Part shown: positions 1 through 64,000 of the stretch, in pieces
Position numbering within the stretch: position 1 is the first letter of the stretch
Layout: each line of letters starts with the position of its first letter
Assembly (NCBI GenBank): GCA_964440815.1
Contig: CAYTYU010000001.1
Coordinates: 5,646 to 69,645, forward strand
Length of the DNA: 64,000 bases
From: an uncultured Chitinophaga sp.
GTDB lineage: Bacteria; Planctomycetota; Phycisphaerae; Phycisphaerales; SM1A02
Direction: 5' to 3'
The notes under the pieces: model-generated
Told to the model about the DNA's origin: nothing
The model's input: the letters and a program-made list of their open reading frames with translations, nothing else
Database searches by the model: none
Made by a program: the position numbers and the translations under genes

Positions 1-243
1 GTGCCGATTCCGCGCGCTGCGCGAGCTCGATCATGCCGCCGGAGAGGTCGACGCCGTGGACGCGCGACGCACCGCGGTCGGCCAGCATGCGGGCGTAGAT
101 GCCGTCGCCGCAGGCAAGGTCGAGCACGGACCTGCCGCGGACGTCGCCCATCAGGCCGAAGAGCGTCGGCTGCTCCACCTCGACGCGCCACGGCAACAGC
201 TTGGAGGCGGCGTACTCGTCGGCGATTGCGTCGTATTCGGCCA
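1..243 (-). CDS. class I SAM-dependent methyltransferase, N-terminal part only (gene runs off the left window edge)
   Basis: My own reverse-strand translation from ATG 243..241 reads MAEYDAIADEYAASKLLPWRVEVEQPTLFGLMGDVRGRSVLDLACGDGIYARMLADRGASRVHGVDLSGGMIELAQRAE. VLDLACGDG is SAM-binding motif I and VHGVDLS is motif II. It is absent from the ORF track because no stop lies inside the window. Confidence 0.6.
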
Positions 244-491
244 TGGGGTCGTGGTCGGACGCTAGTCCATGGGTACGGATCGGTCGGCGGGCGCACCGTG
301 GTGCTGCACCGGCTGAGCTGCTGCCAGCCGGCGGCGCCATCGACTGGCGCGCACCGGGCCGCCGGGAGCCGTAAGTCGATCCATCGCAGTCGCTTACGTC
401 GCTTTTGCACTCGCGGACCCGCCCGGGCTTCTTGAACGACATTCAGATCGTGCGCGAATCCACGGACTCCGGATCCACAAATACGCGATAA

Positions 492-513
492 GAAAGGAAG
501 CGACGTTCCTTTC
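492..513. promoter_or_regulatory. perfect inverted repeat GAAAGGAA-N6-TTCCTTTC upstream of the rhodopsin gene (candidate operator or leader hairpin)
   Basis: Read directly: gaaaggaa gcgacg ttcctttc. It lies about 85 nt upstream of ATG 599, inside an AT-rich patch of the 355-nt divergent intergenic region. Confidence 0.3.
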
Positions 514-598
514 CAGAATCGGTCCCGGCACCTGGCCCTCGGTGGGCCACGGCGCCGAGGCCCATGGAGGCTCTCACGTGACGCCAATTCTCGCAGAC

Positions 599-1363
599 AT
601 GTCAACGACGATGCGCGCCCTCAACGCCGGGCTGTCCATGGAAGGGGTCACCATGTACCTCTTCTGGCTGTCCACCGTGGCGATGGGCGCGGGCGCCCTG
701 TATTTCTGGCTGCAGCGCAAGACCGTGCAGGTGCAGTACCAGACCGCGATGACCGTGGCCGGCATCATCTGCGCCGTCGCGGCCTTCCACTACTGGCGCA
801 TGAGCGGCATCTACCTCGAGGGCGTGGCCAGCCTGTTCGACGCAAGCGGCCAGCGGATCGCGGGCGCGACGATCAAGCAGTTCCCGACGGCCTACCGCTA
901 CATCGACTGGCTGATCACCGTGCCGCTGCTCGTCATGGAGTTCCCGCTGCTCCTGAACCTGGGCAAGAAGGGCTCCGAGCTCTTCAAGGGCCTCGTGTTC
1001 TGGTCGCTGGTGATGCTGGTGACCGCGTGGGTGGCCGAGGAGAGCCCGACCGGCAGCCAGCAGTGGTGGACGTGGTACGTCGTGAGCTGCGGCTCGTGGC
1101 TCTACATCGTCTACATGCTGTTCACCAAGGTCACCGAGGCGATGGAGACCGCTCCCCCGAGCATCCAGGCCAGCCTGAAGGCGATGCGCCTCTTCGTGAC
1201 CATCGGCTGGGTGATCTACCCCGTGGGCTTCCTGATGGCCCTCGGCGGAACCAACGGCGAGAGCTGGCGCGAGGTCTGCTACAACGTGGCGGACGTCATC
1301 AACAAGGTCTTCTTCGGCCTGGTCTGCTACCAGGGCGTGAAGGGCCTCGGAGAGCGCGCCTGA
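599..1363 (+). CDS. microbial rhodopsin, proteorhodopsin/xanthorhodopsin-like light-driven proton pump (DTE motif)
   Basis: ORF 542..1363 with seven hydrophobic helices. Helix C is RYIDWLITVPLLVMEF (Asp/Thr/Glu at the BR 85/89/96 positions). Helix F is IGWVIYPVGF. Helix G is ADVINKVFFGL, with the Schiff-base Lys and the counter-ion Asp at K-4. There is a His in AAFHYW. The start is uncertain (GTG 542; ATG 599, 611 or 638); I chose 599. Confidence 0.9.
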   Translation: MSTTMRALNAGLSMEGVTMYLFWLSTVAMGAGALYFWLQRKTVQVQYQTAMTVAGIICAVAAFHYWRMSGIYLEGVASLFDASGQRIAGATIKQFPTAYRYIDWLITVPLLVMEFPLLLNLGKKGSELFKGLVFWSLVMLVTAWVAEESPTGSQQWWTWYVVSCGSWLYIVYMLFTKVTEAMETAPPSIQASLKAMRLFVTIGWVIYPVGFLMALGGTNGESWREVCYNVADVINKVFFGLVCYQGVKGLGERA

Positions 1364-1381
1364 CCGCGTCGGCCTGAAGCA

Positions 1382-2470
1382 TTGACCTCCGCCCCGCCCA
1401 CCGCCGCCGTGCGCGAGCACCCCTCCGGGGTGCTTGCGACGGCGGCGGCGGCGGGGCGCGTCTTTGGTGGCTCGCGCACGTTCCCCTGGGTGATGCTGGC
1501 GATCGCCGCCGGGGCCGGGCTCCTGGACCATGCATGGACGGCGGCCGCCGCGCCATGGCCATTCATCGTGGCGCTGTGCGCGTTCGGCATGCCGCACGGC
1601 GCGGCCGACTGGACGGTCTCGGCACGGCTCTCCGGCCGCTCCGGGGCCTGGTCGCGGCTGGCGGGATTCGCCGGGTACCTCGCGATGATGCTCGCGAGCC
1701 TGGCGGTGATCATGTGGCAGCCGGGCGTGGCCGCGCTGCTGTTCCTCCTGCTGACGGTCTTCCACTTCGGCATGGCCGACGCGACGGCCGTGCTGGCTGA
1801 CGACGACGGCCCCGTCGCGCGCTGGGGACTGGTGCTCGGCCGCGGCCTGCTCCTGCTCTCGACGGCGTTCGCGGCCCATCCGCAGGAGGCGTGGGAGCCC
1901 TTTGCGCGGATCGGCGCGGCGCTCTCACCGTCGGCATCGCCGTGGCAGCCGGGGATCGCGGTCCTCCGTGACCTGGCGGCGGTGGGCGTGGCGGCCGGTG
2001 CGGCGCTGGCCGCGTGCAGCGCCGTCGCGCGCATCCGCGCGGGCCATCCGCGCGAGGCCGCGCTCGACCTGGCCGAGCATGCGCTGGTCGCGACGCTCGC
2101 CGCGGCCGCGGATCCGCTCTTTGCCGTGGGCTGCTTCTTCCTGGGAGTCCACGCGTTCCGGCATTCGCGGCGGCTGGCCTGCACGCGTTGCGTGATCGAG
2201 GCGCCGCACGCGCAGTCATCGCAGGGCAGGCCGGCGGCGCCCCGGCCCGGGCTCCTCGGTCGCCTGCTTCGCGTGCACGTCGCCAGCCTGCCGCTGATGT
2301 GGCCGACGGCCGCGTGCCTTGCGGTCCTCTGCTGGCTGATCGGCGGCGCGGACGCGCGCACGTTGGCGGACGCGAGCATCGCCTTCTACATGATCACCAC
2401 GCTGCCGCACCACCTGCTGGGCCTGCGCCTTCCGAGGCCCGACATGCCTCCCGCGGCACGTGCCGCATGA
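1382..2470 (+). CDS. blh: Brp/Blh family beta-carotene 15,15'-dioxygenase (retinal synthase)
   Basis: Begins 18 nt after the rhodopsin stop. It is a multi-TM protein with the conserved His contexts of the family (GMPHGAADW, VFHFGMAD, LAEHALV, GVHAFRH). The TTG start is taken from the ORF track; ATG 1493 is an alternative. Confidence 0.8.
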   Translation: MTSAPPTAAVREHPSGVLATAAAAGRVFGGSRTFPWVMLAIAAGAGLLDHAWTAAAAPWPFIVALCAFGMPHGAADWTVSARLSGRSGAWSRLAGFAGYLAMMLASLAVIMWQPGVAALLFLLLTVFHFGMADATAVLADDDGPVARWGLVLGRGLLLLSTAFAAHPQEAWEPFARIGAALSPSASPWQPGIAVLRDLAAVGVAAGAALAACSAVARIRAGHPREAALDLAEHALVATLAAAADPLFAVGCFFLGVHAFRHSRRLACTRCVIEAPHAQSSQGRPAAPRPGLLGRLLRVHVASLPLMWPTAACLAVLCWLIGGADARTLADASIAFYMITTLPHHLLGLRLPRPDMPPAARAA

Positions 2471-2840
2471 CGCCGACGCCCCGGCCGTGCGCCCGGGGCG
2501 GGGACCTCGATCACCTCGACGAAGAACGAGCTGTTGAAGCCGCGGATCTCGTACTCGGCGAGGTTGCCGTTGAGGAACGTCTGACGTCGGTCGGATTCAC
2601 CCAGAGCGAAGCCACGTTGGACGCCGTGCTGAACCCGACCGAGCCATCGGCGGCGATGGTGGCGTAGTTGTTCATGAGCGACGGGATGCCCGTCACGCCC
2701 TGCGGTTCGAAGTGCCCCCAGAACATGCGCCGATCCATGTATCCGCGGCTCGATTCTCGCTGGTCGTAGGGCAGGGCGCTCGCGGGCGCGCGCGGCGCGG
2801 AACGATGTGACATTCGAGGCCTAGGATCAACTGCCTCCAA
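2470..2840 (-). pseudogene. probable remnant of a PEP-CTERM-type secreted protein gene (frameshifted; N-terminus and membrane anchor missing)
   Basis: ORF 2511..2840(-) reads ..GIPSLMNNYATIAADGSVGFSTASNVASLWVNPTDV and then loses sense. Shifting one frame near 2575-2590 continues FLNGNLAEYEIRGFNSSFFVEVIEVPAPGA (VPAPGA at about 2487..2504). The hydrophobic helix and Arg cluster that follow this motif in the intact PEP-CTERM proteins of the window are absent, and the frame runs into the blh stop. There is no signal peptide. Confidence 0.3.
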
Positions 2841-2845
2841 CCACC

Positions 2846-3403
2846 ATGCATCCTGCCTCGAGATTGCCGATTTCCCTGGCCCTGTTGACCATCATGGGCT
2901 GCGCCTCGCCACCATCCGGATCCGCCGCGCCATCGGCCGGGGATGCAGGTCGCGCGCCGCCGCCCCCGCGGATCAAGGCATGGATGGACCGCCTCACGGT
3001 CGCGCACGCCTACGACCCGAAGACCGGCTTCATCGTCGCCCGAGAGACGGTGTCGCTGCCGCCGATCCTCGCCGATGCGCCCACGCTGGACGCGGCGATC
3101 GCATCGGCGGGGTCCGAACGCGTGGTGATCGCGTTCGCGACCGCCGACCGGTGCGCGCCGTGCCAGCAGTACAAGCGCGATGCCCTGAACGACGTCGCCG
3201 TGATCGCGCGGCTTTCTGATCCGCGCTTCGTGCCGACCCACGTGGAGGTCGACCGTGCAGGCGAGCTCGCGGAGGCGCACCTGGGTGGGCGCGACATCCC
3301 CATGACCTACGCGCTGCGCGACGGAAGGGTGGTGGCGACGCTGGCCGGGCAGCGCTCGGGGGCGGAGCTTCTGGCGTGGCTGGACGGTCTGCCGGGGGGC
3401 TGA
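2846..3403 (+). CDS. thioredoxin-fold lipoprotein (CxxC = CAPC)
   Basis: Signal peptide with lipobox LTIMGC. The redox motif FATADRCAPCQQYK sits in a thioredoxin-like layout, and the C-terminal segment is TrxA-like (IPMTYALRDGRVVATLAG). Confidence 0.7.
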   Translation: MHPASRLPISLALLTIMGCASPPSGSAAPSAGDAGRAPPPPRIKAWMDRLTVAHAYDPKTGFIVARETVSLPPILADAPTLDAAIASAGSERVVIAFATADRCAPCQQYKRDALNDVAVIARLSDPRFVPTHVEVDRAGELAEAHLGGRDIPMTYALRDGRVVATLAGQRSGAELLAWLDGLPGG

Positions 3404-4506
3404 CGCGGGGACAGGGCCGTCGCTGCAGGTACGTCCGGCGCGGTGACCGCGGCACGCGCCCGGGCCGCCCGCTCCTCGCGCCGCGGGACGATGTCCCATG
3501 CGAGGCCGACGAGGGACAAGGCGCGCACCTCGAGGTAGGTGACGTCGAGTTCCCACCACCGGTGCCGGACGGTGCAGCAGGCGGGATCGGCGTGGTGGTT
3601 GTTGTGCCAGCCCTCGCCGCAGGCGGCGATGGCGACCAGCCAGTTGTTTCGGCTGTTCTCGTCGGTGTCGTGGTTTCGGTAGCCGAAGATGTGGGTGAGG
3701 CTGTTCACGCTCCAGGTGATGTGCCACACCAGCACCGTGCGCAGGAACACGCCCCATGCGACGACGCCGGCGGCGAAGTTCGCGGCGCCCGCGGCGTCGG
3801 TCCAGGCGAGCGCGACCGCGAACGACACGGCCGCGAAGAGCACGACCTGCGCGCCGTAGAACCAGAGCGGGCTCCACGGGTGCTTCTCGATCCACATGTA
3901 GAAGGGGTCGCGGAGGACGTCGCGCGCGTAGCGCTCGTAGTTGGCGCGGTGGTGCAGGTCGCGGTTTCGCACCAGGAGCCACCACATGTGCCCCCACAGG
4001 AAGGTCACCATCGGCGTGTGCGGGTCCTCTCGCTCGTCGCTGTGGGCATGGTGCATCCGGTGCGTGGCGATCCACCGCGCGGGCGAGTCCTCCAGGCAGC
4101 ACAGCGCGCCGACCACCAGCAGGTGCTCGAACCAGCGGGGCGTGCTGAAGCTGCGGTGGGCCAGCAGCCGGTGGTAGCCGAGCGTGATGGTCTGCCCGAA
4201 GACGTGCACGCCGGCCAGGCAGAGGACGACGGCGGTCCAGGAGAAGAATGCGGGCACCAGCGTCGCCAGGCACAGCACGTGCACCGCGACGATGGGGACG
4301 AAGTAGCGGACGAGCACCTGCCGCGGCTCGGTGGCCTCGGGGCGCTGCAGGGAAGATCGGAATGTCGTCAACGGTGGTGCCGAGGCGTGGGGAGGGGCGC
4401 TGTCGCCGGGAACGGCGCTCAGATGCGCCCTTTCAAGGACTCTACCTGCTTCACCCCGTGACGTTGCCCCACCGGCCGAGGAATGCGCCGAGATCGATTC
4501 CGTCAA
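3307..4506 (-). CDS. acyl-CoA (delta-9 type) fatty acid desaturase
   Basis: Three histidine boxes (HRLLAH, HRMHHAHSD, HNNHHA) plus the flanking TM helices typical of membrane desaturases. The true start is probably downstream of 4506, because the ORF overlaps the upstream gene by 56 nt. The low-complexity C-terminal tail overlaps the convergent thioredoxin-like gene by 97 nt. Confidence 0.85.
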   Translation of the reverse strand: MTESISAHSSAGGATSRGEAGRVLERAHLSAVPGDSAPPHASAPPLTTFRSSLQRPEATEPRQVLVRYFVPIVAVHVLCLATLVPAFFSWTAVVLCLAGVHVFGQTITLGYHRLLAHRSFSTPRWFEHLLVVGALCCLEDSPARWIATHRMHHAHSDEREDPHTPMVTFLWGHMWWLLVRNRDLHHRANYERYARDVLRDPFYMWIEKHPWSPLWFYGAQVVLFAAVSFAVALAWTDAAGAANFAAGVVAWGVFLRTVLVWHITWSVNSLTHIFGYRNHDTDENSRNNWLVAIAACGEGWHNNHHADPACCTVRHRWWELDVTYLEVRALSLVGLAWDIVPRREERAARARAAVTAPDVPAATALSPRQPPGRPSSHARSSAPERCPASVATTLPSRSA

Positions 4507-6886
4507 CCTCCCGGTCGCCGTTCAGGTCGCACGCGCACGCACCGGACGCCGGGCACGATCCCCAGGACCCGAGCAGCATGCCGAGGTCGATGCCGTCCAC
4601 CGCGCCGTCGCGGTTGAAGTCGCCGAGGTCGCCGGGACCGGTGATCCTGTCTTCGAAGGACCGAAGCGGCGGGAGTCCCAGCGCGACGCGGCCTGCGGCG
4701 CCGACCGCCGGGATGCTCTCGCCGTTGGGCAGCGGCAGCTCGGGGTGGTCGAAGGGTGCGGACTCGTCGCGGACGCGCTCGTCGGTGAGGTGGTGCATGA
4801 AGGACACCAGGGCGTCGATCTCGTGGTCGCGCAGGCCCAGCGTGACCATTTGCGGCGAGAGGTCGGCCGCGTTCGCCTCGTGGAAGTCGCCGCCGCGGTT
4901 GTAGAACGCGACGGTCTGGCGCAGCGTCGCCGATCCGCCGTTGTGGAAGTAGGGGCCGGTGAGCTCGACGTTCCGGAGCGTGGGCGTCTTGAAGGCGCCG
5001 TGCACGGCGGCATGGATGCCAGGGGGCACCGGGACCGAGGGATTGAACTCGGGCGTCGGCAGCCCAAGCTGCACGCGGCGGGTCCAGGAGAGCGGCGTCC
5101 CGGCGAACCCGGGCCCGCCGATGCCGAGGTCCTCGATCGTCGGGCGGACGCCGATGTTGTAGAAGCCCATGTCGTAGGCACCGTCGGGAAGCACCTGCAG
5201 CGTGGCGCGGTACGTGCCGTTGATGAGGACCGCATACCGGCCGACCGGGAAGAGCTCGAGCGTCAGGCGGAGCCAGGTGCCGCAGCCGCCGCCAGGCAGC
5301 GGCTCGCGGCGGACCTCGGCGACCAGCATGCCCGTGCCCTCCTCGGGGTTCATGATCGAGTTGCGCACGAGCCCGCACGCGTTCGCGGGGAACTGCGGGA
5401 GTTCATCGTCGATGATCTCCTCGCCGTCGTCGGGGTCGTTCGAGTTTCCCTGCAGGCGTATCAGTTCGATCGAGCGGCCCGAGACCTGGAAGGTGAGCGG
5501 CCGGATCGCGGGGTCGCCGTCTGCCGCGTGGTTGGCGAAGGTGACCGTGGCGGCGCGCGTCTCGGCCATCGCCAGCATCCGCTCGATGCCGCCCTGGGCA
5601 ACGTACGGCACCGGCCCGGGTGCCGGCGGCGCGGTCACGCCCATCCCGGCCCAGGTGGCCGACGTGAAGAGCGGGGTCGCGTGGCAGTCGACGCAGCGCG
5701 TGATGGGCAGGTCTTCGAACTGGCCGACGTTCATGAAGAGGTCGAGGCCAAGCAGGGCCTCCCCGTCGAGGTGGCCACCGCCGTCCTCTGGGAAGCCGGC
5801 TTCGGCGAAGCGGTCGTATGGGCTGTCGTCGGACACCAGCGTCGACTGGTAGAGCATCAGCGCGATGCCGAAGTAGAGGGGGAAGTTCGCCTCGATCTGC
5901 GTCGCGGCGCCCGGGACGGCCGGCGCGCCGTGCCATTCCGGCCGGAACGCCTGCTGGATGAGCGCGCGGTAGGTCGTTGCCAGGCCAAACCCGTCCGCCG
6001 CGGCACGCGAGCCCAGCACCGAGTCGGTGGCGCTCACGCGCTGCGCGGCGAGCGGGCGGACTTCGAGGAGGCGTCGTCCGAGGCTTCCCCAGTCGCGGCC
6101 CTCGCACGCCATCTCGACGCCGTTGTTCGCCGGGCCGACCGCCTGCGAGGCAAGGCCCGCGAAGTCAAGCCGCAGCGCGACGGGCACCAGTGCACCCGTC
6201 GCGGCATCCCACCGCTGCACGCGCGCCTGCGGGTTGGTGGGGCCGAACGGGTCGACGCCGTTGAACCACGGGTTGGCGCGGCCATCCCAGAACTGGCGGA
6301 CGTTGAACGCGGCGTTGATGACCGTGGGCGGATTGCGTCCCGTCACCTGGCGGACATTGCGGACGCCATCGTTGAAGACCGGGTCGGCGACATCGGTGCA
6401 GCGGTCCTCGCCGGTCTCGGCGTTGAGTTCGAGGAAGGCGCGGCGCAGCACGCCCTGGCTTCCGACCACGTCGTCCACGCTGCGGAGCCGGGTGCTGAAC
6501 CGCGAGTCCGGGTTGGCGAACAGCGTCGTGGGGAAGAACGCTTCCGGCTTCAGTCCACCGGGACCGACCCCCGCGTCAAAGGTGCCGTTGAACCCGGGGT
6601 GCACGGTGTTGAGCGTCCGCGGGTCGACGCCCGCGTGGCCGTGGCACGTGGCGCATGCGGTCTGCATGTCGCTGCCGAACGCGATGTCCCAGAAAAGCGC
6701 CTTGCCGAGGGCGATGGCGACGTCGCGATCGGCGACGAATTCGGCGAGCCGGGTTGGCTCGGGAATCCACACCGTTCCGAGGGCCGGGGGCGGCGTCGGC
6801 GCGGGATCGACCTTCTGGGCGGCGGACGATGCTGCGACAGCGGCCGCGACCGCGGCAGCGACAAGACGAACGACATGTGGTGCCAC
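4451..6886 (-). CDS. di-haem cytochrome c peroxidase family protein with C-terminal dockerin-like repeats
   Basis: Signal peptide; two CxxCH motifs (CATCH, CVDCH); CCP/MauG signatures FKTPTLRNV and GPYFHNGG. The tail is GDFNRDGAVDGIDLGMLLGSWG...CDLNGDREVDGIDLGAFLGRWG. Confidence 0.85.
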   Translation of the reverse strand: MAPHVVRLVAAAVAAAVAASSAAQKVDPAPTPPPALGTVWIPEPTRLAEFVADRDVAIALGKALFWDIAFGSDMQTACATCHGHAGVDPRTLNTVHPGFNGTFDAGVGPGGLKPEAFFPTTLFANPDSRFSTRLRSVDDVVGSQGVLRRAFLELNAETGEDRCTDVADPVFNDGVRNVRQVTGRNPPTVINAAFNVRQFWDGRANPWFNGVDPFGPTNPQARVQRWDAATGALVPVALRLDFAGLASQAVGPANNGVEMACEGRDWGSLGRRLLEVRPLAAQRVSATDSVLGSRAAADGFGLATTYRALIQQAFRPEWHGAPAVPGAATQIEANFPLYFGIALMLYQSTLVSDDSPYDRFAEAGFPEDGGGHLDGEALLGLDLFMNVGQFEDLPITRCVDCHATPLFTSATWAGMGVTAPPAPGPVPYVAQGGIERMLAMAETRAATVTFANHAADGDPAIRPLTFQVSGRSIELIRLQGNSNDPDDGEEIIDDELPQFPANACGLVRNSIMNPEEGTGMLVAEVRREPLPGGGCGTWLRLTLELFPVGRYAVLINGTYRATLQVLPDGAYDMGFYNIGVRPTIEDLGIGGPGFAGTPLSWTRRVQLGLPTPEFNPSVPVPPGIHAAVHGAFKTPTLRNVELTGPYFHNGGSATLRQTVAFYNRGGDFHEANAADLSPQMVTLGLRDHEIDALVSFMHHLTDERVRDESAPFDHPELPLPNGESIPAVGAAGRVALGLPPLRSFEDRITGPGDLGDFNRDGAVDGIDLGMLLGSWGSCPASGACACDLNGDREVDGIDLGAFLGRWGNVTG

Positions 6887-7026
6887 TGGATCCCTGGGTC
6901 AGGCCGGGGTCGTCCGCCGTGCGCCCACGATGCGCGCCAGGCGGCCGTCCCACCTGATAAGACGCGATCGGGCTCCGAATCACCTCACGCAATTCCCGAG
7001 ATTCGCGAATTTTGCACGAAGCGCCC

Positions 7027-7344
7027 TCACCGCGACGGGTCGTGCGCCGCGCACTCCACCACCAGCAGCCGGCCGGCCGCGCGCTCGAAGCGCTCGCAGG
7101 CGTTGGCGTGGGCGAGCTCGGCGGCAAGCTGGCGGTCGTCGCGGATGATCTCGACGTAGGCGGGCAGGCCGGATGCGGGCGGGGCGATGGCCGAGCGGAC
7201 GGCCACGATGCACGCGGCGGCGAGAGCGGCGGCGGCGATGGTCCGCACGGCACCGTGGCGCAGGCGCCGGCGGCGCGCGGCGTGGCCGAAGGCATCGAGC
7301 CCGCGGGCGAGGATCCGGTGCTGGGCGGGCGTGAGGTCGTTCAT
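7027..7344 (-). CDS. putative anti-sigma factor (single-pass membrane protein)
   Basis: 105-aa ORF MNDLTPAQHRILARGLDAF..., which is the in-frame tail of track ORF 7027..8004. Its ATG overlaps the sigma-factor stop (ATGA at 7341..7344). It has one hydrophobic helix, AVRTIAAAALAAACIVAV. The function is inferred from position only. Confidence 0.45.
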   Translation of the reverse strand: MNDLTPAQHRILARGLDAFGHAARRRRLRHGAVRTIAAAALAAACIVAVRSAIAPPASGLPAYVEIIRDDRQLAAELAHANACERFERAAGRLLVVECAAHDPSR

Positions 7345-7940
7345 GGGTGGTTCCTCATGGCGCGGGCGCGCTCGGCGGCGCGCCGCAGGGTGCTGTCGAC
7401 CGCGGCGCGGCCGAGGCCGAGCATCGCGGCAAGCTGGGTGATGGTCGCGTCGGCGCGGACCTTCAGCTCGAAGAGCGATCGTTCGTGGTCCGTGATCCCG
7501 GCGATCCCGGCGGCCTCGCGGCGGATCTCCTCGAGGAGGTCGTGGTCCGCCAGGAACGCCACCGACTCGTGGCGGTCCTCGGCGACCCGGCGCTCGCGCA
7601 CGCGGCGCGCAAGCTCGCTGCGCAGCAGGTCGATGGCCGCGCTGCGCACTACGCGTCGCAGCCAGGCGTCGAGGCTGGCGGCGCTGCTGCACCGGCACGG
7701 TCTCCGCGCGATGCGCAGCCAGGCCTCCTGCGCCACGTCGTCGGCAAGGTCGCGGCGGCATCCGAGCCGTCGGACGGATTCCGCCTCGACGAACCCGCAG
7801 CGTTCCCGGAAGAGCGCTTCGTACGCCGTGCGGTCGCCGGCCACCATGCGTGCCGTGCAGCGATCGACCGACGGGTCGTCGAACCCTTCGGCCGTCGGGC
7901 CGCTTTCGCGAGGCGCGTGCACGGAGGCGGCGACCGTCAC
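7341..7940 (-). CDS. ECF-type RNA polymerase sigma-70 family factor
   Basis: Region 2 reads DLADDVAQEAWLRIARR and the region 4.2 HTH reads ITQLAAMLGLGRAAVDSTLRRA. The size is about 200 aa. The GTG start overlaps the upstream stop (GTGA at 7937..7940). Confidence 0.85.
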   Translation of the reverse strand: MTVAASVHAPRESGPTAEGFDDPSVDRCTARMVAGDRTAYEALFRERCGFVEAESVRRLGCRRDLADDVAQEAWLRIARRPCRCSSAASLDAWLRRVVRSAAIDLLRSELARRVRERRVAEDRHESVAFLADHDLLEEIRREAAGIAGITDHERSLFELKVRADATITQLAAMLGLGRAAVDSTLRRAAERARAMRNHP

Positions 7941-8665
7941 GATCCGGAGGCGGAATGCGACTCGCGGACGCCTGCTGACGCAGGCAACGCGCGCACGGCG
8001 GCACGCACGGCGTCCAGTTCCTCGGTGGTGCCGTGGACGAAGAGCATGCCCGACTCGCGGTGCAGGCGCATGCGGAACTCCGGCGACCGCATGCCGGGCG
8101 CGAGTCCCGTGTCGATGGCGCGGATGACCGCGTCCTGGCTGGCCTCGGCCGCGGCGCGGTCGGTGGCGTCCGCCGGGACCGCAGGCAGCCGGAACAGTGC
8201 CACCGGCGACTCGACTTCGTGCGCAGTGCCGGGCTCGGCCGGCCTCACGTGCGCCTTGATCTGCATCGACTCGGAGCGTCCCCCGGCAAGCAGGACGTGG
8301 ACGGGCTTCACGAGCTCGACGCCGGGCTTGGTGCCGGGGTCGAGGGTGACGTCGACGGTGAAGGACGCGCCGGGCGCGATCGGGCCCTTCGGCGGATCGG
8401 AGACCTTGGTGCAGCCGCAGCCGGCCTTGATGGCCTCGACGGTGATCGGGGCGTCGCTTGCGTTGGTGATGGTGAGCGTGCCCTTGCCGGGCGTGCCGAT
8501 CACCAGCTCACCGAGCTCGAGCGTGGCGGGCGAGAACTTGAGGACCGGCGCGGTGGCCACCTGGCCGGCCTGTGCGCTCGGTGCGGCGGCGAGGGGCGCA
8601 GGCGCGGCCGCGAGCAGGGCGGGGAGGACGGCGATCGGCAGGGCGGTGGTCCGGATCATTTGCAT
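7937..8665 (-). CDS. DUF1573 domain-containing secreted protein
   Basis: Real start MQMIRTTALPIAVLPALLAAAPA (ATG 8665) within track ORF 7937..9925. Signal peptide; DUF1573 hallmark LTITNASDAPITVEAIKAGCGCTKV. The C-terminal ~100 aa are of unknown type. Confidence 0.7.
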   Translation of the reverse strand: MQMIRTTALPIAVLPALLAAAPAPLAAAPSAQAGQVATAPVLKFSPATLELGELVIGTPGKGTLTITNASDAPITVEAIKAGCGCTKVSDPPKGPIAPGASFTVDVTLDPGTKPGVELVKPVHVLLAGGRSESMQIKAHVRPAEPGTAHEVESPVALFRLPAVPADATDRAAAEASQDAVIRAIDTGLAPGMRSPEFRMRLHRESGMLFVHGTTEELDAVRAAVRALPASAGVRESHSASGS

Positions 8666-8839
8666 GGATGGCTCCGTGGGAAGTGTCGACGATGGCGGCA
8701 CGTGCGTGCCCCGCATCAAGAACGGAGCAGGGGCGGGGAGTGCGTCGCGCGGGTGTGGAATCCGTCGATATTTGCCCAGGCCCTCCCCCCCATTGGGGGG
8801 CTTTGGGTTGATGCGTGGGCCCGGTACCGTGGAGTCCGG

Positions 8840-10279
8840 ATGCTTCCCGTCCCGCAGATCCGTGCCGCCGTCGTGTCCGTCCTCGCCCTCGCCCTCACGG
8901 CATCGGCCGACTGGCCGAACCTCAGCGGCAATGCCGCACAGAACGGCCTGAGCGCCGCGACCGGGCCGTCGTCCGCCACGGGCTCGGCGGTGCGCTGGAC
9001 GCGCAGCGACATGACGTGCCTGATCTCGTGGATCCCGATCGTCGAGGGGAACCGGGTCTTCACGGTACGCCAGACCTACGCGCAGGCCCCGTACGACCCG
9101 CCGCCGGGCGAGGCGCGCGTGCACTGCCTCGACCTCGCGACCGGCGCCACGCTCTGGACCTTCGACTGCCCGTTCGAGCCCGGCGACTGGACCACCGTCG
9201 TGTACGGCGCGCGCAACGGCCGCGTGTTCGTCGGGCGCGGGGGCAACGGCGCCAGTTCTGCCGCGCGCGTCCATTGCCTGGACGCCGCGACCGGCGCGGT
9301 GCTCTGGGTCTCGGCCGACGAGGTGCGCACGGGCAGCTACGACGGCGTCGCGTTCATGGACAACGGCGACCCGATCTTCGCGTGCAACACGGAGATGCGG
9401 CGGATCGACGCGCAGACGGGGGCGACGGCGTGGTTCGTGTCGCGCACGTGCAGCGTGAGCGGCAACTGCGGCCCCGCGCGCGACGGCGACGCGATCTACC
9501 TCGACGAGGTTGGGCCGGGCGGCCAGCGGATCTCGCGCTTCAGCGCCACCACCGGGGAGCGGCTCTACAGCAGCCAGGTGATGCCGGGGTTCCTGAACCA
9601 GTGCTCGCCGTTCTGCGCGCCGGGCGGGCTGGTCTTCTACCTGCGCGCGAGCAACGAGGGGCCGTCGGTCGACCTGTTCTACGCGTTCCGCGACACGGGC
9701 ACGGGATTCGAGCTGCTCTGGACCGCGCCGGCACGCACGGAACCGTTCGCCCGCCATGCGGTCACGCCCGATGGCGGCGTGACGATGATGTCGCCCGAGG
9801 GACGCCTGCAGGTCCGCGACCAGCAGACCGGCGTGCTGCGTGCCGAGAGCGCGTCGTCGATCCTCAACGCAAGCGGATTCTCGTCCTCGATGGTGGCGGT
9901 CGATGCGCGCGGCACCATCTTCCACAACAACTCGAACGGCGCCGGCGGGCAGAACGCCGACCTGCGCGCGTTCACCCCCGCGCTCGTGCAGTCGTGGCGC
10001 ACCACCATCGCCGGCGTGAGCCAGGGCGGCCCGTCGCTCGCGTCCGACGGCAGCCTCGTGGTCGCGGGCACCGGCATCGTGCGCCGCTACTGGACGGCGC
10101 CGCCGTGCGTGCCGGCCGACCTGAACTGCGACGGGGTCGTGAACGGCGACGACCTCGGCATCCTGCTGGGGGCGTGGGGTCCGTGCATCACGGGGCCGCC
10201 CACCTGCCGCGGCGACCTCGACGGCAACGGCGTCGTGAACGCCGACGACCTGGGCCGGCTGCTGGCGGCGTGGACCTGA
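8840..10279 (+). CDS. PQQ-like beta-propeller repeat protein with C-terminal dockerin-like repeats
   Basis: Real start MLPVPQIRAAVVSVLALALTASA (ATG 8840, GGAG 6 nt upstream) within ORF 8033..10279. It has repeated ..C(L)D..TGA.LW.. blades. The tail is DLNCDGVVNGDDLGILLGAWG...GDLDGNGVVNADDLGRLLAAWT. Confidence 0.6.
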   Translation: MLPVPQIRAAVVSVLALALTASADWPNLSGNAAQNGLSAATGPSSATGSAVRWTRSDMTCLISWIPIVEGNRVFTVRQTYAQAPYDPPPGEARVHCLDLATGATLWTFDCPFEPGDWTTVVYGARNGRVFVGRGGNGASSAARVHCLDAATGAVLWVSADEVRTGSYDGVAFMDNGDPIFACNTEMRRIDAQTGATAWFVSRTCSVSGNCGPARDGDAIYLDEVGPGGQRISRFSATTGERLYSSQVMPGFLNQCSPFCAPGGLVFYLRASNEGPSVDLFYAFRDTGTGFELLWTAPARTEPFARHAVTPDGGVTMMSPEGRLQVRDQQTGVLRAESASSILNASGFSSSMVAVDARGTIFHNNSNGAGGQNADLRAFTPALVQSWRTTIAGVSQGGPSLASDGSLVVAGTGIVRRYWTAPPCVPADLNCDGVVNGDDLGILLGAWGPCITGPPTCRGDLDGNGVVNADDLGRLLAAWT

Positions 10280-10286
10280 GTCGCGC

Positions 10287-11345
10287 TCAGTTCGGCGCCG
10301 TCGTCGCGTCGACCGGGGCGCCGTCCTCGAGCTCGCCCTGGTTGCTCACGACCACGAGGTCCTCGGCGGAGAGCGGGCGGCGCGTGGCCGAGCCGTCCGC
10401 CGCCTTCCCGGCCCAGCTGACGCTCGCCAGCGTGCCGTCGTCGACGTCGACCGTGACCGGACGGAGCCGAGCGGTGCCGCCCTCGACCGCGAACAGGTAG
10501 GGCATGCCGCCGCGGCGCACGATGGCGCTGCTCGGCACGAGCGGCACGCGCTCGAAGCGCTTCACCACCAGCCGCATCTGCCCGTACATCCCGGGGAGCA
10601 GCCCGGCGGACGCGCCCTCGGCGAGGCCCGAGGGCAGCTGCGGGAGCTCGCCGCCCTTGAGGTCCGCGTGGCCCGTGCGCTCGGATGCGGCGCGGAACGC
10701 GTCGAACTCCGCGGCGGTGCCGTTCCAGAGGTCGACCTCGACGAGGCGCGTGCGGTCGGCGGCGCCCAGGGCGGGCGCGATGCGCGAGAGCCGGCACCGG
10801 ATCGGGCGGCCCGACACGCCGTCGAGCCGAAGCTCCGCCTCGGTCTCGGGGCCCACCATGGCCGCCACGGTGTCGGGCACGCGCATGCCGACGGTGACGA
10901 TGTCCGTGCGCATGATGGTCATCACGGGGGTGGGGCCCTGGATGAGCAGCGCGCCGGTGACGAACGCACCGGGATCGACGGCGCGCGAGGCGACGACGCC
11001 GTCGAACGGCGCACGGATCTCCGCCTGGCGTTCGGGCACCGACTCTCCCGGCAGCGGCTTGATGCGCACCACCAACTCGCCCTTCGCGACGCGGTGGCCG
11101 ATCGCCTTCTGCAGGAAGTCGACGGTGCCGGTGGCCGTGGGGAAGAGGTCGGCGCGGTAGTAGGGCGCGACGTTCACGGGCTGCTGCACGCTCACCGACA
11201 GGTCCGGGCCGACGCGCGGATGCTCCGCGCGCACGCGGATGGGGCGCGACGGGGCAGGATCCTGCGCGACGGCGGACATGCATGCGAGCACCGCGGCGGC
11301 GAGGGCCGCGGACGCGGGCAGGATCTTCGGGATGGGCATGTTCAT
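10287..11345 (-). CDS. efflux RND transporter periplasmic adaptor subunit (HlyD/AcrA family)
   Basis: Tail of track ORF 10287..14558 starting MNMPIPKILPASAALAAAVLA. It has the lipoyl/beta-barrel pattern (IRAPFDGVVASRAVDPGAFV, PLVPSSAIVRRGGMPYLFAVE). Its ATG overlaps the permease stop (ATGA at 11342..11345). Confidence 0.85.
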   Translation of the reverse strand: MNMPIPKILPASAALAAAVLACMSAVAQDPAPSRPIRVRAEHPRVGPDLSVSVQQPVNVAPYYRADLFPTATGTVDFLQKAIGHRVAKGELVVRIKPLPGESVPERQAEIRAPFDGVVASRAVDPGAFVTGALLIQGPTPVMTIMRTDIVTVGMRVPDTVAAMVGPETEAELRLDGVSGRPIRCRLSRIAPALGAADRTRLVEVDLWNGTAAEFDAFRAASERTGHADLKGGELPQLPSGLAEGASAGLLPGMYGQMRLVVKRFERVPLVPSSAIVRRGGMPYLFAVEGGTARLRPVTVDVDDGTLASVSWAGKAADGSATRRPLSAEDLVVVSNQGELEDGAPVDATTAPN

Positions 11346-14300
11346 GGGTGTGCCTTTGCCGTGTCCGCGAGCGGCGCGGCCATCTCCGCGTCGAGGTCGA
11401 TCATCGGGCGCACGCGCCGCACGAGCAGCACGTACATCACCGGGACCATGAAGAGGGTCAGGAACGTCGAGCTGACCATCCCCCCCACGACGGCGCGCGC
11501 GAGCGGGATGTTGGCCTCGTGCCCGCGGCCGATGCCGACGGCCATCGGCACCAGGGCAAGCACCGTGGCGAGGAAGGTCATGAGGATCGGCCGGAACCGC
11601 GTGGCGGCGGCCTCGCGGATCGCGGTGGCGGCGTCGGCGCCCTCCAGTCGGCGGGCGTTGGCGAAGTCGACCAGGAGCACTCCGTTGTTGGCCGAGACTC
11701 CGACGAGGAAGATCGCGCCGATCAGGCTCTGGACGTTCAGGGTCGTGCCGGTCAGCCGGAGCATCCAGGCGACGCCGATGAACCCGAGGGGCACGGTGAG
11801 CATGATGACGCCGGGGCCGACCCAGCTGCGGAAGAGCGTGACCTGCAGCAGGTAGACCAGCAGCGCCGCCAGCCCCAGCCCGAGCGCCAGCTGCGAGAAC
11901 GACTCGTTCATCCGGCCGTACTCGCCCTTGAGCGTGATGCGCATGCCCGGCGGGAGCTCGACGCCGGCGATCGCCCGCTCGACGTCGGAGGCGACGGAGG
12001 CGAGGTCTCGGCCCGCCACGTTCACCATCACGTTGGCCACGCGCCGCAGGCCGCTGTGGTTGATCTCGACGGCGCCGTCGGCCCGCCGCGGCGTGACCAC
12101 GCTGCCGAGGTTGATGCCGGTGGGCTGCGCCGGCCCCTTCACCGGGAGCGACAGCACGTCGTCGAGGGTGCGGTCGACGTCCTCGGGGAACTGCACGCCG
12201 ACGAAGTACTGGTTGCCGGACCGCGAGTCGATCCAGAAGTTGCGGTTGACGCTGACGCTCGAGTTCATGGCGACCACCACCTGCAGGACGACGTCCTCGG
12301 CGGAGAGGCCGAGCTCCGCGGCCTTGGTGCGGTCGACGTCGAGCACGAGGTATGGCGCGTCGGCGCGCTGGTGGACGCGCACGTCGGCCGTGCCCGCGAC
12401 CGGCGCCACGAGGTCGCGCACCTCGCGCGCGGCCTCGAGCGACTGCGCGGCGGTGCCGCCCTCGAGCTCGATGTCGATCGGGCTGGACGCCCCCATGTTC
12501 AGGGCCGTCGAGATCATGCCGCCCGTGTCGAAGTCCGCGCGCAGGTCCGCGAAGGCTGGCTCCTCGGCGAAGCGGCGCCGCAGCTCGGACGCCCACTCCT
12601 GCGCGCTGCGCGTGCGCCCGCGCGAGAGCTGCAGCCGGATCACCGCGTCCTGCTGCCCCGAGTTGGTGGTGTAGGCCGCCGACCAGTCGGGGTTCAGGCC
12701 GAGCTCCGAGACGATCATCTCGCGCTCCGGGGCGGGGATGGCGTCTCGGATGAACTCCTCCACCTCGCCGATGCGCGCCTCGGTGGCGTCGAGCCGCAGG
12801 TTGGAGGGTGCGCGCACCCGCATGACGACCTGCCCGGCGTCGACCTGCGGGAAGAACTCGCGCCCGATCCCGGGGACGATCGCAAGGGTCCCGAGAAACA
12901 GCGCCACCGCGGCGGCCACGACCAAGGCGCGGTGCCCGAGGCACCAGTCGAGCGCCGTGGCGTAGCGGGCGGCGAGCCGGTCGACCGCGGCCTGGAACCG
13001 GGCCGACGCGCGGGCCACGGCGTCGGGTCCGCGCCGGGCGGCCCGGTCGTGCGCGGCGGTCTCGCCCGCGAGGCGCCGGTGCTCGTCGGGCAGGAACTTG
13101 GCGCACATCATCGGCACGAACGTCCGCGACAGCAGGAACGAGGTGAGCATCGCGAAGCCGACGGCGAGCGCCAGCGGCCGGAACAGGAACCCGCCCATGC
13201 CGGGCAGCAGCGCCAGCGGCGCCAGCACGATGAAGGTCGTGCACGCGGCCACCATCACGGGCACCATGACCTGCGCGCAGCCGTCGATGGCGGCACGGAT
13301 GCGGCTCTTGCCGAGGTGGTAGTTGCGGTGGTTGTTCTCGAGCTCGACGATCGCCTCGTCGACGAGCGGACCGATGGCCAGTGCCATGCCGCCGAGGGTC
13401 ATCGCGTTGATGGTGTTCCCGGTGGCGTACAGGCCGACGATCGAGCCCAGGATCGCGAGCGGGATGCTCAGCGTCGCGATGAGTGTCATGCGCCAGTCGC
13501 CGAGGAACAGCAGGATCATCAGCGACACGAGGACGGCGCCGACCACGCCCTCGAAGACGAGCGAGGAGAGCGCGCCGCGCACCGCGGCGGTCTGGTCCAT
13601 CACGAGGTCGAGCCTCGTCCCCTCGGGAAGGCGGGACTCCATGTCCGGGATCCGCTCGCGGACGCCGTCCACCACCGCGAGGCTGCTGCTGCCGCGCTGG
13701 CGGTACACGGGCACGAAGACCTCGTTGCGGCCGTCGATCCTCACCCGCGACGTCTGGATGGCCGAGGAATCCTGGGCGATGCCGATGTCGCGCACGAAGA
13801 CCGTGGACGATGGGCCGAGGGTGACGGGCAGGTCGTTCAGGTCCTCCGGCCGCTCGACCATCGCGTTGCTGTCGAGGAGCACCTGCTCGTCCCCGAAGTA
13901 CGCGGTGCCGGGCGTGACCATCAGGTTCCCGCGGCGCAGCGCGCCGACCACGTCCATGGGCGCGAAGTTGCGCGCCTCCATGCGGGCGGGGTCGAGGTAG
14001 ATCATCACCGAGCGGTCCTTGCCGCCGACCACCACCGGCGCGATGCATCCCGGGACGGCGCCGAGCATGTTGCGCACGTCGATGCGCGCGATGTCCTTCT
14101 GCCGAGCGTCGTCCATCGACTCGTTGCTGACGGTCAGGATGCCGACGGGCAGCGTGCCGGTGGCGTCGAACGGCATCGCCACCGGCGGGAGGGTGTTCGG
14201 CGGCAGGTTGGGCAGCGCGCCGAGCGCGAGCGAGTTGACGAGCGTGAGCGCCTCGTTGGGATCGATGTCGTCGCGGAAGTGGACCTTGACGATGCTCACT

Positions 14301-14560
14301 CCCGGGACCGAGCGGCTCTCCACGAGCCGTGCGCCCGGCGCCTGGTTGACCCACCGCTCGATGCGGTTGGTGATCGTCTTCTCGATCGACTGGGCCGGCA
14401 TGCCGGGGTAGTAGGTCAGCACCTGCACGGCCGGTGCCTTGAACACCGGCAGGATGTCGACGGGGATCCGCCGCAGGCAGAGCACCCCGAGGATCGCCAG
14501 GACCAACGCGAAGGCGGCCACGACGTACGGGTTGCGCACCGACAGCTTGATGAGCCACAT
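11342..14560 (-). CDS. efflux RND transporter permease subunit (AcrB/HAE1-like)
   Basis: Start MWLIKLSVRNPYVVAAFALVLAILG (ATG 14560) within ORF 11342..14962, 1072 aa. It has the typical AcrB N-terminus (IPVDILPVFKAPAVQVLTYYPG), 12 TM segments and two large periplasmic loops. Confidence 0.9.
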   Translation of the reverse strand: MWLIKLSVRNPYVVAAFALVLAILGVLCLRRIPVDILPVFKAPAVQVLTYYPGMPAQSIEKTITNRIERWVNQAPGARLVESRSVPGVSIVKVHFRDDIDPNEALTLVNSLALGALPNLPPNTLPPVAMPFDATGTLPVGILTVSNESMDDARQKDIARIDVRNMLGAVPGCIAPVVVGGKDRSVMIYLDPARMEARNFAPMDVVGALRRGNLMVTPGTAYFGDEQVLLDSNAMVERPEDLNDLPVTLGPSSTVFVRDIGIAQDSSAIQTSRVRIDGRNEVFVPVYRQRGSSSLAVVDGVRERIPDMESRLPEGTRLDLVMDQTAAVRGALSSLVFEGVVGAVLVSLMILLFLGDWRMTLIATLSIPLAILGSIVGLYATGNTINAMTLGGMALAIGPLVDEAIVELENNHRNYHLGKSRIRAAIDGCAQVMVPVMVAACTTFIVLAPLALLPGMGGFLFRPLALAVGFAMLTSFLLSRTFVPMMCAKFLPDEHRRLAGETAAHDRAARRGPDAVARASARFQAAVDRLAARYATALDWCLGHRALVVAAAVALFLGTLAIVPGIGREFFPQVDAGQVVMRVRAPSNLRLDATEARIGEVEEFIRDAIPAPEREMIVSELGLNPDWSAAYTTNSGQQDAVIRLQLSRGRTRSAQEWASELRRRFAEEPAFADLRADFDTGGMISTALNMGASSPIDIELEGGTAAQSLEAAREVRDLVAPVAGTADVRVHQRADAPYLVLDVDRTKAAELGLSAEDVVLQVVVAMNSSVSVNRNFWIDSRSGNQYFVGVQFPEDVDRTLDDVLSLPVKGPAQPTGINLGSVVTPRRADGAVEINHSGLRRVANVMVNVAGRDLASVASDVERAIAGVELPPGMRITLKGEYGRMNESFSQLALGLGLAALLVYLLQVTLFRSWVGPGVIMLTVPLGFIGVAWMLRLTGTTLNVQSLIGAIFLVGVSANNGVLLVDFANARRLEGADAATAIREAAATRFRPILMTFLATVLALVPMAVGIGRGHEANIPLARAVVGGMVSSTFLTLFMVPVMYVLLVRRVRPMIDLDAEMAAPLADTAKAHP

Positions 14561-14660
14561 GGGCGCACGGAGTCTATCGGTCGTGATTCCGCGGTCGGCG
14601 GGCCCGCCGCGCCGGTTCGAGGGGTGCATCCCGCGCGCCGGGCGCGTAGCCTGAGGGGAG

Positions 14661-16181
14661 ATGATCGTTCCCGCTCTCGTGCCGCTTGCGATCGCCTTGG
14701 GGCAAGACGCGCCGCCTGCGCCGGCGGCAAGCGATTTCGCCGAGCGCATGCGCACGCTGCAGCAGGAGATCGACTTGCTGCGGCGCAAGTCGGCCGAGCA
14801 GGACGAGCGCTCGCGCGCGCAGGACGACCGCATCCGGCAGCTCGAGGCCGAGACCGGCGAGCGGTGGCTGACCGAGCAGCGCGCCGAGCAGGTGCGTGCC
14901 GTGGTGCGCGACGTGCTGTCGGACAGCTCGCAGCGCAGCTCGCTGCAGCAGGCCGGCGCCACAAGCGGCTACGACCGCAACTTCTTCGTCGCCAGCGCCG
15001 ACGGGAACTTCCGGCTGAACCTCGAGGGCCAGGTCCAGGTCCGCTATGCCTACACGCACATGCCTCAGTCCGGGCTGTCGTCGGTCGGCGAGTCGGATCT
15101 CTTCGGCTTCGAGCTGCGCCGCATGCAGATCGCGCTCTTCGGGAACATGTTCGACAGGAGCGTGACCTACCGCGTGCAGCTGCAGTACCAGCGCGACGCC
15201 TCCGTGGGCGCACCACCCCTGCGCTGGGCCGACGTGTGGATGCAGAAGGCCCTCGGCGCCGGGTTCTACGCGCGCGCCGGGCAGTGGAAGAACTTCTACA
15301 ACTACGAGGAAGAGACCTCAAGCCGCACGCAGCAGATGGTCGAGCGGTCGATCGTCAACGACTACTTCAACACCAAGTTCGTCCAGGGCGTCCTGCTCGG
15401 CTGGGAATCCGACCAGATGCGCCTGTTCGCCTCCTTCAACGACGGCGGCGCCAACCGTGACACCGGCGTCATCCAGCAGCGCGCCAACCTCACCGAGTGG
15501 GCATTCACCGGGCGCGTCGAGTGGAAGCCGTTCGGGGAGTGGGGGCAGATCCGCGACATGCAGGGATGGGTGGGCAGCCCCTTCGCGTTCCAGCTCGGCG
15601 CGGGGGTGAACGTCCAGGAGGCCGGCGGGGATCCCCCGAACGAGCGGCAGGCGGTCGGCAACGGCACCATCATCGCGAGGGGGCTTCCGGGGGCGGCGTC
15701 CGACATGATGTCCCTGCTCTCTTGGACGACCGACGTCAACCTCCGCGGCAGCGGCTGGAGCGCATGGGCCGCGTTCCTCGGCAACACCATCTACGGCGGC
15801 GGCACGACCGCCCGTGACTTGGGCGTGAACGGCACGCTGTCGCTGGGTGCCGTGGTGCAGGGCGGCATCTTCCTGGCCGACGAGCTCGAGCTGGTCGCCC
15901 GCTGGGAGGGCCTCTGGGTCTCGAGCGACTTCCAGCAGGCGTCCTACCTGCCGAATGCGCTGAACTCCCAGACGCTCAACATCCTCACCGTCGGCATGAA
16001 CTGGTACTTCAACAAGAACCAGCTCAAGTTCTCCCTCGATGGCGGATACGCCTTCAACCCGGTGCTCTTCCAGAACGGCCTGTTTGGCGAGAACATCGCC
16101 GGTGCCGACTACCGTGCGTCCGCCACCGGCGAGGGCGCGGGGCAGGTGGTCATCCGCGGACAGCTGCAGCTGCTGTTCTGA
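14661..16181 (+). CDS. phosphate-selective porin O/P (OprO/OprP) family outer-membrane porin
   Basis: N-terminal coiled coil (MRTLQQEIDLLRRK..DDRIRQLEAE) followed by GYDRNFFVASADGNFRLNLEGQVQVRY. It has alternating beta-strand patterning and a C-terminal QLQLLF. Confidence 0.75.
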   Translation: MIVPALVPLAIALGQDAPPAPAASDFAERMRTLQQEIDLLRRKSAEQDERSRAQDDRIRQLEAETGERWLTEQRAEQVRAVVRDVLSDSSQRSSLQQAGATSGYDRNFFVASADGNFRLNLEGQVQVRYAYTHMPQSGLSSVGESDLFGFELRRMQIALFGNMFDRSVTYRVQLQYQRDASVGAPPLRWADVWMQKALGAGFYARAGQWKNFYNYEEETSSRTQQMVERSIVNDYFNTKFVQGVLLGWESDQMRLFASFNDGGANRDTGVIQQRANLTEWAFTGRVEWKPFGEWGQIRDMQGWVGSPFAFQLGAGVNVQEAGGDPPNERQAVGNGTIIARGLPGAASDMMSLLSWTTDVNLRGSGWSAWAAFLGNTIYGGGTTARDLGVNGTLSLGAVVQGGIFLADELELVARWEGLWVSSDFQQASYLPNALNSQTLNILTVGMNWYFNKNQLKFSLDGGYAFNPVLFQNGLFGENIAGADYRASATGEGAGQVVIRGQLQLLF

Positions 16182-16185
16182 GCCA

Positions 16186-16203
16186 GGGGTGCGGGCCCGC
16201 CCC
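16186..16203. terminator. GC hairpin between convergent porin genes (possible bidirectional terminator)
   Basis: ggggtg cgggcc cgcccc lies in the 28-nt gap between stops at 16181 and 16210. There is no U tract. Confidence 0.3.
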
Positions 16204-16209
16204 GCGAGA

Positions 16210-17445
16210 TCACCACAGCATGTTCAGCTGAAGCGTCAGGGCGACCGACGTGTCATGCGGGGCGTTGAACACGGGATCGAGGATGACCTGCAGGTCCGGC
16301 TGCACGGTGAGGGTCGGGGTCAGCTGCAGCACGTACGTGACCTCGAAGCCCCACTCCTGGGCGTTGGGCGTCCCGGCGACGGCGGAGTCCAGCCAGTAGA
16401 AGCCTGCCGCCAGGGACGACTGCAGGCCGCGCAGGAACGTGGTGTCCGCGGGCGCAAGCACCGCGAGGCCGCCCGCGAAGGACGCCTCGGTGCCGCCGAG
16501 CTGCGTGACGTTCGGGTTTCCGAAGCCGCCGCGCGCGAAGAAGGCGAGGGCGCCGTCCCGGCCGAGCCGCTGCTCGACGTTGAACAGCACGCCGCCGCCG
16601 GTGCTGCCCTCGACCGTGGCCACGAACGGGATGGCGCGGTAGATCCCCGGCCCGAGGCCGAGGAGGTCCTCCGTCAGCACGCCGAACTCGAACGTGTTGG
16701 TCCAGTCGTCGGCGGAGATCCCGTCGAAGGGCATCTGGCCCGCCTGCGTGTCGTTGGCGGCGCTCGACCACATGGAATAGAACCAGTCCGTGGGCTGCCA
16801 CTGGACCACGACGCCCATCGCCTGCCGCGACCAGGGCAGCAGCGACGGCGTCGAGAACTCCTCGTTGAGCAGCTGGTTGTACTGGTTGTTGGCGTAGGTG
16901 TTCAGGTCGAGGTAGTAGTCGGGGTTGAGCATCCCCGCGGTCACGACCAGCTCGCCGTCGAGGAACGACTGTTGCCACGCCAGCTGCTGGACGAACGCGT
17001 GCTGGCCGTTGTCGACGCCCATCGGGGTGCCGAGCGAGCCGATGCTCCGGCGCGGGCCTTCCGAGGCGGCGTCGTAGCCGAGGCCGGTGCCGGCGGCGGC
17101 GCCGAAGGTGAGCCAGCCCGCCGTGCCGCCGAGCTCGTGCGACGAGAAGGCGTTCCACGAACCGTAGAACTCCGTGGAGTAGTAGTTGAACGCGGTACGT
17201 TCGCCGGCTTGCGCGCCGGTGACGCCGACGAAGTCGTAGGACTGCCAGAGTGCGTACCGGATCCCGAGGCCCGCGAGCGCGGTCTTCGTCGCCTGTGCCG
17301 CGTCCGACACGGGGTCGGTGCCGATGATCGCCCCGGACTGCAGGCAGTCGACCGCCAGCAGGTTCGCCGACGCGAGGTAGGGCATCATCCGCGGCTCGTC
17401 CGCCGGCGCCTGCGCAAGGGCGGCGAGGACGGGGATCAGCACCAT
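16210..17445 (-). CDS. carbohydrate-selective porin, OprB family
   Basis: Start MVLIPVLAALAQAPA (ATG 17445) within ORF 16210..17568. It has OprB-like segments (GIRYALWQSYDF, AWQQSFLDGELVVTAGM, FEVTYVLQLTPTLTVQPDLQ) and ends LTLQLNMLW. Confidence 0.75.
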   Translation of the reverse strand: MVLIPVLAALAQAPADEPRMMPYLASANLLAVDCLQSGAIIGTDPVSDAAQATKTALAGLGIRYALWQSYDFVGVTGAQAGERTAFNYYSTEFYGSWNAFSSHELGGTAGWLTFGAAAGTGLGYDAASEGPRRSIGSLGTPMGVDNGQHAFVQQLAWQQSFLDGELVVTAGMLNPDYYLDLNTYANNQYNQLLNEEFSTPSLLPWSRQAMGVVVQWQPTDWFYSMWSSAANDTQAGQMPFDGISADDWTNTFEFGVLTEDLLGLGPGIYRAIPFVATVEGSTGGGVLFNVEQRLGRDGALAFFARGGFGNPNVTQLGGTEASFAGGLAVLAPADTTFLRGLQSSLAAGFYWLDSAVAGTPNAQEWGFEVTYVLQLTPTLTVQPDLQVILDPVFNAPHDTSVALTLQLNMLW

Positions 17446-17485
17446 GCCGGTGAGGGTACGTCCCCGGCGGCCTCGCGGGCGTCGC

Positions 17486-18109
17486 TCACGCCCGGTCCGG
17501 CGCACCGCCGCCATCCGCGGGCCGGCTGCGCAGCAGCCACCATCCACCGAGTGCGATGCCGATGGCACTCAGGAGCCACATCGGCGGCAGGTAGGCGTGG
17601 CTGGCGGTCATGTTGAGGCCGCGGCACCAGCCCATGCAGAGCACGTGGCAGAGCAGCACGGCGCTCGCGGCGAGCGACAGGCGCCATCGCTCGCGCGGCG
17701 TCCAATTCGGACGGAGCAGGAGGAACACCGTCGCCGCGGCCAGCCCGCCGAACATGAAGACGAGCTCGCCGGCGGTCGACAGGCGCGGCGCCGCGGCCGG
17801 ATCGGCGGGTGGCGCGAAGAACTCCTTGAAGTACGCGGGGTCCAGGATGGCGAGCGACATCGGCACGTGCCAGACTGCGCCGAACACCCCGGCACGGAAC
17901 CACGTCGCGGGGTCGGTGCCCCCGGCGCGCCCCCGCATGCGGCGCAGCGCCGCCAGGAAGCCGAGCGCCATGCACAGGACCGCGGCCATCGCCACCGCCT
18001 TGTTCACGATGAACACCGGGATGTTGCCGGCATTCCTCGGGGCGAACGCCACGTAGCGGATGACCGCGTACACGACGCTGGCGGCGTAGAGGGCGACGAT
18101 CCCGCGCAT
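17486..18109 (-). CDS. hypothetical integral membrane protein (about 5-6 TM, His residues within helices)
   Basis: ORF with clear TM periodicity; I recognised no family. It lies 10 nt downstream of the kinase gene and 40 nt upstream of the OprB gene on the same strand. Confidence 0.5.
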   Translation of the reverse strand: MRGIVALYAASVVYAVIRYVAFAPRNAGNIPVFIVNKAVAMAAVLCMALGFLAALRRMRGRAGGTDPATWFRAGVFGAVWHVPMSLAILDPAYFKEFFAPPADPAAAPRLSTAGELVFMFGGLAAATVFLLLRPNWTPRERWRLSLAASAVLLCHVLCMGWCRGLNMTASHAYLPPMWLLSAIGIALGGWWLLRSRPADGGGAPDRA

Positions 18110-18119
18110 GGCGGGAAGG

Positions 18120-19715
18120 CTAGCGCGGGGCGGGGTCGGCGAGCATCCGCGTCAGCACCGCCGCCGCGGCATCGTCGAGCCATCCCGGCCGATCCTCGCT
18201 CGTGAGCTGCATGCGGTGGGCCGACGGGACCTCGTCGGGCGCTTCGCGTTCCGCGCGCAGGCGGTCGTGGACGGCGAGGTCGGCGTCAGAGATGCGAGTT
18301 GGATCTGCCGCGCGGCGCGCCATGCGTGACTCGATCGTTCGGCGGTCGGCATCGACGTCGACCAGGATCCACGGCACGCCGCGCGCGGCGGCGGCCGCGA
18401 TCAGCGGTGCGCGCTGCGCCCGCGTGCGCTGCGAGGCGTCGACGATGACGGTGCGTTCGGCTCCGGCGACCATGCCCGCGAGCGCGCGGTAGGTCGCATC
18501 GGTCGCGCTGGTGGCGTACGCCCCGGCATCCGCGCGGTCGGTGGGGGCGACGCCATGCAACGCCTTGCGGACGAGGTCGCTCGAATGGACCGCGGCGCGC
18601 ATGGCGCGCGCGAGATGCGCGGCCAGCGTGCTCTTGCCGGTGGCCGGCAGGCCCATGACCAGCACGGTGGCGGGTTCGAGGGCATAGCCCGCCGCAAGGA
18701 GCGCGTACGCGCGCACCTTGGCGGCGATGATCGGCAGGTCGGCGGCCGCCGTCTCCGGCTGGTGCAGGCGGATCGACTCCGTCATCGCTCGCACGATGGC
18801 GTAGTGCATCCGGAAGTAGCGGAAGAGCTCGTCGATGCCGCGCTCCCCGGCGGCGTCCGCGTAGGCGGCCAGGAACGACTCCGCCAGATCAGGACGGCCG
18901 AAGCGATCGAGGTCCATCGCCAGGAACGACGGATCCATCGCCCGGTCCGCGCAGCGATACGCGTCCTCGAACTCCAGGCAGTCGTATGCCTCGATGCGGC
19001 CGTCGACCATGCATGCGTTGGCCGCCTGCAGGTCGCCGTGCCCGTCGCGCACGCGGCCGTCGCGCCGTCGCGCCTCGAGCGTCGGGGCGATGCGGTCGAG
19101 CCATGCGCGCGCGGTGCGGTCGAGCGCGCCGACGAAGGCGGCATCGAGCGGCGGATCGAGCCCGGGCGTCGGGTTCGCGGCGTGTTCGGCGAGCCTGCGG
19201 AGGCAGTCGTCCTGACGGGCACGCACCACGTCGAGCGCCCCATGGCGCCGGACGTCCGGGCCGGCGGCGGCATGCGCGTGGAAATCGGCCAGGCGCCTCG
19301 CGAAGTCGCGCAGGTGGCGTTCGGTCACCCCGCCTGCGGGAACCAGGCGGTCGAGCATGCCGCCGGCAGGCAGGCGGCGCATCTCGACCAGCCACTCGAT
19401 CACCTGCGCGCCCTCCGCAGGCTCGCGAACGACTCGGATCCGATCTCCCTCGCGAACGACCGCCGCAAGCCCGCGGTAGATCCCCGGCACCATCCGTCGG
19501 TTGAGCCGCAGCTCGCGCTCGCAGTCGGCGCGACGGCGTTCGAGGGTCGAGAAGTCGAGGAACCCGAGGTCGACCGGCTTCTTCGCCTTCCACGCGGTGT
19601 CGCCCACCAGGAAGACGACGGAGGCGTGGGTCTGCGCCACGTCGACCGATGCCCCCACGGCATCCGGGAACGCGCCCGGATCGCGCAGCCGGTCGACCAG
19701 TTCCTTCGGATCCAC
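18120..19715 (-). CDS. bifunctional aminoglycoside-phosphotransferase-like / P-loop ATP-binding protein
   Basis: The N-terminal APH-type kinase fold has the catalytic GHGDLQAANACM. The C-terminal P-loop kinase has Walker A VMGLPATGKSTLA. Confidence 0.75.
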   Translation of the reverse strand: MDPKELVDRLRDPGAFPDAVGASVDVAQTHASVVFLVGDTAWKAKKPVDLGFLDFSTLERRRADCERELRLNRRMVPGIYRGLAAVVREGDRIRVVREPAEGAQVIEWLVEMRRLPAGGMLDRLVPAGGVTERHLRDFARRLADFHAHAAAGPDVRRHGALDVVRARQDDCLRRLAEHAANPTPGLDPPLDAAFVGALDRTARAWLDRIAPTLEARRRDGRVRDGHGDLQAANACMVDGRIEAYDCLEFEDAYRCADRAMDPSFLAMDLDRFGRPDLAESFLAAYADAAGERGIDELFRYFRMHYAIVRAMTESIRLHQPETAAADLPIIAAKVRAYALLAAGYALEPATVLVMGLPATGKSTLAAHLARAMRAAVHSSDLVRKALHGVAPTDRADAGAYATSATDATYRALAGMVAGAERTVIVDASQRTRAQRAPLIAAAAARGVPWILVDVDADRRTIESRMARRAADPTRISDADLAVHDRLRAEREAPDEVPSAHRMQLTSEDRPGWLDDAAAAVLTRMLADPAPR

Positions 19716-19774
19716 GGCTCGATCGTATGGCGGCGGATGCGCGGCTACAGTTCGGCGCCCCGTCTGGCCCCATC

Positions 19775-21559
19775 ATGCTCGCTGCCGCCTCCTCGCTTCC
19801 GCTCCTGACGACCATCGCCGCGGGATTCGTCGGCGCCTGGGTGCTCGGCATCATCACCCAGAGCATCGGGCTGTCGCCGATCGTCGGCTACCTGCTCGCG
19901 GGCATCGTGATCGGCCCGCACACGCCGGGCTTCGTCGGCGACGCGGCTGCCGCCCAGCAGCTGGCGGAACTGGGCGTGATCCTCCTGATGTTCGGGGTGG
20001 GCCTGCACTTCCACGTCAAGGACCTGTGGGCGGTGCGCCGCATCGCGCTGCCGGGCGCCATCATCCAGAGCGCCGTCGCGACCGCGGCAGCCACGGTGAT
20101 CCTGCTGTGGTTCGGCTGGGCGCCGACGGCGGGCGTCGTGGTCGGCATGGCGATGGCGGTGGCGAGCACCGTGGTCCTCATGCGCGTCCTGACCGACCGG
20201 GGCATGCTGGCCACCGCGCACGGCCACGTGGCGGTCGGCTGGCTGATCGTCGAGGACATCCTGACGGTGGTCGCGCTGGTGGTCGTGCCGATGCTTGCCG
20301 TCGGCGACGTGGATGCGGCGGCCGCCGCTGCGGCGGGCGCCGCCGTGCGCGAGCCGTGGTGGATCACCCTTGGGTGGGCGCTCGGCAAGCTGGCGGTGCT
20401 GGTGGCGATCGTGCTGCTCGGCGGTTCTCGCGTGGTGCCGTGGATCCTCGAGCAGGCGGCGAAGCTTCGCTCGCGCGAGCTGTTCACCCTGACCGTGCTC
20501 GTGCTGTCGGTGGCGATTGCCGTCGTGGCCGGCACGGTGTTCGGGGCGTCCATGGCGCTCGGGGCGTTCCTCGCCGGCATCGTCGTCGGGCAGTCGCCCA
20601 CCAGCCACCAGGCCGCCGCGGACGCGCTGCCGATGCGCGACGCGTTCGCGGTGCTCTTCTTCGTGTCCGTCGGCATGCTCATCGATCCGGCGTTCATCGC
20701 CGACGAACCCGGGCTGGTGCTCGCGGGCCTGGTGGTGGTGATGGTGGTCAAGCCGCTGGTCGCGGTCGCGGTCGTGGCGGTGCTCGGCTATCCGGTGCGG
20801 ACGGCGCTCGTCGTGGCGATCGGCCTGGCGCAGATCGGCGAGTTCTCGTTCATCCTCGGCCAGGTCGCCGACGGGAGCGGGCTGCTCCACGAGGGCGGCA
20901 TGGAGATGCTGGTGACCGTGGCCATGCTGTCGATCACCGTGAACCCGATCCTCTTCCGCTCGGTCGACCGCCTGGAGCGCGGGATCGCGCGGATTCCCTG
21001 GCTGTGGCGCCTGCTCGATTCGCGCCACGCGCACCGGGCGGCGGAGGCGGGGTCCGGGGCAGTGGAGGTCCGGCCGGGCGACGATCGGCCGCGTGCGGTG
21101 ATCGTGGGCCATGGGCCGGTGGGGCGCCTGGTCGATGCGCTGCTCACCGGCGCCGGCTTCCGCACCGTCGTCGTCGACATGAACATCGACACGGTGCGGT
21201 CGCTGGCGCGGCATGGACGTCCCGCCGTCTACGGCGACGCCGGCCGGGCCGAGGTGCTGGAGAGCGCGGGAATCCGCGGCGCGTCGCACCTGGTGCTGAC
21301 CTTGAGCACCCCGGAGGGTGCGGCCGGCATCGTGCGTTCGGCGCGCGAGCTGGACCCGAAGGTCGAGATCACGGTGCGTGCGCGGTACCTGACGGAGCGC
21401 GAGATGCTGCTCGCGGCGGGTGCGGATGCCGTGATCGTCGAGGAAGGCGAGACCGGCACGGCGATCGCGCGCCACGTGCTGGCGCGCCGGGGAACGCCCC
21501 GCGAGGTCATCGACCGGGTCGAGGGCGCCGTCCGGAAGCTGTGGCGGCTCGGCGGGTGA
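19775..21559 (+). CDS. CPA2-family cation:proton antiporter with C-terminal RCK/TrkA-N domain (KefB/YbaL-like)
   Basis: The start MLAAASSLPLL was chosen within ORF 19649..21559. The Na+/H+ exchanger TM core reads GYLLAGIVIGPHTPGFV, LLMFGVGLHF. The Rossmann motif is AVIVGHGPVGRLVDALL. Confidence 0.85.
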   Translation: MLAAASSLPLLTTIAAGFVGAWVLGIITQSIGLSPIVGYLLAGIVIGPHTPGFVGDAAAAQQLAELGVILLMFGVGLHFHVKDLWAVRRIALPGAIIQSAVATAAATVILLWFGWAPTAGVVVGMAMAVASTVVLMRVLTDRGMLATAHGHVAVGWLIVEDILTVVALVVVPMLAVGDVDAAAAAAAGAAVREPWWITLGWALGKLAVLVAIVLLGGSRVVPWILEQAAKLRSRELFTLTVLVLSVAIAVVAGTVFGASMALGAFLAGIVVGQSPTSHQAAADALPMRDAFAVLFFVSVGMLIDPAFIADEPGLVLAGLVVVMVVKPLVAVAVVAVLGYPVRTALVVAIGLAQIGEFSFILGQVADGSGLLHEGGMEMLVTVAMLSITVNPILFRSVDRLERGIARIPWLWRLLDSRHAHRAAEAGSGAVEVRPGDDRPRAVIVGHGPVGRLVDALLTGAGFRTVVVDMNIDTVRSLARHGRPAVYGDAGRAEVLESAGIRGASHLVLTLSTPEGAAGIVRSARELDPKVEITVRARYLTEREMLLAAGADAVIVEEGETGTAIARHVLARRGTPREVIDRVEGAVRKLWRLGG

Positions 21560-21580
21560 GGCGCGCGCCGCCGCCGCCGC

Positions 21581-22013
21581 TCAACCCCACGCCCCGAGCA
21601 TCATCCCGAGGTCCACGCCGTCGACGAACCCGTCGTCGTTCAGGTCGCCGAGCCGGATCGGCACCAGGCGCACCAGCTCCGTGATGCTGAATGCGGGGCC
21701 ACGTCTCGCCGACGCGAGGATCATGCGGGCGTTGTTGATCTCCGACGCCCCCATCACGGCCCACGCGCCCTGCGACGGATCGACCAGCGGGCCGATCGGC
21801 ATCGCCGTGGTCGTTGACGGCGGTCGCGGTGCTGAACTGGTCGCCCGGATACGGGGCGACCAGGCGGAACTGGTATCCGGACGGCGTCGGCGGGGCGGCC
21901 GTGACGGCGGCGGCCGCTGCAAGCCATGCGAACGCTCCCGCCCGCGCGGCCGCGATCGAGGCATGCCTGGGAGTGCGCCGCATCTGCGCGAAGTATGGCA
22001 CGTACCGGTCCAT
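21581..22013 (-). pseudogene. frameshifted small secreted protein gene (HAF-repeat-like, dockerin-like tail)
   Basis: One frame gives a signal peptide and ..GDQFSTATAVNDHGDA (track ORF 21507..22013). Sense then continues in another frame as IGPLVDPSQGAWAVMGASEINNARMILASA...GDLNDDGFVDGVDLGMMLGAWG* (track ORF 21581..21964). The junction is near 21800-21830. Confidence 0.4.
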
Positions 22014-22205
22014 GGTCCGGGTCGTTTCTCACGGTCTGCACCCTGGATCCCTCCGCTATCGGTCGTCGTCGGCCTGCGCGGGCGGGTTCCTGCTCCGCCC
22101 GCGCGGATTCCGCTTGGAATGTCCGGGATCGGGGGTAGGGTCGGTCATCGGGCCGCGGTCCCGGCCATCCGGCCGGGCGCGATCCCGGACAAGAGGGAAG
22201 GGACC

Positions 22206-22844
22206 ATGCATCGAACCATCGTTGCGGCCGCTGTCGCCGCCTGCACCGCCTCCGCCGCCGAGGCGTCGATCTTCTCGTACACCAACCAGCTGATGCGCGC
22301 CGGGATCAGCGCGGGAAGCGTCGGCGACGAGTCGACGTTCACGGGCATCTCGCCCTGGTACGCCTCGCGCGCCGCCAGCGCGCCCGGCATGCTCCAGTTC
22401 GCCTCGATCGGCTCGTCGCTGGCCGGCGACCAGTTCAGCTTCAACGCGAAGGCCGTGCTCAACGCGACGCCCCCGGGCTTCGGCGGCTACGACGCCTACG
22501 CGGAGTACCGGCTCGACTTCACGGTGAACGAGGCGGCCATCGCGACCATGTACTTCGACCTCGGGCGCAACGTCGCGCAGGGATCCATCATGGCGCTGGC
22601 GGTCACCGGTCCGTCCGGCTCGATCTGGTCGGCGTTCACGCCGGACACCACGATCTTCTCCCTGACGCTCACGGCCGGCCAGTACTCGATCATCGGCCAG
22701 GTGTGGAACATCGCCCCGAGCGCGGGGGACTACATGAACGAGGCGTGGATGACGGGTTCGATCAGCGCCGTCCCGGTGCCGGCGCCCGGCGTCATCGCGG
22801 CGCTTGGCCTGGCGGGACTCGGTCGGTCGCGCCGCCGCCGCTGA
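22206..22844 (+). CDS. PEP-CTERM sorting domain-containing protein
   Basis: Start MHRTIVAAAVAACTASAAEA (ATG 22206, GAGGGAAGGGA upstream). The C-terminus is VPVPAPGVIAALGLAGLGRSRRRR, that is, the PEP-like motif plus a TM helix plus an Arg cluster. Confidence 0.75.
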   Translation: MHRTIVAAAVAACTASAAEASIFSYTNQLMRAGISAGSVGDESTFTGISPWYASRAASAPGMLQFASIGSSLAGDQFSFNAKAVLNATPPGFGGYDAYAEYRLDFTVNEAAIATMYFDLGRNVAQGSIMALAVTGPSGSIWSAFTPDTTIFSLTLTAGQYSIIGQVWNIAPSAGDYMNEAWMTGSISAVPVPAPGVIAALGLAGLGRSRRRR

Positions 22845-23175
22845 GGCGCGAGGCAATCCCGCAGCCGAGCAAGGCCAGCCCCGGCGCGGCGAAGGCGACG
22901 AACCACGGACCGGTCGGCGGCCCGCCGCCGGCGACGGCGTAGATCGCATAGAAGGCCACGAGGCTCGCGAGCGTCACCAGCCCGCCGGCGATCTCCTTGC
23001 GCCAGGCGATCGCCATGCCGACGACCGTGCCGACGGGGAAGCATGCGATGAGCGCCCATTCGAGCGCGGTCGGCCAGCTGCCGCCGCTCGTGGCGAAGGC
23101 GACGAGGAGCCCGATGCTCGCCAGGCTCGCGGCGCGCGCAAGCCAGCGGATGACGACCACCGGCATCGGGTCCAT
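22792..23175 (-). CDS. hypothetical small membrane protein (4 predicted TM)
   Basis: Start MDPMPVVVIRWLARAASLASIGLLVAF within ORF 22792..23412. It is called on hydrophobic periodicity only. Its 3' end overlaps the convergent PEP-CTERM gene by 53 nt. Confidence 0.45.
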   Translation of the reverse strand: MDPMPVVVIRWLARAASLASIGLLVAFATSGGSWPTALEWALIACFPVGTVVGMAIAWRKEIAGGLVTLASLVAFYAIYAVAGGGPPTGPWFVAFAAPGLALLGCGIASRLSGGGATDRVPPGQAPR

Positions 23176-23261
23176 GGGAGTTCCGGACTCTTGATGCACC
23201 AGTGCAGGAGCGTATCGGTGACGCCCCGTGCGATGGCTTGCGACCGTTACCATCCCCGTCC

Positions 23262-23795
23262 ATGATGAATCGTCCGCTCGGGATTGCGTCCTCACGTGCC
23301 GCCTGCCTGGCGCTGGCCTGTGCCGCGCTCGCCGCCGCGCCCGGACTGGAAACCGCCGCCACCGGCCAGGCCCCCGGGGCCAGCACCGAGGCGGCGGACC
23401 TGCTCGCCGCAAACGACCGGTTCTATGCCGCGCTCGGCAAGGTCCTGTCCGGCGACCCCTCTGCCATGGCGGGCGTCTGGTCGCACCGCGACGGCGTCTC
23501 CGACTTCGGTCCCTTCGGCAAGATGCTCGACGGGTGGCCGGAGGTCGAGCACCGCTTCGGCGAGGAGGCCTCCCAGGCCATGGGCGGCACCATCTCCTGC
23601 GAGGGTGCCGCGGCGTTCGTCGGCGACGAGATGGGCGTCGTCACCTGCATCGAGGCGTCCAGCGCGCCGCTGGCCGACGGCACGCCGGTCACCGTGCGCA
23701 CGCGCGCCACCAACGTCTTCATCCGCGAGGGCAGCGCCTGGAAGATGATCCACCACCACGCCGACGCCACGATTGCCCCGGTGTCCCGACGCTGA
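23262..23795 (+). CDS. secreted NTF2-like (SnoaL/DUF4440-type) protein
   Basis: Signal peptide, then LLAANDRFYAAL...VWSH...GW..VE..F and RATNVFIREGSAWKMIHHH, which is typical of the NTF2-like superfamily. Confidence 0.65.
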   Translation: MMNRPLGIASSRAACLALACAALAAAPGLETAATGQAPGASTEAADLLAANDRFYAALGKVLSGDPSAMAGVWSHRDGVSDFGPFGKMLDGWPEVEHRFGEEASQAMGGTISCEGAAAFVGDEMGVVTCIEASSAPLADGTPVTVRTRATNVFIREGSAWKMIHHHADATIAPVSRR

Positions 23796-23827
23796 GCGCG
23801 GCCCGCACCACCCCAGGAACACCGCCG

Positions 23828-24367
23828 ATGAACACCATCCGAATCGCCTCGGCCCTCTCGATCGCCGCGCTCCTCGGCGCCGCCGGTGCGGCCGGCTGCG
23901 CCCGCATGGCCGCCCACCGCCTCGTCCACGAGGCGCTCGACCACGCCGGCGAGCAGCAGGCGGACGTGCTCGCCGCCAACGAGGCCTTCTACGCCGCGAT
24001 CAACCGCCTGATGGCCGGCAGCGCCGACGGCATGGACGCGGTCTGGTCGCATTCGCCCGACGTCTCGGACTTCGGCCCGGACGGCAAGCGCCACGTCGGG
24101 TGGCCGGCCGTCGAGGAGCAGTTCCGGGCCGAGGCCGCGCTCAAGATGGGCGGCACCATCACCTGCGAGGACGTGAAGGTGGTGCAGGCCGGCGACCACG
24201 CGATCGCGACGTGCCTCGAGCGCGGCGACGGCGTCATGATCGGCGGCAAGGTGGTGGAGCTCCGCTTCCGCGCGACGAACGTGTTCCGAAGGGAAGGCGA
24301 TGCGTGGAAGATGGTGCACCACCACACCGACCCGTCGCCCGCGCTGACGCCGAAGCCCCCGCGCTGA
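23828..24367 (+). CDS. NTF2-like (SnoaL/DUF4440-type) lipoprotein, tandem paralogue
   Basis: MNTIRIASALSIAALLGAAGAAGC (lipobox). It has the same motif layout as the preceding gene (VLAANEAFYAAI, VWSHSPDVSDFGP, RATNVFRREGDAWKMVHHH). Confidence 0.7.
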   Translation: MNTIRIASALSIAALLGAAGAAGCARMAAHRLVHEALDHAGEQQADVLAANEAFYAAINRLMAGSADGMDAVWSHSPDVSDFGPDGKRHVGWPAVEEQFRAEAALKMGGTITCEDVKVVQAGDHAIATCLERGDGVMIGGKVVELRFRATNVFRREGDAWKMVHHHTDPSPALTPKPPR

Positions 24368-24370
24368 GCA

Positions 24371-24985
24371 GTGGCCGGTCCGGACGCCGCATTCTGGGAC
24401 GACCGCTTCGCCCGCGGCGACACGCCGTGGGACCGCGGCGGCGCCGGGCCGCAGCTGGTCGAGTGGCTCGCGGCAGGAGTGATCGTGCCGGGGGCGCGCG
24501 TGGCGGTTCCCGGCTGCGGGCGCGGGTGGGATGTCGCCGAGCTTGCCGGACGCGGGTTCAAGGCCGAGGGCATTGACGTGTCGGCCGAGGCGTGCGAACG
24601 CGCGCGAACGCTTCTTGCCGAACGTGGGCTTCGCGCCGAGGTGATGAATGCGGACGTGTGCGCGTGGCGGCCGGCGCGGCCGTTCGATGCCGTCTACGAG
24701 CAGACGTGCCTGTGCGCCATGCACCCGTCCATGTGGCGTGCCTACGAGACGGCGCTTGCGGCGTGGCTGCGGCCGGGCGGGGTGCTTCTTGCGATGCTGG
24801 CCCAGCGGCCGCGACCGGAAGCCGTCGATGCCGGCATCATCGAGGGCCCGCCGTACCACTGCGACATCAACGCGATGCGCATGCTCTTCGACGATGCGCG
24901 CTGGGAGTGGCCGGCCCCGCCATACGCGCGCGTGCCCCACCCCAACGGCATGCACGAGCTGGGGATGGTGCTGCGCCGACGGTGA
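24371..24985 (+). CDS. TPMT-family SAM-dependent methyltransferase (thiol/halide methyltransferase-like)
   Basis: GTG start 3 nt after the preceding stop. The N-terminus reads FWDDRFARGDTPWD, the SAM motif is VAVPGCGRGWDV, and the C-terminal motif is GPPYHCDI. Confidence 0.75.
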   Translation: MAGPDAAFWDDRFARGDTPWDRGGAGPQLVEWLAAGVIVPGARVAVPGCGRGWDVAELAGRGFKAEGIDVSAEACERARTLLAERGLRAEVMNADVCAWRPARPFDAVYEQTCLCAMHPSMWRAYETALAAWLRPGGVLLAMLAQRPRPEAVDAGIIEGPPYHCDINAMRMLFDDARWEWPAPPYARVPHPNGMHELGMVLRRR

Positions 24986-25013
24986 GGCGAGGCCGCGCCC
25001 CTACACTCACTCC

Positions 25014-25712
25014 ATGGCGACCGTGCCCGAGCACCATGAACTGCGCACCGGCCTCAGGGGCACGGCAGGCGGGCTGCTCGTCACGCTGATGGCGGCATCG
25101 CTGATCGACCTGGGTACGTCCTCGGCGCTGCGCCTGACGGACGAGGCGCCGTCGCGGGCGGTGCTGGCCTTCCAGTCGGTGGACGTGTGGGTGAGCCCCC
25201 TGGCGCTGGCGTCGTCGGCGGTGGCGCTGGGGCTCTGGTTCATGCGCACCGGCCGGTCGTTCGTCCGGATGTTCGACCTGTCGCTCTTCCTGGCGCTGCT
25301 GGCGCTGGTGGTGAACGTGGCGGGGCTCGTGGTGTCGCTCTTCGACCCGAAGGACGATCCCGGGTTCCTGCTCCTCTCGGCGGGCCTCGTGTATGCAGAG
25401 AACGTCGCGGTGTTCGCGGCCTACTACTGGCGCTTCGACCACACGCACCACCACCTGTACGCCGACGGCGACGAGCGTGACTACCCCGGCATCCTGTTCC
25501 CGCAGGGCACGCTCGGCTTCCGGTCCCTCAAGGGCTGGGTGCCCCGGTACATGGACTACTTCTTCCTGTCCTTCAACACGTCCAGCACGTTCGGGCCGAC
25601 CATCCCGGTGCCGCTGCGCGCCTCCATCCAGCTGGGCATGATGCTGCAGGTGACGATCGCGATGACCGTCCTGCTGATGCTGGCGGCCCGGGCGGTGGGC
25701 ATGATCGGCTGA
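25014..25712 (+). CDS. membrane protein, DUF1345-like
   Basis: Start MATVPEHHEL within ORF 24648..25712. It has TM helices, then YAENVAVFAAYYWRFD...GILFPQ...YMDYFFLSFNTSSTFGPT, which matches the DUF1345 layout as I remember it. Confidence 0.5.
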   Translation: MATVPEHHELRTGLRGTAGGLLVTLMAASLIDLGTSSALRLTDEAPSRAVLAFQSVDVWVSPLALASSAVALGLWFMRTGRSFVRMFDLSLFLALLALVVNVAGLVVSLFDPKDDPGFLLLSAGLVYAENVAVFAAYYWRFDHTHHHLYADGDERDYPGILFPQGTLGFRSLKGWVPRYMDYFFLSFNTSSTFGPTIPVPLRASIQLGMMLQVTIAMTVLLMLAARAVGMIG

Positions 25713-25761
25713 GCCCGCGCGCCGGGACAGGGGATCCGGGGGGCAACTAGCCTTTGCGCCC

Positions 25762-28344
25762 ATGGACGATCAGGGGCTTCGCGACCGGCTGGCGGCGATC
25801 GAGGCACGCCTATCGGGGATCGAGCGCCGGCTGAGCGGCGTGGCGTGGGAGAAGGAGCCGCCGGTGCCGCCGAGCGCACCGGTGTCGGTACCTGCGCCTG
25901 CGATGCCCGCGCCGGCCCCTGCACCTGCGCCGAACTCCGCACCCGCCCGCACGCCCGATGCCGCCATCGCGCACCGCGATGGCCTCGAGCGCTTCCTCGG
26001 CGTCAAGGTCGCGGCATGGGTCGGCGGCATCATCGTCATCGCCGCGATCGCGGTCTTCGCGCGCTTCGTGATCGAGCAGGGGTGGCTCGGCCGACTGGCG
26101 CCGTCCGTCAAGCTCGGGCTTGCCTACGCGCTCTCGGGCGCGTTCGTCGTCGCGGGAAGCGTGCTTCGCGAGCGGATCGGCCGCTTCCCGAGCGCGGCCC
26201 TGCAGGCGGCGGGCATCGGCGGCCTCTACGTCTCGACGTGCGCGGGCGTCACGCCGTTTGACGTGTTCGGGCCGGGCGCGGCGCTCCTGGCGGGCGTCGC
26301 GGTGGCCGTGGCCGGCGGGCTGGTGACCTACCGCTCGTCCGAACCCGTGGTCGGCGGCATCAGCCTGGTCGGCGCGTACCTGGTGCCGGCGTTCATGGGG
26401 TGGAACCGTCCCGAGGTGATGGAACTGCCCGGGCAGCTCGTGATGTCCGGCGCGGCGTTCACCGCGACCTACGCGATCGCACTGGTGCTGGCGCGCGTGG
26501 GTCCGCCGTCATTCGCCTGGTTCCGGCATGCGGGCGTTCTGCAGGCCCTGGCAGGCGTCCAGCTCTGCATGGCCGTCGGCTGGCAGCCGTCGGTGACCAT
26601 CGCATCGTTCGTGTTCCTGTGGTGGGCGATGGCGGTGGGGGAGTGCACCTACGCCGCCATGCAGGGGCGGCTGCGGACGATGAACCTGGCGTACTCCGTG
26701 GGCGCGACGCTGGTGGCCGCGCCGATCGCGGTGCACGGCATCCGAAACGCCTTCCCGTGGGCGGACGTACACGCGTGGATCCCGCTCGTGATGGCGGGTG
26801 CGTGCGCAGGCGCCGCGGTGCCGCTGCGCGCGCTGGTGCCGGCGGGTGGCGTCGACGTGCGCGATGCCGAGGAAGACCCGGCGTCGTCCGCGATGGTGTC
26901 GGCCGCGGCGCAGCAGGCGAAGGTGCTGGCGGTGCTGGGCGGGGCGCTGATCCTGGTGCAGGTCGGGATCCTGGTGCGCGGCGATGCGCTGCCGGCCGCC
27001 TGGGCGGTGCTCGGCGTGGTCACGGTGCACATGGGCCGGTCGTCGCGCACGCCGATCCTGGCGGGCCTCGGGTTCGCGTCGATGGTGCTCTCGGTGCTGG
27101 CGCTCGCGGCGTTCAAGCTGCTGCCGGGGCTCGGCGTCGCGGGAACGGTGGTGTGGCAGCACCCGGCGGCCGGGTCGGGCGAGCAGTCGATGTGGGGCGT
27201 CCGCATCTCGACCGGCCTCTGGTCGCCGGTGGCGGTGGCGTTCGCGCTGCTCTTCGCGGCGCGTGCGTGGTCGATGGGAAGCGACCCATCGGGCCGGCCG
27301 CGCGCCGGGTCGGTGTTCCTGGCGGGGTGCGCGGCGATCGCGTGGACGGTGCTGTCGTTCCTGGCATGCGACCGGTATGCGGCGCTTGCGGCATTGCTTG
27401 CGATTCCCGTGGCGGCGGTGCTTGCGGGGCGCACGCACGCGCTGGTCAAGCTCGTGTCGATGACGTGGGCACTGATCGCCGCGTGCGGGTGGTACGTCGT
27501 GACGCTCGTCGAGGCGACGGGGCTCGACGGTCCGCCGTCGCGCCCTGCGGGCGGCATGGTGCTGGCGGCGCTGGTGTGCGCGGTGCTGGCGCTGGTCTCG
27601 CGCCGCTACCGCGCCGAGCGGTTCGGGCAGGTGCCGGCGGCGGCGGGGCTCGGGTTCGGGCTGGCGGCAGTGGCGGTGCTGCTCGTCATCGAGACGCACC
27701 TGCGTGGCGACGGGGTTGCCGCCGAGCGCTCGGGGATCGAGTTCGCCGCGATGGCGGTGGGCGTGATCGCGACCCTCGGCACCATCTGGGCGCGCCGCGT
27801 GCGCATGGACATGGTGGAGTCGGTCGGGCAGGTCGGCGTCGGGCTTGCCACCTGCGCCGTGCTCTTCGTGGCAGTCGCCGAGGCGGCCGCGCCGGGCGCC
27901 GGACGGACGTGGTTGGAGCACTGGCTGCTCAACACGTCGACGCTCGCGGCGCTCGTGATTGCGGGGTGCGCGTGGGCGCTGCGCCCGCTGCTCCCGGGCC
28001 TCTTTGCGCTCGCGGCGATCGTCTTCACGTCCGCCATGGTGGTGAAGTTCTTCGAGCCCTCAGTGAGCCCGCCGTTTGCGTCGACCGTGGCGATCCAGCG
28101 CGTGGCCCTGAGCGCGTGGGCGGCGCTGGTGGCCGTGGGCCTGGTGGTGATTGGATTCCGCCGAGCGGACGTGCGCACGCGCTGGGTGGGCCTGGTGCTC
28201 CTGGGCACCGTCGCGGCGAAGGTGCTGGTGATCGACATGTCCGACGCGGAGCCCGTGTGGCGCGTGGTTGCCCTGATGGTGACCGGCATCCTGCTCGTGG
28301 TCACGAGCGTGGTGTATTCGCGGGCCGGGCGCGCGGGGGCGTGA
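25762..28344 (+). CDS. DUF2339 domain-containing polytopic membrane protein
   Basis: N-terminal coiled coil (LRDRLAAIEARLSGIERRL), a Pro/Ala linker, then more than 20 hydrophobic helices over 860 aa. Confidence 0.7.
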   Translation: MDDQGLRDRLAAIEARLSGIERRLSGVAWEKEPPVPPSAPVSVPAPAMPAPAPAPAPNSAPARTPDAAIAHRDGLERFLGVKVAAWVGGIIVIAAIAVFARFVIEQGWLGRLAPSVKLGLAYALSGAFVVAGSVLRERIGRFPSAALQAAGIGGLYVSTCAGVTPFDVFGPGAALLAGVAVAVAGGLVTYRSSEPVVGGISLVGAYLVPAFMGWNRPEVMELPGQLVMSGAAFTATYAIALVLARVGPPSFAWFRHAGVLQALAGVQLCMAVGWQPSVTIASFVFLWWAMAVGECTYAAMQGRLRTMNLAYSVGATLVAAPIAVHGIRNAFPWADVHAWIPLVMAGACAGAAVPLRALVPAGGVDVRDAEEDPASSAMVSAAAQQAKVLAVLGGALILVQVGILVRGDALPAAWAVLGVVTVHMGRSSRTPILAGLGFASMVLSVLALAAFKLLPGLGVAGTVVWQHPAAGSGEQSMWGVRISTGLWSPVAVAFALLFAARAWSMGSDPSGRPRAGSVFLAGCAAIAWTVLSFLACDRYAALAALLAIPVAAVLAGRTHALVKLVSMTWALIAACGWYVVTLVEATGLDGPPSRPAGGMVLAALVCAVLALVSRRYRAERFGQVPAAAGLGFGLAAVAVLLVIETHLRGDGVAAERSGIEFAAMAVGVIATLGTIWARRVRMDMVESVGQVGVGLATCAVLFVAVAEAAAPGAGRTWLEHWLLNTSTLAALVIAGCAWALRPLLPGLFALAAIVFTSAMVVKFFEPSVSPPFASTVAIQRVALSAWAALVAVGLVVIGFRRADVRTRWVGLVLLGTVAAKVLVIDMSDAEPVWRVVALMVTGILLVVTSVVYSRAGRAGA

Positions 28345-29119
28345 CCGGCGCGAACAGGTCGATCGGTCCGCACCCGCCGCCGAGGCCGGGGGCGCGCTCG
28401 ATGGCCGTTCGGACGAAGCGCTTCGCCTCGGCGACCGCGTCCACGAGGTGCTCGCCGTGCGCCAGGCGCGCCGTGATCGACGCCGACAGGATGCAGCCGG
28501 TGCCGTGGGTGTGCGTGCTGGCGATGCGCGGCGCGCGCATGCATGTGGCGCGGCCGTCCGACCACAGCAGGTCCATCGCGTCGCCGTCGAGGTGTCCGCC
28601 CTTCACCAGCACGTGGCGCGCGCCGAGCGAGGCGATGGCGCACGCCGCGCGTTCCATGCCGTCCGCGTCGCGCACCTCGATGCCGGCGAGGCGCGATGCC
28701 TCCGCGAGGTTCGGCGTCACCAGGTGCGCGCAGGGAAGCAGGAAGCGCACGAACGTGTCCACTGCGTCGTCGGCCATCAGCGGCGCGCCGTGCTTGCTCA
28801 CCATCACCGGGTCGACGACCAGCGGGAACGCGAACGACCGCGCCCGCGACGCCACCGCCTCGATCACCGCGGCGCTCCCGAGGGCCCCGGTCTTGGCGGC
28901 ATGCGGCGGGATGTCGGCGACCACCGCATCGAGCTGCCGCAGCACGAACGCCGGGTCGAGCACGTCGACCGCCGCCACGGACCGAGTGTTCTGCACGGTG
29001 AGCAGCGTGACCACGGCCTCGCCGTAGGCGCCGTGCGCGTGGAAGGCCTTGAGGTCGGCCTGCAGCCCGGCGCCGCCCGAGGGATCGGAGCCGGCGATCG
29101 TCAGCGCGACCGGGGTCAT
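28301..29119 (-). CDS. thiD: hydroxymethylpyrimidine/phosphomethylpyrimidine kinase
   Basis: LTIAGSDPSGGAGLQADLKAF, VVDPVMVSKHG, THTHGTGCILSASI. The ATG overlaps the stop of the upstream channel gene (ATGA at 29116..29119). Confidence 0.9.
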   Translation of the reverse strand: MTPVALTIAGSDPSGGAGLQADLKAFHAHGAYGEAVVTLLTVQNTRSVAAVDVLDPAFVLRQLDAVVADIPPHAAKTGALGSAAVIEAVASRARSFAFPLVVDPVMVSKHGAPLMADDAVDTFVRFLLPCAHLVTPNLAEASRLAGIEVRDADGMERAACAIASLGARHVLVKGGHLDGDAMDLLWSDGRATCMRAPRIASTHTHGTGCILSASITARLAHGEHLVDAVAEAKRFVRTAIERAPGLGGGCGPIDLFAPVTPPRARPANTPRS

Positions 29120-30423
29120 GGCGCGGCGGGTGGCGTGGGGGGCGACGTGGACGGGGCAGGCGCCGCCGCCGGCGTGCCGTGGCGGGTCAGTGCCACCTCG
29201 CGCAGCCGCTCGCCGATGTCGGGGAAGCGCTCGAGCAGGCGCGAGAAGGCGCCGCGGTCGAGGGCGTAGAGGTCACAGTAGGTGGCGGCCTGCACGGACG
29301 CGTTGCGCGGCTGGTTGGTGAACAGCGCGACCTCGCCGAAGAAGTTCCCGTCGGAGAGCCGGCCCACCTCGTCGTCGCCGCGCAGCACCTTGAGCGTTCC
29401 CTCGATGACGAAGTACATCCGGTCGCCGGGCTGGCCCTGGCGGAAGACATGCTCGCCGGGCACGTACACGTCCGGCCGCAGCGAGAGCGCCACTTCCTCC
29501 AGGAACGCCTCGGACAGCCCTCGGAAGAGCGGGATTCGCGAGAGCAGGTCGCGCTTCAGCTCCATCTCCACCTCGCGCCGCAGCCCGGGGGGCAGGGTGC
29601 CCAGGAACGACGCCTCGTCGAACCCGAGCCGGCGGCGCCAGACGTAGGCGTAGTAGTCGAGGATCCGCGCGCGCAGCTCGGGCGGCAGGTCGCGGTGCTT
29701 GATGAAGGTGTTCAGGCGGTCGATGTTCTCGAAGTACTGCGACTTCGCCGGGTCGCGCCGCGCCAGCATGCCGGCGACGTTGCCGATGACGTAGCCGTAG
29801 ACGGCGACGCCCGTCAGCATCACGCCGATCGCGAAGACCCGCTGCAGGTTGGTGACGGGCGTGGTCTCGCCGTAGCCGACCGTCGCCAGCGTCTCCACCA
29901 CCCAGTAGTAGGACGCGAGGTAGCGCGTGGCCGCGTCGCCCTCGTAGGTCGGGGTGATCGAGCTCCAGGCGCAGGCGAGCCAGTGCGCGGTGAGCAGCAG
30001 CCAGAAGGCGAAGATGCCCAGCTTCACCAGCTCGGCACGCTTGAAGAAGCGGATCCGCCACGAGCCGAACCACTGCGCCAGGCGGAAGACCTTCAGCATC
30101 CGAGGAAGGATGGCCAGGGGCTCCGGGATGATCAGGTCGAAGGGCACTGCGGCCGCGACGTCGACCGCGGTCCACCATGCGGTGCGCCCGCGGCTCGGTA
30201 CCTGCGCGTGCGGCCCCGACGGGCGGCGTGCGCTCGCGAGGTTGACCACGGCGTCGATCGCGAAGACCAGCGTGACCGCGACGTCGAGGCCCAGGCCCGT
30301 CCACACCCCCGACTCCGGGAACGCCAGCTGCAGCGGCACCAGCACCGACGCCGCGACCGTCGTCGCGGCCACCAGCGCCTGGAACGCGAGCATGGCGTGG
30401 TGCCTCGGGGATGCGTGCTCCAT
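29116..30423 (-). CDS. cyclic nucleotide-gated potassium channel (6TM, TVGYG filter, C-terminal cNMP-binding domain)
   Basis: Start MEHASPRHH within ORF 29116..30588. The S4-like segment is LKVFRLAQWFGSWRIRFFKR, the pore is ETLATVGYGETTP, and the cNMP domain is GNFFGEVALF...PRNASVQA. Confidence 0.85.
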   Translation of the reverse strand: MEHASPRHHAMLAFQALVAATTVAASVLVPLQLAFPESGVWTGLGLDVAVTLVFAIDAVVNLASARRPSGPHAQVPSRGRTAWWTAVDVAAAVPFDLIIPEPLAILPRMLKVFRLAQWFGSWRIRFFKRAELVKLGIFAFWLLLTAHWLACAWSSITPTYEGDAATRYLASYYWVVETLATVGYGETTPVTNLQRVFAIGVMLTGVAVYGYVIGNVAGMLARRDPAKSQYFENIDRLNTFIKHRDLPPELRARILDYYAYVWRRRLGFDEASFLGTLPPGLRREVEMELKRDLLSRIPLFRGLSEAFLEEVALSLRPDVYVPGEHVFRQGQPGDRMYFVIEGTLKVLRGDDEVGRLSDGNFFGEVALFTNQPRNASVQAATYCDLYALDRGAFSRLLERFPDIGERLREVALTRHGTPAAAPAPSTSPPTPPAAP

Positions 30424-30544
30424 GTGCGTACGGTAGTGAATCCGCGGCGTGCGGTGCCCCGGCGGGGGAGCGGCGCGCACACCCCGCCAAAGCGCGGCAC
30501 TTTCCGGCTTGGGGACGGGCGTGTTTCCGCGGATGCTTCGACGC

Positions 30545-31054
30545 ATGCCCATGAACACCCTCAAGGACCTCCTCGTCACGCAGCTCAACGAGCTCTACGC
30601 TGCCGAGCGCCGCGCCGCGAAGCTGATGCCCGAGCTTTCGCGTACGGCGTCCGACCAGCGGCTGGCGGCGCTCCTTCGCCGCGACGGCGATTCGGCGAAG
30701 GAGCGCGAGCGACGGCTGGACGACGTGTTCCGCGAGCTCGGCGTTCGACCGCACCCGACGCGCGCGGAGACCGAGGGCATGAAGGGCCTGGCGCGCGACT
30801 GCGTGGACCTCGCCAAGGCCACCAAGACGGACTCGGGCGTCCGGGACGCGGCCATCATCGCCGGCGTGCAGCACATCGCCCATGACCGGATCGCCGGCTA
30901 CGGGTGCGCGCGCAGCTGGGTGGAGCTGCTGGGGTTCCCGCAGTCGGTCGCCCGGCTGCAGCTGGCGCTGACCGAGGAGCGGAAGCTTGACGCGGACCTG
31001 TCGGCCCTGGCGGCGGGGATCAACAAGGCGGCTGCGGTGGCGGCCGGTGCTTGA
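30545..31054 (+). CDS. DUF892 (YciE/YciF-like) ferritin-like stress protein
   Basis: MPMNTLKDLLVTQLNELYAAERRAAKLMPEL...GMKGLARDC...AGVQHIAHDRIAGYG...LTEERKLDADL, which matches the DUF892 pattern. Confidence 0.7.
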   Translation: MPMNTLKDLLVTQLNELYAAERRAAKLMPELSRTASDQRLAALLRRDGDSAKERERRLDDVFRELGVRPHPTRAETEGMKGLARDCVDLAKATKTDSGVRDAAIIAGVQHIAHDRIAGYGCARSWVELLGFPQSVARLQLALTEERKLDADLSALAAGINKAAAVAAGA

Positions 31055-31764
31055 TCTGGCGCGATGAGCTCGTCGACCGGTTCCAGGCCATGCAGCGGGA
31101 GCTGGATGCGCTGCTTCAGAAGTCCCGGATGCAGGACGAGCGGATCCGCCAGCTCGAGGCCGAGACCAGCGGTCACGACCAGAACTTCTTCATCGCCAGC
31201 CCCGACGGCAACTTCCGGCTCAACCTGGAGGGACAGATCCAGGTTCGCTACGCCTATGGGGGCAGTTCCGCGACATGCAGGGCTGGGTGGGAAGCCCGTT
31301 CGGCGCCATGCTGGGCCTGGCGGTCAACGTGCAGCGGGCGAGCGGATCGCCGCCGCTCGAGCGCCAGGCGGTCGGCAACGGCACGATCATCCCGAATGCG
31401 AACCTGGCCGGAGGGCGCGCTCTCGCTGGGTGCCATCGTGCAGGGCGGCGTCTTCATCGTGCCCGAGCTCGAGTTCGTGGCCCGCTGGGAGGGCCTCTGG
31501 GTACAGAGCGGGTTCGATCCCGCCAACTACGCGCTCAACGCGCTGAATGCCCAGACGCTCAACATCGTCACCCTCGGGCTCAACTGGTACTTCAATAAGA
31601 ACGCGCTGAAGTTCTCGCTGGACGGCGGGTACGCGTTCAACCCGGTGCGTTTCCAGAACGGCCTCTTCGGCGAGAACATCGGGGGTGCGGACTGGCGGCC
31701 GTCGGGGACCGGCCAGGGCGCCGGCGAGGTGGTGGTGCGGGGACAGCTGCAGCTGCTCTTCTGA
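31051..31764 (+). pseudogene. decayed paralogue of the OprO/P-like porin (three internal deletions, middle segment out of frame, no signal peptide)
   Basis: The N-terminal part (QDERIRQLEAET..NFFIASPDGNFRLNLEGQIQVRYAY) and the last ~115 aa (LSLGAIVQGG...GQLQLLF) align with the 14661..16181 protein. The segment between (31257 to about 31410) matches WGQxRDMQGWVGSPF..ERQAVGNGTII only in another frame (track ORF 31275..31598). Confidence 0.7.
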
Positions 31765-31791
31765 CTGGGAAACGAAGAACGGAAACGAAGT

Positions 31792-31822
31792 AGGGGCGTC
31801 GGACCGTGGGTCCGCCGCCCCT
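31792..31822. terminator. 14-bp GC-rich hairpin (one mismatch, loop GTG) downstream of the porin pseudogene and DUF11 gene (convergent)
   Basis: aggggcgtcggacc gtg ggtccgccgcccct, read directly. It lies in the 116-nt gap between stops at 31764 and 31881. Confidence 0.4.
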
Positions 31823-31880
31823 TCCGCCCGGCCCGGACCGGGCGCCGAGGCGCCGCGGCCCGGGCCGTTGGCGTGGTCCG

Positions 31881-33401
31881 TCACTGCTGCTGGTAGAGCG
31901 TGGTCGACTCGGTCTCGGAGATCGCGCTGCGGAACTGGTCGCTCGAGAGCTCCCAGCGGCTGCGGGCGTCCGCGGCCGACTTGGCCTTGGCGACCACCTT
32001 CCACTCCACGCGCGCGCCGGGGGCGAGCGTGGCGATCGGCGCGATGGTGACCGTCTGGCCGCTGCCGCTCACGGCCGTGGCGCCGGTGCCCGAGACGAAC
32101 TGGAGCGAGGGCGGCAGCGTGGCCGCGACCTTCACGTTCGAGTCCTGCGAGGAACCCTGGTTGGTGACCACGACGCTGAAGGTGACGTCCTGCCCGACCT
32201 CGATCGGGTCGACCATGTCGATCACCTCGAGGAGGATGGCCGGCACGCCCGAGACCTCGGTGCTGCACTCGGTGTTCACCGTCGACACGCACTGCGCCGC
32301 GGCGCTGGCGCGGACCTTGGCGGCGCCGATTCCCGAGGGACGGATGTTCATGCGCACGGTCTGCGCACGTCCGGCGGGCAGGGTGGAGAGGTCCCAGACC
32401 ACGTTCGAGCCATCGAGCTTGCCGTTGCCGTCGGCCGAGACGAAGCGCGCGCCGCTGGGGATGGCCGCCTTGAGCACCGTGTCCGCGGCATCGCACTGGC
32501 CGACGTTGCGGACGGTGAGCCGGTAGTCGAGGTCACGCCCGACGAAGACGCGGTTGTTGGCGTCGCAGCTGAAGGCGAGCGCGGGCTGGCGGACCACGGT
32601 CTCTGCCATGTCCGAGGTGGCGGTGGCGCCGGTCGCGCTGGACGCCGAGGCCGACGAGGCGTAGGTGCCGCTTCGTTCGGCCTTCGCCGCGACCGTGAAG
32701 CGCTTCTCCTTGCCGGACTCGAGGTCGCCGGCCTTCAGCTCGATGGCCGTGCGGCCGTCGGCGGTGCGCAGGCCCGCGGGCAGCGTGTCGCGCACCACCA
32801 CGTCCTGCGCGGTGCCGGTGCCCGAGTTGCGCACCACGTAGGTGAGCGAGATGTCGTCGCAGGCCGTGCAGGCGCCGGGGGACGCCTCCTTCTCCAGGCT
32901 CAGGGCCGGCGAGACCACCGACGTCGAGGCGCAGAGCATGTTGGCGTAGCTGGCGGTCAGGCAGCTGCTTGCGGTGCCGGCGCCCGTCGGCACGGCGCGC
33001 AGGCGGATGGTGCGCATCTCCCTGGCGGGAAGCTCCGGCAGGATCCACGACACATGCCCGTTCGGGCCCTCGACGGGTGCCGGGTTCGCGCTCACGTAGC
33101 GCATGTTCGACATGTTCTCGAGGTTGACCGAGACGTTCTGCAGGTCGCCCCGCGTCAGGTTCTCGACCTCGATGACGTACTCGGCCTCGCGGCCGACCTG
33201 CACCTCGCCGGGGCTGCACTGGCGCACCAGCACGGCGCTGGTTGAGCGGTCGCCGGTGGGGAAGGCGAGCTCGGCGGTGATGGTGCCGTCGCCGTTGGTC
33301 TTGCAGGCCTGCTTGGTCTCGCAGGCGGCCATCGCGAAGGCCGCGGCGCAGGCGGCGAGGGGTGCGGCGAGTGAACGGACGGTCCGGATCGATCGTGGCA
33401 T
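31881..33401 (-). CDS. DUF11 repeat-containing surface lipoprotein
   Basis: Start MPRSIRTVRSLAAPLAACAAAFAMAAC (lipobox; GGGAGG SD) within ORF 31881..33563. It has four repeats of the DUF11 pattern, for example ISLTYVVRNSGTGTAQDVVVRDTLPAGL and VTFSVVVTNQGSSQDSNVKVAATLPPSL. Confidence 0.7.
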   Translation of the reverse strand: MPRSIRTVRSLAAPLAACAAAFAMAACETKQACKTNGDGTITAELAFPTGDRSTSAVLVRQCSPGEVQVGREAEYVIEVENLTRGDLQNVSVNLENMSNMRYVSANPAPVEGPNGHVSWILPELPAREMRTIRLRAVPTGAGTASSCLTASYANMLCASTSVVSPALSLEKEASPGACTACDDISLTYVVRNSGTGTAQDVVVRDTLPAGLRTADGRTAIELKAGDLESGKEKRFTVAAKAERSGTYASSASASSATGATATSDMAETVVRQPALAFSCDANNRVFVGRDLDYRLTVRNVGQCDAADTVLKAAIPSGARFVSADGNGKLDGSNVVWDLSTLPAGRAQTVRMNIRPSGIGAAKVRASAAAQCVSTVNTECSTEVSGVPAILLEVIDMVDPIEVGQDVTFSVVVTNQGSSQDSNVKVAATLPPSLQFVSGTGATAVSGSGQTVTIAPIATLAPGARVEWKVVAKAKSAADARSRWELSSDQFRSAISETESTTLYQQQ

Positions 33402-33523
33402 CGGTTGCCTCCCTGAGTTGCGGCCCGGCGGAGGACCGGCGGCCGGAGAAGTCGGACGGCAACGCGCCGTCCGCGCCCACGTGCGGGACTGGTTCATGGC
33501 AGTGTCGTTGCGATGGGGTGCCT

Positions 33524-33552
33524 CCCGAAACGGGACGGGTCCCCGAAACGGG
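33524..33552. promoter_or_regulatory. two copies of the self-complementary 11-mer CCCGAAACGGG, 18 nt apart, in a divergent promoter region
   Basis: Read directly at 33524..33534 and 33542..33552, between the DUF11 start (33401, minus) and the thiS-thiF start (33618, plus). Confidence 0.3.
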
Positions 33553-33617
33553 CGATCGCGCACGGAAGGGAAGGCTTCCGCACGGTGCTAGGCTTGCGCG
33601 TCCGTCGCGAGGAACCG

Positions 33618-34418
33618 ATGCGGATCACTGTCAACGGCCGTCCCACCGAGATGCCCGCCGCGGCCGATGCGGCGGCGGTGCGCGCACGCGTGAAGCCGGG
33701 TGCGGACCTCGTGATCGTGAACGGCGCGGTGGTCGACGGCGGCCACGCCGTGCGCGACGGCGACGAGGTGACGCTCATCCGCCGCGGCGAGGTGCCAGGC
33801 GCGGACGAGCTCGAGGCGCTGATGGTGGCGCGCCACACCCCGGGCGTGCATCTGCGCCTCAAGCGGTCGTGCGTGGGGATCGCGGGGCTCGGGGGCCTGG
33901 GGTCCGCGGTTGCCGTGGCGCTGGCGCGCGTCGGCGTCGGCCGGCTGGTGCTCGCGGACTTCGACGTGGTGGAGCCCAGCAACCTCAACCGGCAGCAGTA
34001 CTTCGTGGACCAGCTGGGGATGCCCAAGACCGAGGCGCTTGCGGCCAACCTGCGGCGCATCAACCCCTACGCGGCGATCGAGGCGCACGCGGTGCGGCTC
34101 GGCCCGGGGAACGTCGCGGCCACCTTCGCGTCCGTCGACCTCCTGGTCGAGGCCTTCGACCGTGCCGACCAGAAGGAGATGCTGCTCGAGGCATTCGTGT
34201 CGGCGCGCCCGGGCGTGCCGTTCGTGGGCGCATCCGGGGTGGCGGGGCACGGCGACGCGGCGTCGATCGGCGTGCGCCGGCTCGGCGGCCGGGTGTACGT
34301 GGTGGGCGACCTGGCAAGCGCCGCCGAGCCCGGGCGCGGGCTCATGGCGCCGCGCGTGGGCGTCGCCGCCCACGTGCAGGCGAACCTTGCGGTGCGGATC
34401 CTGCTCGGCGAGGCGTGA
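33618..34418 (+). CDS. thiF: ThiS-like domain fused to ThiF-family (E1-like) adenylyltransferase
   Basis: The N-terminal ~65 aa have a beta-grasp pattern (MRITVNGRPTEM...GDEVTLIRRGE). Then comes the ThiF Rossmann motif VGIAGLGGLGSAVAVALARVGVGRLVLADFDVVEPSNLNRQ. Confidence 0.75.
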   Translation: MRITVNGRPTEMPAAADAAAVRARVKPGADLVIVNGAVVDGGHAVRDGDEVTLIRRGEVPGADELEALMVARHTPGVHLRLKRSCVGIAGLGGLGSAVAVALARVGVGRLVLADFDVVEPSNLNRQQYFVDQLGMPKTEALAANLRRINPYAAIEAHAVRLGPGNVAATFASVDLLVEAFDRADQKEMLLEAFVSARPGVPFVGASGVAGHGDAASIGVRRLGGRVYVVGDLASAAEPGRGLMAPRVGVAAHVQANLAVRILLGEA

Positions 34419-34424
34419 GCCCGC

Positions 34425-35924
34425 CTACCAGGCGTACGTGGCGGTGTAGGTGATGATCTTCGTGCCCTCGGCCGGGATCTCGACGTCGAAGGCGATGGTG
34501 GCGCTGTCGAGCTTCGTGAAGTCGTCGGACTGCTGGGTGAGCTGCCAGTTCGTCCAGCGGTAGGGGCGTTCCAGCACGCGCACCTTCTGCGCCACGGACT
34601 TCTGGTTGCGCACCTCGACCTTGATGGTCTCGGTCATGCGCCGGGCCGCGTTGTCGACCGAGAAGTCCGTGCGCGTGCGCTCGCCCACCACGTCGAAGGC
34701 CTCGCCCAGCTTCACCTTCACCGTCTCGTTGCGCGGCGTGTGGCCGATCAGGTCCTCGCCCACGAATTCGAGCGTGCCGTCGGCGGGGTCCTCCTTGTAG
34801 ACGCGCACCTTGCCGGCCGGAAGCGGCATGCCGAGCTGGTTCTCCCTGCGGTTCTCGAAGGACACCAGGACGGAGGGGTTCCCCTTGCGCGCGATGACGA
34901 AGTCGCGGTCGAGAATCGGTGCACCTGGCGCGCCGACGCCGCCCGCGAGGTCGAGCACCAGCTCCTTGGTCACCTTGAAGGCGGCCACCGGCGGGAAGAG
35001 CGCGAGCTGCTGCGTCGAGTTCTGCAGCACGTCGGTGCGGCGCGGGAGGGTGTACAGGTGGTACTCGAAGAAGGACTTCTCCTCGAAGCCGGGGGCGGCG
35101 TCGGCCATGGCCACGGCTTCCATCCGGACGCCGCGCATCATCGGGCGCTGCGGCTCGACCTTCTGCACGTTTCCGGCCACGAGCTTGAGCTCGGTGTCCA
35201 GGTACGACGCGCCCGAGAGGTTCATGAGGGTCACCCACGCGGTGATGCCGGCATTGGCATCGCTGCCGTCGAGCACCAGGTTGTAGTCGGCGCGCCAGGT
35301 CATGCCGGCCGTCTGGTAGGTGGTTCGCACGAGGTGGTCGCCGCCCTCCTTGCTCGAGAGCTTCCAGATGAGCGTCGGCTTGGTGAGGAGCCCGCCGGGA
35401 AGCGCCCCGAGCTGCACCTGCGCGCCCTGCATGGGCACCACGCGCAGGCCGTCGGCGGTCTGCAGGACCAGCTGGCCCTGCGTGGCGCTGAGCAAGGTGC
35501 CGGAGACGTTGCTCGCCTCGTCGCCCATGGGGACGGTGAGGGACACCGGCCGGTCGACGTAGCGCTCCATGAGCTTCGAGGGGCTGACGAGGTCGAACTG
35601 GAAGTTCTGCTCGAGCACCGTGGTGGTCGGGTCCTGCAGGTCGGCGAAGGAGACCGTGGTCGGGTCGATCCACGCGGCGACGTCGGTGAAGGCGACGTCG
35701 CCCGTGCCCTTCGGAACCTTCACCGTGCGCACCACCTTCACCACGCCGTAGCCCGGCACGCCCCAGACGTTGTCCATGCCGCTCATGCGCTGCTGCTGCA
35801 CGAATTGCCGTGGGTCGAAGCCCGCGGGGTCCGCGGAGGAATAGACGGTGAGCGACGTCCCCGGCGCGGGAGCGTCGGGTGCGGCGGCGAGCAGGGCGGC
35901 GACGGCGAGCGGGGCGATGGACAT
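34425..35924 (-). CDS. DUF4139 domain-containing secreted protein
   Basis: Start MSIAPLAVAALLAAAPDA (ATG 35924, GGAGG SD) within ORF 34425..36215. It has DUF4139-type segments (TTYQTAGMTWRADYNLVL, FFEYHLYTLPRRTDVLQNSTQQ, GKVRVYKED). Confidence 0.7.
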   Translation of the reverse strand: MSIAPLAVAALLAAAPDAPAPGTSLTVYSSADPAGFDPRQFVQQQRMSGMDNVWGVPGYGVVKVVRTVKVPKGTGDVAFTDVAAWIDPTTVSFADLQDPTTTVLEQNFQFDLVSPSKLMERYVDRPVSLTVPMGDEASNVSGTLLSATQGQLVLQTADGLRVVPMQGAQVQLGALPGGLLTKPTLIWKLSSKEGGDHLVRTTYQTAGMTWRADYNLVLDGSDANAGITAWVTLMNLSGASYLDTELKLVAGNVQKVEPQRPMMRGVRMEAVAMADAAPGFEEKSFFEYHLYTLPRRTDVLQNSTQQLALFPPVAAFKVTKELVLDLAGGVGAPGAPILDRDFVIARKGNPSVLVSFENRRENQLGMPLPAGKVRVYKEDPADGTLEFVGEDLIGHTPRNETVKVKLGEAFDVVGERTRTDFSVDNAARRMTETIKVEVRNQKSVAQKVRVLERPYRWTNWQLTQQSDDFTKLDSATIAFDVEIPAEGTKIITYTATYAW

Positions 35925-35981
35925 GCGGGTGACCTCCGTGGTCCGGAGCGTAGCCCGGGCCACGGCTATGCTCGCCCGGCG

Positions 35982-37691
35982 ATGTCCCCCAGACGCGCGA
36001 TCCTTGCCGCGGTGGCGGCGTTCCTTGCGGTGAACGTGCTGTTCCTGGGGGCGCGGCCGGTGCTCACGGCCGACGAGACCCGCTACGGCAGCATCGCCGC
36101 GCAGATGGCGGAGCGGGGCGACTGGCTGGCCCTGCAGATGAGCGGGTTCAAGTTCTACGAGAAGCCGCCGCTGGTCACGTGGATGATGGCGGTGTCGATC
36201 GAGGCGTTCGGGCACACGGGGTTCGCGATCCGCCTGCCGATGGCGCTGTGCGGCGGGCTGGCGGCGCTGGCCGTCGCGGTGGGCGCGCGCCGGGGCGCGA
36301 TGCTGATGGGGCGTTCACGGGACGACGCCACCGTGACCGGTGCGCTGGTGGCGCTGTGCGCGATGACGATGGTGCTGCCGGCCGTGGGTGCGAGCGTTGC
36401 CATCCTCGACATGCCGATCGCCGCATTCACGGTGTCTGCCTCGGTGGCCGTGTTCATGGCGGCCACCGGACCCGCCGGTCGTGAGCGCCTGGCGTGGCTG
36501 GCCGCGGCCGGCGTGATGGCCGGGCTGGCCTTCATGACCAAGGGCCTGCTGTCGCTCGTCTACCCGGCGATGGCCGTGGCGCCGTGGCTTGCGTGGGAGC
36601 GCCGCTGGCGCGACCTGTTCACGCTGCCGTGGGTGCCGCTCGTCGTCGGTGCGATCGTCGTGCTGCCGTGGGCGATCGCGGTGAGCCGCGCCGAGCCCGG
36701 GTTCTGGCACCGCTTCATCGTGCACGAGCACGTCCAGCGCTTCCTGGGCACGGGGTCGAACCAGCCCAAGGAGCCGATGGCCTTCTACCTGCTGGTGGTG
36801 CCGCTGGGTGCGGTGCCGTGGATCGTCACGCTGCCGATGGCGGCGCGGCGCTGGCCCGCGCTCGCGCGCGAGTCGGCGGGCGTGCGGTTTGCGGCGTGCG
36901 CCGTGCTCGGGCCGCTCCTCTTCCTGTCGCTGAGCCGCGGAAAGCTGCCGACCTATTCGCTCCCGGTGTTCCCGCCACTGGCGTGGCTCCTCGTCGAGGG
37001 GTTGCTGGCCGCCTTCGCGGCGATGCCGGTGCGCGCGGCGCGTGGCGCGGCGTTCCTGCCGGGCGCGACGCTCGGGGCGCTGGGGATTGCGGCACTCGGG
37101 CTGTCCCTTTCGGGAGATGCATCCCGTGAGCTCCTGTCTCGGGCGTGGCTCGATGCGCCGCATGGGCATGCCGCGGTGCTCGGGGCCGTGCTGGTGCTGT
37201 GGGGCGCGGGCGACTGGCTTGCGCAGCGCGCGCCGGCCGGTCCGCGACGCCTGGCGTGGATGGGGCTGTCGCCGGTCGCCGCGCTGGCGTCGTTCGGGCT
37301 CCTCTTCCCGGATGCGGCGCTGGACGACGCGCTGGCGTCCGGGCGAACGGTCGAGTCCGAGCGTTCGGTCCTGCGCGGCGCAGGCACGCTCTTCTGCGAC
37401 CAGAAGCTGGCGCATGCGTCGGCCTGGTTCATCGACCGCGAGGACTTCGTGGTGGTCGACGCGCCGCGCGAGTTCCGCAACGGGCTGGGCCGTGCGGAGG
37501 ATGACGGACGGCTGGTGGACGACGCATCGTTCCCGGCGCGGCTCGCGTCCGCGCGCGCGCAGGGCTCGGTGTGCCTCGCCGCCGCGACGCACATCGTGGA
37601 CCGGCTCGTGGCGCTCGAAGGGGTGCCGGCGCCGCAACGACGCTCCGACCACCGCGGGTGGGCACTCGTCGAGTTCGCGCCGGCGCGCTAG
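35982..37691 (+). CDS. ArnT/PMT-like glycosyltransferase (GT39/GT83-type, polyprenyl-phosphate sugar dependent)
   Basis: Start MSPRRAILAAVAAFLAV within ORF 34740..37691. It carries the signature DETRYGSIAAQMAERGDW...FKFYEKPPLVTWMMA, followed by about 11 TM helices and a C-terminal soluble domain. Confidence 0.8.
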   Translation: MSPRRAILAAVAAFLAVNVLFLGARPVLTADETRYGSIAAQMAERGDWLALQMSGFKFYEKPPLVTWMMAVSIEAFGHTGFAIRLPMALCGGLAALAVAVGARRGAMLMGRSRDDATVTGALVALCAMTMVLPAVGASVAILDMPIAAFTVSASVAVFMAATGPAGRERLAWLAAAGVMAGLAFMTKGLLSLVYPAMAVAPWLAWERRWRDLFTLPWVPLVVGAIVVLPWAIAVSRAEPGFWHRFIVHEHVQRFLGTGSNQPKEPMAFYLLVVPLGAVPWIVTLPMAARRWPALARESAGVRFAACAVLGPLLFLSLSRGKLPTYSLPVFPPLAWLLVEGLLAAFAAMPVRAARGAAFLPGATLGALGIAALGLSLSGDASRELLSRAWLDAPHGHAAVLGAVLVLWGAGDWLAQRAPAGPRRLAWMGLSPVAALASFGLLFPDAALDDALASGRTVESERSVLRGAGTLFCDQKLAHASAWFIDREDFVVVDAPREFRNGLGRAEDDGRLVDDASFPARLASARAQGSVCLAAATHIVDRLVALEGVPAPQRRSDHRGWALVEFAPAR

Positions 37692-38647
37692 CCGAGCACG
37701 CAGCAGGCGTCCATCAGCTCCAGGCAGAACTCGCGTGCGCTCGGCGGCCGGCGCGCGGGGTCGCGTTCGAGCGCGCGCCCGAGGAGCTTCGAGAGCGATC
37801 CATCGAGGTCCGGTCGGCGGTGCGATGCATGCACGCGGTCCGGGGCGAGCGCCGCCCGCAGCAGCGCCGCAGGATGGCTCGATTCGACCGGATACGGCAT
37901 CGCGCCGGTGAGCAGCCGGTAGAGAAGCAGCGCGGATTGGTAGACGTCGACCGCGGGTCCGATCGGCCCGATCGAGGGATCGGCCTGCTCGGGGCTGATC
38001 CACGCGAGGGTGCCCACGATGCTGCCGGTCTCGGTGGCGTCGGATGCCGGCAGGTCCGGGGTTGCCAGGTCGCGCGCCGCGCCGAAGTCGATGAGCGTCG
38101 CGGTGCCGGCGTCGTCGACGAGCACGTTCGACGGCTTCACGTCCCGGTGCACCACGCCGTTTGCGTGCGCGTGGTCGAGCGCGTCAAGCAACTGCATGAC
38201 CAGGTGGATGCGTTCGGCGTCGGTGCAGGTGCGTCGGGTGCAGGCAGTGTCGATCCGCACCCCCGCGACGAGTTCGGTGGCGATCCACGCACGGCCATCG
38301 TCGGTGTGCCCATCGCCCATCGAACGGACGATGCCGGGATGATGCAGGCGATCGAGGATCCCGCGTTCCCGGGCGAAGCGTGTGCGCGCGGCCTTCGGGC
38401 GGGCACCCGCCGAGGCCACCTTCACCGCGGCGGCGGCGCCATTGGCCAGCCGCGCACGGTAGACGGTTCCGGTGCCGCCATCGGCGATGCGCGCCTCGAG
38501 GCGCGCGCCGCGGATCGTGGGATGTGAGTCAACCTCCGCCGCGAGGACGGCGGTCGGACGGTCGTTGCATGCGGCAGGCACGCCGTCCGCATGCGGGTCA
38601 TCGAGCCGGTCGATGCGGTCCCAGCCTCGGCTCCACGCGTCGGTCAC
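37688..38647 (-). CDS. Hanks-type serine/threonine protein kinase (soluble, kinase domain only)
   Basis: Motifs GGTGTVYRA, AAVKVA, HRDVKPSNVLV, DFGAAR and WISPEQ. GTG start with AAGGAGA SD. Confidence 0.85.
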   Translation of the reverse strand: MTDAWSRGWDRIDRLDDPHADGVPAACNDRPTAVLAAEVDSHPTIRGARLEARIADGGTGTVYRARLANGAAAAVKVASAGARPKAARTRFARERGILDRLHHPGIVRSMGDGHTDDGRAWIATELVAGVRIDTACTRRTCTDAERIHLVMQLLDALDHAHANGVVHRDVKPSNVLVDDAGTATLIDFGAARDLATPDLPASDATETGSIVGTLAWISPEQADPSIGPIGPAVDVYQSALLLYRLLTGAMPYPVESSHPAALLRAALAPDRVHASHRRPDLDGSLSKLLGRALERDPARRPPSAREFCLELMDACCVLG

Positions 38648-38661
38648 GTCGGTCTCCTTCC

Positions 38662-38698
38662 CCGGGCCGCGGGGCGCGCTTCGGCGCCCCGCGGCCGG
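38662..38698 (-). terminator. 15-bp GC hairpin (one bulge) downstream of the PEP-CTERM gene
   Basis: ccgggccgcggggcgc gcttcg gcgccccgcggccgg, located between the stop at 38718 and the kinase start at 38647. Confidence 0.4.
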
Positions 38699-38717
38699 TT
38701 TCCTCGGGAACGAACGG

Positions 38718-39443
38718 TCAGCGGCGGCGGCGGCGCGCCATCAGGCCCGCGGCGCCGAGCAGCGCGAGCGCGCCCGGGGCCGGGATCTGGCTGAACTCCT
38801 GGCGGATGAACGAGGCGGTCGAGAAGCCCTCCGCCGTCGGCGAGAAGAACTTCATGTTCTTGTTCACCTCGAAGGCGCGGTAGCCCTGCAGGCTGAAGAT
38901 GGCATCGTCCTGGTACTGGATCTGCGGCGGCGTGTTGGCGGTGTAGAAGACCGAGAGGTTGTCGAGAAAGGTGTTGGAATCGAGGTCGAAGATCGTCTCG
39001 TCCACGCGCGAGAACGACCCGGCGCCACCGGACGATCCGTTGAACACCAGGCCGACGTCGACCAGGCGGACGCCCTGCTGGTAGAACTGCGGCAGCACCT
39101 CGACCGTGTACTGGAGGTTCCCCTCGTGGACGATGTTGTCACCGGGACTGCCGTCGCCGAACGGGCCGACGAGATCGAAGCCGACGCTGTACAGCCCGTA
39201 CTGGTTGGTGTTCTGCGAGATGAAGCCGATCACCGAGATGTTGGTGGACAGGAACACGTCCGTCCGCCACGACTCAATGGTGAAGAGCTTGTCCTCGACG
39301 ATGAACTGGCCGCCGGAATCGAGCAGGTCCTGCAGGTTGATTGCGTCGCCGTTGCCGAGCACCACCACGCTGGCCGAGGCGGAGCCGGCTCCGGCGAGTG
39401 CGAGCACGAGGGCGAGGGATGCGGCGCTTCGAATCGGTGTCAT
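38718..39443 (-). CDS. PEP-CTERM sorting domain-containing protein (paralogue A)
   Basis: Signal peptide. The C-terminus is IPAPGALALLGAAGLMARRRRR. It shares blocks with the upstream paralogue (NQYGL..VGFD.VGPFGD, SRVDET..DLD.N.FL.NL, FRAFEVNKN.KF). AGGAGA SD. Confidence 0.8.
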   Translation of the reverse strand: MTPIRSAASLALVLALAGAGSASASVVVLGNGDAINLQDLLDSGGQFIVEDKLFTIESWRTDVFLSTNISVIGFISQNTNQYGLYSVGFDLVGPFGDGSPGDNIVHEGNLQYTVEVLPQFYQQGVRLVDVGLVFNGSSGGAGSFSRVDETIFDLDSNTFLDNLSVFYTANTPPQIQYQDDAIFSLQGYRAFEVNKNMKFFSPTAEGFSTASFIRQEFSQIPAPGALALLGAAGLMARRRRR

Positions 39444-39464
39444 GGATGTCTCCTGGGGTGAATG

Positions 39465-39494
39465 GGAACTGGAACTGGAACTGGAACTGGAACG
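39465..39494. repeat. hexanucleotide microsatellite (GGAACT)4 plus GGAACG
   Basis: Read directly: ggaact ggaact ggaact ggaact ggaacg. It lies in the 69-nt gap between the two PEP-CTERM paralogues, 22-51 nt upstream of the ATG at 39443 (minus-strand reading AGTTCC). Confidence 0.9.
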
Positions 39495-39512
39495 TGGCCC
39501 ACAGCCGCGGCG

Positions 39513-40259
39513 TCATCGCCGGCGCCTGCTGCCGGCAAACGCGGCGCCGACGCCGAGGAGCGCGATCGCGCCCGGGGCGGGCAGCATGGCCTGTCGGAAC
39601 TCCTGGCGGACGAAGGTGGCGGTGGCGCTGCCGCCGGCGGGCGCGAGGAACTTGATGTTCTTGTTGACCTCGAACGCCCGGAATCCGGGAAGGCCCGTCA
39701 GCTGCACGAAGTCGAGCGAGCTTGACCACGTGCCGCTCGACGGCGGACCTGCGGCCGCGAAGGCCGCCAGGTTCCCGAGGAAACGGTTGTTGTCGAGGTC
39801 CATCACGGTCTCGTCGACCCGGGCGATCGCGCCGGTGCCCGAGACCGCGCCGTCGAAGGACAGGCCGATGCCGCGCAGGCTGACGTCGGCCGCATAGGCC
39901 GAGGGAAGCACCGCGACCTGGTAGCGGATGTTCATGTCGGCGTAGGCGCCGTTTCCGGGAGTGAAGTCGCCGAACGGCCCGACGATGTCGAAGCCGACGT
40001 CGTTCAGGCCGTACTGGTTGGTTGTCGCCGACACGTAGGCGCGGATGCTGAAGGCCGAGCGCGAGAAGGTGGACGAGGTCACCGACAGGAAGGTGAAGCG
40101 CTTGTCGTCGATCTCGATCACGCGGTCGCTGCCCGAGGCCAGCAGCGTGGTGAGGTTGATGGACTGCCCGTTGGTCAGCACCACGACGGCGTGGGCATGG
40201 CCCGCGGCGGCGGCTGCGGCGGCGATGGCGAGGACGGCGATGCTCGGTCTGGTCTGCAT
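39513..40259 (-). CDS. PEP-CTERM sorting domain-containing protein (paralogue B)
   Basis: Signal peptide MQTRPSIAVLAIAAAAAAAGHAHA. The C-terminus is LPAPGAIALLGVGAAFAGSRRRR. It is collinear in similarity with paralogue A. Confidence 0.8.
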   Translation of the reverse strand: MQTRPSIAVLAIAAAAAAAGHAHAVVVLTNGQSINLTTLLASGSDRVIEIDDKRFTFLSVTSSTFSRSAFSIRAYVSATTNQYGLNDVGFDIVGPFGDFTPGNGAYADMNIRYQVAVLPSAYAADVSLRGIGLSFDGAVSGTGAIARVDETVMDLDNNRFLGNLAAFAAAGPPSSGTWSSSLDFVQLTGLPGFRAFEVNKNIKFLAPAGGSATATFVRQEFRQAMLPAPGAIALLGVGAAFAGSRRRR

Positions 40260-40544
40260 GAAGTGCTCCTGGTCTCTTTGGCAGTCGGTTCAGTCGCCAC
40301 GAACGGCGCCGCCCCATGCGGGCCGTCGGTGCGATGGATCCGGATGGTGGGCACGGCGCTTCGCGGTTTCAATGGCGTGGCCCGGGTTGCGTGCCACTTC
40401 GTCGCAATCGATCGTCGAACGCGCGGACGCTTCCTGCAGAGGTCTTCCCCGGCCGTCGCCCGGCGAGCCCGTGCGCACAAGCGAACCGCCCGCGCGGCAC
40501 GGTGGTGCGGCGCGGGCGGGTTGGGGGCGCATGTGCGCGCGAGG

Positions 40545-40560
40545 CCCGCCCTTCGGCGGG
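40545..40560 (-). terminator. short GC hairpin cccgcc-cttc-ggcggg just downstream of the response-regulator stop (a second 10-bp hairpin lies at 40486..40519)
   Basis: Read directly, 24 nt after the stop at 40584 on the minus strand. Confidence 0.35.
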
Positions 40561-40583
40561 AATCTCGCGCGGAGTCGGGGCGA

Positions 40584-41366
40584 TCAGGCCTGCACGATTC
40601 CCTCGCGGATCGCGAATCGCATCAGCTCGCTGCGCGTGGCGATGCCGAGCTTGCGCATGATGCGCTCCTGGTGGCCGTCGATCGTCTTGGGGCTGCGCGA
40701 GAGGGACTTTCCGATCTCGACGCGGGACAGGCCGTTTCCGATGTGCCGCAGCACCTCGATCTCGCGAGAGCTCAGCCGGTCGACGGAACTCACGATCTGC
40801 TCGGCGTCGCGGCTGCCGCGGCGTGACCGCTTCGTGCCGCGCACGGCGCGTGCGGCCGGGCACTGGGCCATGACCTTCGGTCCCATGATGAACGTGCCGC
40901 GCGCGCTGCGGGCGATCCGCTTCAGGCCGTCGAGGATGTCGCGGAGGTCATCGCCCTTCGCGAAGTAGCCGGAGGCCCCGCAGCGGTACGCAGCCGCGAG
41001 CAGTCCGTCGCGCACGTGCGCGCTCAGGAAGGCGAAGCGGACGTCCGGGAAGCGCTGGCGCAGCCGGTCGGCGGCCTCGAAGACGTCGGGGCCCGGCATC
41101 TCGACGTCGAGCGTGATGACGTCCGGCTGGATGCGCGCGACCTCGTCCACGAGTCTCGAGACGTCGGGAAGGCCGGACACGAAGTCGATCTCCGGGTCGA
41201 GCTCGGCCTGGACGCGCATTCCCTGCACGAGCAGTGCATGGTCGTCGACGCACATGAGTCGCACCACCACCTCAGACGTCCCGGTCACCGGGCTCACGGC
41301 CTTCTTGCGCGCGAGCGTGCGGGCGGATGCGGCCGGGTCGGCCGTCGCGATTGCGCTGTCAGTCAT
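40584..41366 (-). CDS. response regulator, NarL/LuxR family (REC plus LuxR HTH)
   Basis: Start MTDSAIATA (GAGGAGG SD) within ORF 40584..41474. The REC domain reads RLMCVDDHALL..VITLDVEMPG. The HTH reads LSSREIEVLRHIGNGLSRVEIGKSLSRSPKTIDGHQERIMRKLG. Confidence 0.85.
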   Translation of the reverse strand: MTDSAIATADPAASARTLARKKAVSPVTGTSEVVVRLMCVDDHALLVQGMRVQAELDPEIDFVSGLPDVSRLVDEVARIQPDVITLDVEMPGPDVFEAADRLRQRFPDVRFAFLSAHVRDGLLAAAYRCGASGYFAKGDDLRDILDGLKRIARSARGTFIMGPKVMAQCPAARAVRGTKRSRRGSRDAEQIVSSVDRLSSREIEVLRHIGNGLSRVEIGKSLSRSPKTIDGHQERIMRKLGIATRSELMRFAIREGIVQA

Positions 41367-43293
41367 CTTGCCTCCTCTTCTGGATGATGGAACACACCTG
41401 GTCGACGCCGACCAGGAGGGTGTCGAAGTCGGTGTGCCGCCGGACGATCCCGGCGGCGATGCCGCGCCAGGCACGCCGCGCCGCGGGGATCGGCTCGCCG
41501 TGGAGGACGACCGTCCGCCCGGTGCGCCGGGCGAGCCAGCGGACCGCGTCGCGCGCGGGGACGATCCGCGGGTCGGCGATCCACGCGTCCGCCTCGGAGG
41601 CGTCGTCGAGCGTCACCATGCGCATCCCGCGGGCACGCATCGCGGATTCCATGAAGGCAGCCGCGCGGCTGTCGGCGAGCGAGATGGCCACGTGCGCGTC
41701 CGCGACGGCCTCGGGCAGCGGGCAGTGCGGCAGCGCCAACCGGATCGCCGTGCCCTCGCCGGGCCCCGAGTCTATCGCGACCGAGCCGCCGGCCTCTCGC
41801 GCCACGCGCTGGACGAGCGCCAGCCCGAGCCCCGAGCCGACCTGCCGGGTCTTGGTCGTGAAGAACATGTCGAAGGCGCGGGCGCGGACCTCCTCGCTCA
41901 TGCCGCAGCCGTTGTCCGCCACCGAGAGCTCGATGGACTGGCCGTCGGGGGATGACGAGGCCCGGAGCGTGACCTTGCCCGGCGTCTCGCGCTGCGCCGC
42001 GGTGATTGCCTCGCCCGCGTTCACGAAGAGGTTGAGCACGGCCTGCGTGAGGGCCCGCTCGGCCACGTCGACGCGCGGCAGCCCGGCGGGGATCTCCGCG
42101 GCGACGGCGGTGAGCGGCGGCAGCGCCTGGCGGAGCAGGGGCTGCACCCGCGCCCACCATGCGTTCAGGTCCGTGCCGTCGCCGTTGCCGTTGGCGGGCC
42201 CCGGGTCGTTGGCCAGCGAGTGCAGTCCGTCGGCGAGCCCCTGCAGGTAGTCGATGCCGCTTCGGATCTCGTCGACGTGCTTCTCCGCCCCCGCCGGCGG
42301 GTCCGGAGACTCGGCAGAGGACCGGTCCAGCGCGTTGAGGTGCGCACGCACGGGGAGCAGGACGTTGTTCATGTCGTGGCCGAGCCCGGCGGCCAGCGTG
42401 CCCAGCGCGGTCAGCCGGTCGGCCTGGCGCAGCCGTGCGTCGGCGATCCGCTCGGCCTCGTTGTCGCGCAGGATCGCCACGAACCGTGAGCGCCGCTCGA
42501 CCTCGCACACGACCAGTTCCACGGGGACCGACCGGCCGTCCGCGCGGCGCGCCTTCGCCTGGATGGCCCGGCCGAAGCGCGGGGCGCGGCCGCCGGCGGC
42601 GTACGTGGCGATGGCGCGCGGAGAGATGGCCGGGTCGACGTCCCGGAGGATCCCGTCGATCGGCGTGCCGACCAGCGAGTCCGGCGTGCGCCCCAGGACC
42701 GCCTCGGACGACGGGCTGGCCGCCTCGATGGTCCCCATCGCGTCGAAGCGCAGGATCGCCTCCCCGAGGCTCTCGACGATCGCGCGCAGCTGCGCCTCGC
42801 TCAGGGCCTGCTGGCGCCGCGCGAAGTCCGCCTGCGCCAGTGCCGCGGCGTGCCCACCCACGAGGTCGAGCAGCTCGTCGCCGGGACGCGGACCGCACGC
42901 GGGCGAGCGCCGCAGGGCCAGGAGCACCGCGAAGATGGTGCCGTCGTTGTCCCGGATCGGGGACAGGCGCAGCGCGCGGAAGCCGGCGTCCCGGATGGCG
43001 AGCGAGGCGAAGTCCGGGTCGCAGCCGGCGGCATCGAGGTCGTCGACCACGTGCGGCGCGACGATGCGCCCGGGGACGTAGGACGTCTGCACGAACGGGA
43101 TGATGGCGGACGCCTCGCGGTCGCTGAGCCCGTGCCACGCGACGGCGGTCGGTCCCGCCTTGCCCGATTCCTGCACCAGGAGCGCGGCGGCATCGACGCC
43201 GCCGATCCTCGCCGCCGAAGCAAGCAGCGCGGGGATCTCGTGCCGGCCGATCTGTGAATGCGCCGCTGCCATTTCCCGGTGCAACGTATTCAT
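41359..43293 (-). CDS. cytoplasmic sensor histidine kinase (GAF-like, PAS, HisKA, HATPase and a C-terminal receiver-like domain)
   Basis: H box LAAGLGHDMNNVLLPV; N box LNLFVNAGEA; G1 DNGCGM; G2 GSGLGLALV. The PAS segment is IVESLGEAILRFDAMGTI. No TM helices. It overlaps the regulator gene by 8 nt. ATG 43293 is preferred over TTG 43311. Confidence 0.85.
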   Translation of the reverse strand: MNTLHREMAAAHSQIGRHEIPALLASAARIGGVDAAALLVQESGKAGPTAVAWHGLSDREASAIIPFVQTSYVPGRIVAPHVVDDLDAAGCDPDFASLAIRDAGFRALRLSPIRDNDGTIFAVLLALRRSPACGPRPGDELLDLVGGHAAALAQADFARRQQALSEAQLRAIVESLGEAILRFDAMGTIEAASPSSEAVLGRTPDSLVGTPIDGILRDVDPAISPRAIATYAAGGRAPRFGRAIQAKARRADGRSVPVELVVCEVERRSRFVAILRDNEAERIADARLRQADRLTALGTLAAGLGHDMNNVLLPVRAHLNALDRSSAESPDPPAGAEKHVDEIRSGIDYLQGLADGLHSLANDPGPANGNGDGTDLNAWWARVQPLLRQALPPLTAVAAEIPAGLPRVDVAERALTQAVLNLFVNAGEAITAAQRETPGKVTLRASSSPDGQSIELSVADNGCGMSEEVRARAFDMFFTTKTRQVGSGLGLALVQRVAREAGGSVAIDSGPGEGTAIRLALPHCPLPEAVADAHVAISLADSRAAAFMESAMRARGMRMVTLDDASEADAWIADPRIVPARDAVRWLARRTGRTVVLHGEPIPAARRAWRGIAAGIVRRHTDFDTLLVGVDQVCSIIQKRRQDD

Positions 43294-43458
43294 GATCGCC
43301 CCCGATCTCAAGGAGATACCCGTGCGTTCAGGCCCGGTCGCGCACTTCCCGCCCCGGTTTGGGGGAAACGTCCCCGCTTGCGCATCCCGGCCGCGCCATG
43401 AAGATCATCGACAGTCGCGATCTGCACGCAGTACCGAAATCGGCCAGGAGGAGCACGC

Positions 43459-43656
43459 ATGCGTCTGGTGATACGCCCGATATCCGAACCAACGCACGCG
43501 GTCGACGTGACCGACCGCGTCGTCCGCGTGATCGCCGAGGAACTGCAGCGCTCGGTGGGGGGCAACCACGTGCTGAACATGCTCGAGGCCGAGCGCGCCG
43601 TGCAGGTCCTGCTGTCCGGCGACCCGTCGCGCGCCGGACGGGTGGAGGCGCCATGA
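43459..43656 (+). CDS. small hypothetical protein (65 aa, DUF2934-like pattern)
   Basis: Strong SD AGGAGGAG 5 nt upstream of the ATG. Its stop overlaps the next ATG (ATGA at 43653..43656). The sequence EPTHAVDVTDRVVRVIAEELQRSVGGNHVLNMLEAERAVQVL resembles the DUF2934 layout but lacks its aromatic residues. Confidence 0.55.
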   Translation: MRLVIRPISEPTHAVDVTDRVVRVIAEELQRSVGGNHVLNMLEAERAVQVLLSGDPSRAGRVEAP

Positions 43657-45647
43657 CGTCCGCGAGCGCCGCCGGCCGTCACGACATGGTGCGCCGCCAG
43701 GTGGTGGCGCGCGGCGTGGTGGATCCGCGCGTGGTGGCGGCGATGGACGCGGTGCCGCGCGAGGATTTCGTCGGCGACCGCTACCGCGCCATGGCGTACG
43801 AGGATGTCCCGCTGCCGATCGAGGACGGGCAGACGATCTCCCAGCCCTACATCGTGGCGCTGATGGCGGAGGCGGCACGGCTCTCTCCGGGCGACCGCGT
43901 GCTGGAGGTGGGCGCCGGGTCGGGCTACGCCAGCGCAGTGCTGTCGCTCCTCTGCAGCGAGGTGGTCGCCGTCGAGCGCCACCCCCGGCTTGCGGAGATC
44001 TCGCGGGAGCGCCTGCAGCGCCTCGGGTTCCGCAACGTCACCGTGCTGCAGGGCGACGGATCGATCGGGGTCCCGACGCGTGCGCCCTTCGACGCGATCG
44101 TGGTCTCGGCCGGCGGGCCCGACGTGCCGCCGAGCCTGCTCACGCAGCTGGCGCCGGGCGGTCGGCTGGTGATCCCGGTCGGGCGCGACCCGCAGGGGCA
44201 GGAGCTGGTGCGCATCGTCCGCGGGCTGGACGGGAGCCTGGAGCGCGAGTCGCTCGGCGCCGTGCGCTTCGTGCCGCTCGTCGGCGCGCAGGGATGGTCG
44301 GCGGGGCCGGCCGTGCCGGTGCGACGCAAGCGCAGCTCGCGCGGCTCCGACGCCCGGGCCGAGGTGGCCTCCGGCGCGATCGCGGTGGCCTGCGAGCCGT
44401 TCAAGGACATCGAGTCCGCGGACCTCGGGCGGCTGCTGGCGCGCATCGGTTCCGCGCGCGTCGTGCTGATCGGCGAGTCGACGCACGGGACCAGCGACTT
44501 CTACCGGCTGCGCGCCCGGATCACGCGCGAGCTGATCGAGAAGCGCGGCTTCCGCGTGGTGGCGCTCGAGGCCGACTGGCCGGATGCCGCGGTGCTCGAC
44601 CGCCACGCCCGGGGCGAGGGCGCGGAGGCGGAGCGCGGTGCCGCGTTCGCGCGGTTTCCCTCGTGGATGTGGCGCAACCGAGAGACCGCCGAGTTCATCG
44701 ACTGGCTCCGTGGGCGCCACCGCGACTCCTCGGTGCCACGGGTGCGCGTCTGCGGACTGGACATCTACGCGATGGACCGTTCGATCGCGGCGGTGCTCGC
44801 CTTCCTGGACCGCAGCGACCCCGCCGCCGCCGCGCGGGCCCGCCGCCGCTACGGGTGCCTGTCCCCCTGGGCCGACGACCCCGCCCGCTACGGCCGCGCG
44901 GTGGTGTCGGGGACGCTGGAGGGCTGCGAGCAGGATGCGGTCGCGATGCTCGGTGAGATGCTGCGCACGCGCGTCGCCGCGGCGGCGAGCGACGACCTCT
45001 TCGATGCGCAGCGCAACGCGGCGCTGGTGCGGTCCGCCGAGGCGTACTACCGAGCGATGTACCTCGGGTCCCGCGAGTCGTGGAACCTGCGCGACTCGCA
45101 CATGTTCGAGACGCTGCAGGCGGTCATGGATCGGGGCGGCCCTGGATGCCGCGCGGTCGTGTGGGCGCACAACTCGCACGTCGGCGACGCCACCGCCACC
45201 GAGATGGGCTCGCGCGGGGAGACGAGCCTCGGGGCGCTCGCCCGCTCGGCGTTCGGCGACGGCGCATACCTGATCGGCATGGGCACCGACCGCGGCACGG
45301 TCGCGGCCGCGCTCGAGTGGGACGGGCCGATGGCCGTGCGGGACCTGCGCCACTCGCATCCGGAGAGCTACGAACGGGCGTGCGCGCTGTCCGGCATCCC
45401 GCGGTTCCTGCTGCCGATGCGCGGCCTGGGCCGCGACGCGGTGCGCGAGGCGCTTGCCGAGCCGATGCTCGAGCGCGCGGTCGGCGTCATCTACCGCGCC
45501 GATACGGAGCTTGCGAGCCACTACTTCGCCGCGTCGCTTCCCGCGCAGTTCGACGAGTGGGCTTGGTTCGCCGAGACCCACGCGGTGGATGCGACGGCCG
45601 GGGCGACCCATGACCGGGATCCCGGCACGTACCCGTTCGGGCTGTGA
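43653..45647 (+). CDS. fusion protein: protein-L-isoaspartate O-methyltransferase plus erythromycin-esterase-family domain
   Basis: Start MTSASAAGRHDM within ORF 43359..45647. The PIMT motifs are GQTISQPYIVALM and VLEVGAGSGYASAVL. After a basic linker come the Ere-family motifs VVLIGESTHGTSDFY and VVWAHNSHVGDA. Confidence 0.85.
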   Translation: MTSASAAGRHDMVRRQVVARGVVDPRVVAAMDAVPREDFVGDRYRAMAYEDVPLPIEDGQTISQPYIVALMAEAARLSPGDRVLEVGAGSGYASAVLSLLCSEVVAVERHPRLAEISRERLQRLGFRNVTVLQGDGSIGVPTRAPFDAIVVSAGGPDVPPSLLTQLAPGGRLVIPVGRDPQGQELVRIVRGLDGSLERESLGAVRFVPLVGAQGWSAGPAVPVRRKRSSRGSDARAEVASGAIAVACEPFKDIESADLGRLLARIGSARVVLIGESTHGTSDFYRLRARITRELIEKRGFRVVALEADWPDAAVLDRHARGEGAEAERGAAFARFPSWMWRNRETAEFIDWLRGRHRDSSVPRVRVCGLDIYAMDRSIAAVLAFLDRSDPAAAARARRRYGCLSPWADDPARYGRAVVSGTLEGCEQDAVAMLGEMLRTRVAAAASDDLFDAQRNAALVRSAEAYYRAMYLGSRESWNLRDSHMFETLQAVMDRGGPGCRAVVWAHNSHVGDATATEMGSRGETSLGALARSAFGDGAYLIGMGTDRGTVAAALEWDGPMAVRDLRHSHPESYERACALSGIPRFLLPMRGLGRDAVREALAEPMLERAVGVIYRADTELASHYFAASLPAQFDEWAWFAETHAVDATAGATHDRDPGTYPFGL

Positions 45648-45793
45648 TCCGCGGAACGCGGAAAGGTCCCGCGCGCCCGGCGCTTCCATCCGGCCGGTGC
45701 GTTCCATACGGTGCAGTGCATGCGCGGATCGGCCGTCGTCCGGCCGGCGCGGCATGCGAACCGGGCCCACGGGCCCCGAACCAAGGAGGAGCC

Positions 45794-46480
45794 ATGACCA
45801 TCACCGCCAGGCCCATGGTGAAGTCGGACGCGCGCATCCGCGCGGACATCATGTCGGAGATCGAGTGGGATCCGTTCATCCGCGACGTGCCGTGCAAGGT
45901 TGCGGTCGAGAACGGGGCGGTCACGGTGACCGGACAGGCCCCGTCCCTCGCCGCGCGCGTGTCGGTGGTCGACGCGGCGCACCGCGTCCAGGGCGTGCTC
46001 GACGTGGTGGACGAGATGACCGTCGCCCCGACGCCCGAGTCGCTGCGGAGCGACGTCGACGTGGCGCGTGCCGTGCGCGACTGCCTGCAGTGGGACGCCT
46101 ACCTGCCCGACGAGCGCATCTCGTGCACGGTCTCGGCGGGGACGGTGACCCTGCGCGGAAGCGTCGATACCTGGGCCCAGCGCGGAGACGCCGAGCGCAC
46201 GGTTCAGCGGCTGTCCGGCGTGCGCCAGTTGGTCAACCGCCTGACGGTCGAGTCGAAGTCGGTCGACCCGGCCGCGATCCGCCTGCAGATCGAGCGCGCG
46301 CTGGAGCGCCGCGCCGAGCGCGAGGCGCGCCGGATCAACGTCGCGGTGAAGGACGGCGTGGTCACGCTCTCGGGATCGGTCCAGTCGTGGGCCGAGCGCA
46401 ACGCCGTCGAACGCGTCGCCGGGTGCGCCTCGGGCGTCACCGGCATCGACGACCGCATCGTGGTCGACCCGTACTCGTGA
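45794..46480 (+). CDS. BON domain-containing protein (three BON repeats, OsmY-like)
   Basis: AAGGAGGAG SD. The BON pattern occurs three times, for example VAVENGAVTVTGQAPSLAARVSVVDAAHRVQGVLDVVDEMTV and VAVKDGVVTLSGSVQSWAERNAVERVAGCASGVTGIDDRIVV. Confidence 0.8.
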   Translation: MTITARPMVKSDARIRADIMSEIEWDPFIRDVPCKVAVENGAVTVTGQAPSLAARVSVVDAAHRVQGVLDVVDEMTVAPTPESLRSDVDVARAVRDCLQWDAYLPDERISCTVSAGTVTLRGSVDTWAQRGDAERTVQRLSGVRQLVNRLTVESKSVDPAAIRLQIERALERRAEREARRINVAVKDGVVTLSGSVQSWAERNAVERVAGCASGVTGIDDRIVVDPYS

Positions 46481-46494
46481 GGCGTCCGCTGCCT

Positions 46495-46535
46495 CGTTCC
46501 CCTGACGCACCCCGTTCACGTTCCCCACGTTCCCA
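46495..46535 (+). repeat. four CGTTC(A/C) motifs, three of them tandem, immediately 5' of the Hsp20 SD
   Basis: Read directly: cgttcccc(46495) ...cgttca cgttcccca cgttccca(46513..46535) aggag acgcc ATG. Confidence 0.6.
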
Positions 46536-46545
46536 AGGAGACGCC

Positions 46546-47034
46546 ATGTCCCTCAGCCTGATCCCGCGCCGCCTCAACTCCGATTCCCCGCTCGGCCGCT
46601 TCCGCGACGAGATGGAGCGCACCCTGGAGACCTTCCTCGGCGAGCCGATCGTCGAGCCCAAGCTGTTCCGCACCCAGGGCTGGATGCCCGTCGTCGACGT
46701 CAGCGAGTCCGACGACGAGTTCACCGTCCGCGCCGAGGTCCCCGGGATCCCCGAGGACCAGGTGGAAGTGGCGATGATCGGAAATTCGCTCGTCATCTCG
46801 GGCGAGAAGCGGTCCGACGACGAGGAGCGCGGCGCCGACTGGTACCGCTGCGAGCGCCGCTTCGGCTCGTTCCGGCGCGTGATCGACCTGCCGGCGACGG
46901 TGGATCCCGATTCCGCGAAGGCGGGCCTCTCCGACGGCGTCGTCACGGTTCGCATCCCCAAGCGCCCGGAGGTGAAGCCGCGCCAGGTGCCGCTCAGCCT
47001 CGCGGGCACCGGGGGCAAGCCGCGCGGCAAGTGA
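46546..47034 (+). CDS. Hsp20/alpha-crystallin family small heat-shock protein
   Basis: AAGGAG SD. The alpha-crystallin domain reads PVVDVSESDDEFTVRAEVPGI...ISGEKR...ERRFGSFRRVIDLP...DGVVTVRIPKRP. Confidence 0.9.
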   Translation: MSLSLIPRRLNSDSPLGRFRDEMERTLETFLGEPIVEPKLFRTQGWMPVVDVSESDDEFTVRAEVPGIPEDQVEVAMIGNSLVISGEKRSDDEERGADWYRCERRFGSFRRVIDLPATVDPDSAKAGLSDGVVTVRIPKRPEVKPRQVPLSLAGTGGKPRGK

Positions 47035-47152
47035 GCCGAGCCGCGGGGACAGGCGCTCGCGGGCTGGAGCATGCCGATATCCTTCCCGGATGCACAGTCA
47101 CGCTGCGGCTCCGGCCATCGGACGGCCAGCCCGCGACGCCTTTCCCGCGCGC

Positions 47153-47896
47153 ATGCCCCACACGGACGTCACCAGCGAGGTCATCGTCCCGCTCTACCGC
47201 GAGCGGTCGATGGTCGGGGAGGTGCACGCCGCGATGGCGGCATTCGTGTGCCGCCACCCGGGCTGGGCGGTGCGGTTCGTGGACGACGGGAGCCCCGACG
47301 GCACGGCCGATGCGCTGCGTGCGCTGCTTGCCTCCGACGATGCGTGCGGTCGCCTGACGCTCGACGCGCTGGCCCGCAACGTGGGCAAGGCCGATGCGGT
47401 GTCCCACGGCATCGAGGGGTCCTCGGCGCCGCTCGTCTACTTCATGGACGGCGACCTGGCCTACGACCCCGAGCTGCTGGTCGAGCTCGAGCGTGCGCTC
47501 GGCCATGCGGACGTGGCGATCGGCTCGCGCGGGATCGCCGATGGCGACCGCAAGGCCGGCGTCCTGCGCCGCGTCATGGGCGAGGGATACAACCTGCTGG
47601 TGCGCACCATCCTGGGCCTGCGCTTCCGCGACACGCAGGCGGGCATCAAGGGCTTCCGGCTCGATGCCGCGCGCCAGCTGTTCGCGCGCCGCACGAGCCG
47701 CGGCTTCGGATTCGACGCCGAGCTCCTCTTCATCGCCAAGCGCCGGCGGCTCACGGTGGCCGAGGTGCCGGTGCGCGTGAATCCGTCGCACGACGCCGGC
47801 GGATCCAACGTGCGCCTCCTGCGCGACCCGCTGCGCATGCTCGTGAGCCTGCTGCGCATCCGCGTCGACGCCATCCTCGGCCGCTACCGCGACTGA
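47153..47896 (+). CDS. family 2 glycosyltransferase (polyprenyl-phosphate sugar synthase-like, DPM1/ArnC-type)
   Basis: Motifs SEVIVPLYRE, FVDDGSPDGT, YFMDGDLAYDP, DTQAGIKGF and GFGFDAELL. Start ATG 47153 is preferred over 47090. Confidence 0.8.
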   Translation: MPHTDVTSEVIVPLYRERSMVGEVHAAMAAFVCRHPGWAVRFVDDGSPDGTADALRALLASDDACGRLTLDALARNVGKADAVSHGIEGSSAPLVYFMDGDLAYDPELLVELERALGHADVAIGSRGIADGDRKAGVLRRVMGEGYNLLVRTILGLRFRDTQAGIKGFRLDAARQLFARRTSRGFGFDAELLFIAKRRRLTVAEVPVRVNPSHDAGGSNVRLLRDPLRMLVSLLRIRVDAILGRYRD

Positions 47897-47897
47897 C

Positions 47898-48680
47898 GTG
47901 GCGCGGACCGAGCCCGCCATCCTGCTCAGCTTCGACGTCGAGGAGTTCGACGCGCCCCTCGCCTACGGCCGGTCGATGGGCATGGCCGAGCAGATGGAGC
48001 TCGGCGGCCGGGGGCAGGAACGCGTGCTGGACATGCTCGACGCGCTCGGCGTGCCGGCCACCATGTTCACCACGGCGAGCTTCGCGACCTGGCATCCGCC
48101 GCTCCACCGCCGCGCCGCGGCCGGCCACGAGATCGCCAGCCACGGCCGCGTGCACCTCACCTTCGAGGACGCCGACCTGGCCGCCAGCCGCGCGGTGCTG
48201 CGCGAGACCAGCGGACAGGAGGTGCTCGGGTTCCGCCGGCCGCGGCTGCAGCCGACCGACCCGGGCGCGATCCGCGCCGCGGGATACCGGTGGGACAGCT
48301 CGGAGAACCCGATCTTCCTGCCCGGCCGCTACAACAACCTCGGGCGCCCGCGCGTCCCGTACCTGAAGGGCGACCTGCTGGAGGTGCCGATCTCGGCCAC
48401 GCCGAGACTGCGCCTGCCGCTCTTCTGGCTGGCCTGGAAGAACCTGCCCATGGCGGTGGTGCGCGACGCGAGCGCGCGGTGCCTCGATGCCGACGGGCTG
48501 CTCAACGTCTTCTGGCACCCCTGGGAGTTCATCGACCTCTCGCGGAGCGGCCTGCCGCGCTACATGCGCAGGGTGGACGGCGATCGCGCGTGCGACCGCC
48601 TCGCGCAGTACGTGGACTGGCTGCGTGGCCGCGGGCGGTTCGCGACCTTCACCGACTGGTACCGCGCGCGCGCGGCGTGA
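47898..48680 (+). CDS. polysaccharide deacetylase (NodB/CE4) family protein
   Basis: GTG start 1 nt after the preceding stop. Motifs LLSFDVEEFD (Asp-Asp-type motif 1), HEIASHGRVH (His-His motif) and LGFRRP. Confidence 0.8.
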   Translation: MARTEPAILLSFDVEEFDAPLAYGRSMGMAEQMELGGRGQERVLDMLDALGVPATMFTTASFATWHPPLHRRAAAGHEIASHGRVHLTFEDADLAASRAVLRETSGQEVLGFRRPRLQPTDPGAIRAAGYRWDSSENPIFLPGRYNNLGRPRVPYLKGDLLEVPISATPRLRLPLFWLAWKNLPMAVVRDASARCLDADGLLNVFWHPWEFIDLSRSGLPRYMRRVDGDRACDRLAQYVDWLRGRGRFATFTDWYRARAA

Positions 48681-48689
48681 TGCGTGCGC

Positions 48690-50978
48690 TCAGCGGCGGG
48701 TCCCCGCGGCGACGGCCGGGGGCGCGACCTGCGCGGCCACCGACGCCCCGTCGAGGAACTCCACGCGGCCGGTGGCGACGTCGTACATGGCGCCCACGAT
48801 GGCGATCTCGCCGTTGGCGACCATCGACGCGAGCGTCGGGCTGTTGTCGACGATCCACTTCATCATGTTGCGCACGTTGATCGCGGCCACGCGGTCGACG
48901 AACTCGGGGTTCGAGGCGTCGCGGCGGTCCTTCGTCAGGCGCTCCATGTGCACGGCCTCGGAGATCGGCTGGGTGATCGACCCGAGGTTCGTCAGGCCGG
49001 TCTCCTTCACCGGGTCCACGCCGCGGGCGACGAAGTCGCACGTGGCCTTCACCGCGCCGCAGCGGGTGTGGCCGAGCACCAGGATGAGCTTCGCGCCCGC
49101 CACGCGGCAGGCGAACTCCAGGCTGCCGAGGGCCTTGGGGCTCGCGACGTTGCCGGCGAGGCGCACGCTGAAGATGTCGCCGATCCCCAGGTCGAAGAGG
49201 AGCTCGGCGGGGGCGCGCGAGTCGATGCAGCTCAGCACCGCGGCCATCGGGTGCTGGCCCGCGGCGGTGGCATCCACCTGCCGCACGAGGTCGCGCTGCA
49301 GCCGGCGGCCCGACGAGAAGCGCTCGTTGCCCTCCCTGAGGAGCGCGAGCACCTTGCCCGGCGTGAGCGCCGCCTGCACCTCGCGGGTGCTGACGTCGAC
49401 GTACTGCACGGTGTCCTTCAGCGGGTAGCGGTCCTGGAAGCCGAGCAGGCTCAGCCTCACGCCGCGGGCGGGGGCCGTCTCCCTGGCGTATTCGTGGATC
49501 GTCGTGAGGATGTCCGGGTCGACGAAGTCGCAGGTGCGCGCGTCGATCAGCACGTGGTCCCCGGGCTGGAACTCCCCGAGCGTCAGGTTCAGGCGCGCGC
49601 GGTTCAGGAAGGTCGACTGGCTCGGCAGCTCGATGCGGTGCACGAGGCCGCCCACGTGGTCCTCCTTGATCACGCGGATGCCGCGGTCGATGTTGCTCCA
49701 CATGATGAAGGCCAGGCTGGTGCCCAGGCCGATGAGCACGCCCACCAGGAGGTCGGTGAAGACGATCGCCAGCACCGTGACCGCGAAGGGGATGAACTGC
49801 GCCTTGCCCTCGGCCCACATCGACCGGACGAGCTTCGGGCTTGCCAGCTTGAATCCGGTCACCACCAGCACGGCCGCCAGCGCGGAGAGCGGGATGCGGT
49901 TGAGGAGCCCGGGGAGCAGCGCCACGCTCCCGAGCAGCAGCACGCCGTGGAAGATCGCCGAGCGCTTGGTGCGCGATCCGGCGTTCACGTTCACGGAGCT
50001 GCGGATGATCACCGAGGTCATCGGCAGGCCGCCGACCATGCCGGCGGCCATGTTGCCCACACCCTGCGCCAGAAGCTCGCGGTTCTGCGGCGTCCAGCGG
50101 CGCTGGGGGTCGAGGCGGTCGGTCGCCTCGATGTTGAGGAGGGTCTCGAGCGACGCGACGATCGCGAGGGTCACGGCGGCCAGGTAGATCGCCGGGTCCG
50201 CGGCGCGCGAGAAGTCGGGCATGCGCAGCAGGTCGCCCCAGGCAAAGCCCTCGCCGCCGATCACCGGCACCGACACGAGGTGCGAGGCATCGATGGCCCA
50301 GGCAGACCCGTTCGAGCGCATCAGCTCGCTCATCAGCGTGCCGGCCACCACCGCCACCAGCGGCCCCGGCACCACCGACTGCTTGAGGAACTTGATCCGG
50401 TCCCACGCCATCAGGAGAAGGAGCGAGGCCGCACCGACCGCGAGCGCGCCCGGCACGAACGCCCGGGCCGCCTCGACGAGGTCCGTGAAGGTGTTGCCGC
50501 CGGTGGCGCTGGCGAAGCTCATCTCGCCCTCGTAGTCCTTGTCGTAGCCGACGAGGTGCGGCACCTGCTTCAGGATCAGCAGCACGCCGATGGCGGCGAG
50601 CAGGCCCTTGATCACGTTGGTGGGGAAGTAGTTGGCGAGGAAGCCGGCCTTGAACGCGCCGAAGGCCACCTGCAGGCCGCCGGCGATGAGCACGGCCAGC
50701 AGGAACGCCTCGAAGGAGCCGAGCGAGGTGATCTGCGCCAGCACCACCGCGGCCAGGCCGGCCGCCGGGCCGCTCACGCTGACGTGCGAGCCGCTCAGGA
50801 TGCCCACCACGATGCCGCCGATGACGCCCGAGATGAGGCCGGAGAGGAGCGGCGCGCCCGAGGCGAGCGCGATGCCCAGGCAGAGCGGCAGCGCAACGAG
50901 GAACACGACGAGGCCGGCGACCATGTCGCGGGCGAAGTCATTGCCGGAGGGCTGGGCGGGGAGGGCGGCGGTCTTCAT
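48690..50978 (-). CDS. SulP-family anion transporter fused to STAS domain and beta-class carbonic anhydrase
   Basis: Start MKTAALPAQPSGNDFARDMVAG within ORF 48690..51035. The SulP N-terminus is VVFLVALPLCLGIALASGAP. The C-terminal beta-CA motifs are LSCIDSRAPAE and VLGHTRCGAVKA. Confidence 0.85.
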   Translation of the reverse strand: MKTAALPAQPSGNDFARDMVAGLVVFLVALPLCLGIALASGAPLLSGLISGVIGGIVVGILSGSHVSVSGPAAGLAAVVLAQITSLGSFEAFLLAVLIAGGLQVAFGAFKAGFLANYFPTNVIKGLLAAIGVLLILKQVPHLVGYDKDYEGEMSFASATGGNTFTDLVEAARAFVPGALAVGAASLLLLMAWDRIKFLKQSVVPGPLVAVVAGTLMSELMRSNGSAWAIDASHLVSVPVIGGEGFAWGDLLRMPDFSRAADPAIYLAAVTLAIVASLETLLNIEATDRLDPQRRWTPQNRELLAQGVGNMAAGMVGGLPMTSVIIRSSVNVNAGSRTKRSAIFHGVLLLGSVALLPGLLNRIPLSALAAVLVVTGFKLASPKLVRSMWAEGKAQFIPFAVTVLAIVFTDLLVGVLIGLGTSLAFIMWSNIDRGIRVIKEDHVGGLVHRIELPSQSTFLNRARLNLTLGEFQPGDHVLIDARTCDFVDPDILTTIHEYARETAPARGVRLSLLGFQDRYPLKDTVQYVDVSTREVQAALTPGKVLALLREGNERFSSGRRLQRDLVRQVDATAAGQHPMAAVLSCIDSRAPAELLFDLGIGDIFSVRLAGNVASPKALGSLEFACRVAGAKLILVLGHTRCGAVKATCDFVARGVDPVKETGLTNLGSITQPISEAVHMERLTKDRRDASNPEFVDRVAAINVRNMMKWIVDNSPTLASMVANGEIAIVGAMYDVATGRVEFLDGASVAAQVAPPAVAAGTRR

Positions 50979-51126
50979 GTGGGGATCTTCGTCGATGGTG
51001 GCCGCACGCGCGCGGAGCCCGGAATATACGACCAAGGTTTCGTGATTCTATACTCGTAAATTTGTCCGGAAACCACTCCGGCCGGGCCGATCCGGCCCGT
51101 TGAAACCCTAGGATTGCAAGGCTCCG

Positions 51127-53310
51127 ATGGCCGAGGCCATTCCGAACGATTTTGGCGCCCCAAACGGCGAGGAAAGGGCGCTTTCCTCGGCGACGGTGGC
51201 CCTCTTGGTGCATCTGGCCCGCGGTGCCGGCACCGACTTCCGGTCCCAGGACGCCGGGGCGTCGATGGCCTCCTCGGCCGGCCAGGAGCCGCTCGAACGG
51301 CTGCGGCTGGCCGCGGCCGAGATGGGGCTCGAGGCAAGCCCGTACCGCCTGAGCGTCGCCGACGCAGTCTGGCTCGCCGACGACGCGCTGCCGCTCGTGG
51401 CGTGGTCATCCACGCGGAGGGCCTGGGTGGCCATCACCCGTCACGGCATGCTCCGTGCGCGGGCCTGGACCTCGGACCTGCCCGAGGAACTGCCGCGCCC
51501 GATGTCGCGCCGCGCGCTGGTCGAGTTCCTGGGCGCCGCGGATGCCGAGTCGCCGATCGACCTGGCGCTGGTCCGGCCGCAGCTTCCTGCCGACGGCCTG
51601 CGTGCCGGCGACGGCCACGACGCCTCGGGCCATGGCGACCACCATGATGGGTCGCCGCTGGCACGGATGGCCGGGCTCATGCGCCCCGAGATGCCCGAGG
51701 TGTGGTCGATCATCGCCTTCAGCGCGATCACCGGCCTCCTGTACCTGGCGCTGCCGCTTGCGGTCAACGCGTTCGTCAGCAACCTGTCCTTCGGCGCGAC
51801 GAGCGGCCCGTTCATCCAGGCGCTGCTGGCCATCGGCGGGGTGCTCCTCATCTGCCTGACGGTCGGCGCCGCGCTCCGCGCGGTGCAGTACGTGGTGGTC
51901 GAGGTGGTGCAGCGGCGCATCTTCGTGCGCGTGGCGGCCGACCTTGCGCACCGGCTGCCGAACGTTGACCTGGCCTCGCTCGACCGCGTGCACGCGCCCG
52001 AGCTGATGAACCGCTTCCTGGAGGTGATCACCGTCCAGAAGAGCGCGTCGATGATCCTGCTCACCGGCATCAACGTGGTGCTCGGCGCGGCCATCGGGCT
52101 GACGGTGCTGGCCTTCTACCACCCGTTCCTGCTCGCGTTCTCGGCGATGCTCCTGATCGCGATGGCGGCGATCGTCTTCGTCGGCGGGCGCGGCGCGCTG
52201 TCGACGAGCATCCGGGAATCGGTCCGCAAGTACCAGGTCGTCGACTGGCTCGAGGAACTCGCCCGCTACCCGAAGCTCTTCAAGGGCCCCGGCGGCGCGG
52301 GACTGGCCATGTCGCGGACCGATGACCTCGCGCGCGGCTACCTGCTGGCGCGGCGCGCGCACTTCCGGATCCTGATCCGGCAGATCGCGTCGCTCTTGGT
52401 GCTGGAGGTGGTGTCCTCCACGGCGCTCCTGGTCGGCGGCGGATGGCTCGTCCTCAACCAGCAGCTCACGCTCGGCCAGCTGGTCGCCGCGGAGATCATC
52501 GTCGCCGCGGTGGTGGCGTCGATCGCACGCCTCGGCAAGCAGTTCGAGGCGTGGTACGACGCGGTTGCCGCGGTCGACAAGCTGGGACTGCTCTCCGACC
52601 TTCGCCTCGAGCGCGCGGGCGGCGAGAGCCCCGCCGCATCGGCCGGCGGCATGGCGATCGACGTGCACGAGGTGACCCGCCCCCGCCCCGACGGAACTCC
52701 GGGGCTCGCGAGCTTCTCGATGCGCGCCGCGCCCGGCGAGCGCATCGCCGTGCTCGGCGCCCGCGGCAGCGGTACCACCGCGCTGCTCGAGGTGATCGCG
52801 GGCATGCGCCGGCCCGACGAAGGCCATGTCGCCCTCGACGGCGTCGACCTGCGCTCCTGGGACCTGCGCGCGCTGCACGAGCGCTCGATGCTGCTGAGTG
52901 CCAACGACCTGTTCGGCGGCACCATCGCCGACAACCTGCGCATGGGGCGCGGGTGGATCTCGGCCGCGGACCTGCAGGGAGCGCTTGAGCGCGTGGGCGT
53001 GGGCGCGGACGTGCGCGCGATGCCCGAGGCCGGCGAGGCGACGATCCTGACCGGCGGCCAGCCGCTCAGCGGGCGGCAACGGGCGAAGCTCGTGCTCGCG
53101 CGGGCGCTCCTGGCGCGGCCGTCGCTCCTCCTCGTCGACCAGCTGCTCGACGGCCTCGACGAGCAGTCGCGCGCCGACATGGCGTCCATCCTGCTCGACC
53201 CGCAGATGCCGTGGACGGTGGTGATCGCCACGCGCGACCCGCGCGTGGCCGCGCGCTTCCCGCGGACGGTGGACCTCGATGCGGCGAAGGGAGGGAGCGA
53301 CCGTGGGTAG
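51127..53310 (+). CDS. C39-like-domain ABC exporter (T1SS/bacteriocin-exporter architecture) with degenerate nucleotide-binding domain
   Basis: The N-terminal ~150 aa have the peptidase-C39-like layout without the catalytic Cys. A His/Asp linker (GHGDHHDG) and a 6-TM exporter domain follow. The NBD has Walker A GARGSGTT (Lys replaced by Thr), signature LSGRQ, Walker B LLLVDQ (Glu replaced by Gln) and H-loop VVIATRD (His replaced by Thr). Confidence 0.8.
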   Translation: MAEAIPNDFGAPNGEERALSSATVALLVHLARGAGTDFRSQDAGASMASSAGQEPLERLRLAAAEMGLEASPYRLSVADAVWLADDALPLVAWSSTRRAWVAITRHGMLRARAWTSDLPEELPRPMSRRALVEFLGAADAESPIDLALVRPQLPADGLRAGDGHDASGHGDHHDGSPLARMAGLMRPEMPEVWSIIAFSAITGLLYLALPLAVNAFVSNLSFGATSGPFIQALLAIGGVLLICLTVGAALRAVQYVVVEVVQRRIFVRVAADLAHRLPNVDLASLDRVHAPELMNRFLEVITVQKSASMILLTGINVVLGAAIGLTVLAFYHPFLLAFSAMLLIAMAAIVFVGGRGALSTSIRESVRKYQVVDWLEELARYPKLFKGPGGAGLAMSRTDDLARGYLLARRAHFRILIRQIASLLVLEVVSSTALLVGGGWLVLNQQLTLGQLVAAEIIVAAVVASIARLGKQFEAWYDAVAAVDKLGLLSDLRLERAGGESPAASAGGMAIDVHEVTRPRPDGTPGLASFSMRAAPGERIAVLGARGSGTTALLEVIAGMRRPDEGHVALDGVDLRSWDLRALHERSMLLSANDLFGGTIADNLRMGRGWISAADLQGALERVGVGADVRAMPEAGEATILTGGQPLSGRQRAKLVLARALLARPSLLLVDQLLDGLDEQSRADMASILLDPQMPWTVVIATRDPRVAARFPRTVDLDAAKGGSDRG

Positions 53311-54601
53311 CGGCCACTCCCTGAACCGGCGCGCGGGCGACGGCATCGTCGAGGTGCCGCTGCCGTCGCTTGCGCTCGCCGGCACCGGGCGCGGAACGCG
53401 CATCCTGGCGCGGGCGCTCGCCCTGGTTGCCCTGGCGGTGGTGCTCGGCATCGCGTTCCTGCCGTGGCAGCAGTCGGTGCAGGGCACCGGGCGCGTGATC
53501 GCGTTCAACCCGCTCGACCGGCGCGTCTCGATCGAGGCCCCGGTGAACGGGCGCGTGAAGAAGCTGCACGTGGTGGAGAACCAGCGCGTGCGCAAGGGCG
53601 ACCTGATCGTCGAGATCCAGGACAACGACCCGAACCTCATCGCGAACCTCCGCTCGCAGCACGACGCGGCGATCTCGCGCCGCGCCGCCGCGCAGCAGCG
53701 CATGGATGACCTCACGGCACAGATCGCCAACCAGGAGCTGGCCAAGCCCCAGGCAGTCGACCAGGCGCAGCAGCGGATCAATGCCGAGCAGTACCTCTTC
53801 GAGACCAACCAGCTCAACTTCAAGCGCATGCAGCAGCTGGTGACCACCGGCGACGTGTCGCAGCGCGACTACGAGCTCTCGAAGCTGGCCTACGACAGCT
53901 CGCGCGCGAACCTGGCGGCCGCGAAGGCGAGCCTGGAGCGCACCGCCCGCGAGTTCGACGCCGCGATCAGCGCCACGAAGGCCAGCCGCGGCACCGCCGA
54001 GGCCGACCGTGCGGCGGCCGACCGCGAGATCGCCTCGATCGACATCCAGATCAGCCAGAGCTCGCAGCAGGTGGTCGAGGCGCCGCGCGACGGCATCGTG
54101 ATGAGCGTCTCGGCGACCGAGGGCACCTACCTCAAGCCCGGCACGCCGATCTGCGTGGTGATCCCGGAGACCGAGGACCGCTTCGTCGAGGTGTGGGTCG
54201 ACGGCATGGACATGCCGCTCATCACGCCGCGGCAGCAGGGCCCCGGCGGCTCGGTCGTGCGCGGCAGCCTGGCGCGCCTGCAGTTCGAGGGCTGGCCGGC
54301 CATCCAGTTCGTCGGCTGGCCGAGCGTGGCGATCGGCACCTTCGGCGGCGAGGTCATCTCGATCGACGCCGCCGACGACGGCCGCGGGCGGTTCCGCATC
54401 ATCATCGCGCCCGAGCACCTGGGGGGCGACGAGGCGTGGCCGGGCACGCAGTTCCTGCGCCAGGGGGTGCGCGCCAACGCGTGGGTGCTGCTCAGGCAGG
54501 TGCCGCTCTGGTTCGAGCTCTGGCGCCAGCTGAACGGCTTCCCGCCGGTGGTGGCGGACAAGGCGCCGGACGCCAAGAAGATGAACGACGAGGAGGAGTG
54601 A
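53303..54601 (+). CDS. HlyD-family secretion (membrane fusion) protein
   Basis: GTG 53303 with GGGAGGGAG SD (ATG 53279 is an alternative). It has an N-terminal TM anchor, the lipoyl motif IEAPVNGRVKKLHVVENQRVRKGDLIVEI, a long coiled coil, then VVEAPRDGIVMSV. Confidence 0.8.
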   Translation: MGSGHSLNRRAGDGIVEVPLPSLALAGTGRGTRILARALALVALAVVLGIAFLPWQQSVQGTGRVIAFNPLDRRVSIEAPVNGRVKKLHVVENQRVRKGDLIVEIQDNDPNLIANLRSQHDAAISRRAAAQQRMDDLTAQIANQELAKPQAVDQAQQRINAEQYLFETNQLNFKRMQQLVTTGDVSQRDYELSKLAYDSSRANLAAAKASLERTAREFDAAISATKASRGTAEADRAAADREIASIDIQISQSSQQVVEAPRDGIVMSVSATEGTYLKPGTPICVVIPETEDRFVEVWVDGMDMPLITPRQQGPGGSVVRGSLARLQFEGWPAIQFVGWPSVAIGTFGGEVISIDAADDGRGRFRIIIAPEHLGGDEAWPGTQFLRQGVRANAWVLLRQVPLWFELWRQLNGFPPVVADKAPDAKKMNDEEE

Positions 54602-54629
54602 TCCCCGTCGCGGGCGGCGCCCGGCGCGC

Positions 54630-55442
54630 TCATCGGTACTGCGTGCGGACCAGTTCGACCGCCGAATCGTCGAAGCGGTCGTCGCGGCGCATCTGGCCGA
54701 AGAGCCCGAGGAGCTCGGCCTCCGTGAGGCGGCGCTTCTCCGGGCCCGAGACGTCGAGGTAGACCCGGCCCCGGTGCATGGCGACCAGCCGGTCGCCGAG
54801 CGTCGCCGCCTGCTGCATCGAGTGGGTCACCATGATGGTGGTGGAGCTCGACTTCGCCACCAGCCGCGTGGTGAGCCCGATGACCAGCTCCGCGCTGCGC
54901 GGGTCGAGCGCCGCGGTGTGCTCGTCGAGCAGGAGCACCGGCGGGTTCGTGAGCGTCGCCATCAGCAGCGTGATCGACTGGCGCTGGCCACCCGAGAGCA
55001 GGCCGATCGGGTCGTCGAGGCGGTGCTCAAGCCCGAGGCCGATCTGCGCCAGCAACTCGCGCCACTCGCCGCGGCGAGCGCCGCGAAGGAGCGGGGCGAG
55101 GGTGCGCCACCGGCCGCGCTTGGAGGCGAGCGCGAGGTTCTCCGCGACCGTGAGCCCCGGCGCCGTGCCGGCGAACGGGTCCTGGAAGACGCGGCCCACC
55201 AGGTGGGCGCGCCGGTGCTCGGGCCAGCGCGTGATGTCGCGGCCGTCGACCGAGATCGCGCCCGCGTCGAGCTCGAATGCGCCGCTCACGGCGCCCTGCA
55301 GCGTGCTCTTGCCGGATCCGTTGGTGCCGATCACGACGGTGAACGAGCCGGGCGCGAACTCGAGGGTCACGCCCGCGAGCGCGCGCACCTCGTTGGCGGT
55401 GCCGGGGTTGAAGGTCTTGCGGACCGCGTCAAGCCGCAGCAC
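54630..55442 (-). CDS. ABC transporter ATP-binding protein (COG1101-type, uptake system of unknown substrate)
   Basis: GTG 55442 with GGGGAGG SD. It has Walker A GTNGSGKST, signature LSGGQRQ, Walker B LLLDEHTAALD and H-loop MVTHS, all canonical. Confidence 0.85.
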   Translation of the reverse strand: MLRLDAVRKTFNPGTANEVRALAGVTLEFAPGSFTVVIGTNGSGKSTLQGAVSGAFELDAGAISVDGRDITRWPEHRRAHLVGRVFQDPFAGTAPGLTVAENLALASKRGRWRTLAPLLRGARRGEWRELLAQIGLGLEHRLDDPIGLLSGGQRQSITLLMATLTNPPVLLLDEHTAALDPRSAELVIGLTTRLVAKSSSTTIMVTHSMQQAATLGDRLVAMHRGRVYLDVSGPEKRRLTEAELLGLFGQMRRDDRFDDSAVELVRTQYR

Positions 55443-56364
55443 GGCCGCCTCCCCGCCTGCGCGCCATGGACTGGATCCACCCCGGGCCGACGATCGCGGC
55501 CAGCACCACCACGGCGGTGACGAGCTTGAGGTCGTTGGCGTCGAGTCCCATGCGGATCGCGATGGCGACCAGCAGCCGGAACAGCACCGCGCCCATGACC
55601 GCCCCGACCACCGCAAGCGTCACCGAGCGCACCGGCCCGACGAGCGTCTGGCCGAGGATCACGCTCGCCAGCCCGAGCACGATGACGCCGATCCCCATCT
55701 GTGCGTCGGCGAAGGCCTGCATCTGGGCGAAGAGCGAGCCGGAGAGCGCGACGAGGCCGTTGGACATCGCGAGTCCCAGGATCGTCATGCGGTCGGTGCT
55801 GGTGCCGAGCGCCCGCAGCATGCGGGCGTTGTCGCCGGTGGCGCGCATGGCGGCGCCGAGCTCGGTCTTCAGGAAGAGGGCAAGCAGCGTGGTGGTCACG
55901 GCGGCCGCCAGCAGCGCGGTCGCCAGCAGCCCGACGTCGCCGCTCGGCGCGGTGCGCCCGAGGATGCGCACCTCCGGTCCGAAGGCATCGCGCGCCGCGC
56001 GCTCGATGCCGGTGAAGACGGTGGCGGCATTGATGGGCAGGTTGCTCGCCCCCATCACCCGCAGGTTGACGGAGTAGAGCGCCGTCATCACCAGGATGCC
56101 GGCGAGCAGCGCGTTCACCTTGAAGCGGACGTGGATGACGCCCGTGACCGCTCCGGCCGCGAGGCCGCATGCGGCGCCCACCGCGGTCGCCGCGATCGGA
56201 CCATGCCCATCCTTCAGGAGCCGCGCGGTGACCGCCGCGCCGAGCGGGAAGGACCCGTCGGCCGTGATGTCCGGCATCTGGTAGACGCGGAACGACAGGA
56301 AGACCCCGAGCGCCAGGATCGCGAAGATCAGCCCGATGGCGAGCGTGGCGAGGAGCAGGCTCAC
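55429..56364 (-). CDS. ABC transporter permease (COG4120 / branched-chain-type permease fold)
   Basis: GTG 56364 (GGGAGG SD) overlaps the upstream stop (GTGA). The sequence VSLLLATLAIGLIFAILALGVFLSFRVYQMPDITADGSF.. is typical of this permease family. About 8-9 TM. Confidence 0.8.
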   Translation of the reverse strand: MSLLLATLAIGLIFAILALGVFLSFRVYQMPDITADGSFPLGAAVTARLLKDGHGPIAATAVGAACGLAAGAVTGVIHVRFKVNALLAGILVMTALYSVNLRVMGASNLPINAATVFTGIERAARDAFGPEVRILGRTAPSGDVGLLATALLAAAVTTTLLALFLKTELGAAMRATGDNARMLRALGTSTDRMTILGLAMSNGLVALSGSLFAQMQAFADAQMGIGVIVLGLASVILGQTLVGPVRSVTLAVVGAVMGAVLFRLLVAIAIRMGLDANDLKLVTAVVVLAAIVGPGWIQSMARRRGGGRAAA

Positions 56365-57497
56365 GCCGGGCCTCCCTCGGTGCGGAATGCCCAGAGCGAT
56401 CCGCGAACGAACGACGACTCGGTGCCGTCCGGCGCGCGCAAGGCGTGCATCACCGCGCGCAACGGCTGCTCGGCCAGGACCTGGCCGGCGGCGGTGACGG
56501 CACGTGCCTGCTGCGGCATCGGCCGATAGCCGGTGACCGCGACGTGCGCATGGAGGCACGGGCCGGCTGCGTCGCCGGATGCGAAGGCGACCGCGACCAT
56601 CGTCTCGCCGCGGTGCATCGGCTCGCCGGCGAAGCGGATCGCGCGGCGCAGTTCGTCGGGCGGCATGGCGCCGGGTGCCGCTGCCCAGAGATCCGGCGAG
56701 GACCGCGCCCACGCGCCGAAGGCACCCGCGCACTCGCCGCAGGCGACGAACGCGACCGGGCCGCCGAGGGCACGCACGAGTGCGCGCGCGATCGAGGAGA
56801 CCGTGACGGCGCCTGCGACCGTGCCTGCGCCCGCTGCCTCGAAGTGACCGTGCCAGGACGGCTCGGCATTCGCCACCAGCGCGTCCCGTGCCTGCACGGT
56901 GACGGTGCCGGCGTCGGTCGAGGCCATGCAGTCGGCGCGGGGCGCGTCGGCGGGCAGGACCACGGCCGTGCCGCCTGCCACCAGCCCGTCGCCGTAGAGG
57001 CCGGCTGCCGACGGCTCGTCGGGCGCAAGCGCCACGTGCCCGAGCGCCACGGCATGCGGACCGACTGCCACGCTGCCGCGCTGCACGCGCGCCAGCGGCG
57101 CCGGCACGTCGGCCGCGGCCGTGCGCTCGATCGAGCCGGACCAGCCGTCGCCGATCTCGCGCGACTCGCGCACCGTGGCCGGGCGCGCGGGCTCCGCGCG
57201 CAGCCCGAGCAGCGCGTCGAGCTTGGCCACGCGCAGCATGTCGCGCACGGGGTCGCTTGCCCCGACGATGACGAGCGTGCCGCCGACCGCGCGGAAGCGG
57301 GTGAGCGCGCGCAGGATGGTGCCGATCCCCACCGACGACACGAACGTCGTCTCGCGCATGTCGAGCTCGATGCGCGGTCGGCCCATGCGGATCGCGTCCT
57401 CGAGCGCCGCCGCGACCGACTCGCTCCAGGCGGCATCGAGCCGGCCGACGAGGGCCAGGCACGCGGCATGCGCGGCGTCGGTGCGTTCGATCCTCAC
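56361..57497 (-). CDS. STAS (SpoIIAA-like) domain protein with ~270-aa C-terminal domain of unknown type
   Basis: GTG 57497 overlaps the stop of the binding-protein gene (GTGA). The first ~100 aa, ..LVGRLDAAWSESVAAALEDAIRMGRPRIELDMRETTFVSSVGIGTILRALTRFRAVGGTLVIVGASDPVRDMLRVAKLD, match the anti-sigma-antagonist/STAS pattern. I do not recognise the rest. Confidence 0.6.
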   Translation of the reverse strand: MRIERTDAAHAACLALVGRLDAAWSESVAAALEDAIRMGRPRIELDMRETTFVSSVGIGTILRALTRFRAVGGTLVIVGASDPVRDMLRVAKLDALLGLRAEPARPATVRESREIGDGWSGSIERTAAADVPAPLARVQRGSVAVGPHAVALGHVALAPDEPSAAGLYGDGLVAGGTAVVLPADAPRADCMASTDAGTVTVQARDALVANAEPSWHGHFEAAGAGTVAGAVTVSSIARALVRALGGPVAFVACGECAGAFGAWARSSPDLWAAAPGAMPPDELRRAIRFAGEPMHRGETMVAVAFASGDAAGPCLHAHVAVTGYRPMPQQARAVTAAGQVLAEQPLRAVMHALRAPDGTESSFVRGSLWAFRTEGGPA

Positions 57498-59536
57498 GGC
57501 GCGGGGTCTCCCTCGCGGACCACGGTCGCTTCCTTGAGGATCTCGGGCGGGACCCGGATCCCGAAGCGCCGCAGGCGCTCCGGGTTCGCGTAGAGCACGG
57601 TGCGCTGCGTGTCGGCGAACGGGATGCCGGCGACCGCCTCGCCCGCGAGCACGCGCTTGACGAGCCGCGCGGAGACGCGCCCGACGTCCTCGAAGTCGCG
57701 TGCCACCGCAAACGTCGCGCCGGCGCGCATCGAGCCCGGCGTGAACGAGAACACGGGGATCCCCGCGCGGTCGGCCGCCCGGACGATGGTCGAGAAGCCC
57801 ATGCTCGACGCGTTGTCGCTGACCTGCGCCACCGCGTCGATGCCCTGCGTCACCAGGCCGTCGGCCGCCTCGGCAAGCTCCGTGGGCCGGTCCGCGCCTG
57901 CGGCGACGAGCTCGATGCCGGCGGCCGCAAGCGCCTTGCGCCACGATTCCTTGTTGTAGACGCTGTTGGCCTCGCCGGGCGCGAACACCGTGCCCACGCG
58001 CCGCACGCCCGGCATGGAGGCCTTCAGCACCTCGATCATGCGCGTCCAGTCGCCCTCGATCTGCGCGCCGGTGACGTTGGGCAGGTGGTCGGTCGCGCTG
58101 CGGCCGACGCCCGCCTCGATGCCCGACGCCACCAGCGAGAACACCACGGGCAGGTCCCCGATCCTGCGCGAGACCGCCTGCAGCGCGGGCGTCGTGAACG
58201 GGACGACCACGTCGGGCCGCTCCGCGGCGACTGCCGCGACGATGGTGCCGAGGGTGCCGATGTCGAGCTGCGCGTCGCGGAGCACGATGCGCGCGCCGAC
58301 GCCGTCACCGAGGCCGACGGCCTCCATCTCGGCGAGGAAGCCGCGGTAGGCGTCCTCGAAGTTCGGGGTCCGGCTGTAGGTGATTGCGGCGACCATGGGC
58401 AGGTGGCCGCTGGCCGTGCGCGTCGCCGCGCGTGCGGCGAGCGCCGCGAGCATCCGCGCCACCGCCGGGGGGACGTCGGAGCGCTCGACCGCCTGGGTGC
58501 GCGCGGCGCCGCCCTCGAGGATGCGCTCGGCCGCGCGCTCGAGATCCGCGGGTCGCCGCCATCCCGCGCCGAAGCCGTCGTAGTTGAGCCAGACGGCAAC
58601 GGGCACGAAGTTGTCGCAGGGAATGTCCCGCGGCGGCGTGCCCGCGAGCACCAGCTCGGCGATCGCGCCCGTCGACGTCCCCATGGCGGCGTAGTCCGCG
58701 CCGTAGTTGATTGCGGCGCCCAGCTCGGCCATCGCGGGGAAGTTGGTGATCACCGGCACGCCCGAGCGCCGGCAGCGCTCGATGACCGGCTTCGCGGCGG
58801 CGATCACGTTGGTGTCCGCGAGGATCCAGAAGCAGTCGATCCCGCGCGACAGGACGACGTCCGCGGCGGAGACCGCCTCGGTGACGTTCGCGCCGTTCGC
58901 CTCGACGAGCTCCATGCCGAGCTTGGCGCACACCTCGCGCCCGAGCTTCACCGACGCCTCGGCGTTCGGCTCGGCGGGGTTCCACACGCAGCCCACGCGG
59001 CGTGCGCCCGGCGCCGCCGCGTGCAGGGCGCCGAAGAGGAGCTCCGCCGGCTGCAGGGTGCCGAATCCCGCGACGTGCTCGGGCCGCGTCGAGCCCGGCG
59101 TCCACGGCCCGAGCGGCACGCCGATCCCGGGCGGCGACGCCACGAGCCCGAACACCTGCGGCACGCCCGTTCGGTTGGCGCGCATCACCGCCTGGGTGGC
59201 GGGCGTCGAGAGCGAGATCACCAGGTCGAAGGGCGGCGATGCGCCGCACGCCTGCGCGGCCATCTGGCCGAGGGTCCCGACGTCCCCCTCGGCGTTGAAG
59301 CGCTCGATCACCGTGCCGGCCGCGGCCGTGTATCCGGCGGTTTCGAGGCGTGCGACCAGCGCGTCGCGCGCGGTGCTCATCGCGTCGATCGAGCTGATCT
59401 GGACGATGGCGATGCGCTTCGCCTCCGTCCCGCCCGCCGCGGGACGCGCGCGCGAGCGATCCGTCAGGACGAGCACCGCCGAGGCGGCGGCGATCAGCAG
59501 GATCCCGAGGAGGAGTCGGCGCGCGGTGGCGAGCAT
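57494..59536 (-). CDS. ABC transporter substrate-binding protein, tandem duplication of the COG2984 (ABC_sub_bind) domain, N-terminal membrane anchor
   Basis: Two ~320-aa halves share the same layout (KRIAIVQISS..FDLVISLSTPATQAV..VPQVFGLVASP.. and PMVAAITYSR..PDVVVPFTTPALQAV..LPVVFSLVASG..). There is a single N-terminal hydrophobic anchor. Confidence 0.75.
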   Translation of the reverse strand: MLATARRLLLGILLIAAASAVLVLTDRSRARPAAGGTEAKRIAIVQISSIDAMSTARDALVARLETAGYTAAAGTVIERFNAEGDVGTLGQMAAQACGASPPFDLVISLSTPATQAVMRANRTGVPQVFGLVASPPGIGVPLGPWTPGSTRPEHVAGFGTLQPAELLFGALHAAAPGARRVGCVWNPAEPNAEASVKLGREVCAKLGMELVEANGANVTEAVSAADVVLSRGIDCFWILADTNVIAAAKPVIERCRRSGVPVITNFPAMAELGAAINYGADYAAMGTSTGAIAELVLAGTPPRDIPCDNFVPVAVWLNYDGFGAGWRRPADLERAAERILEGGAARTQAVERSDVPPAVARMLAALAARAATRTASGHLPMVAAITYSRTPNFEDAYRGFLAEMEAVGLGDGVGARIVLRDAQLDIGTLGTIVAAVAAERPDVVVPFTTPALQAVSRRIGDLPVVFSLVASGIEAGVGRSATDHLPNVTGAQIEGDWTRMIEVLKASMPGVRRVGTVFAPGEANSVYNKESWRKALAAAGIELVAAGADRPTELAEAADGLVTQGIDAVAQVSDNASSMGFSTIVRAADRAGIPVFSFTPGSMRAGATFAVARDFEDVGRVSARLVKRVLAGEAVAGIPFADTQRTVLYANPERLRRFGIRVPPEILKEATVVREGDPAP

Positions 59537-59552
59537 GCGTGTCGCCGGCCGG

Positions 59553-60941
59553 TCAGGTCACCGCGGGCAGCTCGAACCCCGCGCGGTAGGTGCGGCGCAC
59601 GATCGTGCGGTTCGCCTCGTCGTGGTTGGTGATCGACGCGGTGGAGCGGTCCCACCGCAGCTCCTGGCCCGGGAACCGCGCGGCGCGCACGCACAGGAGC
59701 CCGGCCTCGGCCATGCCGGCGGCGTACTGGAACGGCGACTGCACGAAGGCGTCGTCCTTGCCCATGATGCGGTTCACCCACGCGTGCCAGTGGTTGCGGC
59801 CGCGCACCTCGCCCTGTCCGGGGATCTGCCGCCAGTCGACGGAAACGCCGTCGATCCACACCTGCAGCTGGCCCTCGGGTTCCACGAGCAGGACGCCCCC
59901 CTCGCAGACGACGAGCGTGCCCATGCCCGGCCAGTCGCCGGCCGGCAGCCCGAGCGATGCGCGCGACGGCGCCTGGCCCTTGTCGCGGTAGTGGAGGACG
60001 AAGTCGCGCCGCGCGAAGCGGTCGCCCGACACCGGGTAGGTGAGCGTCGAGGAGACGTGCTGCGCGTGGTAGAAGTCGCTCGGCATCCGCGTGTGCGACA
60101 CCACCGCGATCGGCGACGGCAGGTTGTAGGCGAAGTACGGGACGTCGAGGAGGTGCGTGCACCAGTCACCGAGCTGCCCGGTGCCGTAGTCCCAGCTCGA
60201 GCGCCAGCGCAGGCCGACCAGTCCCTCGCGGTGCGGGGCGTCCTCGGCGGCGCCGAGCCAGAGCGGCCAGTCGACGTTCGCGGGCGGCGGCGTCGGGTCC
60301 TTCAGCCCGCCGTACCAGAAGTAGCCGTCGCCGCCGTCCGGCGGGCCGGCCACCCACACGTGCGCCTCGACCGCCTTGCCGAGCAGGCCGCGGCGCAGGA
60401 TGTCGACCGCGTGCTGGCGGCCGGGCGGGCCCATCCGCTGGTTGCCCACCTGCGTGACCAGGCGGGGCCGGGCGTTCGCGGCCGCGAGGATGGCGGGCAC
60501 CTCGGCAAGCTGCTGCACGAGCGGCTTCTGCCCGTAGACGTGCTTGCCCGCGCGCAGCGCCCACATCATGATCACCGCGTGGTTGTGGTCGGGCGTGCAC
60601 ACCACCACGCCGTCGAAGCGGTCGCCGTGTCGGTCGAACGCCTCCCGGAAGTCGCGGCAGGCGAACGCGTCGGGGTGCTCGGCCGACACCTGCGCGAGCG
60701 CATCCGAGTCGACGTCGCAGAAGCCCGTGAAGGCGACGTCCGGATGCTGCTTCAGCTCGTGCCGGTCGGCGCCGGCGATGCTGCCGCCCACGCCCACCTG
60801 CAGGAGCTGGAGCTTCTCCAGGCGCCCGGGGCGGGCACGGCGAGGCGCCGCGGCGGAGGCGACGCGGCCGAGCAGCGAATCCGCCGCCAGCCCGCCGGCG
60901 GCGAGCGCGGTGGCGGCGAGCATCGTGCGGCGGTCCATCAT
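59553..60941 (-). CDS. Gfo/Idh/MocA family oxidoreductase with twin-arginine signal
   Basis: TAT-like N-terminus MMDRRTMLAATALAAGGLA. The Rossmann part is LQVGVGGSIAG...VVVCTPDHNHAVI..ALRAGKHVYGQKP. Confidence 0.85.
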   Translation of the reverse strand: MMDRRTMLAATALAAGGLAADSLLGRVASAAAPRRARPGRLEKLQLLQVGVGGSIAGADRHELKQHPDVAFTGFCDVDSDALAQVSAEHPDAFACRDFREAFDRHGDRFDGVVVCTPDHNHAVIMMWALRAGKHVYGQKPLVQQLAEVPAILAAANARPRLVTQVGNQRMGPPGRQHAVDILRRGLLGKAVEAHVWVAGPPDGGDGYFWYGGLKDPTPPPANVDWPLWLGAAEDAPHREGLVGLRWRSSWDYGTGQLGDWCTHLLDVPYFAYNLPSPIAVVSHTRMPSDFYHAQHVSSTLTYPVSGDRFARRDFVLHYRDKGQAPSRASLGLPAGDWPGMGTLVVCEGGVLLVEPEGQLQVWIDGVSVDWRQIPGQGEVRGRNHWHAWVNRIMGKDDAFVQSPFQYAAGMAEAGLLCVRAARFPGQELRWDRSTASITNHDEANRTIVRRTYRAGFELPAVT

Positions 60942-60951
60942 CGGGACGGCG

Positions 60952-61386
60952 TCAGTCGTGCAGCTCGATGGCGACGATCTTGTCGCCCTGCTTGATCTTG
61001 TCCACCACCTCGACGTTCTCGATCACCTTGCCGAAGCAGGTGTGCTTGCGGTCGAGGTGCGCGGTGTTGTCGCGCGAGTGGCAGATGAAGAACTGGGAGC
61101 CGCCCGTGTCCTTGCCGGCATGGGCCATCGACAGCACGCCGCGGTCGTGGCGCTGGTTGCCGCCGGAGGTCTCGCAGGCGATGTGGTAGCCGGGGCCGCC
61201 GCTGCCGGTGCCCTTGGGGCAGCCGCCCTGGATCACGAAGTCCGGGATCACGCGGTGGAACGTGAGCCCGTTGTAGAAGCCCTTGGAGGCGAGGGTGCGG
61301 AAGTTGGCGACGGTGTTGGGCGCATCGGCGTCGTAGAACTCGACGACCATGTCGCCCTTGGCGGTCTTGATGGTGGCCTTGGACAT
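60952..61386 (-). CDS. cyclophilin-type peptidyl-prolyl cis-trans isomerase
   Basis: [36 protein letters not shown]...[18 protein letters not shown], the canonical cyclophilin core. Confidence 0.92.
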
Positions 61387-61494
61387 GGGCGGCGAGGATA
61401 GCCGCGGCGGCGGGGCGCGGCGCGGTGCGCCCTACAATGGTTCCCCTTCGGCGCGTCCGGCGCCGGCACCCACGAACCACTTCGAGGATCCGCG

Positions 61495-63738
61495 ATGTCC
61501 CAGGCCCCCACCATCATCTGGACGCACACCGACGAGGCCCCCGCGCTCGCGAGCTGCTCGCTGCTGCCGATCATCCGGTCGTTCGCCGGGCCGGCGGGGA
61601 TCCGCGTCGAGACGCGCGACCTCTCGCTGTCGGGCCGCATCCTGGCGGCGTTCCCCGAGTGCCTGAAGCCGGAGCAGCGCATTCCCGACGCGCTCGCCGA
61701 GCTCGGCCGCATGTGCCTGACGCCCGAGGCGAACATCATCAAGCTGCCGAACATCAGCGCGTCCGTGCCGCAGCTGAAGGCGGCGATCGCCGAGCTCCAG
61801 AAGCAGGGATTCGCGGTGCCGGGCTACGCCGACGAGCCGAGGACCGACGCCGAGCGCGAATCCAAGTCGCGCTACGACAAGGTCAAGGGCAGCGCCGTGA
61901 ACCCGGTGATCCGCGAGGGCAACTCCGACCGCCGTGCGCCCAAGGCGGTCAAGGACTACGCCCGCGCCAACCCGCACAAGATGGGTGCGTGGTCGCCGGA
62001 GGCGAAGTCCCGCGTGGCCTCGATGGACGCCGGCGACTTCTTCGGCAACGAGCGTTCGGTCACGGTGGCGGCTGACACGACGGCGCGGATTGAGTTCGTG
62101 CCCGCCGCCGGCGGCGCCGCGACGGTGCTGAAGGACGGCCTCAAGCTCGGCGCCGGCGACGTGGTCGACGGCACGTTCATGTCCCGCAAGGCGCTGGTCG
62201 AGTTCCTGGAGCGCACGGTGGCCGACGCGCGTGCGTCGGGCCTCCTGTGGTCGGTGCACCTGAAGGCCACGATGATGAAGGTCTCCGACCCGATCATCTT
62301 CGGCCACGCGGTGCGCGCCTTCTTCAAGCCGGTCTTCGAGCGCCACGGGGCCGCCCTCGCGCGCGCAGGGGTCGACCCGAACAACGGGTTCGGCGACGTC
62401 GTCGCGAAGGTCGCCGCGCTGCCCGCGGCGGAGCGTGCGGCCATCGAGGCAGACGTCGCGGCCGTGCACGCCGCCGGCCCGGCGATCGCCATGGTCGACT
62501 CCGACCGCGGCATCACCAACCTCCACGTCCCGAGCGACGTGATCATCGACGCCTCGATGCCCGCGATGCTCCGCGAGGGCGGCAAGATGTGGAACGCGCA
62601 GGGCAAGACCCAGGAGACGCTCGCGGTCATCCCCGACCGCTGCTACGCCGGCGTCTACCAGGCGGTGGTCGACTTCTGCCGCACGAACGGCGCCTTCGAC
62701 CCGCGCACCATGGGCAGCGTCCCGAACGTCGGGCTGATGGCGCAGGCCGCCGAGGAATACGGCAGCCACGACAAGACCTTCGAGATGAAGGCCGCCGGCA
62801 CCGTGCGCGTGGTGGATGCCGCGGGCAGCGTGCTGATGGAGCACCGCGTGGAGGCGGGCGACATCTGGCGCGCCTGCCGCACGCGCGACGCCGCGATCCG
62901 CGACTGGGTGAAGCTCGCGGTGGCGCGCGCCCGCGCGACCGGCACGCCGGCCGTCTTCTGGCTCGACGAGAAGCGTCCGCACGACGCGCAGGTGCTGGCC
63001 AAGGTGCGGCCCGCGCTCGCCGGGATGGACACCGCCGGCCTGGAAATCAAGGTGATGGCCCCCGCCGACGCCTGCCGCTGGTCGCTCGAGCGCATGAAGC
63101 AGGGCAAGGACACGATCTCGGTCACCGGCAACGTGCTGCGCGACTACCTGACCGACCTGTTCCCGATCCTGGAGCTCGGCACCAGCGCCAAGATGCTCTC
63201 GATCGTGCCCCTCATGAACGGCGGCGGCCTGTTCGAGACGGGCGCCGGTGGATCGGCGCCGAAGCACGTGCAGCAGTTCAACGCCGAGAACAGCCTGCGC
63301 TGGGACTCGCTCGGCGAGTTCATGGCGCTCGCCGCGAGCCTGGAGCACCTGGCCGCGCGCACCGGCAACGCGAAGGCGGCGGTGCTGGCCGAGACGCTCG
63401 ACGAGGCGACCGGCGAGTACCTGCGCAACAACCGCGGGCCCGCGCGCAAGGTCGGCGACCTCGACAACCGCGGCAGCCACTTCTACCTCGCGCTCTACTG
63501 GGCGCAGGCGCTCGCACGCCAGGCGAAGGATCGCGCGCTTGCCGCGCACTTCGCGCCGGTCGCGGCGGAACTGTCGGCCAACGAATCGACGATCGTGTCC
63601 GAGCTCAACGGGGCGCAGGGCCGGCCGGTCGATGTCGGGGGGTACTACCGACCGGACCCGAAGCGCGCCTCCGAGGCGATGCGCCCGAGCGCGACGCTCA
63701 ACGCGATCGTCGGGCAGGGCGCGGCCGTTCCGGCGTGA
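61495..63738 (+). CDS. icd: NADP-dependent isocitrate dehydrogenase, monomeric type
   Basis: 747 aa. The N-terminus [20 protein letters not shown] and the segments [12 protein letters not shown] and [12 protein letters not shown] are typical of the ~740-aa monomeric IDH family. Confidence 0.9.
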
Positions 63739-63816
63739 GCCGCGTGACCCGCAGCCGGGCGCGTGCGCCGTCGAAGCGGCGCGGGCGCGCGGCGCGACGG
63801 CCCGAAAAACGAAGCA

Positions 63817-63836
63817 GGCTCCGATTTCTCGGAGCC
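63817..63836. terminator. perfect 8-bp hairpin ggctccga-tttc-tcggagcc; read on the minus strand it is followed by a T-rich tract (TGCTTCGTTTTTC)
   Basis: Read directly, 79 nt downstream of the icd stop. The T run (aaaaacgaagca on plus, 63805..63816) lies on the left side, so it is a canonical intrinsic terminator only for a minus-strand transcript. It could still act as the hairpin terminator for icd. Confidence 0.5.
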
Positions 63837-63850
63837 ACACTTCAGGTGCC

Positions 63851-64000
63851 TGTCGTTCGGAAGGCTCGGTTCCCGTCGAGCCCGCCGTCAGGCGGTCGGG
63901 GGTGCTGGGTTTCCCGTCCAGCGTCCCCGAGTTGTCTGCCCAGCGACCGGTTTCCCGTCGGTCGTCAGGCTGTCAGTTCCGTCGGCGGGTTCCCGTCCGC
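63851..64000. repeat. array of at least four hairpins (39-41 nt spacing) with variable stems and conserved loop GTT(T)CCCGT; candidate structured ncRNA, truncated by the window end
   Basis: H1 63863..63882 ggctcg-gttcccgt-cgagcc. H2 63904..63922 gctgg-gtttcccgt-ccagc. H3 63944..63964 cgaccg-gtttcccgt-cggtcg. H4 63985..64000 gcgg-gttcccgt-ccgc. The stems differ but stay complementary. There is an extra partial motif, cagttccgtcgg, at 63975..63986. Confidence 0.75.

Follow-up and report, generated by a model that had tools for sequence, protein, structure and literature searches.

The window analysed here, a stretch of 64,000 nucleotides, lies on contig C1 of a MAG (96.9% complete, 264 contigs, 2.65 Mb) of an uncultured freshwater Phycisphaerales bacterium, in line with the Planctomycetota origin that an initial annotation had inferred from the surrounding genes. 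Its forward strand carries a non-coding region (443..577), the coding sequence of a type-1 rhodopsin of the DTE proton-pump type (578..1363; 261 aa from GTG 578, 254 aa from ATG 599) and that of a Brp/Blh-family carotenoid 15,15'-dioxygenase (1382..2470; 362 aa, start codon TTG). As proposed in that annotation, Blh begins 18 nt past the rhodopsin stop codon; the spacer between TGA and TTG (1364..1381, forward strand) was read directly from the sequence, and no terminator-like site was found in it. The rhodopsin gene probably starts at GTG 578 instead of ATG 599, since a conserved Shine-Dalgarno-like GGAGG (566–570) precedes the GTG with a 7-nt spacer and the coding of VTPILADM is conserved in relatives; the resulting 261 aa agree with homologue lengths of 260–263 aa. 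Residue numbers are counted from ATG 599 throughout. An alignment of the upstream regions of six relatives revealed the conserved motifs TGAATCC (~458–464) and CCCTCGGTGGG (~537–547), while a search of 443..577 for a sigma-70 consensus promoter returned none. A palindrome at 492–513 was considered as an operator and dismissed, as its conservation extends no further than the nearest relative.

The ORF at 599–1363 (+) matches the Pfam family Bac_rhodopsin (PF01036) at 1.1e-41 and 143.2 bits (cut-off 24.6). HMMER alignments to ESR (PDB 4HYJ; 1.4e-49) and GPR (1.2e-36) place RYIDWLITVPLLVMEF onto RYIDWLVTTPLLLVKF and RYIDWLLTVPLLICEF of these proteins, respectively, and thereby assign D103, T107 and E114 (DTE) to BR positions 85, 89 and 96 as Asp acceptor, Thr and Glu donor, and L111 to the PR-105 tuning position, which predicts green absorption. 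H64, the equivalent of PR His75, is invariant in 120 of 120 homologues. D232 and K236 are located within ADVINKVFFGL, with K236 aligned to BR K216 and to the corresponding Lys of GPR and ESR. Hence, the Asp/Thr/Glu triad, the Schiff-base Lys with its Asp four positions upstream, the His and the Leu had all been correctly recognised in the initial annotation. The complete key-residue set HDTLEDK is conserved in 106 of the 120 homologues. W157 occupies the BR-W138 position (120/120), where xanthorhodopsin-type proteins would carry Gly, and the protein therefore has no xanthorhodopsin-type antenna window.

An AlphaFold2 model of the rhodopsin (pLDDT 90.3) displays seven long helices, and ESR is the best match in both sequence and fold (TM 0.81/0.91, rmsd 1.7 Å, 38–39% identity). 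The two proteins have H, D, T, L, D and K at key positions in common, whereas the donor is Lys in ESR proper (DTK) and E114 in the rhodopsin described here. They also differ in the ring pocket, where A143, S163 and F211 replace the Gly, Gly and Tyr of ESR; the same three positions deviate from GPR, and two of these substitutions introduce larger residues. GPR (PDB 7B03, 2L6X) shares the DTE motif, the His75 and Leu105 equivalents and the fold at ~33% identity, yet its N-terminal signal-peptide-like extension has no apparent counterpart here.

A further deviation from both proteins is an extended end of helix B together with the B–C loop (812..886, forward strand; residues ~72–96, YLEGVASLFDASGQRIAGATIKQFP). 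The span from the conserved His to the acceptor Asp comprises 39 residues, compared with 28 in ESR and 22 in GPR, and the region is thus 11 residues longer than in ESR and 17 longer than in GPR; the initial annotation had estimated an excess of more than 10 residues over proteorhodopsin. In the model, helix B extends up to residue 77 and the loop encompasses residues 78–96 (pLDDT 82–87). Among the 120 closest homologues, 116 have a span of 39–40 residues, and Y72, G84, F95 and P96 are invariant; as judged from these alignments, the extension is a conserved, clade-specific trait.

Phylogenetic analysis gave the topology (BR,(XR-like,(GPR,(ESR, this freshwater PVC clade)))), with support of 80/95 for the freshwater PVC clade and only moderate support (87/41) for its sister relation to ESR. 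The alignment and phylogeny that the initial annotation had called for thus place the protein next to ESR within the proteorhodopsin group. It groups with P0020 of Verrucomicrobiae bacterium Tous-C5FEB, the branch-defining sequence to which it is 81% identical, beside ESR and outside GPR and XR. By sequence, the rhodopsin is therefore a further member of the freshwater PVC/ESR-like branch. This "Planctomycetes–Verrucomicrobia" branch, the same clade as the present rhodopsin, was already described by Cabello-Yeves 2017 (PMC5673642), Andrei 2019 (PMC6461901) and the preprint He 2023 (bioRxiv 10.1101/2022.08.01.502354), and a function as green-light proton pump was predicted for it there. The accessible text of these papers mentions neither the structure of a rhodopsin–blh cassette or its presence and absence as a unit, nor that the hosts are devoid of crtB and a cyclase. 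The statement in the initial annotation that rhodopsin phototrophy is little documented in Planctomycetota must consequently be narrowed: the clade was reported from freshwater MAGs between 2017 and 2023, although a 2025 review on Planctomycetota (PMC12673574) nowhere mentions rhodopsin. No biochemical characterisation of the freshwater PVC/ESR-like clade was found in the literature. The clade is abundant: its homologues number in the thousands, and several 90% clusters comprise more than 100 member sequences. Nested within it is a DTK subclade, to which 9 of the 120 homologues belong. Taken together, the designation of the gene as a green-tuned rhodopsin of the DTE outward proton-pump type that adjoins blh in a Planctomycetota genome is supported at the levels of sequence, fold and taxonomy.

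The neighbouring ORF (1382–2470) scores 124.9 bits against PF15461 (5.9e-36, cut-off 28) and 117.8 bits against TIGR03753 (cut-off 95.25). Its true start may lie further downstream, as the first ~40 residues are only weakly conserved. At least 95% of 64 homologues share H72, H128, H257, H261, H299, H343 and H344. For the Blh 66A03, H21, H78, H188, H192 and H256 have been described as iron-site histidines, and H72, H128, H257, H261 and H343/H344 match these, with the mapping made by spacing only. Variation within the family lies in the floor of the cavity. Profile matches and conserved histidines identify the product as a Brp/Blh-family dioxygenase, with cleavage of beta-carotene to retinal as a putative reaction.

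The association of the two genes extends well beyond the window. Directly downstream of the rhodopsin gene, blh is found in ~67 of 80 related loci (several others extend no further than the rhodopsin gene), and the gap is short, at 18–100 nt, in most close loci. The flanks differ among the 80 loci, and no third gene travels with the pair in them. Across 25 genomes of the genus, co-occurrence of rhodopsin and Blh is perfect, the high-quality genomes comprising five with both and five with neither. On the basis of these gene neighbourhoods, rhodopsin and blh constitute a self-contained two-gene cassette whose members are gained or lost together within the genus; it also occurs in Verrucomicrobiae. 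The two genes are most likely co-transcribed, and the cassette has probably been transferred between Phycisphaerales and Verrucomicrobiae. A fatty-acid desaturase gene at 3307–4506 was evaluated as a carotenoid ketolase or hydroxylase and rejected, its best NCBIfam match being DesA-like and its position beside the cassette not conserved; its His boxes (HRLLAHRSF, HRMHHAHSD, HNNHHA) are presumably of the acyl Delta-9 desaturase type. The linkage to blh distinguishes the rhodopsin from ESR-type genes, which stand alone in C30-producing Exiguobacterium and in Marinococcus, with no blh detected within 6 kb. Photosystems based on GPR are normally accompanied by crtEIBY-blh. A rhodopsin is likewise linked to blh in the canonical rhodopsin–crtI–crtB–crtY–blh cluster, e.g. 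that of genome G030 from the same order (G030:C1:625205-630682), yet this cluster holds the entire C40 branch while the present cassette holds blh alone, and its rhodopsin is XR-like and just 31% identical.

As the initial annotation had stated for crtE/B/I/Y, no crtB, crtI or crtY is present in the window. In the genome-wide search that it had suggested, SQS_PSY and CrtI-family genes turned up on no contigs other than C7 and C39, and the SQS_PSY genes are HpnC and HpnD only. The SQS_PSY genes of related rhodopsin-carrying genomes are likewise restricted to HpnC/HpnD, or to HpnD and Sqs, and the number of CrtI-family genes is two in 39 of 43 genomes tested and one or three in the remainder. 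Neither a phytoene synthase nor a lycopene cyclase was recognised in the host genome or in the 33–45 related genomes tested per marker. PF05834 gave no match in the host genome, no full-length match in 24 congeners and none in 33 other genomes with the clade rhodopsin, and TIGR03462 none in the host and in 40 related genomes; the cyclase search relied on these two models. Several apparent exceptions did not hold up. A 443-aa ORF of G021 and proteins of 355–369 aa from G028, G035 and G025 match PF05834 only partially (N-terminal FAD fold, positions 1–147); the ORF of G021 has no homologue in the host genome, whereas the shorter proteins and their homologue on contig C124 belong to the geranylgeranyl-reductase family TIGR02032 and are not cyclases; and the sole SQS_PSY of G039, located beside its CrtI pair, was rejected as crtB owing to what we take to be a squalene-synthase (Sqs) motif. 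The host and its tested relatives with the clade rhodopsin thus appear to encode only squalene-route C30 carotenoid genes, i.e. HpnCDE or Sqs plus mostly two CrtI-family proteins; the MAGs behind this comparison, that of the host included, are incomplete. Hence, the claim that the chromophore supply is co-encoded stands for the last enzyme, Blh, only: the phytoene synthase and lycopene cyclase of a complete retinal photosystem are not recognisable in the genome, which leaves no visible route to beta-carotene. Literature searches combining blh with diapolycopene and Planctomycetes with blh returned no paper describing this precursor gap.

We consider it very probable that the locus represents a proton-pump rhodopsin of the freshwater branch in a cassette with Blh; on this reading the host, in which no precursor route is recognisable, would scavenge a beta-ring carotenoid. 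In analogy to homologous pumps, a retinal-type chromophore would be linked to K236 as a Schiff base and isomerised by green light, upon which the Schiff-base proton would be transferred to D103. By the same homology, D103 would form hydrogen bonds with H64 and T107; R100 and D232 would be the remaining members of the counter-ion complex, and the cytoplasmic donor E114 would reprotonate the Schiff base. Each cycle would release one proton to the periplasm and thus add to the proton-motive force of a planktonic heterotroph with a small genome. Pumping, absorption maximum and chromophore are all inferred from sequence. Blh would provide the aldehyde chromophore through central cleavage of a carotenoid, on the most conservative reading beta-carotene or another beta-ring carotenoid presumably obtained from neighbouring cyanobacteria or algae. 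In cyanobacterial cultures, Phycisphaerales with the clade rhodopsin (L065 = G1-WW12-04) dominate among the heterotrophs (PMC13043013). This dominance makes scavenging plausible. On the other hand, we know of no bacterial uptake system for carotenoids, and uptake of external retinal itself, if possible, would render Blh unnecessary. Moreover, scavenging is not a general solution in the order, as G030 carries its own crtI–crtB–crtY–blh set.

Synthesis of beta-carotene by the cells themselves, via phytoene synthase and lycopene cyclase types that escaped recognition, is unlikely. Candidates would be a CruA/CruP-like flavoprotein of divergent sequence, or a paralogue of HpnD or CrtI recruited to the task, all the more as previously unknown cyclases have been discovered repeatedly and the profile searches had no dedicated model for CruA/CruP types. 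In addition, the HpnD-like protein falls short of the cut-off for HpnD (221 versus 278.6 bits) and also matches cyanobacterial CrtB (152 bits); its gene, however, is located in a canonical hpnC–hpnD–hpnE operon. Such a route would demand two independent non-canonical enzymes, while no third gene accompanies the cassette and the partial PF05834-like matches are geranylgeranyl-reductase-family proteins or lack a homologue in the host. P. limnophila, furthermore, contains no C40 carotenoids (PMC9907078). A role as photosensor or other non-pumping rhodopsin is very unlikely: several homologues are labelled "sensory rhodopsin" by automatic JGI annotation, and the conserved extended B–C region could serve as a partner-binding surface, but the protein possesses both carboxylates of a proton pump, acceptor and donor, as well as the His, ESR as the nearest characterised relative is a proton pump, and a transducer or signalling gene is linked in none of the 80 loci.

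More far-reaching, and in our view quite unlikely, is that Blh centrally cleaves a C30 carotenoid of the host (4,4'-diapolycopene or a close derivative) and that the chromophore is not retinal. Its place at K236 would then be taken by the C15 ring-less analogue 3,7,11-trimethyldodeca-2,4,6,8,10-pentaenal, whose conjugation length equals that of retinal. Such a chromophore would account for a cassette that can do without crtB and crtY. It would accord with the squalene-route C30 set, devoid of crtB and cyclase, in all tested genomes with the clade rhodopsin, and with a cassette that spreads as rhodopsin and blh only, while the XR-like rhodopsin in the same order brings crtI–crtB–crtY–blh. Acyclic retinals reportedly support pumping by bacteriorhodopsin, an observation attributed to Crouch et al. 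in 1984. The pigments of Planctomycetes are diapolycopene-derived and comprise no C40 carotenoids (PMC9907078). Against this, characterised Blh reportedly requires at least one beta-ring and cleaves neither lycopene nor short apocarotenoids (Kim et al.). The ESR-type genes of C30-producing Exiguobacterium, with no blh within 6 kb, lend the idea no support either. The deviating ring-pocket positions A143, S163 and F211 and the variable floor of the Blh cavity could reflect an altered substrate and chromophore, yet these pocket substitutions are minor, and BR itself likewise carries Ser at the S163 position. To our knowledge, a natural C15 ring-less rhodopsin chromophore has never been reported. 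It is accordingly doubtful that a divergent Blh and a C15 analogue as natural chromophore form a C30-adapted photosystem throughout this lake-common branch.

By itself, the gene adds little, as it represents one more member of a recorded lake-water clade. The comparative point is the persistence of a two-gene opsin–blh cassette across two phyla, in numerous species with no visible route to beta-carotene in their genomes. If the C30 pigment of the host were the substrate, a microbial rhodopsin would for the first time be shown to use a polyene aldehyde other than retinal as its natural chromophore; the definition of the rhodopsin chromophore would change, and estimates of rhodopsin phototrophy based on retinal would be affected. 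If, as we favour, the substrate is scavenged, these bacteria would rely on phototrophs to supply the precursor of their chromophore, which would amount to an unrecognised cross-feeding link.

The opsin gene (599–1363, forward strand) encodes an ordinary rhodopsin of an already known but biochemically uncharacterised clade. Its product carries a Bac_rhodopsin domain (143 bits; cut-off, 24.6), and a phmmer search of all PDB chains returned Exiguobacterium sibiricum rhodopsin (ESR, 4HYJ; 1.4e-49) as the top match, followed by green proteorhodopsin (GPR, ~1e-36) and then by blue proteorhodopsins, xanthorhodopsin-type pumps, sodium pumps and bacteriorhodopsin (BR). Counting from ATG 599, phmmer alignments and two MAFFT alignments placed the key residues at H64 (His75 of proteorhodopsin), R100, D103, T107, L111 (proteorhodopsin position 105), E114, D232 and K236. 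Hence, D103, T107 and E114 together with L111 constitute the DTE motif with green-type Leu that the initial annotation had read from the sequence. In an alignment to BR, whose sequence served for numbering and was checked by known landmark residues alone, W157 occupies the position of BR-W138, which rules out a xanthorhodopsin-type carotenoid window. The suspected elongation of the B–C loop relative to canonical proteorhodopsin was likewise borne out, as the span from the His to the Asp comprises 39 residues versus 28 in ESR and 22 in GPR. Since 116 of the 120 closest homologues share a span of 39–40 residues, the long B–C region is a trait conserved in the clade rather than an artefact of alignment. 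Helix B continues to residue 77 in an AlphaFold2 model (pLDDT 90.3, pTM 0.86), where residues 78–96 form a loop that includes two short bridge residues; the best Foldseek match is again ESR (TM 0.81/0.91, rmsd 1.7 Å). By sequence or fold, the protein is a seven-helix opsin with the complete acceptor, donor, His and Lys set of outward proton pumps. Overall, the initial annotation was confirmed and its reading supported.

The coding sequence probably starts further upstream. An alignment of the upstream regions of six relatives revealed a conserved GGAG(G) (GGAGG at 566–570 here) and a 7-nt spacer ahead of GTG 578, while the ensuing peptide VTPILADM is preserved through substitutions and homologues measure 260–263 aa. 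These features argue for GTG 578 as start codon and make a CDS of 578–1363 (261 aa) likelier than 599–1363. Also kept across six species are TGAATCC (~458–464) and a small inverted repeat, CCCTCGGTGGG (~537–547), both candidate promoter or leader elements; a sigma-70 consensus was not found in the upstream region (443–560). A perfect palindrome with 8-bp arms, GAAAGGAA-N6-TTCCTTTC, lies at 492–513. Outside this genome, it occurs solely as an imperfect copy in a 99%-identical locus (L012), and other species do not conserve it.

The host MAG (2.65 Mb, 96.9% complete, ~72% G+C), in which the window occupies C1:5646–69645, was compared exclusively with other MAGs. The closest loci derive from freshwater Phycisphaerales/Planctomycetota MAGs of many lakes, with opsins 85–99% identical to the one studied. 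Several cassette-bearing freshwater MAGs (loci L016, L038, L039, L043, L055 and L083) are filed under implausible names, i. e. Singulisphaera sp. GP187, Phycisphaera mikurensis NBRC 102666 and Candidatus Kuenenia stuttgartiensis, which look like taxonomy-label artefacts. Opsins with 81–83% identity are found in Verrucomicrobiae MAGs (Akkermansiaceae, Luteolibacter), and loci L046, L050, L053, L056 and L063 among them contain the opsin-blh cassette, with an opsin 83% identical to the one studied. Its G+C content there (0.56–0.60) matches that of the host genomes, so the transfer was not recent, which points to an old inter-phylum exchange within the PVC group. The tree (BR,(XR-like,(GPR,(ESR, this clade)))) places the clade next to ESR, with moderate support for the sister relation (87/41). 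In earlier work, a "Planctomycetes-Verrucomicrobia" rhodopsin branch beside Exiguobacterium was proposed from the protein of Tous-C5FEB (P0020, 81% identical to the opsin studied; Cabello-Yeves et al. 2017, PMC5673642), five green-light rhodopsins were described from freshwater Planctomycetes (Andrei et al. 2019, PMC6461901), and Planctomycetes and Verrucomicrobia sequences were included in the ESR branch (He et al. 2023, preprint). The text of a 2025 centenary review of Planctomycetota does not mention rhodopsin (PMC12673574), and our literature search found no biochemical study of the clade. While E114 is a Glu, ESR features a DTK motif with Lys as proton donor. Homologues with DTK (P0047, P0053, P0082, P0084, P0088, P0091, P0092, P0095 and P0065) form one subclade nested inside the DTE clade plus one separate sequence, which suggests that the Glu-to-Lys switch known from ESR happened again, and repeatedly, within this branch.

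As noted initially, only 18 nt separate the stop codon of the opsin gene from a Brp/Blh-family dioxygenase gene (1382–2470, forward strand); its product exceeds the curated cut-offs of PF15461 and TIGR03753. At least 95% of 64 homologues share each of seven histidines (H72, H128, H257, H261, H299, H343 and H344), the spacing of which matches the iron-site histidines discussed for Blh 66A03 (H21/H78/H188/H192/H256; bioRxiv 10.64898/2026.08.06.743266). By sequence, the enzyme looks intact. In ~67 of 80 related loci, blh lies directly 3' of the opsin gene, and several of the remainder stop at the opsin gene. The window's flanking genes are absent from almost all of these loci. Among the genes downstream of blh, a thioredoxin-like lipoprotein ORF (2846–3403, forward) and a reverse-strand ORF (3307–4506), presumably an acyl Delta-9 desaturase, converge with a called overlap of ~97 nt. 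Close relatives share 82–99% identity in the opsin versus 52–70% in Blh. Across 25 genomes of the genus, co-occurrence is perfect: among those at least 90% complete, G000, G002, G006, G015 and G017 (2.5–2.9 Mb) possess both genes, and G005, G007, G011, G012 and G022, including the three largest genomes (3.3–3.9 Mb), possess neither. The two genes thus behave as one unit, which genomes acquire or lose as a whole. No blh lies close to the ESR-type genes of Exiguobacterium and Marinococcus, which stand alone.

As initially described, the window lacks crt genes, and the search of the whole genome went further: no phytoene synthase or lycopene cyclase was recognised, while HpnC/D and CrtI-family genes are present. 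The only two SQS_PSY genes, encoding HpnC (278.7 bits, above the cut-off) and an HpnD-like protein, sit in an hpnC-hpnD-hpnE operon of the squalene route on contig C7, and two divergent CrtI-family desaturases are encoded on C39. The cyclase models CrtY/CrtL (PF05834) and CrtYcd (TIGR03462), which do not cover CruA/CruP types, had no match in the genome. PF05834 gave no full-length match in 24 congeners and none in 33 other genomes with a rhodopsin of the clade, nor did TIGR03462 in 40 related genomes. Exactly two SQS_PSY genes occur in 41 of 45 genomes, as adjacent HpnC/D genes in Phycisphaerales and as two separate genes in Verrucomicrobiae; one genome (G039) has a single copy, which we take to be a squalene synthase gene, beside its CrtI pair. 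Two CrtI-family genes were found in 39 of 43 genomes. As the missing phytoene synthase and cyclase recur across related MAGs, they are not an assembly gap. P. limnophila contains neither lycopene nor beta-carotene (PMC9907078).

A different arrangement exists in another member of the Phycisphaerales (G030), in which an XR-like DTE opsin, 31% identical to the one studied, is followed by crtI, crtB, crtY and blh (C1:625205–630682; locus L099, 3107–8716). Here, crtB is a third SQS_PSY gene and CrtY is full-length (3.2e-52), whereas outside the cluster the host has HpnC/D and two CrtI-family genes only. The cluster amounts to a complete imported C40 photosystem. Hence, a photosystem that depends on C40 carotenoids arrives in the order together with the pathway for them, whereas the cassette studied comes with blh alone.

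As extrapolated from its homologues ESR and GPR, the opsin would respond to green light, which would isomerise the chromophore, and a proton would pass to D103 and be replaced from E114, with net proton export supplementing the proton-motive force. Given the short distance of 18 nt and their conserved linkage, opsin and blh are probably co-transcribed. Of three candidate sources of the Blh substrate, uptake of beta-ring carotenoids from phototrophs ranks first; in cyanobacterial consortia, Phycisphaerales that carry this opsin are dominant (PMC13043013). Second is a C40 route of the host itself that would have gone unrecognised. Least favoured is cleavage of a host C30 pigment into a C15 ring-less analogue; the characterised Blh requires a beta-ring and leaves lycopene uncut, which speaks against it. 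Yet, this scenario would fit the host distribution of the cassette, its independence of crt genes, two positions of the ring pocket at which the residues are slightly larger (A143 and S163 versus Gly in GPR and ESR), and the variability of the Blh cavity floor within the family (bioRxiv 10.64898/2026.08.06.743266). A conserved opsin-blh cassette in genomes without a visible beta-carotene pathway is a real and testable puzzle.

Follow-up and report, generated by a model that had tools for sequence, protein, structure and literature searches.

An HlyB-like ABC protein with non-canonical ATPase motifs and its membrane-fusion adaptor belong to a family centred on Planctomycetota and Verrucomicrobiota

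An intact gene pair of a Phycisphaerales bacterium encodes an ABC-exporter-like protein and a HlyD-type adaptor, and all of the catalytic ATPase motifs of the ABC protein carry substitutions. The ABC protein belongs to a large, unnamed, HlyB-like family centred on Planctomycetota and Verrucomicrobiota, and this ABC-adaptor family is under selection and, judging from the sequences, probably works without normal ATP hydrolysis. Full-text searches of the literature found no description of the family, and the PVC HlyD/M50/SecA_DEAD module (PMC4452313) is a different system. The window is the whole 64-kb stretch of DNA that was analysed, and the features of the gene pair and its surroundings are as follows.

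48690..51035, minus strand: SulP anion transporter fused to beta-carbonic anhydrase (Pfam and NCBIfam)
51036..51126, no strand: divergent promoter region of 91 bp between the ABC gene and the SulP-carbonic anhydrase gene (conserved blocks)
51127..53310, plus strand: ABC-exporter-like half-transporter gene, 727 aa, CLD-TMD-NBD (GC3, translation, Pfam, Foldseek, homologues)
51127..51600, plus strand: N-terminal C39-like domain (CLD), residues 1-158, without Cys (AF2 and Foldseek)
51601..51654, plus strand: His/Asp/Gly-rich cytoplasmic linker RAGDGHDASGHGDHHDGS, residues 159-176 (composition across the family)
51655..52626, plus strand: transmembrane domain (TMD), six helices, residues 177-500 (AF2 helices; the most conserved part of the protein)
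52627..53307, plus strand: NBD fold with non-canonical motifs, residues 501-727 (pLDDT, dN/dS)
52672..52686, plus strand: A-loop region VTRPR, aromatic residue (Y520 in the family) replaced by R520
52756..52779, plus strand: Walker A GARGSGTT, residues 544-551, Lys position T550
52888..52908, plus strand: Q-loop region MLLSAND, residues 588-594, Gln position S591
53065..53079, plus strand: signature LSGRQ, residues 647-651, second Gly replaced by R650
53125..53142, plus strand: Walker B LLLVDQ, residues 667-672, Asp kept, catalytic Glu replaced by Q672
53218..53238, plus strand: H-loop VVIATRD, residues 698-704, His position R703 (relatives; gapless HMMER alignment to ABCB1 NBD2)
53303..54601, plus strand: HlyD-type membrane-fusion adaptor gene, 432 aa from GTG 53303 (Pfam, synteny)

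The open reading frame at 51127-53310 on the plus strand is real, since its GC3 is 0.93 and its product has a 100% identical database cluster and hundreds of homologues (1508 in all). The product scores 60 bits against Pfam ABC_tran, and HMM matches to MsbA, CydC and LssB span residues ~180-705. The AF2 model has six long helices in the membrane and an NBD predicted with confidence (pLDDT ~90 or higher), and the protein has the type IV (ABCB-like) ABC exporter fold, with a six-helix TMD and long intracellular extensions followed by the NBD fold. The top full-length Foldseek matches were HlyB (8dck/7sgr) and PCAT1, and ABCB10, TM287/288 and MsbA were also found, all matches having E<=1e-17. The N-terminal domain modelled alone reached pLDDT 90.8, and its best match was the CLD of HlyB (3zua, TM 0.64-0.66), followed by 3b79 and the peptidase domains of ComA and PCAT1. 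This domain is visible only by structure comparison, as a Pfam Peptidase_C39 search of the protein gave no match, and the translation has no Cys in residues 1-175. The architecture of HlyB or bacteriocin exporters suggested by the sequence-only reading (Cys-less C39-like domain, six TM helices and NBD) is thus upheld by AF2 and Foldseek. The linker GHGDHHDG, pointed out in the same reading, is present in the translation, and a His-rich linker is found family-wide, with a His content of 14.9% versus 2.1% elsewhere and at least three His in 74% of 306 members.

The longest adaptor ORF begins at ATG 53279, and GGAGGGAG (SD) at 53290-53297 precedes the GTG at 53303. An overlap of 8 nt with the ABC gene had been noted earlier, and it holds only with the GTG start, not with the ATG of the longest ORF; orthologues show the same 8-nt overlap. 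The adaptor exceeds the Pfam thresholds of HlyD_3 (50.4 against 22.2 bits), HlyD_D23 (34.6 against 30) and Biotin_lipoyl_2 (35.1 against 29.8), but fails the T1SS HlyD model TIGR01843 (54.6 vs 208.65 bits), and its best model is DevB, at 71.2 bits with a cut-off of 129. It had been called a canonical HlyD-family protein, which is right for the membrane-fusion superfamily and wrong for the T1SS HlyD subfamily. In all related loci with enough DNA the ABC gene is followed immediately by an adaptor orthologue, and a natural ABC-adaptor fusion exists (P0226). The gene for an outer-membrane factor (OMF) is next in 62 of 69 related loci; none was found in the 64-kb window. The pair is flanked by the divergent SulP-carbonic anhydrase gene, with blocks inside the 91-bp promoter region conserved in three orthologous loci, and by a convergent ABC importer. 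As had been stated before, no substrate gene (RTX or other) stands beside the pair, according to Pfam and NCBIfam searches of the flanking genes.

The motif set of a functional ABC ATPase is missing from the ABC protein, which has R520, T550, S591, R650, Q672 and R703 and retains the P-loop glycines, T551, the signature Ser and Gln, D671 and the D-loop. The substitution of all catalytic motifs, as read from the sequence alone, is upheld and can be extended by the loss of the A-loop aromatic (R520) and by R650 in the signature. Translation and alignment to relatives confirm the replacement of the Walker A Lys by T550. The Q-loop region lacks Gln, its position being S591 when calibrated by relative L079, which has Gln at this column; most relatives have Arg there. 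The catalytic Glu of Walker B is indeed replaced by Gln, and position 672 is E in 99 of 119 relatives and Q only in the 8 nearest ones. The description of the signature as nearly intact was wrong, as LSGGQ has lost its second Gly, at the position of CFTR G551. The H-loop His is lost as claimed, but the residue in its place is R703 and not Thr (T702), because His-bearing relatives (L079, L060, L074 and L082) read T-H-S/D at this site and because this position lies 32 residues from the Walker B Asp.

The same pattern extends over the family, which comprises 1508 matches. It occupies more than 589 loci in genomes representing species, and when its members are clustered at 50% identity, at least 150 clusters score >595 bits. 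The motif alignment covered 346 distinct relatives, which come from Planctomycetota, Verrucomicrobiota and a small number of further phyla. None of the 346 has the full canonical motif set, Lys, Glu and His are kept together in 21, and the second Gly of the signature is lost in 271. Among 150 representatives the canonical residue is present in 118 for K, 45 for E, 26 for H and 7 for Q. On the TMD tree, K has changed at least 14 times, E at least 39 and H at least 25 (catalytic positions overall at least 14-42), E364 and K368 not once (invariant in 346 sequences), and D671, G566 and R659 2-4 times. Positions with at least 90% conservation number 65/325 in the TMD versus 14/227 in the NBD, and the TMD is the more conserved in all classes (NBD/TMD identity ratio 0.72-0.84). 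The dN/dS check proposed earlier gave purifying selection: between close orthologues at dS ~0.5 the ratio is 0.13-0.18 overall, 0.07-0.14 in the TMD and 0.21-0.30 in the NBD, so that selection on the NBD is relaxed by a factor of 2-3 relative to the TMD, with dN/dS well below 1 in every domain. The family forms a graded series from near-canonical members through those that have kept K and lost E to those that have lost K and are rich in Arg.

A homodimeric ABC scaffold without ATP hydrolysis, in which the NBD has a structural or regulatory role, fits best with these sequence data because conservation is extreme in the TMD and extends to the NBD fold, whereas the catalytic residues are labile. 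The motif states, their distribution across the family, the purifying selection, the synteny and the folds are shown by the data; we infer that the protein is homodimeric and does not hydrolyse ATP, and also what energy it uses and what it transports. Our overall explanation, to which we give slightly less than an even chance, is an ABC/membrane-fusion protein/OMF export system with a catalytically unconstrained NBD, acting as a homodimer in non-ATP-driven transport of a solute or ion. The gene pair would provide the inner-membrane and periplasmic parts of this envelope-spanning exporter, and the outer-membrane partner may be encoded elsewhere in the genome. In the family the NBD would be kept folded without selection for ATP hydrolysis holding the catalytic residues, and the present protein is an extreme case, with A-loop, Walker A Lys, Q-loop, signature Gly, Glu and His all replaced. 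It is most likely a homodimer, in which the NBDs could mediate dimerisation, gating or ligand sensing, while the conserved TMD and the adaptor would transport a small solute or an ion, either with its gradient or against it. The energy would come from a source other than ATP hydrolysis, such as membrane potential or ion coupling (compare CFTR, turned into a channel), and the system probably takes part in ion, pH or inorganic-carbon homeostasis.

The nucleotide site could instead have been remodelled and still work, binding ATP, another NTP or an anionic ligand via R520, R546, R650 and R703. The arginines would then replace Lys, His and the aromatic residue, and the site would hydrolyse ATP slowly or act purely as a binding switch, in either case driving or gating alternating access; the E to Q change of the sub-clade would give a long-lived nucleotide-bound dimer. 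We consider this somewhat unlikely, at roughly one chance in four. The replacements are conserved in a K-less clade of 198 members which spans two phyla (R591 in 178, R703 in 174, E672 in 153 and R650 in 133), half of these members keep the A-loop Tyr, and the NBD is under purifying selection. This fixed alternative set, together with the conserved P-loop glycines, S551, Walker B Asp (D671), signature Ser/Gln and D-loop, suggests that the site still binds, and perhaps turns over, some nucleotide or anion. However, the ABC protein lacks the A-loop Tyr, Walker A Lys, Glu, Q-loop Gln and H-loop His together, and we know of no ABC ATPase without the Walker A Lys. We also considered that the loss of K550 is compensated by the gain of R650 across the dimer interface, the two being associated in 133/212 versus 3/134 members, but on the tree this association is one ancient event and thus no evidence of compensation.

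It is less likely still that the ABC protein is the degenerate half of a heterodimer, with a canonical partner elsewhere in the genome and one consensus ATP site powering transport, and we disfavour this reading. Many heterodimeric ABC exporters have one degenerate site (PMC7756269), and here the D-loop and the Ser and Gln of the signature have been retained. The tblastn queries with the whole protein, TMD, NBD and CLD found no second type IV ABC exporter in the 64-kb window, the sole match being the importer NBD at 54.9-55.5 kb. Likewise, no second ABC exporter that could serve as a nearby partner was found within 10 kb in 83 related loci, where unrelated NBD matches of 47-62 bits occurred in 3. 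To our knowledge, the genes of bacterial heterodimers are almost always adjacent. Known degenerate halves retain the Walker A Lys, where this protein has T550, and the preserved signature, earlier thought to fit a degenerate half, argues the other way: the signature that would be lent to the consensus site is non-canonical here (R650) and in most relatives, the second Gly being lost in this protein as in the 271 members above. In addition, the module travels as an operon that is complete in itself and in some cases includes an OMF gene, and the ABC-adaptor fusion is a single chain.

A recently inactivated, decaying secretion system or a sequencing artefact is scarcely credible: the sub-clade of the ABC protein does have two extra changes relative to the wider clade (E to Q672 and R to S591), but its ORF and the overlapping adaptor gene are intact, the same residues are found in 8 clusters with 81-88% identity, the K-less state is common across phyla, and recent inactivation is refuted by substitutions spanning the 198-member two-phylum clade, by dN/dS of 0.13-0.18 and by universal adaptor synteny. 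Orthologues with canonical K/E/H, which would have implied strain-specific decay, do exist among distant relatives, but as a minority of 21/346 they do not support it.

The non-hydrolytic scaffold would gain a physiological context from its neighbours. SulP, SbtA or DabA genes lie within 10 kb of the module in 16 of 83 loci, many of which are from related Verrucomicrobiaceae, and inorganic-carbon genes (SulP-carbonic anhydrase, SbtA/B, DabA/B) and NhaR-like regulators adjoin it in at least five separate lineages in varied arrangements. The SulP-carbonic anhydrase gene is therefore a recurrent neighbour and a candidate functional associate of the module. No conserved cargo gene emerged from clustering of the neighbours in 84 loci. 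A beta-helix protein encoded directly upstream of the ABC gene (L026, L036) was rejected as a T1SS cargo because of its N-terminal Sec-type signal and its presence in only 4 closely related loci, and the downstream importer ATPase (54630-55616) was rejected as a trans-acting motor because the importer operon is absent in L001, where PPIase and IDH genes directly follow the adaptor. A more specific version, which we regard as improbable (around one chance in eight), would be an envelope-spanning ion or anion conduit independent of ATP hydrolysis, gated by the vestigial NBD and the His-rich linker as pH or metal sensor, with SulP-carbonic anhydrase, SbtA/B and DabA/B as partners. It speaks against our overall explanation that the C39-like domain of HlyB handles an unfolded protein substrate, which would need energy input, and we know of no ion-conducting systems with such a domain. 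Should the conduit be real, it would parallel in bacteria the pairing of CFTR with SLC26 and would fill a gap in the inorganic-carbon and pH homeostasis of PVC bacteria.

Transport driven by ATP is what defines ABC exporters, and normally no part of them is as conserved as the NBD. This family inverts the pattern: the TMD has hardly changed, the catalytic Lys, Glu, His and Gln have drifted or given way to other residues, and the adaptor and outer-membrane partners have been retained. Provided that its members are homodimers, they would be the first tripartite systems of the ABC type in bacteria for which function without a competent ATP site is shown, which bears directly on the long-running question of the separate contributions of ATP binding and hydrolysis to the ABC transport cycle. 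The graded natural series of family members is well suited to experiments, and the link to bicarbonate/CO2 uptake points to a possible unrecognised carbon or pH component in abundant freshwater Verrucomicrobia and Planctomycetes.

Among known systems, HlyB/HlyD/TolC (E. coli haemolysin; 7sgr, 8dck, 3zua) has the same domain order with a Cys-less C39-like domain, and no structure matches the whole chain or the N-terminal domain better than HlyB. The adaptor is co-transcribed in the same way, and the OMF gene is next in most relatives. Unlike in the HlyB system, every catalytic residue of the NBD has been replaced, the neighbourhood contains no gene for an RTX or other substrate, the adaptor fails the T1SS HlyD model, and the conserved part is the TMD and not the NBD. 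The ABC protein also misses the cut-offs for the T1SS ABC components HlyB (TIGR01846, 93.8 vs 725.55 bits), PrtD (TIGR01842, 112.5 vs 510.15) and LssB (TIGR03375, 159.8 vs 693.1), and the near-canonical L079 fails the T1SS cut-offs as well; neither protein reaches any curated NCBIfam cut-off. PCAT1 and the bacteriocin exporters match in fold over ~700 columns, and the N-terminal domain resembles the peptidase domains of ComA and PCAT1, but the ABC protein has a degenerate NBD, no catalytic Cys and no GG-leader peptide gene, and scores 63.8 vs 523.85 bits for TIGR01193. The PVC HlyD/Peptidase_M50/SecA_DEAD/GAF module described from Planctomycetes and Verrucomicrobia (Kamneva et al. 2015, PMC4452313) is also adaptor-based and T1SS-like, with the canonical ABC ATPase missing. 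However, that module lacks any ABC-fold protein, its proposed motor is a SecA-type ATPase, and it is absent from the window.

TM287/288, TmrAB, TAP and CFTR site 1 are likewise substituted at the catalytic Glu, H-loop His and Q-loop, and in degenerate-site heterodimers the non-hydrolytic site has a structural or regulatory role (PMC7756269). However, these transporters keep the Walker A Lys, bind ATP tightly and keep one consensus site, and their canonical half is next door or in the same chain, whereas the ABC protein has none adjacent and its own signature is degenerate. CFTR, an ABC exporter fold that has become an ATP-gated anion/bicarbonate channel, keeps one active site, needs ATP binding and works without an adaptor or outer-membrane partner. 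It nevertheless resembles what we propose, by analogy only, for the ABC protein: a type IV ABC scaffold in which transport would not be powered by ATP hydrolysis. CFTR is functionally paired with SLC26/SulP transporters, and the ABC gene adjoins a SulP (SLC26-family)-carbonic anhydrase gene.

The ABC gene and its adaptor lie in a window of 72% G+C, with the following neighbours (GC3 values from the GC3 screen):

48690-51035, minus strand: SulP anion transporter fused to beta-carbonic anhydrase (SulP-CA), upstream of the ABC gene and divergent from it across a 91-bp spacer
51127-53310, plus strand: ABC gene, 727 aa, GC3 0.93
53279 or 53303 to 54601, plus strand: adaptor gene (HlyD-type membrane-fusion protein, MFP), co-directional with the ABC gene, GC3 0.97
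downstream of the adaptor, convergent: ABC importer operon

The ABC gene stops at TAG 53308-53310 and GTG 53303 is the most probable start codon of the adaptor, with GGAGGGAG at 53290-53297 on its 5' side; this start gives the 8-nt overlap described in the sequence-only reading, and the same overlap is found in orthologues. The motif strings quoted in that reading are all present exactly in the ABC translation, and the nearest named homologues of the protein (86-88% identity) belong to Phycisphaerales MAGs (Planctomycetota). In the spacer (51036-51126) the blocks GAATATACGACC, TTTCGTGATT, CGnAAATTT and AACCCTAGGATTG are conserved in three orthologous loci at a dS of ~0.5 and may be an operator or promoter common to the SulP-CA and ABC genes. 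In the importer operon, the substrate-binding protein is a 680-aa ORF (57494-59536, minus strand) with its best PF04392 match at residues ~390-672, in two stretches, and its long N-terminal part could result from a duplication, a fusion or a wrongly called start. Between the importer NBD and this ORF (55616-57494), where a permease gene is expected from the related locus L084, no ORF passed the GC3 filter. In another related locus, L001 (66% identical; 13585-16319), PPIase and monomeric IDH genes directly follow the adaptor, whereas in the window (54630-61386) ~6.3 kb with the ABC importer and a GFO/IDH/MocA oxidoreductase separates them, which points to a gain or loss of DNA here between the two related genomes.

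In the AlphaFold2 model of the ABC protein (52 homologues, mean pLDDT 79, about 90 or higher in the NBD), an alpha/beta domain at the N-terminus is followed by a disordered linker, then by six long TM helices and finally by the NBD. Compared over its full length, the model is most similar to HlyB (8dck, 7sgr; about 700-714 aligned columns) and PCAT1. When only the N-terminal domain is modelled (pLDDT 90.8), it best matches the C39-like domains of HlyB (3zua) and Vibrio (3b79), followed by the peptidase domains of ComA and PCAT1; fold comparison therefore confirms the proposed HlyB-like architecture. The C39-like domain has no Cys and was not detected by sequence with Pfam. None of the curated T1SS or bacteriocin ABC models matched the ABC protein at cut-off, and the adaptor passed general Pfam MFP models and did not reach the cut-off of the T1SS HlyD model. 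In each of the 83 related loci that offer sufficient DNA, the ABC gene is immediately followed by an adaptor orthologue, and a TolC-like outer-membrane factor (OMF) gene comes next on the same strand in 62 of the 69 loci having at least 1.5 kb past the adaptor, the seven others being mostly of the Phycisphaerales group and including the window. The database protein P0226 (1202 aa) combines an ABC-like part (residues 5-725) with an adaptor part (residues 805-1198, which are 39% identical to the adaptor of the window at E 2e-82), being either a natural ABC-adaptor fusion or a metagenome-assembly read-through.

Motif columns were fixed with the help of remote orthologues that share the synteny of the family: Tundrisphaera L079, Tautonia L082, L060 and L074 retain GxxGxGKST, LSxGQ, hhhhDE and T-H-[SD], and L079 additionally the Q-loop Gln. 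Three sets were compared, namely 119 closer homologues (at least about 50% identity), orthologues in 80 loci of species-representative genomes, and 150 representatives of 50%-identity clusters, these representatives all scoring more than 595 bits against the family profile.

Positions of the window protein, with canonical residues among the 150 cluster representatives and state changes as Fitch parsimony minima on a TMD-based neighbour-joining tree
T550, Walker A Lys position: Lys in 118; 14 changes
S591, Q-loop Gln position: Gln in 7
R650, second Gly of LSGGQ: Gly in 65; 42 changes
Q672, catalytic Glu position: Glu in 45, Gly in 64; 39 changes
R703, H-loop His position: His in 26; 25 changes
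R520, A-loop aromatic position (Tyr in the family)
D671, G566 and R659: 2-4 changes
E364 and K368, TMD: 0 changes

The relative-calibrated columns bore out the substitution of the Walker A Lys, Q-loop Gln and catalytic Glu, and the H-loop was rightly read as lacking His, its position being R703 by the relatives, by the distance of 32 residues to the Walker B Asp and by a gapless HMMER alignment to ABCB1 NBD2; a gapped alignment would give the earlier T702. The signature, taken for nearly intact (LSGRQ), has its second Gly replaced by R650. Judged from its sequence, every nucleotide-contacting motif of the NBD is altered, the signature included, and the P-loop glycines, T551, D671 and the D-loop are still present.

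The loss is shared by the family. Walker A Lys is found in none of the 119 closer homologues (T, S, A or C instead), R703 in 108 and Arg at the Q-loop position in 109, while the catalytic Glu is retained in 99, with Gln in its place confined to the eight sequences nearest to the window protein. No pooled distinct sequence (n=346) has all eight canonical residues, and orthologues are mostly not canonical at the Walker A Lys, catalytic Glu and H-loop His, which occur together in only 21. The Lys-less state is mostly that of one ancient clade of 198 sequences (Phycisphaerales, Verrucomicrobiota and others) which keeps an alternative set of R591, R703, E672 and often R650; thirteen further, sporadic losses are found in the remaining sequences. 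Three classes can be distinguished: near-canonical; Lys kept with Glu and His lost ('DG' type); and Lys lost and Arg-rich, to which the window protein belongs with the extra changes E to Q, R591 to S and loss of the A-loop Tyr.

Comparison of the window gene with three orthologues (NG86; 86-88% amino-acid identity, dS 0.45-0.54) gave dN/dS of 0.13-0.18 for the whole ABC gene, 0.07-0.14 for the TMD, 0.12-0.19 for the N-terminal domain and 0.21-0.30 for the NBD, which is clearly constrained, 2-3 times less than the TMD. Positions at least 90% conserved across the family number 65 of 325 in the TMD and 14 of 227 in the NBD, and NBD identity is 0.72-0.84 of TMD identity at matched TMD identity in all three classes. 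ABC exporters usually show the reverse, the NBD being more conserved than the TMD.

Because the TMD is frozen and the catalytic residues are labile while the NBD fold and dimer-interface elements are conserved, a homodimer with a non-hydrolytic NBD fits best. We tentatively favour an exporter in which the NBD would now serve a structural, gating or ligand-sensing role and transport energy would come from something other than ATP hydrolysis; the earlier suggestion of an ATP-independent ABC scaffold is thus the best fit to the conservation pattern, as far as sequences can tell. The main rival, a remodelled Arg-based site still binding nucleotide or another anion, agrees with the conservation of the replacement residues within the Lys-less clade, and we consider it rather improbable. 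It is unlikely that the protein is the degenerate half of a heterodimer with a canonical partner encoded at a distance, since the module is self-contained and the signature thought to be preserved, the part that such a half must lend to the consensus site, is altered; bacterial heterodimer genes are normally adjacent, and no second type-IV exporter was found within 10 kb in any of the 83 loci or in the 64-kb window. Recent inactivation and sequencing artefact are both ruled out, inactivation by the substitutions shared across the clade of 198, the whole-gene dN/dS and the adaptor adjacent in every locus with enough DNA.

The His/Asp-rich linker (51601-51654) proved to be a family-wide trait of composition, not of sequence: in roughly 23 residues between the C39-like domain and TM1, His makes up 14.9% versus 2.1% elsewhere, and 74% of 306 members have at least 3 His (up to 10, with GH repeats), near-canonical members included. 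Metal binding or pH sensing on the cytoplasmic side is a possible role.

Neighbour clustering across the related loci gave no conserved cargo gene, in line with the earlier remark that no substrate gene is adjacent, the window flanks being the SulP-CA gene and the importer operon. What recurs nearby are genes for SulP-beta-CA fusions, for SbtA (accompanied by a PII/SbtB-like gene) and for DabA/DabB, with Pfam scores of 379-913 bits. Of 83 loci, 16 carry one or more SulP, SbtA or DabA genes no further than 10 kb away; they represent five or more distinct lineages, and the gene arrangement varies. L018 (6537-12817) has sbtA-sbtB(PII)-ABC-MFP-OMF on one strand with gaps of at most 12 nt, one apparent operon, and L072 (5436-15163) dabB-dabA-ABC on one strand. 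SulP-CA is directly upstream on the same strand in L005, and adjacent and divergent in L053 as in the window; the ABC-MFP-OMF operon is flanked by two dabAB sets and a SulP-CA gene in L030 (646-19959) and embedded among inorganic-carbon uptake genes in L026 (568-17810). Given how rare such genes are in genomes, the association looks like a real functional link to inorganic-carbon uptake, in a minority of loci (16/83), many of them related. In 11 loci (L026 6329-7252, L030 8992-9921 and L043 8809-9840, all minus strand, and eight others) a gene for an NhaR-like LysR regulator lies close upstream of the ABC gene in divergent orientation; its best match is NhaR at 187.5 bits, below the cut-off of 219. 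This neighbour suggests Na+-, pH- or carbon-responsive control of the module. Near the module of the Phycisphaerales-like L001 are two Na+/H+ exchanger genes with TrkA_N (8178-9983 and 17574-19208, both minus strand), a Na/Pi cotransporter and an H-NOX/GAF-HD pair, a further cluster of ion-homeostasis genes.

Judging by the genomic neighbours, a role in the physiology of ions, pH or inorganic carbon is more likely than the export of toxins or bacteriocins, and a protein or peptide substrate is possible in view of the C39-like domain. In the full-text literature searched there was no description of this ABC-exporter family. Its novelty, on sequence grounds, is an ABC-MFP-OMF tripartite system with ATPase residues lost family-wide; there is a small chance that its mechanism is new as well, the system then being a conduit across the envelope that works independently of ATP and is linked to bicarbonate uptake. 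The nearest published idea, the HlyD/M50/SecA_DEAD module of PVC bacteria (PMC4452313), is a different system which, unlike the present family, has no ABC protein.

Follow-up and report, generated by a model that had tools for sequence, protein, structure and literature searches.

An intergenic region at the right-hand end of the window (the whole stretch of DNA analysed, 64,000 nucleotides) holds a genuine structured RNA gene, conserved and hitherto unannotated, whose strand is most likely minus. The stems of its hairpins covary around a fixed loop, an intrinsic terminator is encoded on the minus strand at one end, and a two-block motif of fixed spacing marks the other. The reading that we prefer, and to which we give about an even chance, is that of a stand-alone minus-strand RNA of ~215-265 nt that titrates an RNA-binding protein, with CsrA as the prime candidate.

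The hairpin array

The array lies downstream of the stop codon of icd (monomeric isocitrate dehydrogenase; 61495-63738, plus strand). The four hairpins described in the initial annotation, with unlike but complementary stems and one common loop, were reproduced in coordinates and in spacing (Table 1). The perfect stems beside the loops are, from H1 to H4, ggctcg/cgagcc, gctgg/ccagc, cgaccg/cggtcg and ggcgg/ccgc, and the loops follow one another at start-to-start distances of 40, 41 and 39 nt. The H4 stem is truncated by the window end; its missing c is the next base in the public contigs L004 and L001. What had been taken for a fifth partial copy, cagttccgtcgg, is present at 63974-63985, where in the relatives it forms the outer arm of an extended H4 helix (GUUCUG/CAGAAC; alignment pairs 72-77 with 101-106) and is no separate unit.

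Table 1. Coordinates of the array, its terminator and a neighbouring motif (window positions unless a contig is named)
Feature	Position	Strand	Description
U5 tail	63805..63809	minus (A5 on plus)	predicted 3' end of the RNA gene; left-hand conservation limit
Terminator helix	63811..63843	minus	GAAGUG-U-GGCUCCGA-[GAAA]-UCGGAGCC-UGCUUC
H1	63858..63887	minus	nearest the terminator; core stem 63863-63868 with 63877-63882; loop ACGGGAAC
H1 loop	63869-63876	plus reading	GTTCCCGT
H2	63897..63929	minus	extended helix of 12 pairs; loop 63909-63917, ACGGGAAAC
H2 loop	63909-63917	plus reading	GTTTCCCGT
H3	63944..63964	minus	core cgaccg/cggtcg; loop 63950-63958, ACGGGAAAC
H3 loop	63950-63958	plus reading	GTTTCCCGT
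H4	63974..64000	minus	cut at window end; outer arm 63974-63981, inner stem 63984-63988
H4 loop	63989-63996	minus	ACGGGAAC; partners of both arms past 64000
H4 loop	63989-63996	plus reading	GTTCCCGT
GGGTA(C/G)CCTC-like motif	L087 3828-3837; L234 ~4265-4275; L260 1186-1195; L001 12690-12700		upstream of the ABC ATPase start codon

A search of the 64 kb with the loop motif gave 7 matches against 3.0 expected, 3 of them in the array. By itself this is not decisive; the decisive evidence is the recurrence of the element at ~12 independent loci with compensatory changes in its stems, described below. The likeness that had been drawn to a hairpin upstream of a PEP-CTERM gene did not hold up. That structure, a perfect 10-bp GC stem with the loop GUUCCUGCU at 22081-22109, ~100 nt upstream of the gene (start 22207), is not a member of the family: it has neither terminator nor array, no GGA in the mRNA sense, and no U-tract on either strand.

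Relatives and genomic context

The array being cut by the window edge, the sequence beyond position 64000 was taken from public contigs, and this extension yields the missing H4 base, the far-end block and a neighbouring ABC ATPase gene. There are 18 public contigs with a gene for the icd protein. L004 is identical with the window over the last 2,000 bases, and L001 with L004 across the whole intergenic region (window coordinates equal L001/L004 coordinates plus 51,494). The region between icd and the ABC gene measures 473 nt. That gene, on the plus strand, encodes a single-domain ABC ATPase which meets no curated family cut-off and whose relatives one source calls 'MlaF-type'. On the plus strand, H4 is followed on its 3' side by GUCCCCGUUGCC and then by GAACGC-N15-CCCATCAC (window-equivalent 64028-64062).

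The stretch from the RNA gene to the ABC gene has two further features. One is a perfect palindrome, TGGATTAT-N5-ATAATCCA (L001/L004 12631-12651; window-equivalent 64125-64145), which reads TATAAT on the minus strand and CATAAT on the plus strand, with TGTAAT or TATAAA at this place in close relatives; an operator is one possible function, two divergent -10 elements another. The other, a conserved GGGTA(C/G)CCTC-like motif unlike a Shine-Dalgarno sequence, precedes the start codon of the ABC ATPase gene by 4-10 nt and occurs, as AGTACCCTTC, in L260 too, which has no array.

Relatives were retrieved by pattern scans of genome and metagenome collections, a hairpin filter and look-ups of ABC ATPase homologues. 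Since the pattern scans returned mostly unrelated matches, from which true relatives emerged only by hairpin filtering, the range of the family is under-sampled. Among the matches listed there are at least ~17 distinct units at ~12 metagenomic or MAG loci, all from Planctomycetota and mostly from Phycisphaerae by their source names. Two sets of ~41-42 nt tandem repeats merely containing TTCCCGT, in a Myxococcota MAG (L021, 5800-6108) and in a soil metagenome (L170, minus strand, ~8130-8320), were rejected as different families; the unrelated scan matches included protein-coding repeats and other tandem repeats, such as those in L021, L153, L170 and L200.

Loci carry one to three copies of the unit in tandem. 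Units are found in L087, L175, L257 and L258, in L178, in L227, L247 and L248, and in L255 and L256; the units of L250 and L251 are more diverged. Whole units are duplicated in tandem, with a period of ~420-450 nt, in L234 (two units; 3446-4214), L249 (two units; 1736-2479) and L188 (1-1105; period 451 nt). The upstream tandem units also have in common ~60 nt of additional conserved flank with an AAATC-N3-GATTT palindrome.

To the right of the array, and divergent from it, every locus has the ABC ATPase gene in one constant orientation; the left neighbour varies: icd, an epimerase gene, an acetyltransferase gene or others. The placement downstream of icd, by which the array was originally described, is therefore incidental, and for the same reason the reading as an icd 3' UTR element was rejected. 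In L087 (3392-3444) and L257/L258 (~1048-1100), an epimerase gene follows the RNA terminator on the same (minus) strand at a distance of only ~50 nt, and terminator read-through could there couple the RNA and the epimerase gene. ABC homologues of 70% identity or less (L252, L254, L259, L260) are found without an array. By one of these, in L252 (2450-2503), GAACGC-N14-CCCATCAC ends 1 nt before the ATG, with a spacing of 16 instead of 17; an RNA gene since lost could have left it behind, or the block could also have an ABC-linked role.

Covarying stems and a fixed loop

The initial annotation had read the unlike stems and common loop as a sign of selection at the RNA level, and the relatives bear this out: conservation and covariation are both present at ~12 loci, across which the stems covary and the loop stays constant. 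Admission to the covariation set required 4 or more pairs beside the loop, a caveat on the figures that follow, though 50 of 54 distinct motif instances qualify. In the 35 hairpins with 9-nt loops, double changes are seen at all six stem pairs, and 92.4% of cells are paired, compared with 57.6% in shuffles and 17-46% in slid registers. The stems of H1 orthologues vary among lineages (GGCUCG, GCUCG, GAACUCG), as do those of H2 orthologues (CUCCGA, UCCUGA, CUCUGA, CUUUGA), each with a matching partner.

The loops of the 50 hairpins read, on the minus strand, ACGGGAAAC in 31 and ACGGGAAC in 11; ACGGGGAC, ACGGGAAAU and GCGGGAAC occur twice each, AUGGGAAAC and ACCGGAAAC once each. Their consensus is ACGGGAA(A)C. 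GGA is kept in all seven variants, and no change is seen at alignment loop columns G11, G12 and A14. Conservation sets in abruptly at CCNAAAAA and ends soon past CCATCAY.

That the array is not a protein repeat had been argued from stops in all three minus frames and from a period that is not a multiple of 3; the stops were found where they had been described, and the argument stands. Loops of either 8 or 9 nt, which shift the frame, also rule out a protein repeat. Long plus-strand ORFs over the array are high-GC artefacts, and a short ORF from the AUG in RUGAUGG was rejected, its end points differing among units (8-16 or more codons). Public gene calls do cross the element on the minus strand, in L003/L004/L005 (12471-12611; 46 residues) and in L249 (1855-2322; 155 residues). 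As these have no Pfam match and their frame is not conserved, they are probably spurious. A likeness of the plus strand to a tRNA T-arm (GGTTC...TCC) was also set aside, for want of the bases expected at T-loop positions 57 and 58.

Terminator and strand

The perfect 8-bp hairpin noticed at 63817-63836 is present, with a T-rich tail on the minus strand only, as had been stated. It is the inner stem of a longer terminator helix, in which a single bulged U separates it from an outer stem of 6 pairs. Across units the minus-strand form is GGAGUG-U-GGCCUCGA-[GNRA]-UCGAGGCC-UACUCC, one base, then U5-6. The loops are mostly GNRA-type (GAAA, GAGA, GGAA), and the U-run, 5-6 nt in 13 of 13 aligned units, starts 1 nt past the helix base and coincides with the point where conservation breaks off. 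It is mainly this hairpin that decides between the strands. The substitutions in its helix are strand-specific: with 14 pairs scored, paired cells make up 98.9% on the minus strand against 89.0% on the plus strand, and the 18 cells that differ, at 4 different pairs, are without exception G-U on minus and A-C on plus, none favouring plus. In all 16 units whose hairpin is complete, the terminator folds with an energy 3-9 kcal/mol lower on minus than on plus. Distinct terminator-like sites number two, this one among them, in the 20 kb of the window that were scanned. No minus-strand coding gene that would need such a terminator lies to the right of the array, and a transcript ending here would therefore begin within the intergenic region and cover the array.

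The array stems give no strand signal, their embedded wobbles being plus-only in 7 cases and minus-only in 8, and the folding energy of the array is about equal on the two strands. Of 14 whole units, 10 have the lower energy on minus, which is not decisive as a test of strand. The plus-only G-U pairs that extend H2 and H3 in the window are real. The argument for the plus strand that the initial annotation drew from them, however, has no generality in the face of the 7 versus 8 wobbles and the whole-unit energies. We put the minus-strand reading of the element at roughly three chances in four.

A promoter-like block at the far end

On the minus strand all 17 of 17 units have TGATGG-N17-CGTT, with a spacer of exactly 17 nt and variable sequence, and an A/T block 9-11 nt upstream. 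The window counterpart lies just beyond the edge, at 64028-64062. Upstream tandem units, which no ABC gene follows, retain the far-end block as well, and it is therefore assigned to the RNA unit and not to the ABC gene. Two short conserved blocks at fixed spacing, with a free spacer between them, have the form of a promoter, and the motif may be called promoter-like on that ground. Its CGT, if a -10 element, would recall those of ECF sigma factors. A canonical sigma-70 promoter was found on neither strand of the element region, and, inspected by eye, the flanks fitted neither sigma-54 nor sigma-28. We infer that transcription would start from this block and that an ECF-like sigma factor may recognize it. 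The initial annotation had a minus-strand RNA entering from beyond 64000 and ended by the hairpin at 63817-63836; the end stands, and the RNA would not come from far beyond the edge, the promoter-like block lying only ~30-60 nt past it.

A putative sponge RNA and its rivals

On the preferred reading, the array would constitute the 3' four-fifths of a stand-alone minus-strand non-coding RNA gene. Its 5' part would be made up of the A/T-rich block, TGATGG-N17-CGTT and a short stretch with ACGGGGAC. Four hairpins (five in some lineages) would follow as long imperfect helices, each capped by the 8-9 nt ACGGGAA(A)C, and the strong intrinsic terminator, 63843-63811, would close the RNA, with U5 at 63809-63805. 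Each unit would thus be a complete gene for an RNA of ~215-265 nt. The exposed GGA loops would present equivalent binding sites to an RNA-binding protein and titrate it away from mRNAs, at a dose set by copy number and promoter activity. Protein partner and sponge action are what we infer from this design, and CsrA is the predicted prime candidate. CsrA binds GGA in hairpin loops and is widespread in Planctomycetota (PMC13443453). RNAs that antagonize it are known from Gammaproteobacteria only, and in other phyla, Planctomycetota included, its control is thought to be exerted via FliW (PMC4682653). A tblastn search of the 64 kb window and of the relatives' loci found no csrA. Units have 8-12 GGA on the minus strand and 1-3 on the plus strand, and on minus there is a GGA in each of the 4-5 loops per unit; the enrichment over mononucleotide shuffles is ~1-2 sd. 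The minimum-free-energy fold of the second L234 unit has five hairpins, each displaying the loop, plus the terminator.

An RNA of the same anatomy could act instead by base pairing, with its identical CGGGAAA loops as redundant seeds for UUUCCCG-like sites in mRNAs. Invariant single-stranded loops on variable stems would suit seeds equally, and GGUUCCCC lies at the likely 5' end of icd mRNA, at 61439. We nevertheless consider this unlikely: G/A-rich seeds would miss Shine-Dalgarno regions (icd here uses GAGGA), matches to the complementary motif outside the array are, in the 64 kb, all 1-mismatch and of about chance number, the loop variants retain GGA and not the full 7-mer, and 4-5 identical seeds together with tandem gene copies fit titration better. 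Upstream of icd itself (61430-61450), a -10-like TACAAT is followed directly by GGTTCCCCTTC, which is partly complementary to the RNA loops; the complementarity is probably a coincidence.

Were the plus strand the transcribed one, the RNA could be a leader of the ABC ATPase mRNA, acting in cis, or, as in the second hypothesis of the initial annotation, a small RNA with C-rich UUCCCG loops directed at G-rich sites in trans. The constant orientation relative to the ABC gene at all loci accords with this. On either side of the loop core stand G..U on plus (A..C on minus); the only variants are A-U and G-C, as though a closing pair were being maintained on the plus strand. The last L234 hairpin has plus-only G-U pairs, as do H2 and H3 of the window and also the far-end hairpin of the window lineage, which is followed on plus by U5-6; such a hairpin and U-run are found in the L001, L006, L178 and L255 lineages. 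The plus strand also gives the L001 fragment the better fold (z -6.3, as compared with -2.9 on minus). This advantage vanishes across units, however, and most lineages have AAGAAAAUUC or GAAAUUUC in place of the plus U-run. Read on plus, the left hairpin has A-C mismatches and is preceded by a homopolymer run, where the minus strand has a textbook terminator. Nothing is conserved upstream of it, and in L087, L257 and L258 only ~50 GC-rich nt are left before the start codon of the divergent gene. The far-end block, finally, is kept by upstream tandem units that no ABC gene follows. Transcription of the plus strand thus seems to us quite improbable. Less probable still is an array that works as DNA on the divergent control region, through phased protein sites (~41 bp, or about four helical turns, apart) or through extrusion of hairpins from single-stranded DNA. 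The spacing of 39-44 nt would suit it, as would array stems without preference for G-U over A-C, as if only Watson-Crick pairs counted, and the A/T-rich, partly palindromic GAAATTTC-type sequences that adjoin the array along with TGGATTAT-N5-ATAATCCA. Yet double-stranded sites require no inverted repeats and the stems covary strongly, the terminator shows strand-specific RNA wobbles and a U-tract, and the spacing of neighbouring units differs by 5 nt.

Comparison with known RNAs

The gene resembles the Csr/Rsm sponges of Gammaproteobacteria (CsrB, CsrC, RsmX, RsmY, RsmZ) in design, by analogy and not by homology. Like them it appears as a stand-alone RNA of a few hundred nt with several GGA-loop hairpins, a Rho-independent terminator (here a 14-pair helix and U5-6 on minus) and a variable gene copy number that includes tandem paralogues, and by analogy the design would imply titration of a dimeric GGA-binding protein. 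Homology with them is seen neither in sequence nor in structure: no Rfam family comes near threshold on either strand, and covariance models of the five RNAs find no match up to E 10 or, in a further search, up to E 0.1. The loop, ACGGGAA(A)C, has only the GGA core in common with their A(N)GGA / CAGGA(U/A/C)G context, and the hairpins here are long (12-16 pairs) and regularly spaced. In place of a GacA/UvrY box there is TGATGG-N17-CGTT; the best match to the palindrome TGTAAG-N6-CTTACA in any unit has 4-6 mismatches in 12. The host, too, differs, being a member of the Planctomycetota. Of the three hypotheses in the initial annotation, the comparative data favour a minus-strand RNA of CsrB/RsmZ type, as to design and not as to membership of the Csr/Rsm family.

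RsaE/RoxS, 6C RNA, sX13 and the CcsR 'cuckoo' RNAs also repeat one short motif in several loops on variable stems, and CcsR1-4 are tandem gene copies, as are the whole units at some loci here. In RsaE, 6C, sX13 and CcsR, however, it is the transcribed strand that carries the C-rich motif, whose partners are G-rich ribosome-binding regions; the C-rich version is here on the plus strand, which terminator and promoter-like block disfavour. With REP/BIME elements the array has in common that it is a GC-rich intergenic cluster of hairpins. Those elements conserve the stem sequence and are dispersed in many copies. The description of the array as their opposite is upheld by its varying stems, fixed loop and single, constant genomic context, in which it has its own terminator and promoter-like block; within the 64 kb window there is no other copy of it. 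The uup RNA motif (PMC5737381) is a further parallel, with repeated similar hairpins beside a gene for a soluble ABC-type ATPase. That motif, found in Bacillota and Gammaproteobacteria, belongs to the 5' UTR and so to the strand of the gene itself, in contrast to the array, for which the terminator indicates the strand opposite to the ABC gene; the Rfam search gave no uup match.

Implications

It is a tentative and at present rather doubtful proposition that this is the first RNA antagonist of CsrA, or of another global RNA-binding protein, outside Proteobacteria, with an ACGGGAA(A)C loop code, an ECF-like non-sigma-70 promoter and dosage by tandem duplication. The RNA gene has a fixed partner in an orphan ABC ATPase gene. 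Whether RNA antagonists exist in other CsrA-bearing phyla is an open question (PMC4682653), and for tests of CsrA binding this element from an uncultured clade is a concrete candidate, conserved and easy to synthesise. If the sponge reading is true, a multi-hairpin sponge would exist in a phylum where none is known; even with a partner other than CsrA, the element would represent a new family of structured RNA with very clear covariation and a clean gene anatomy.
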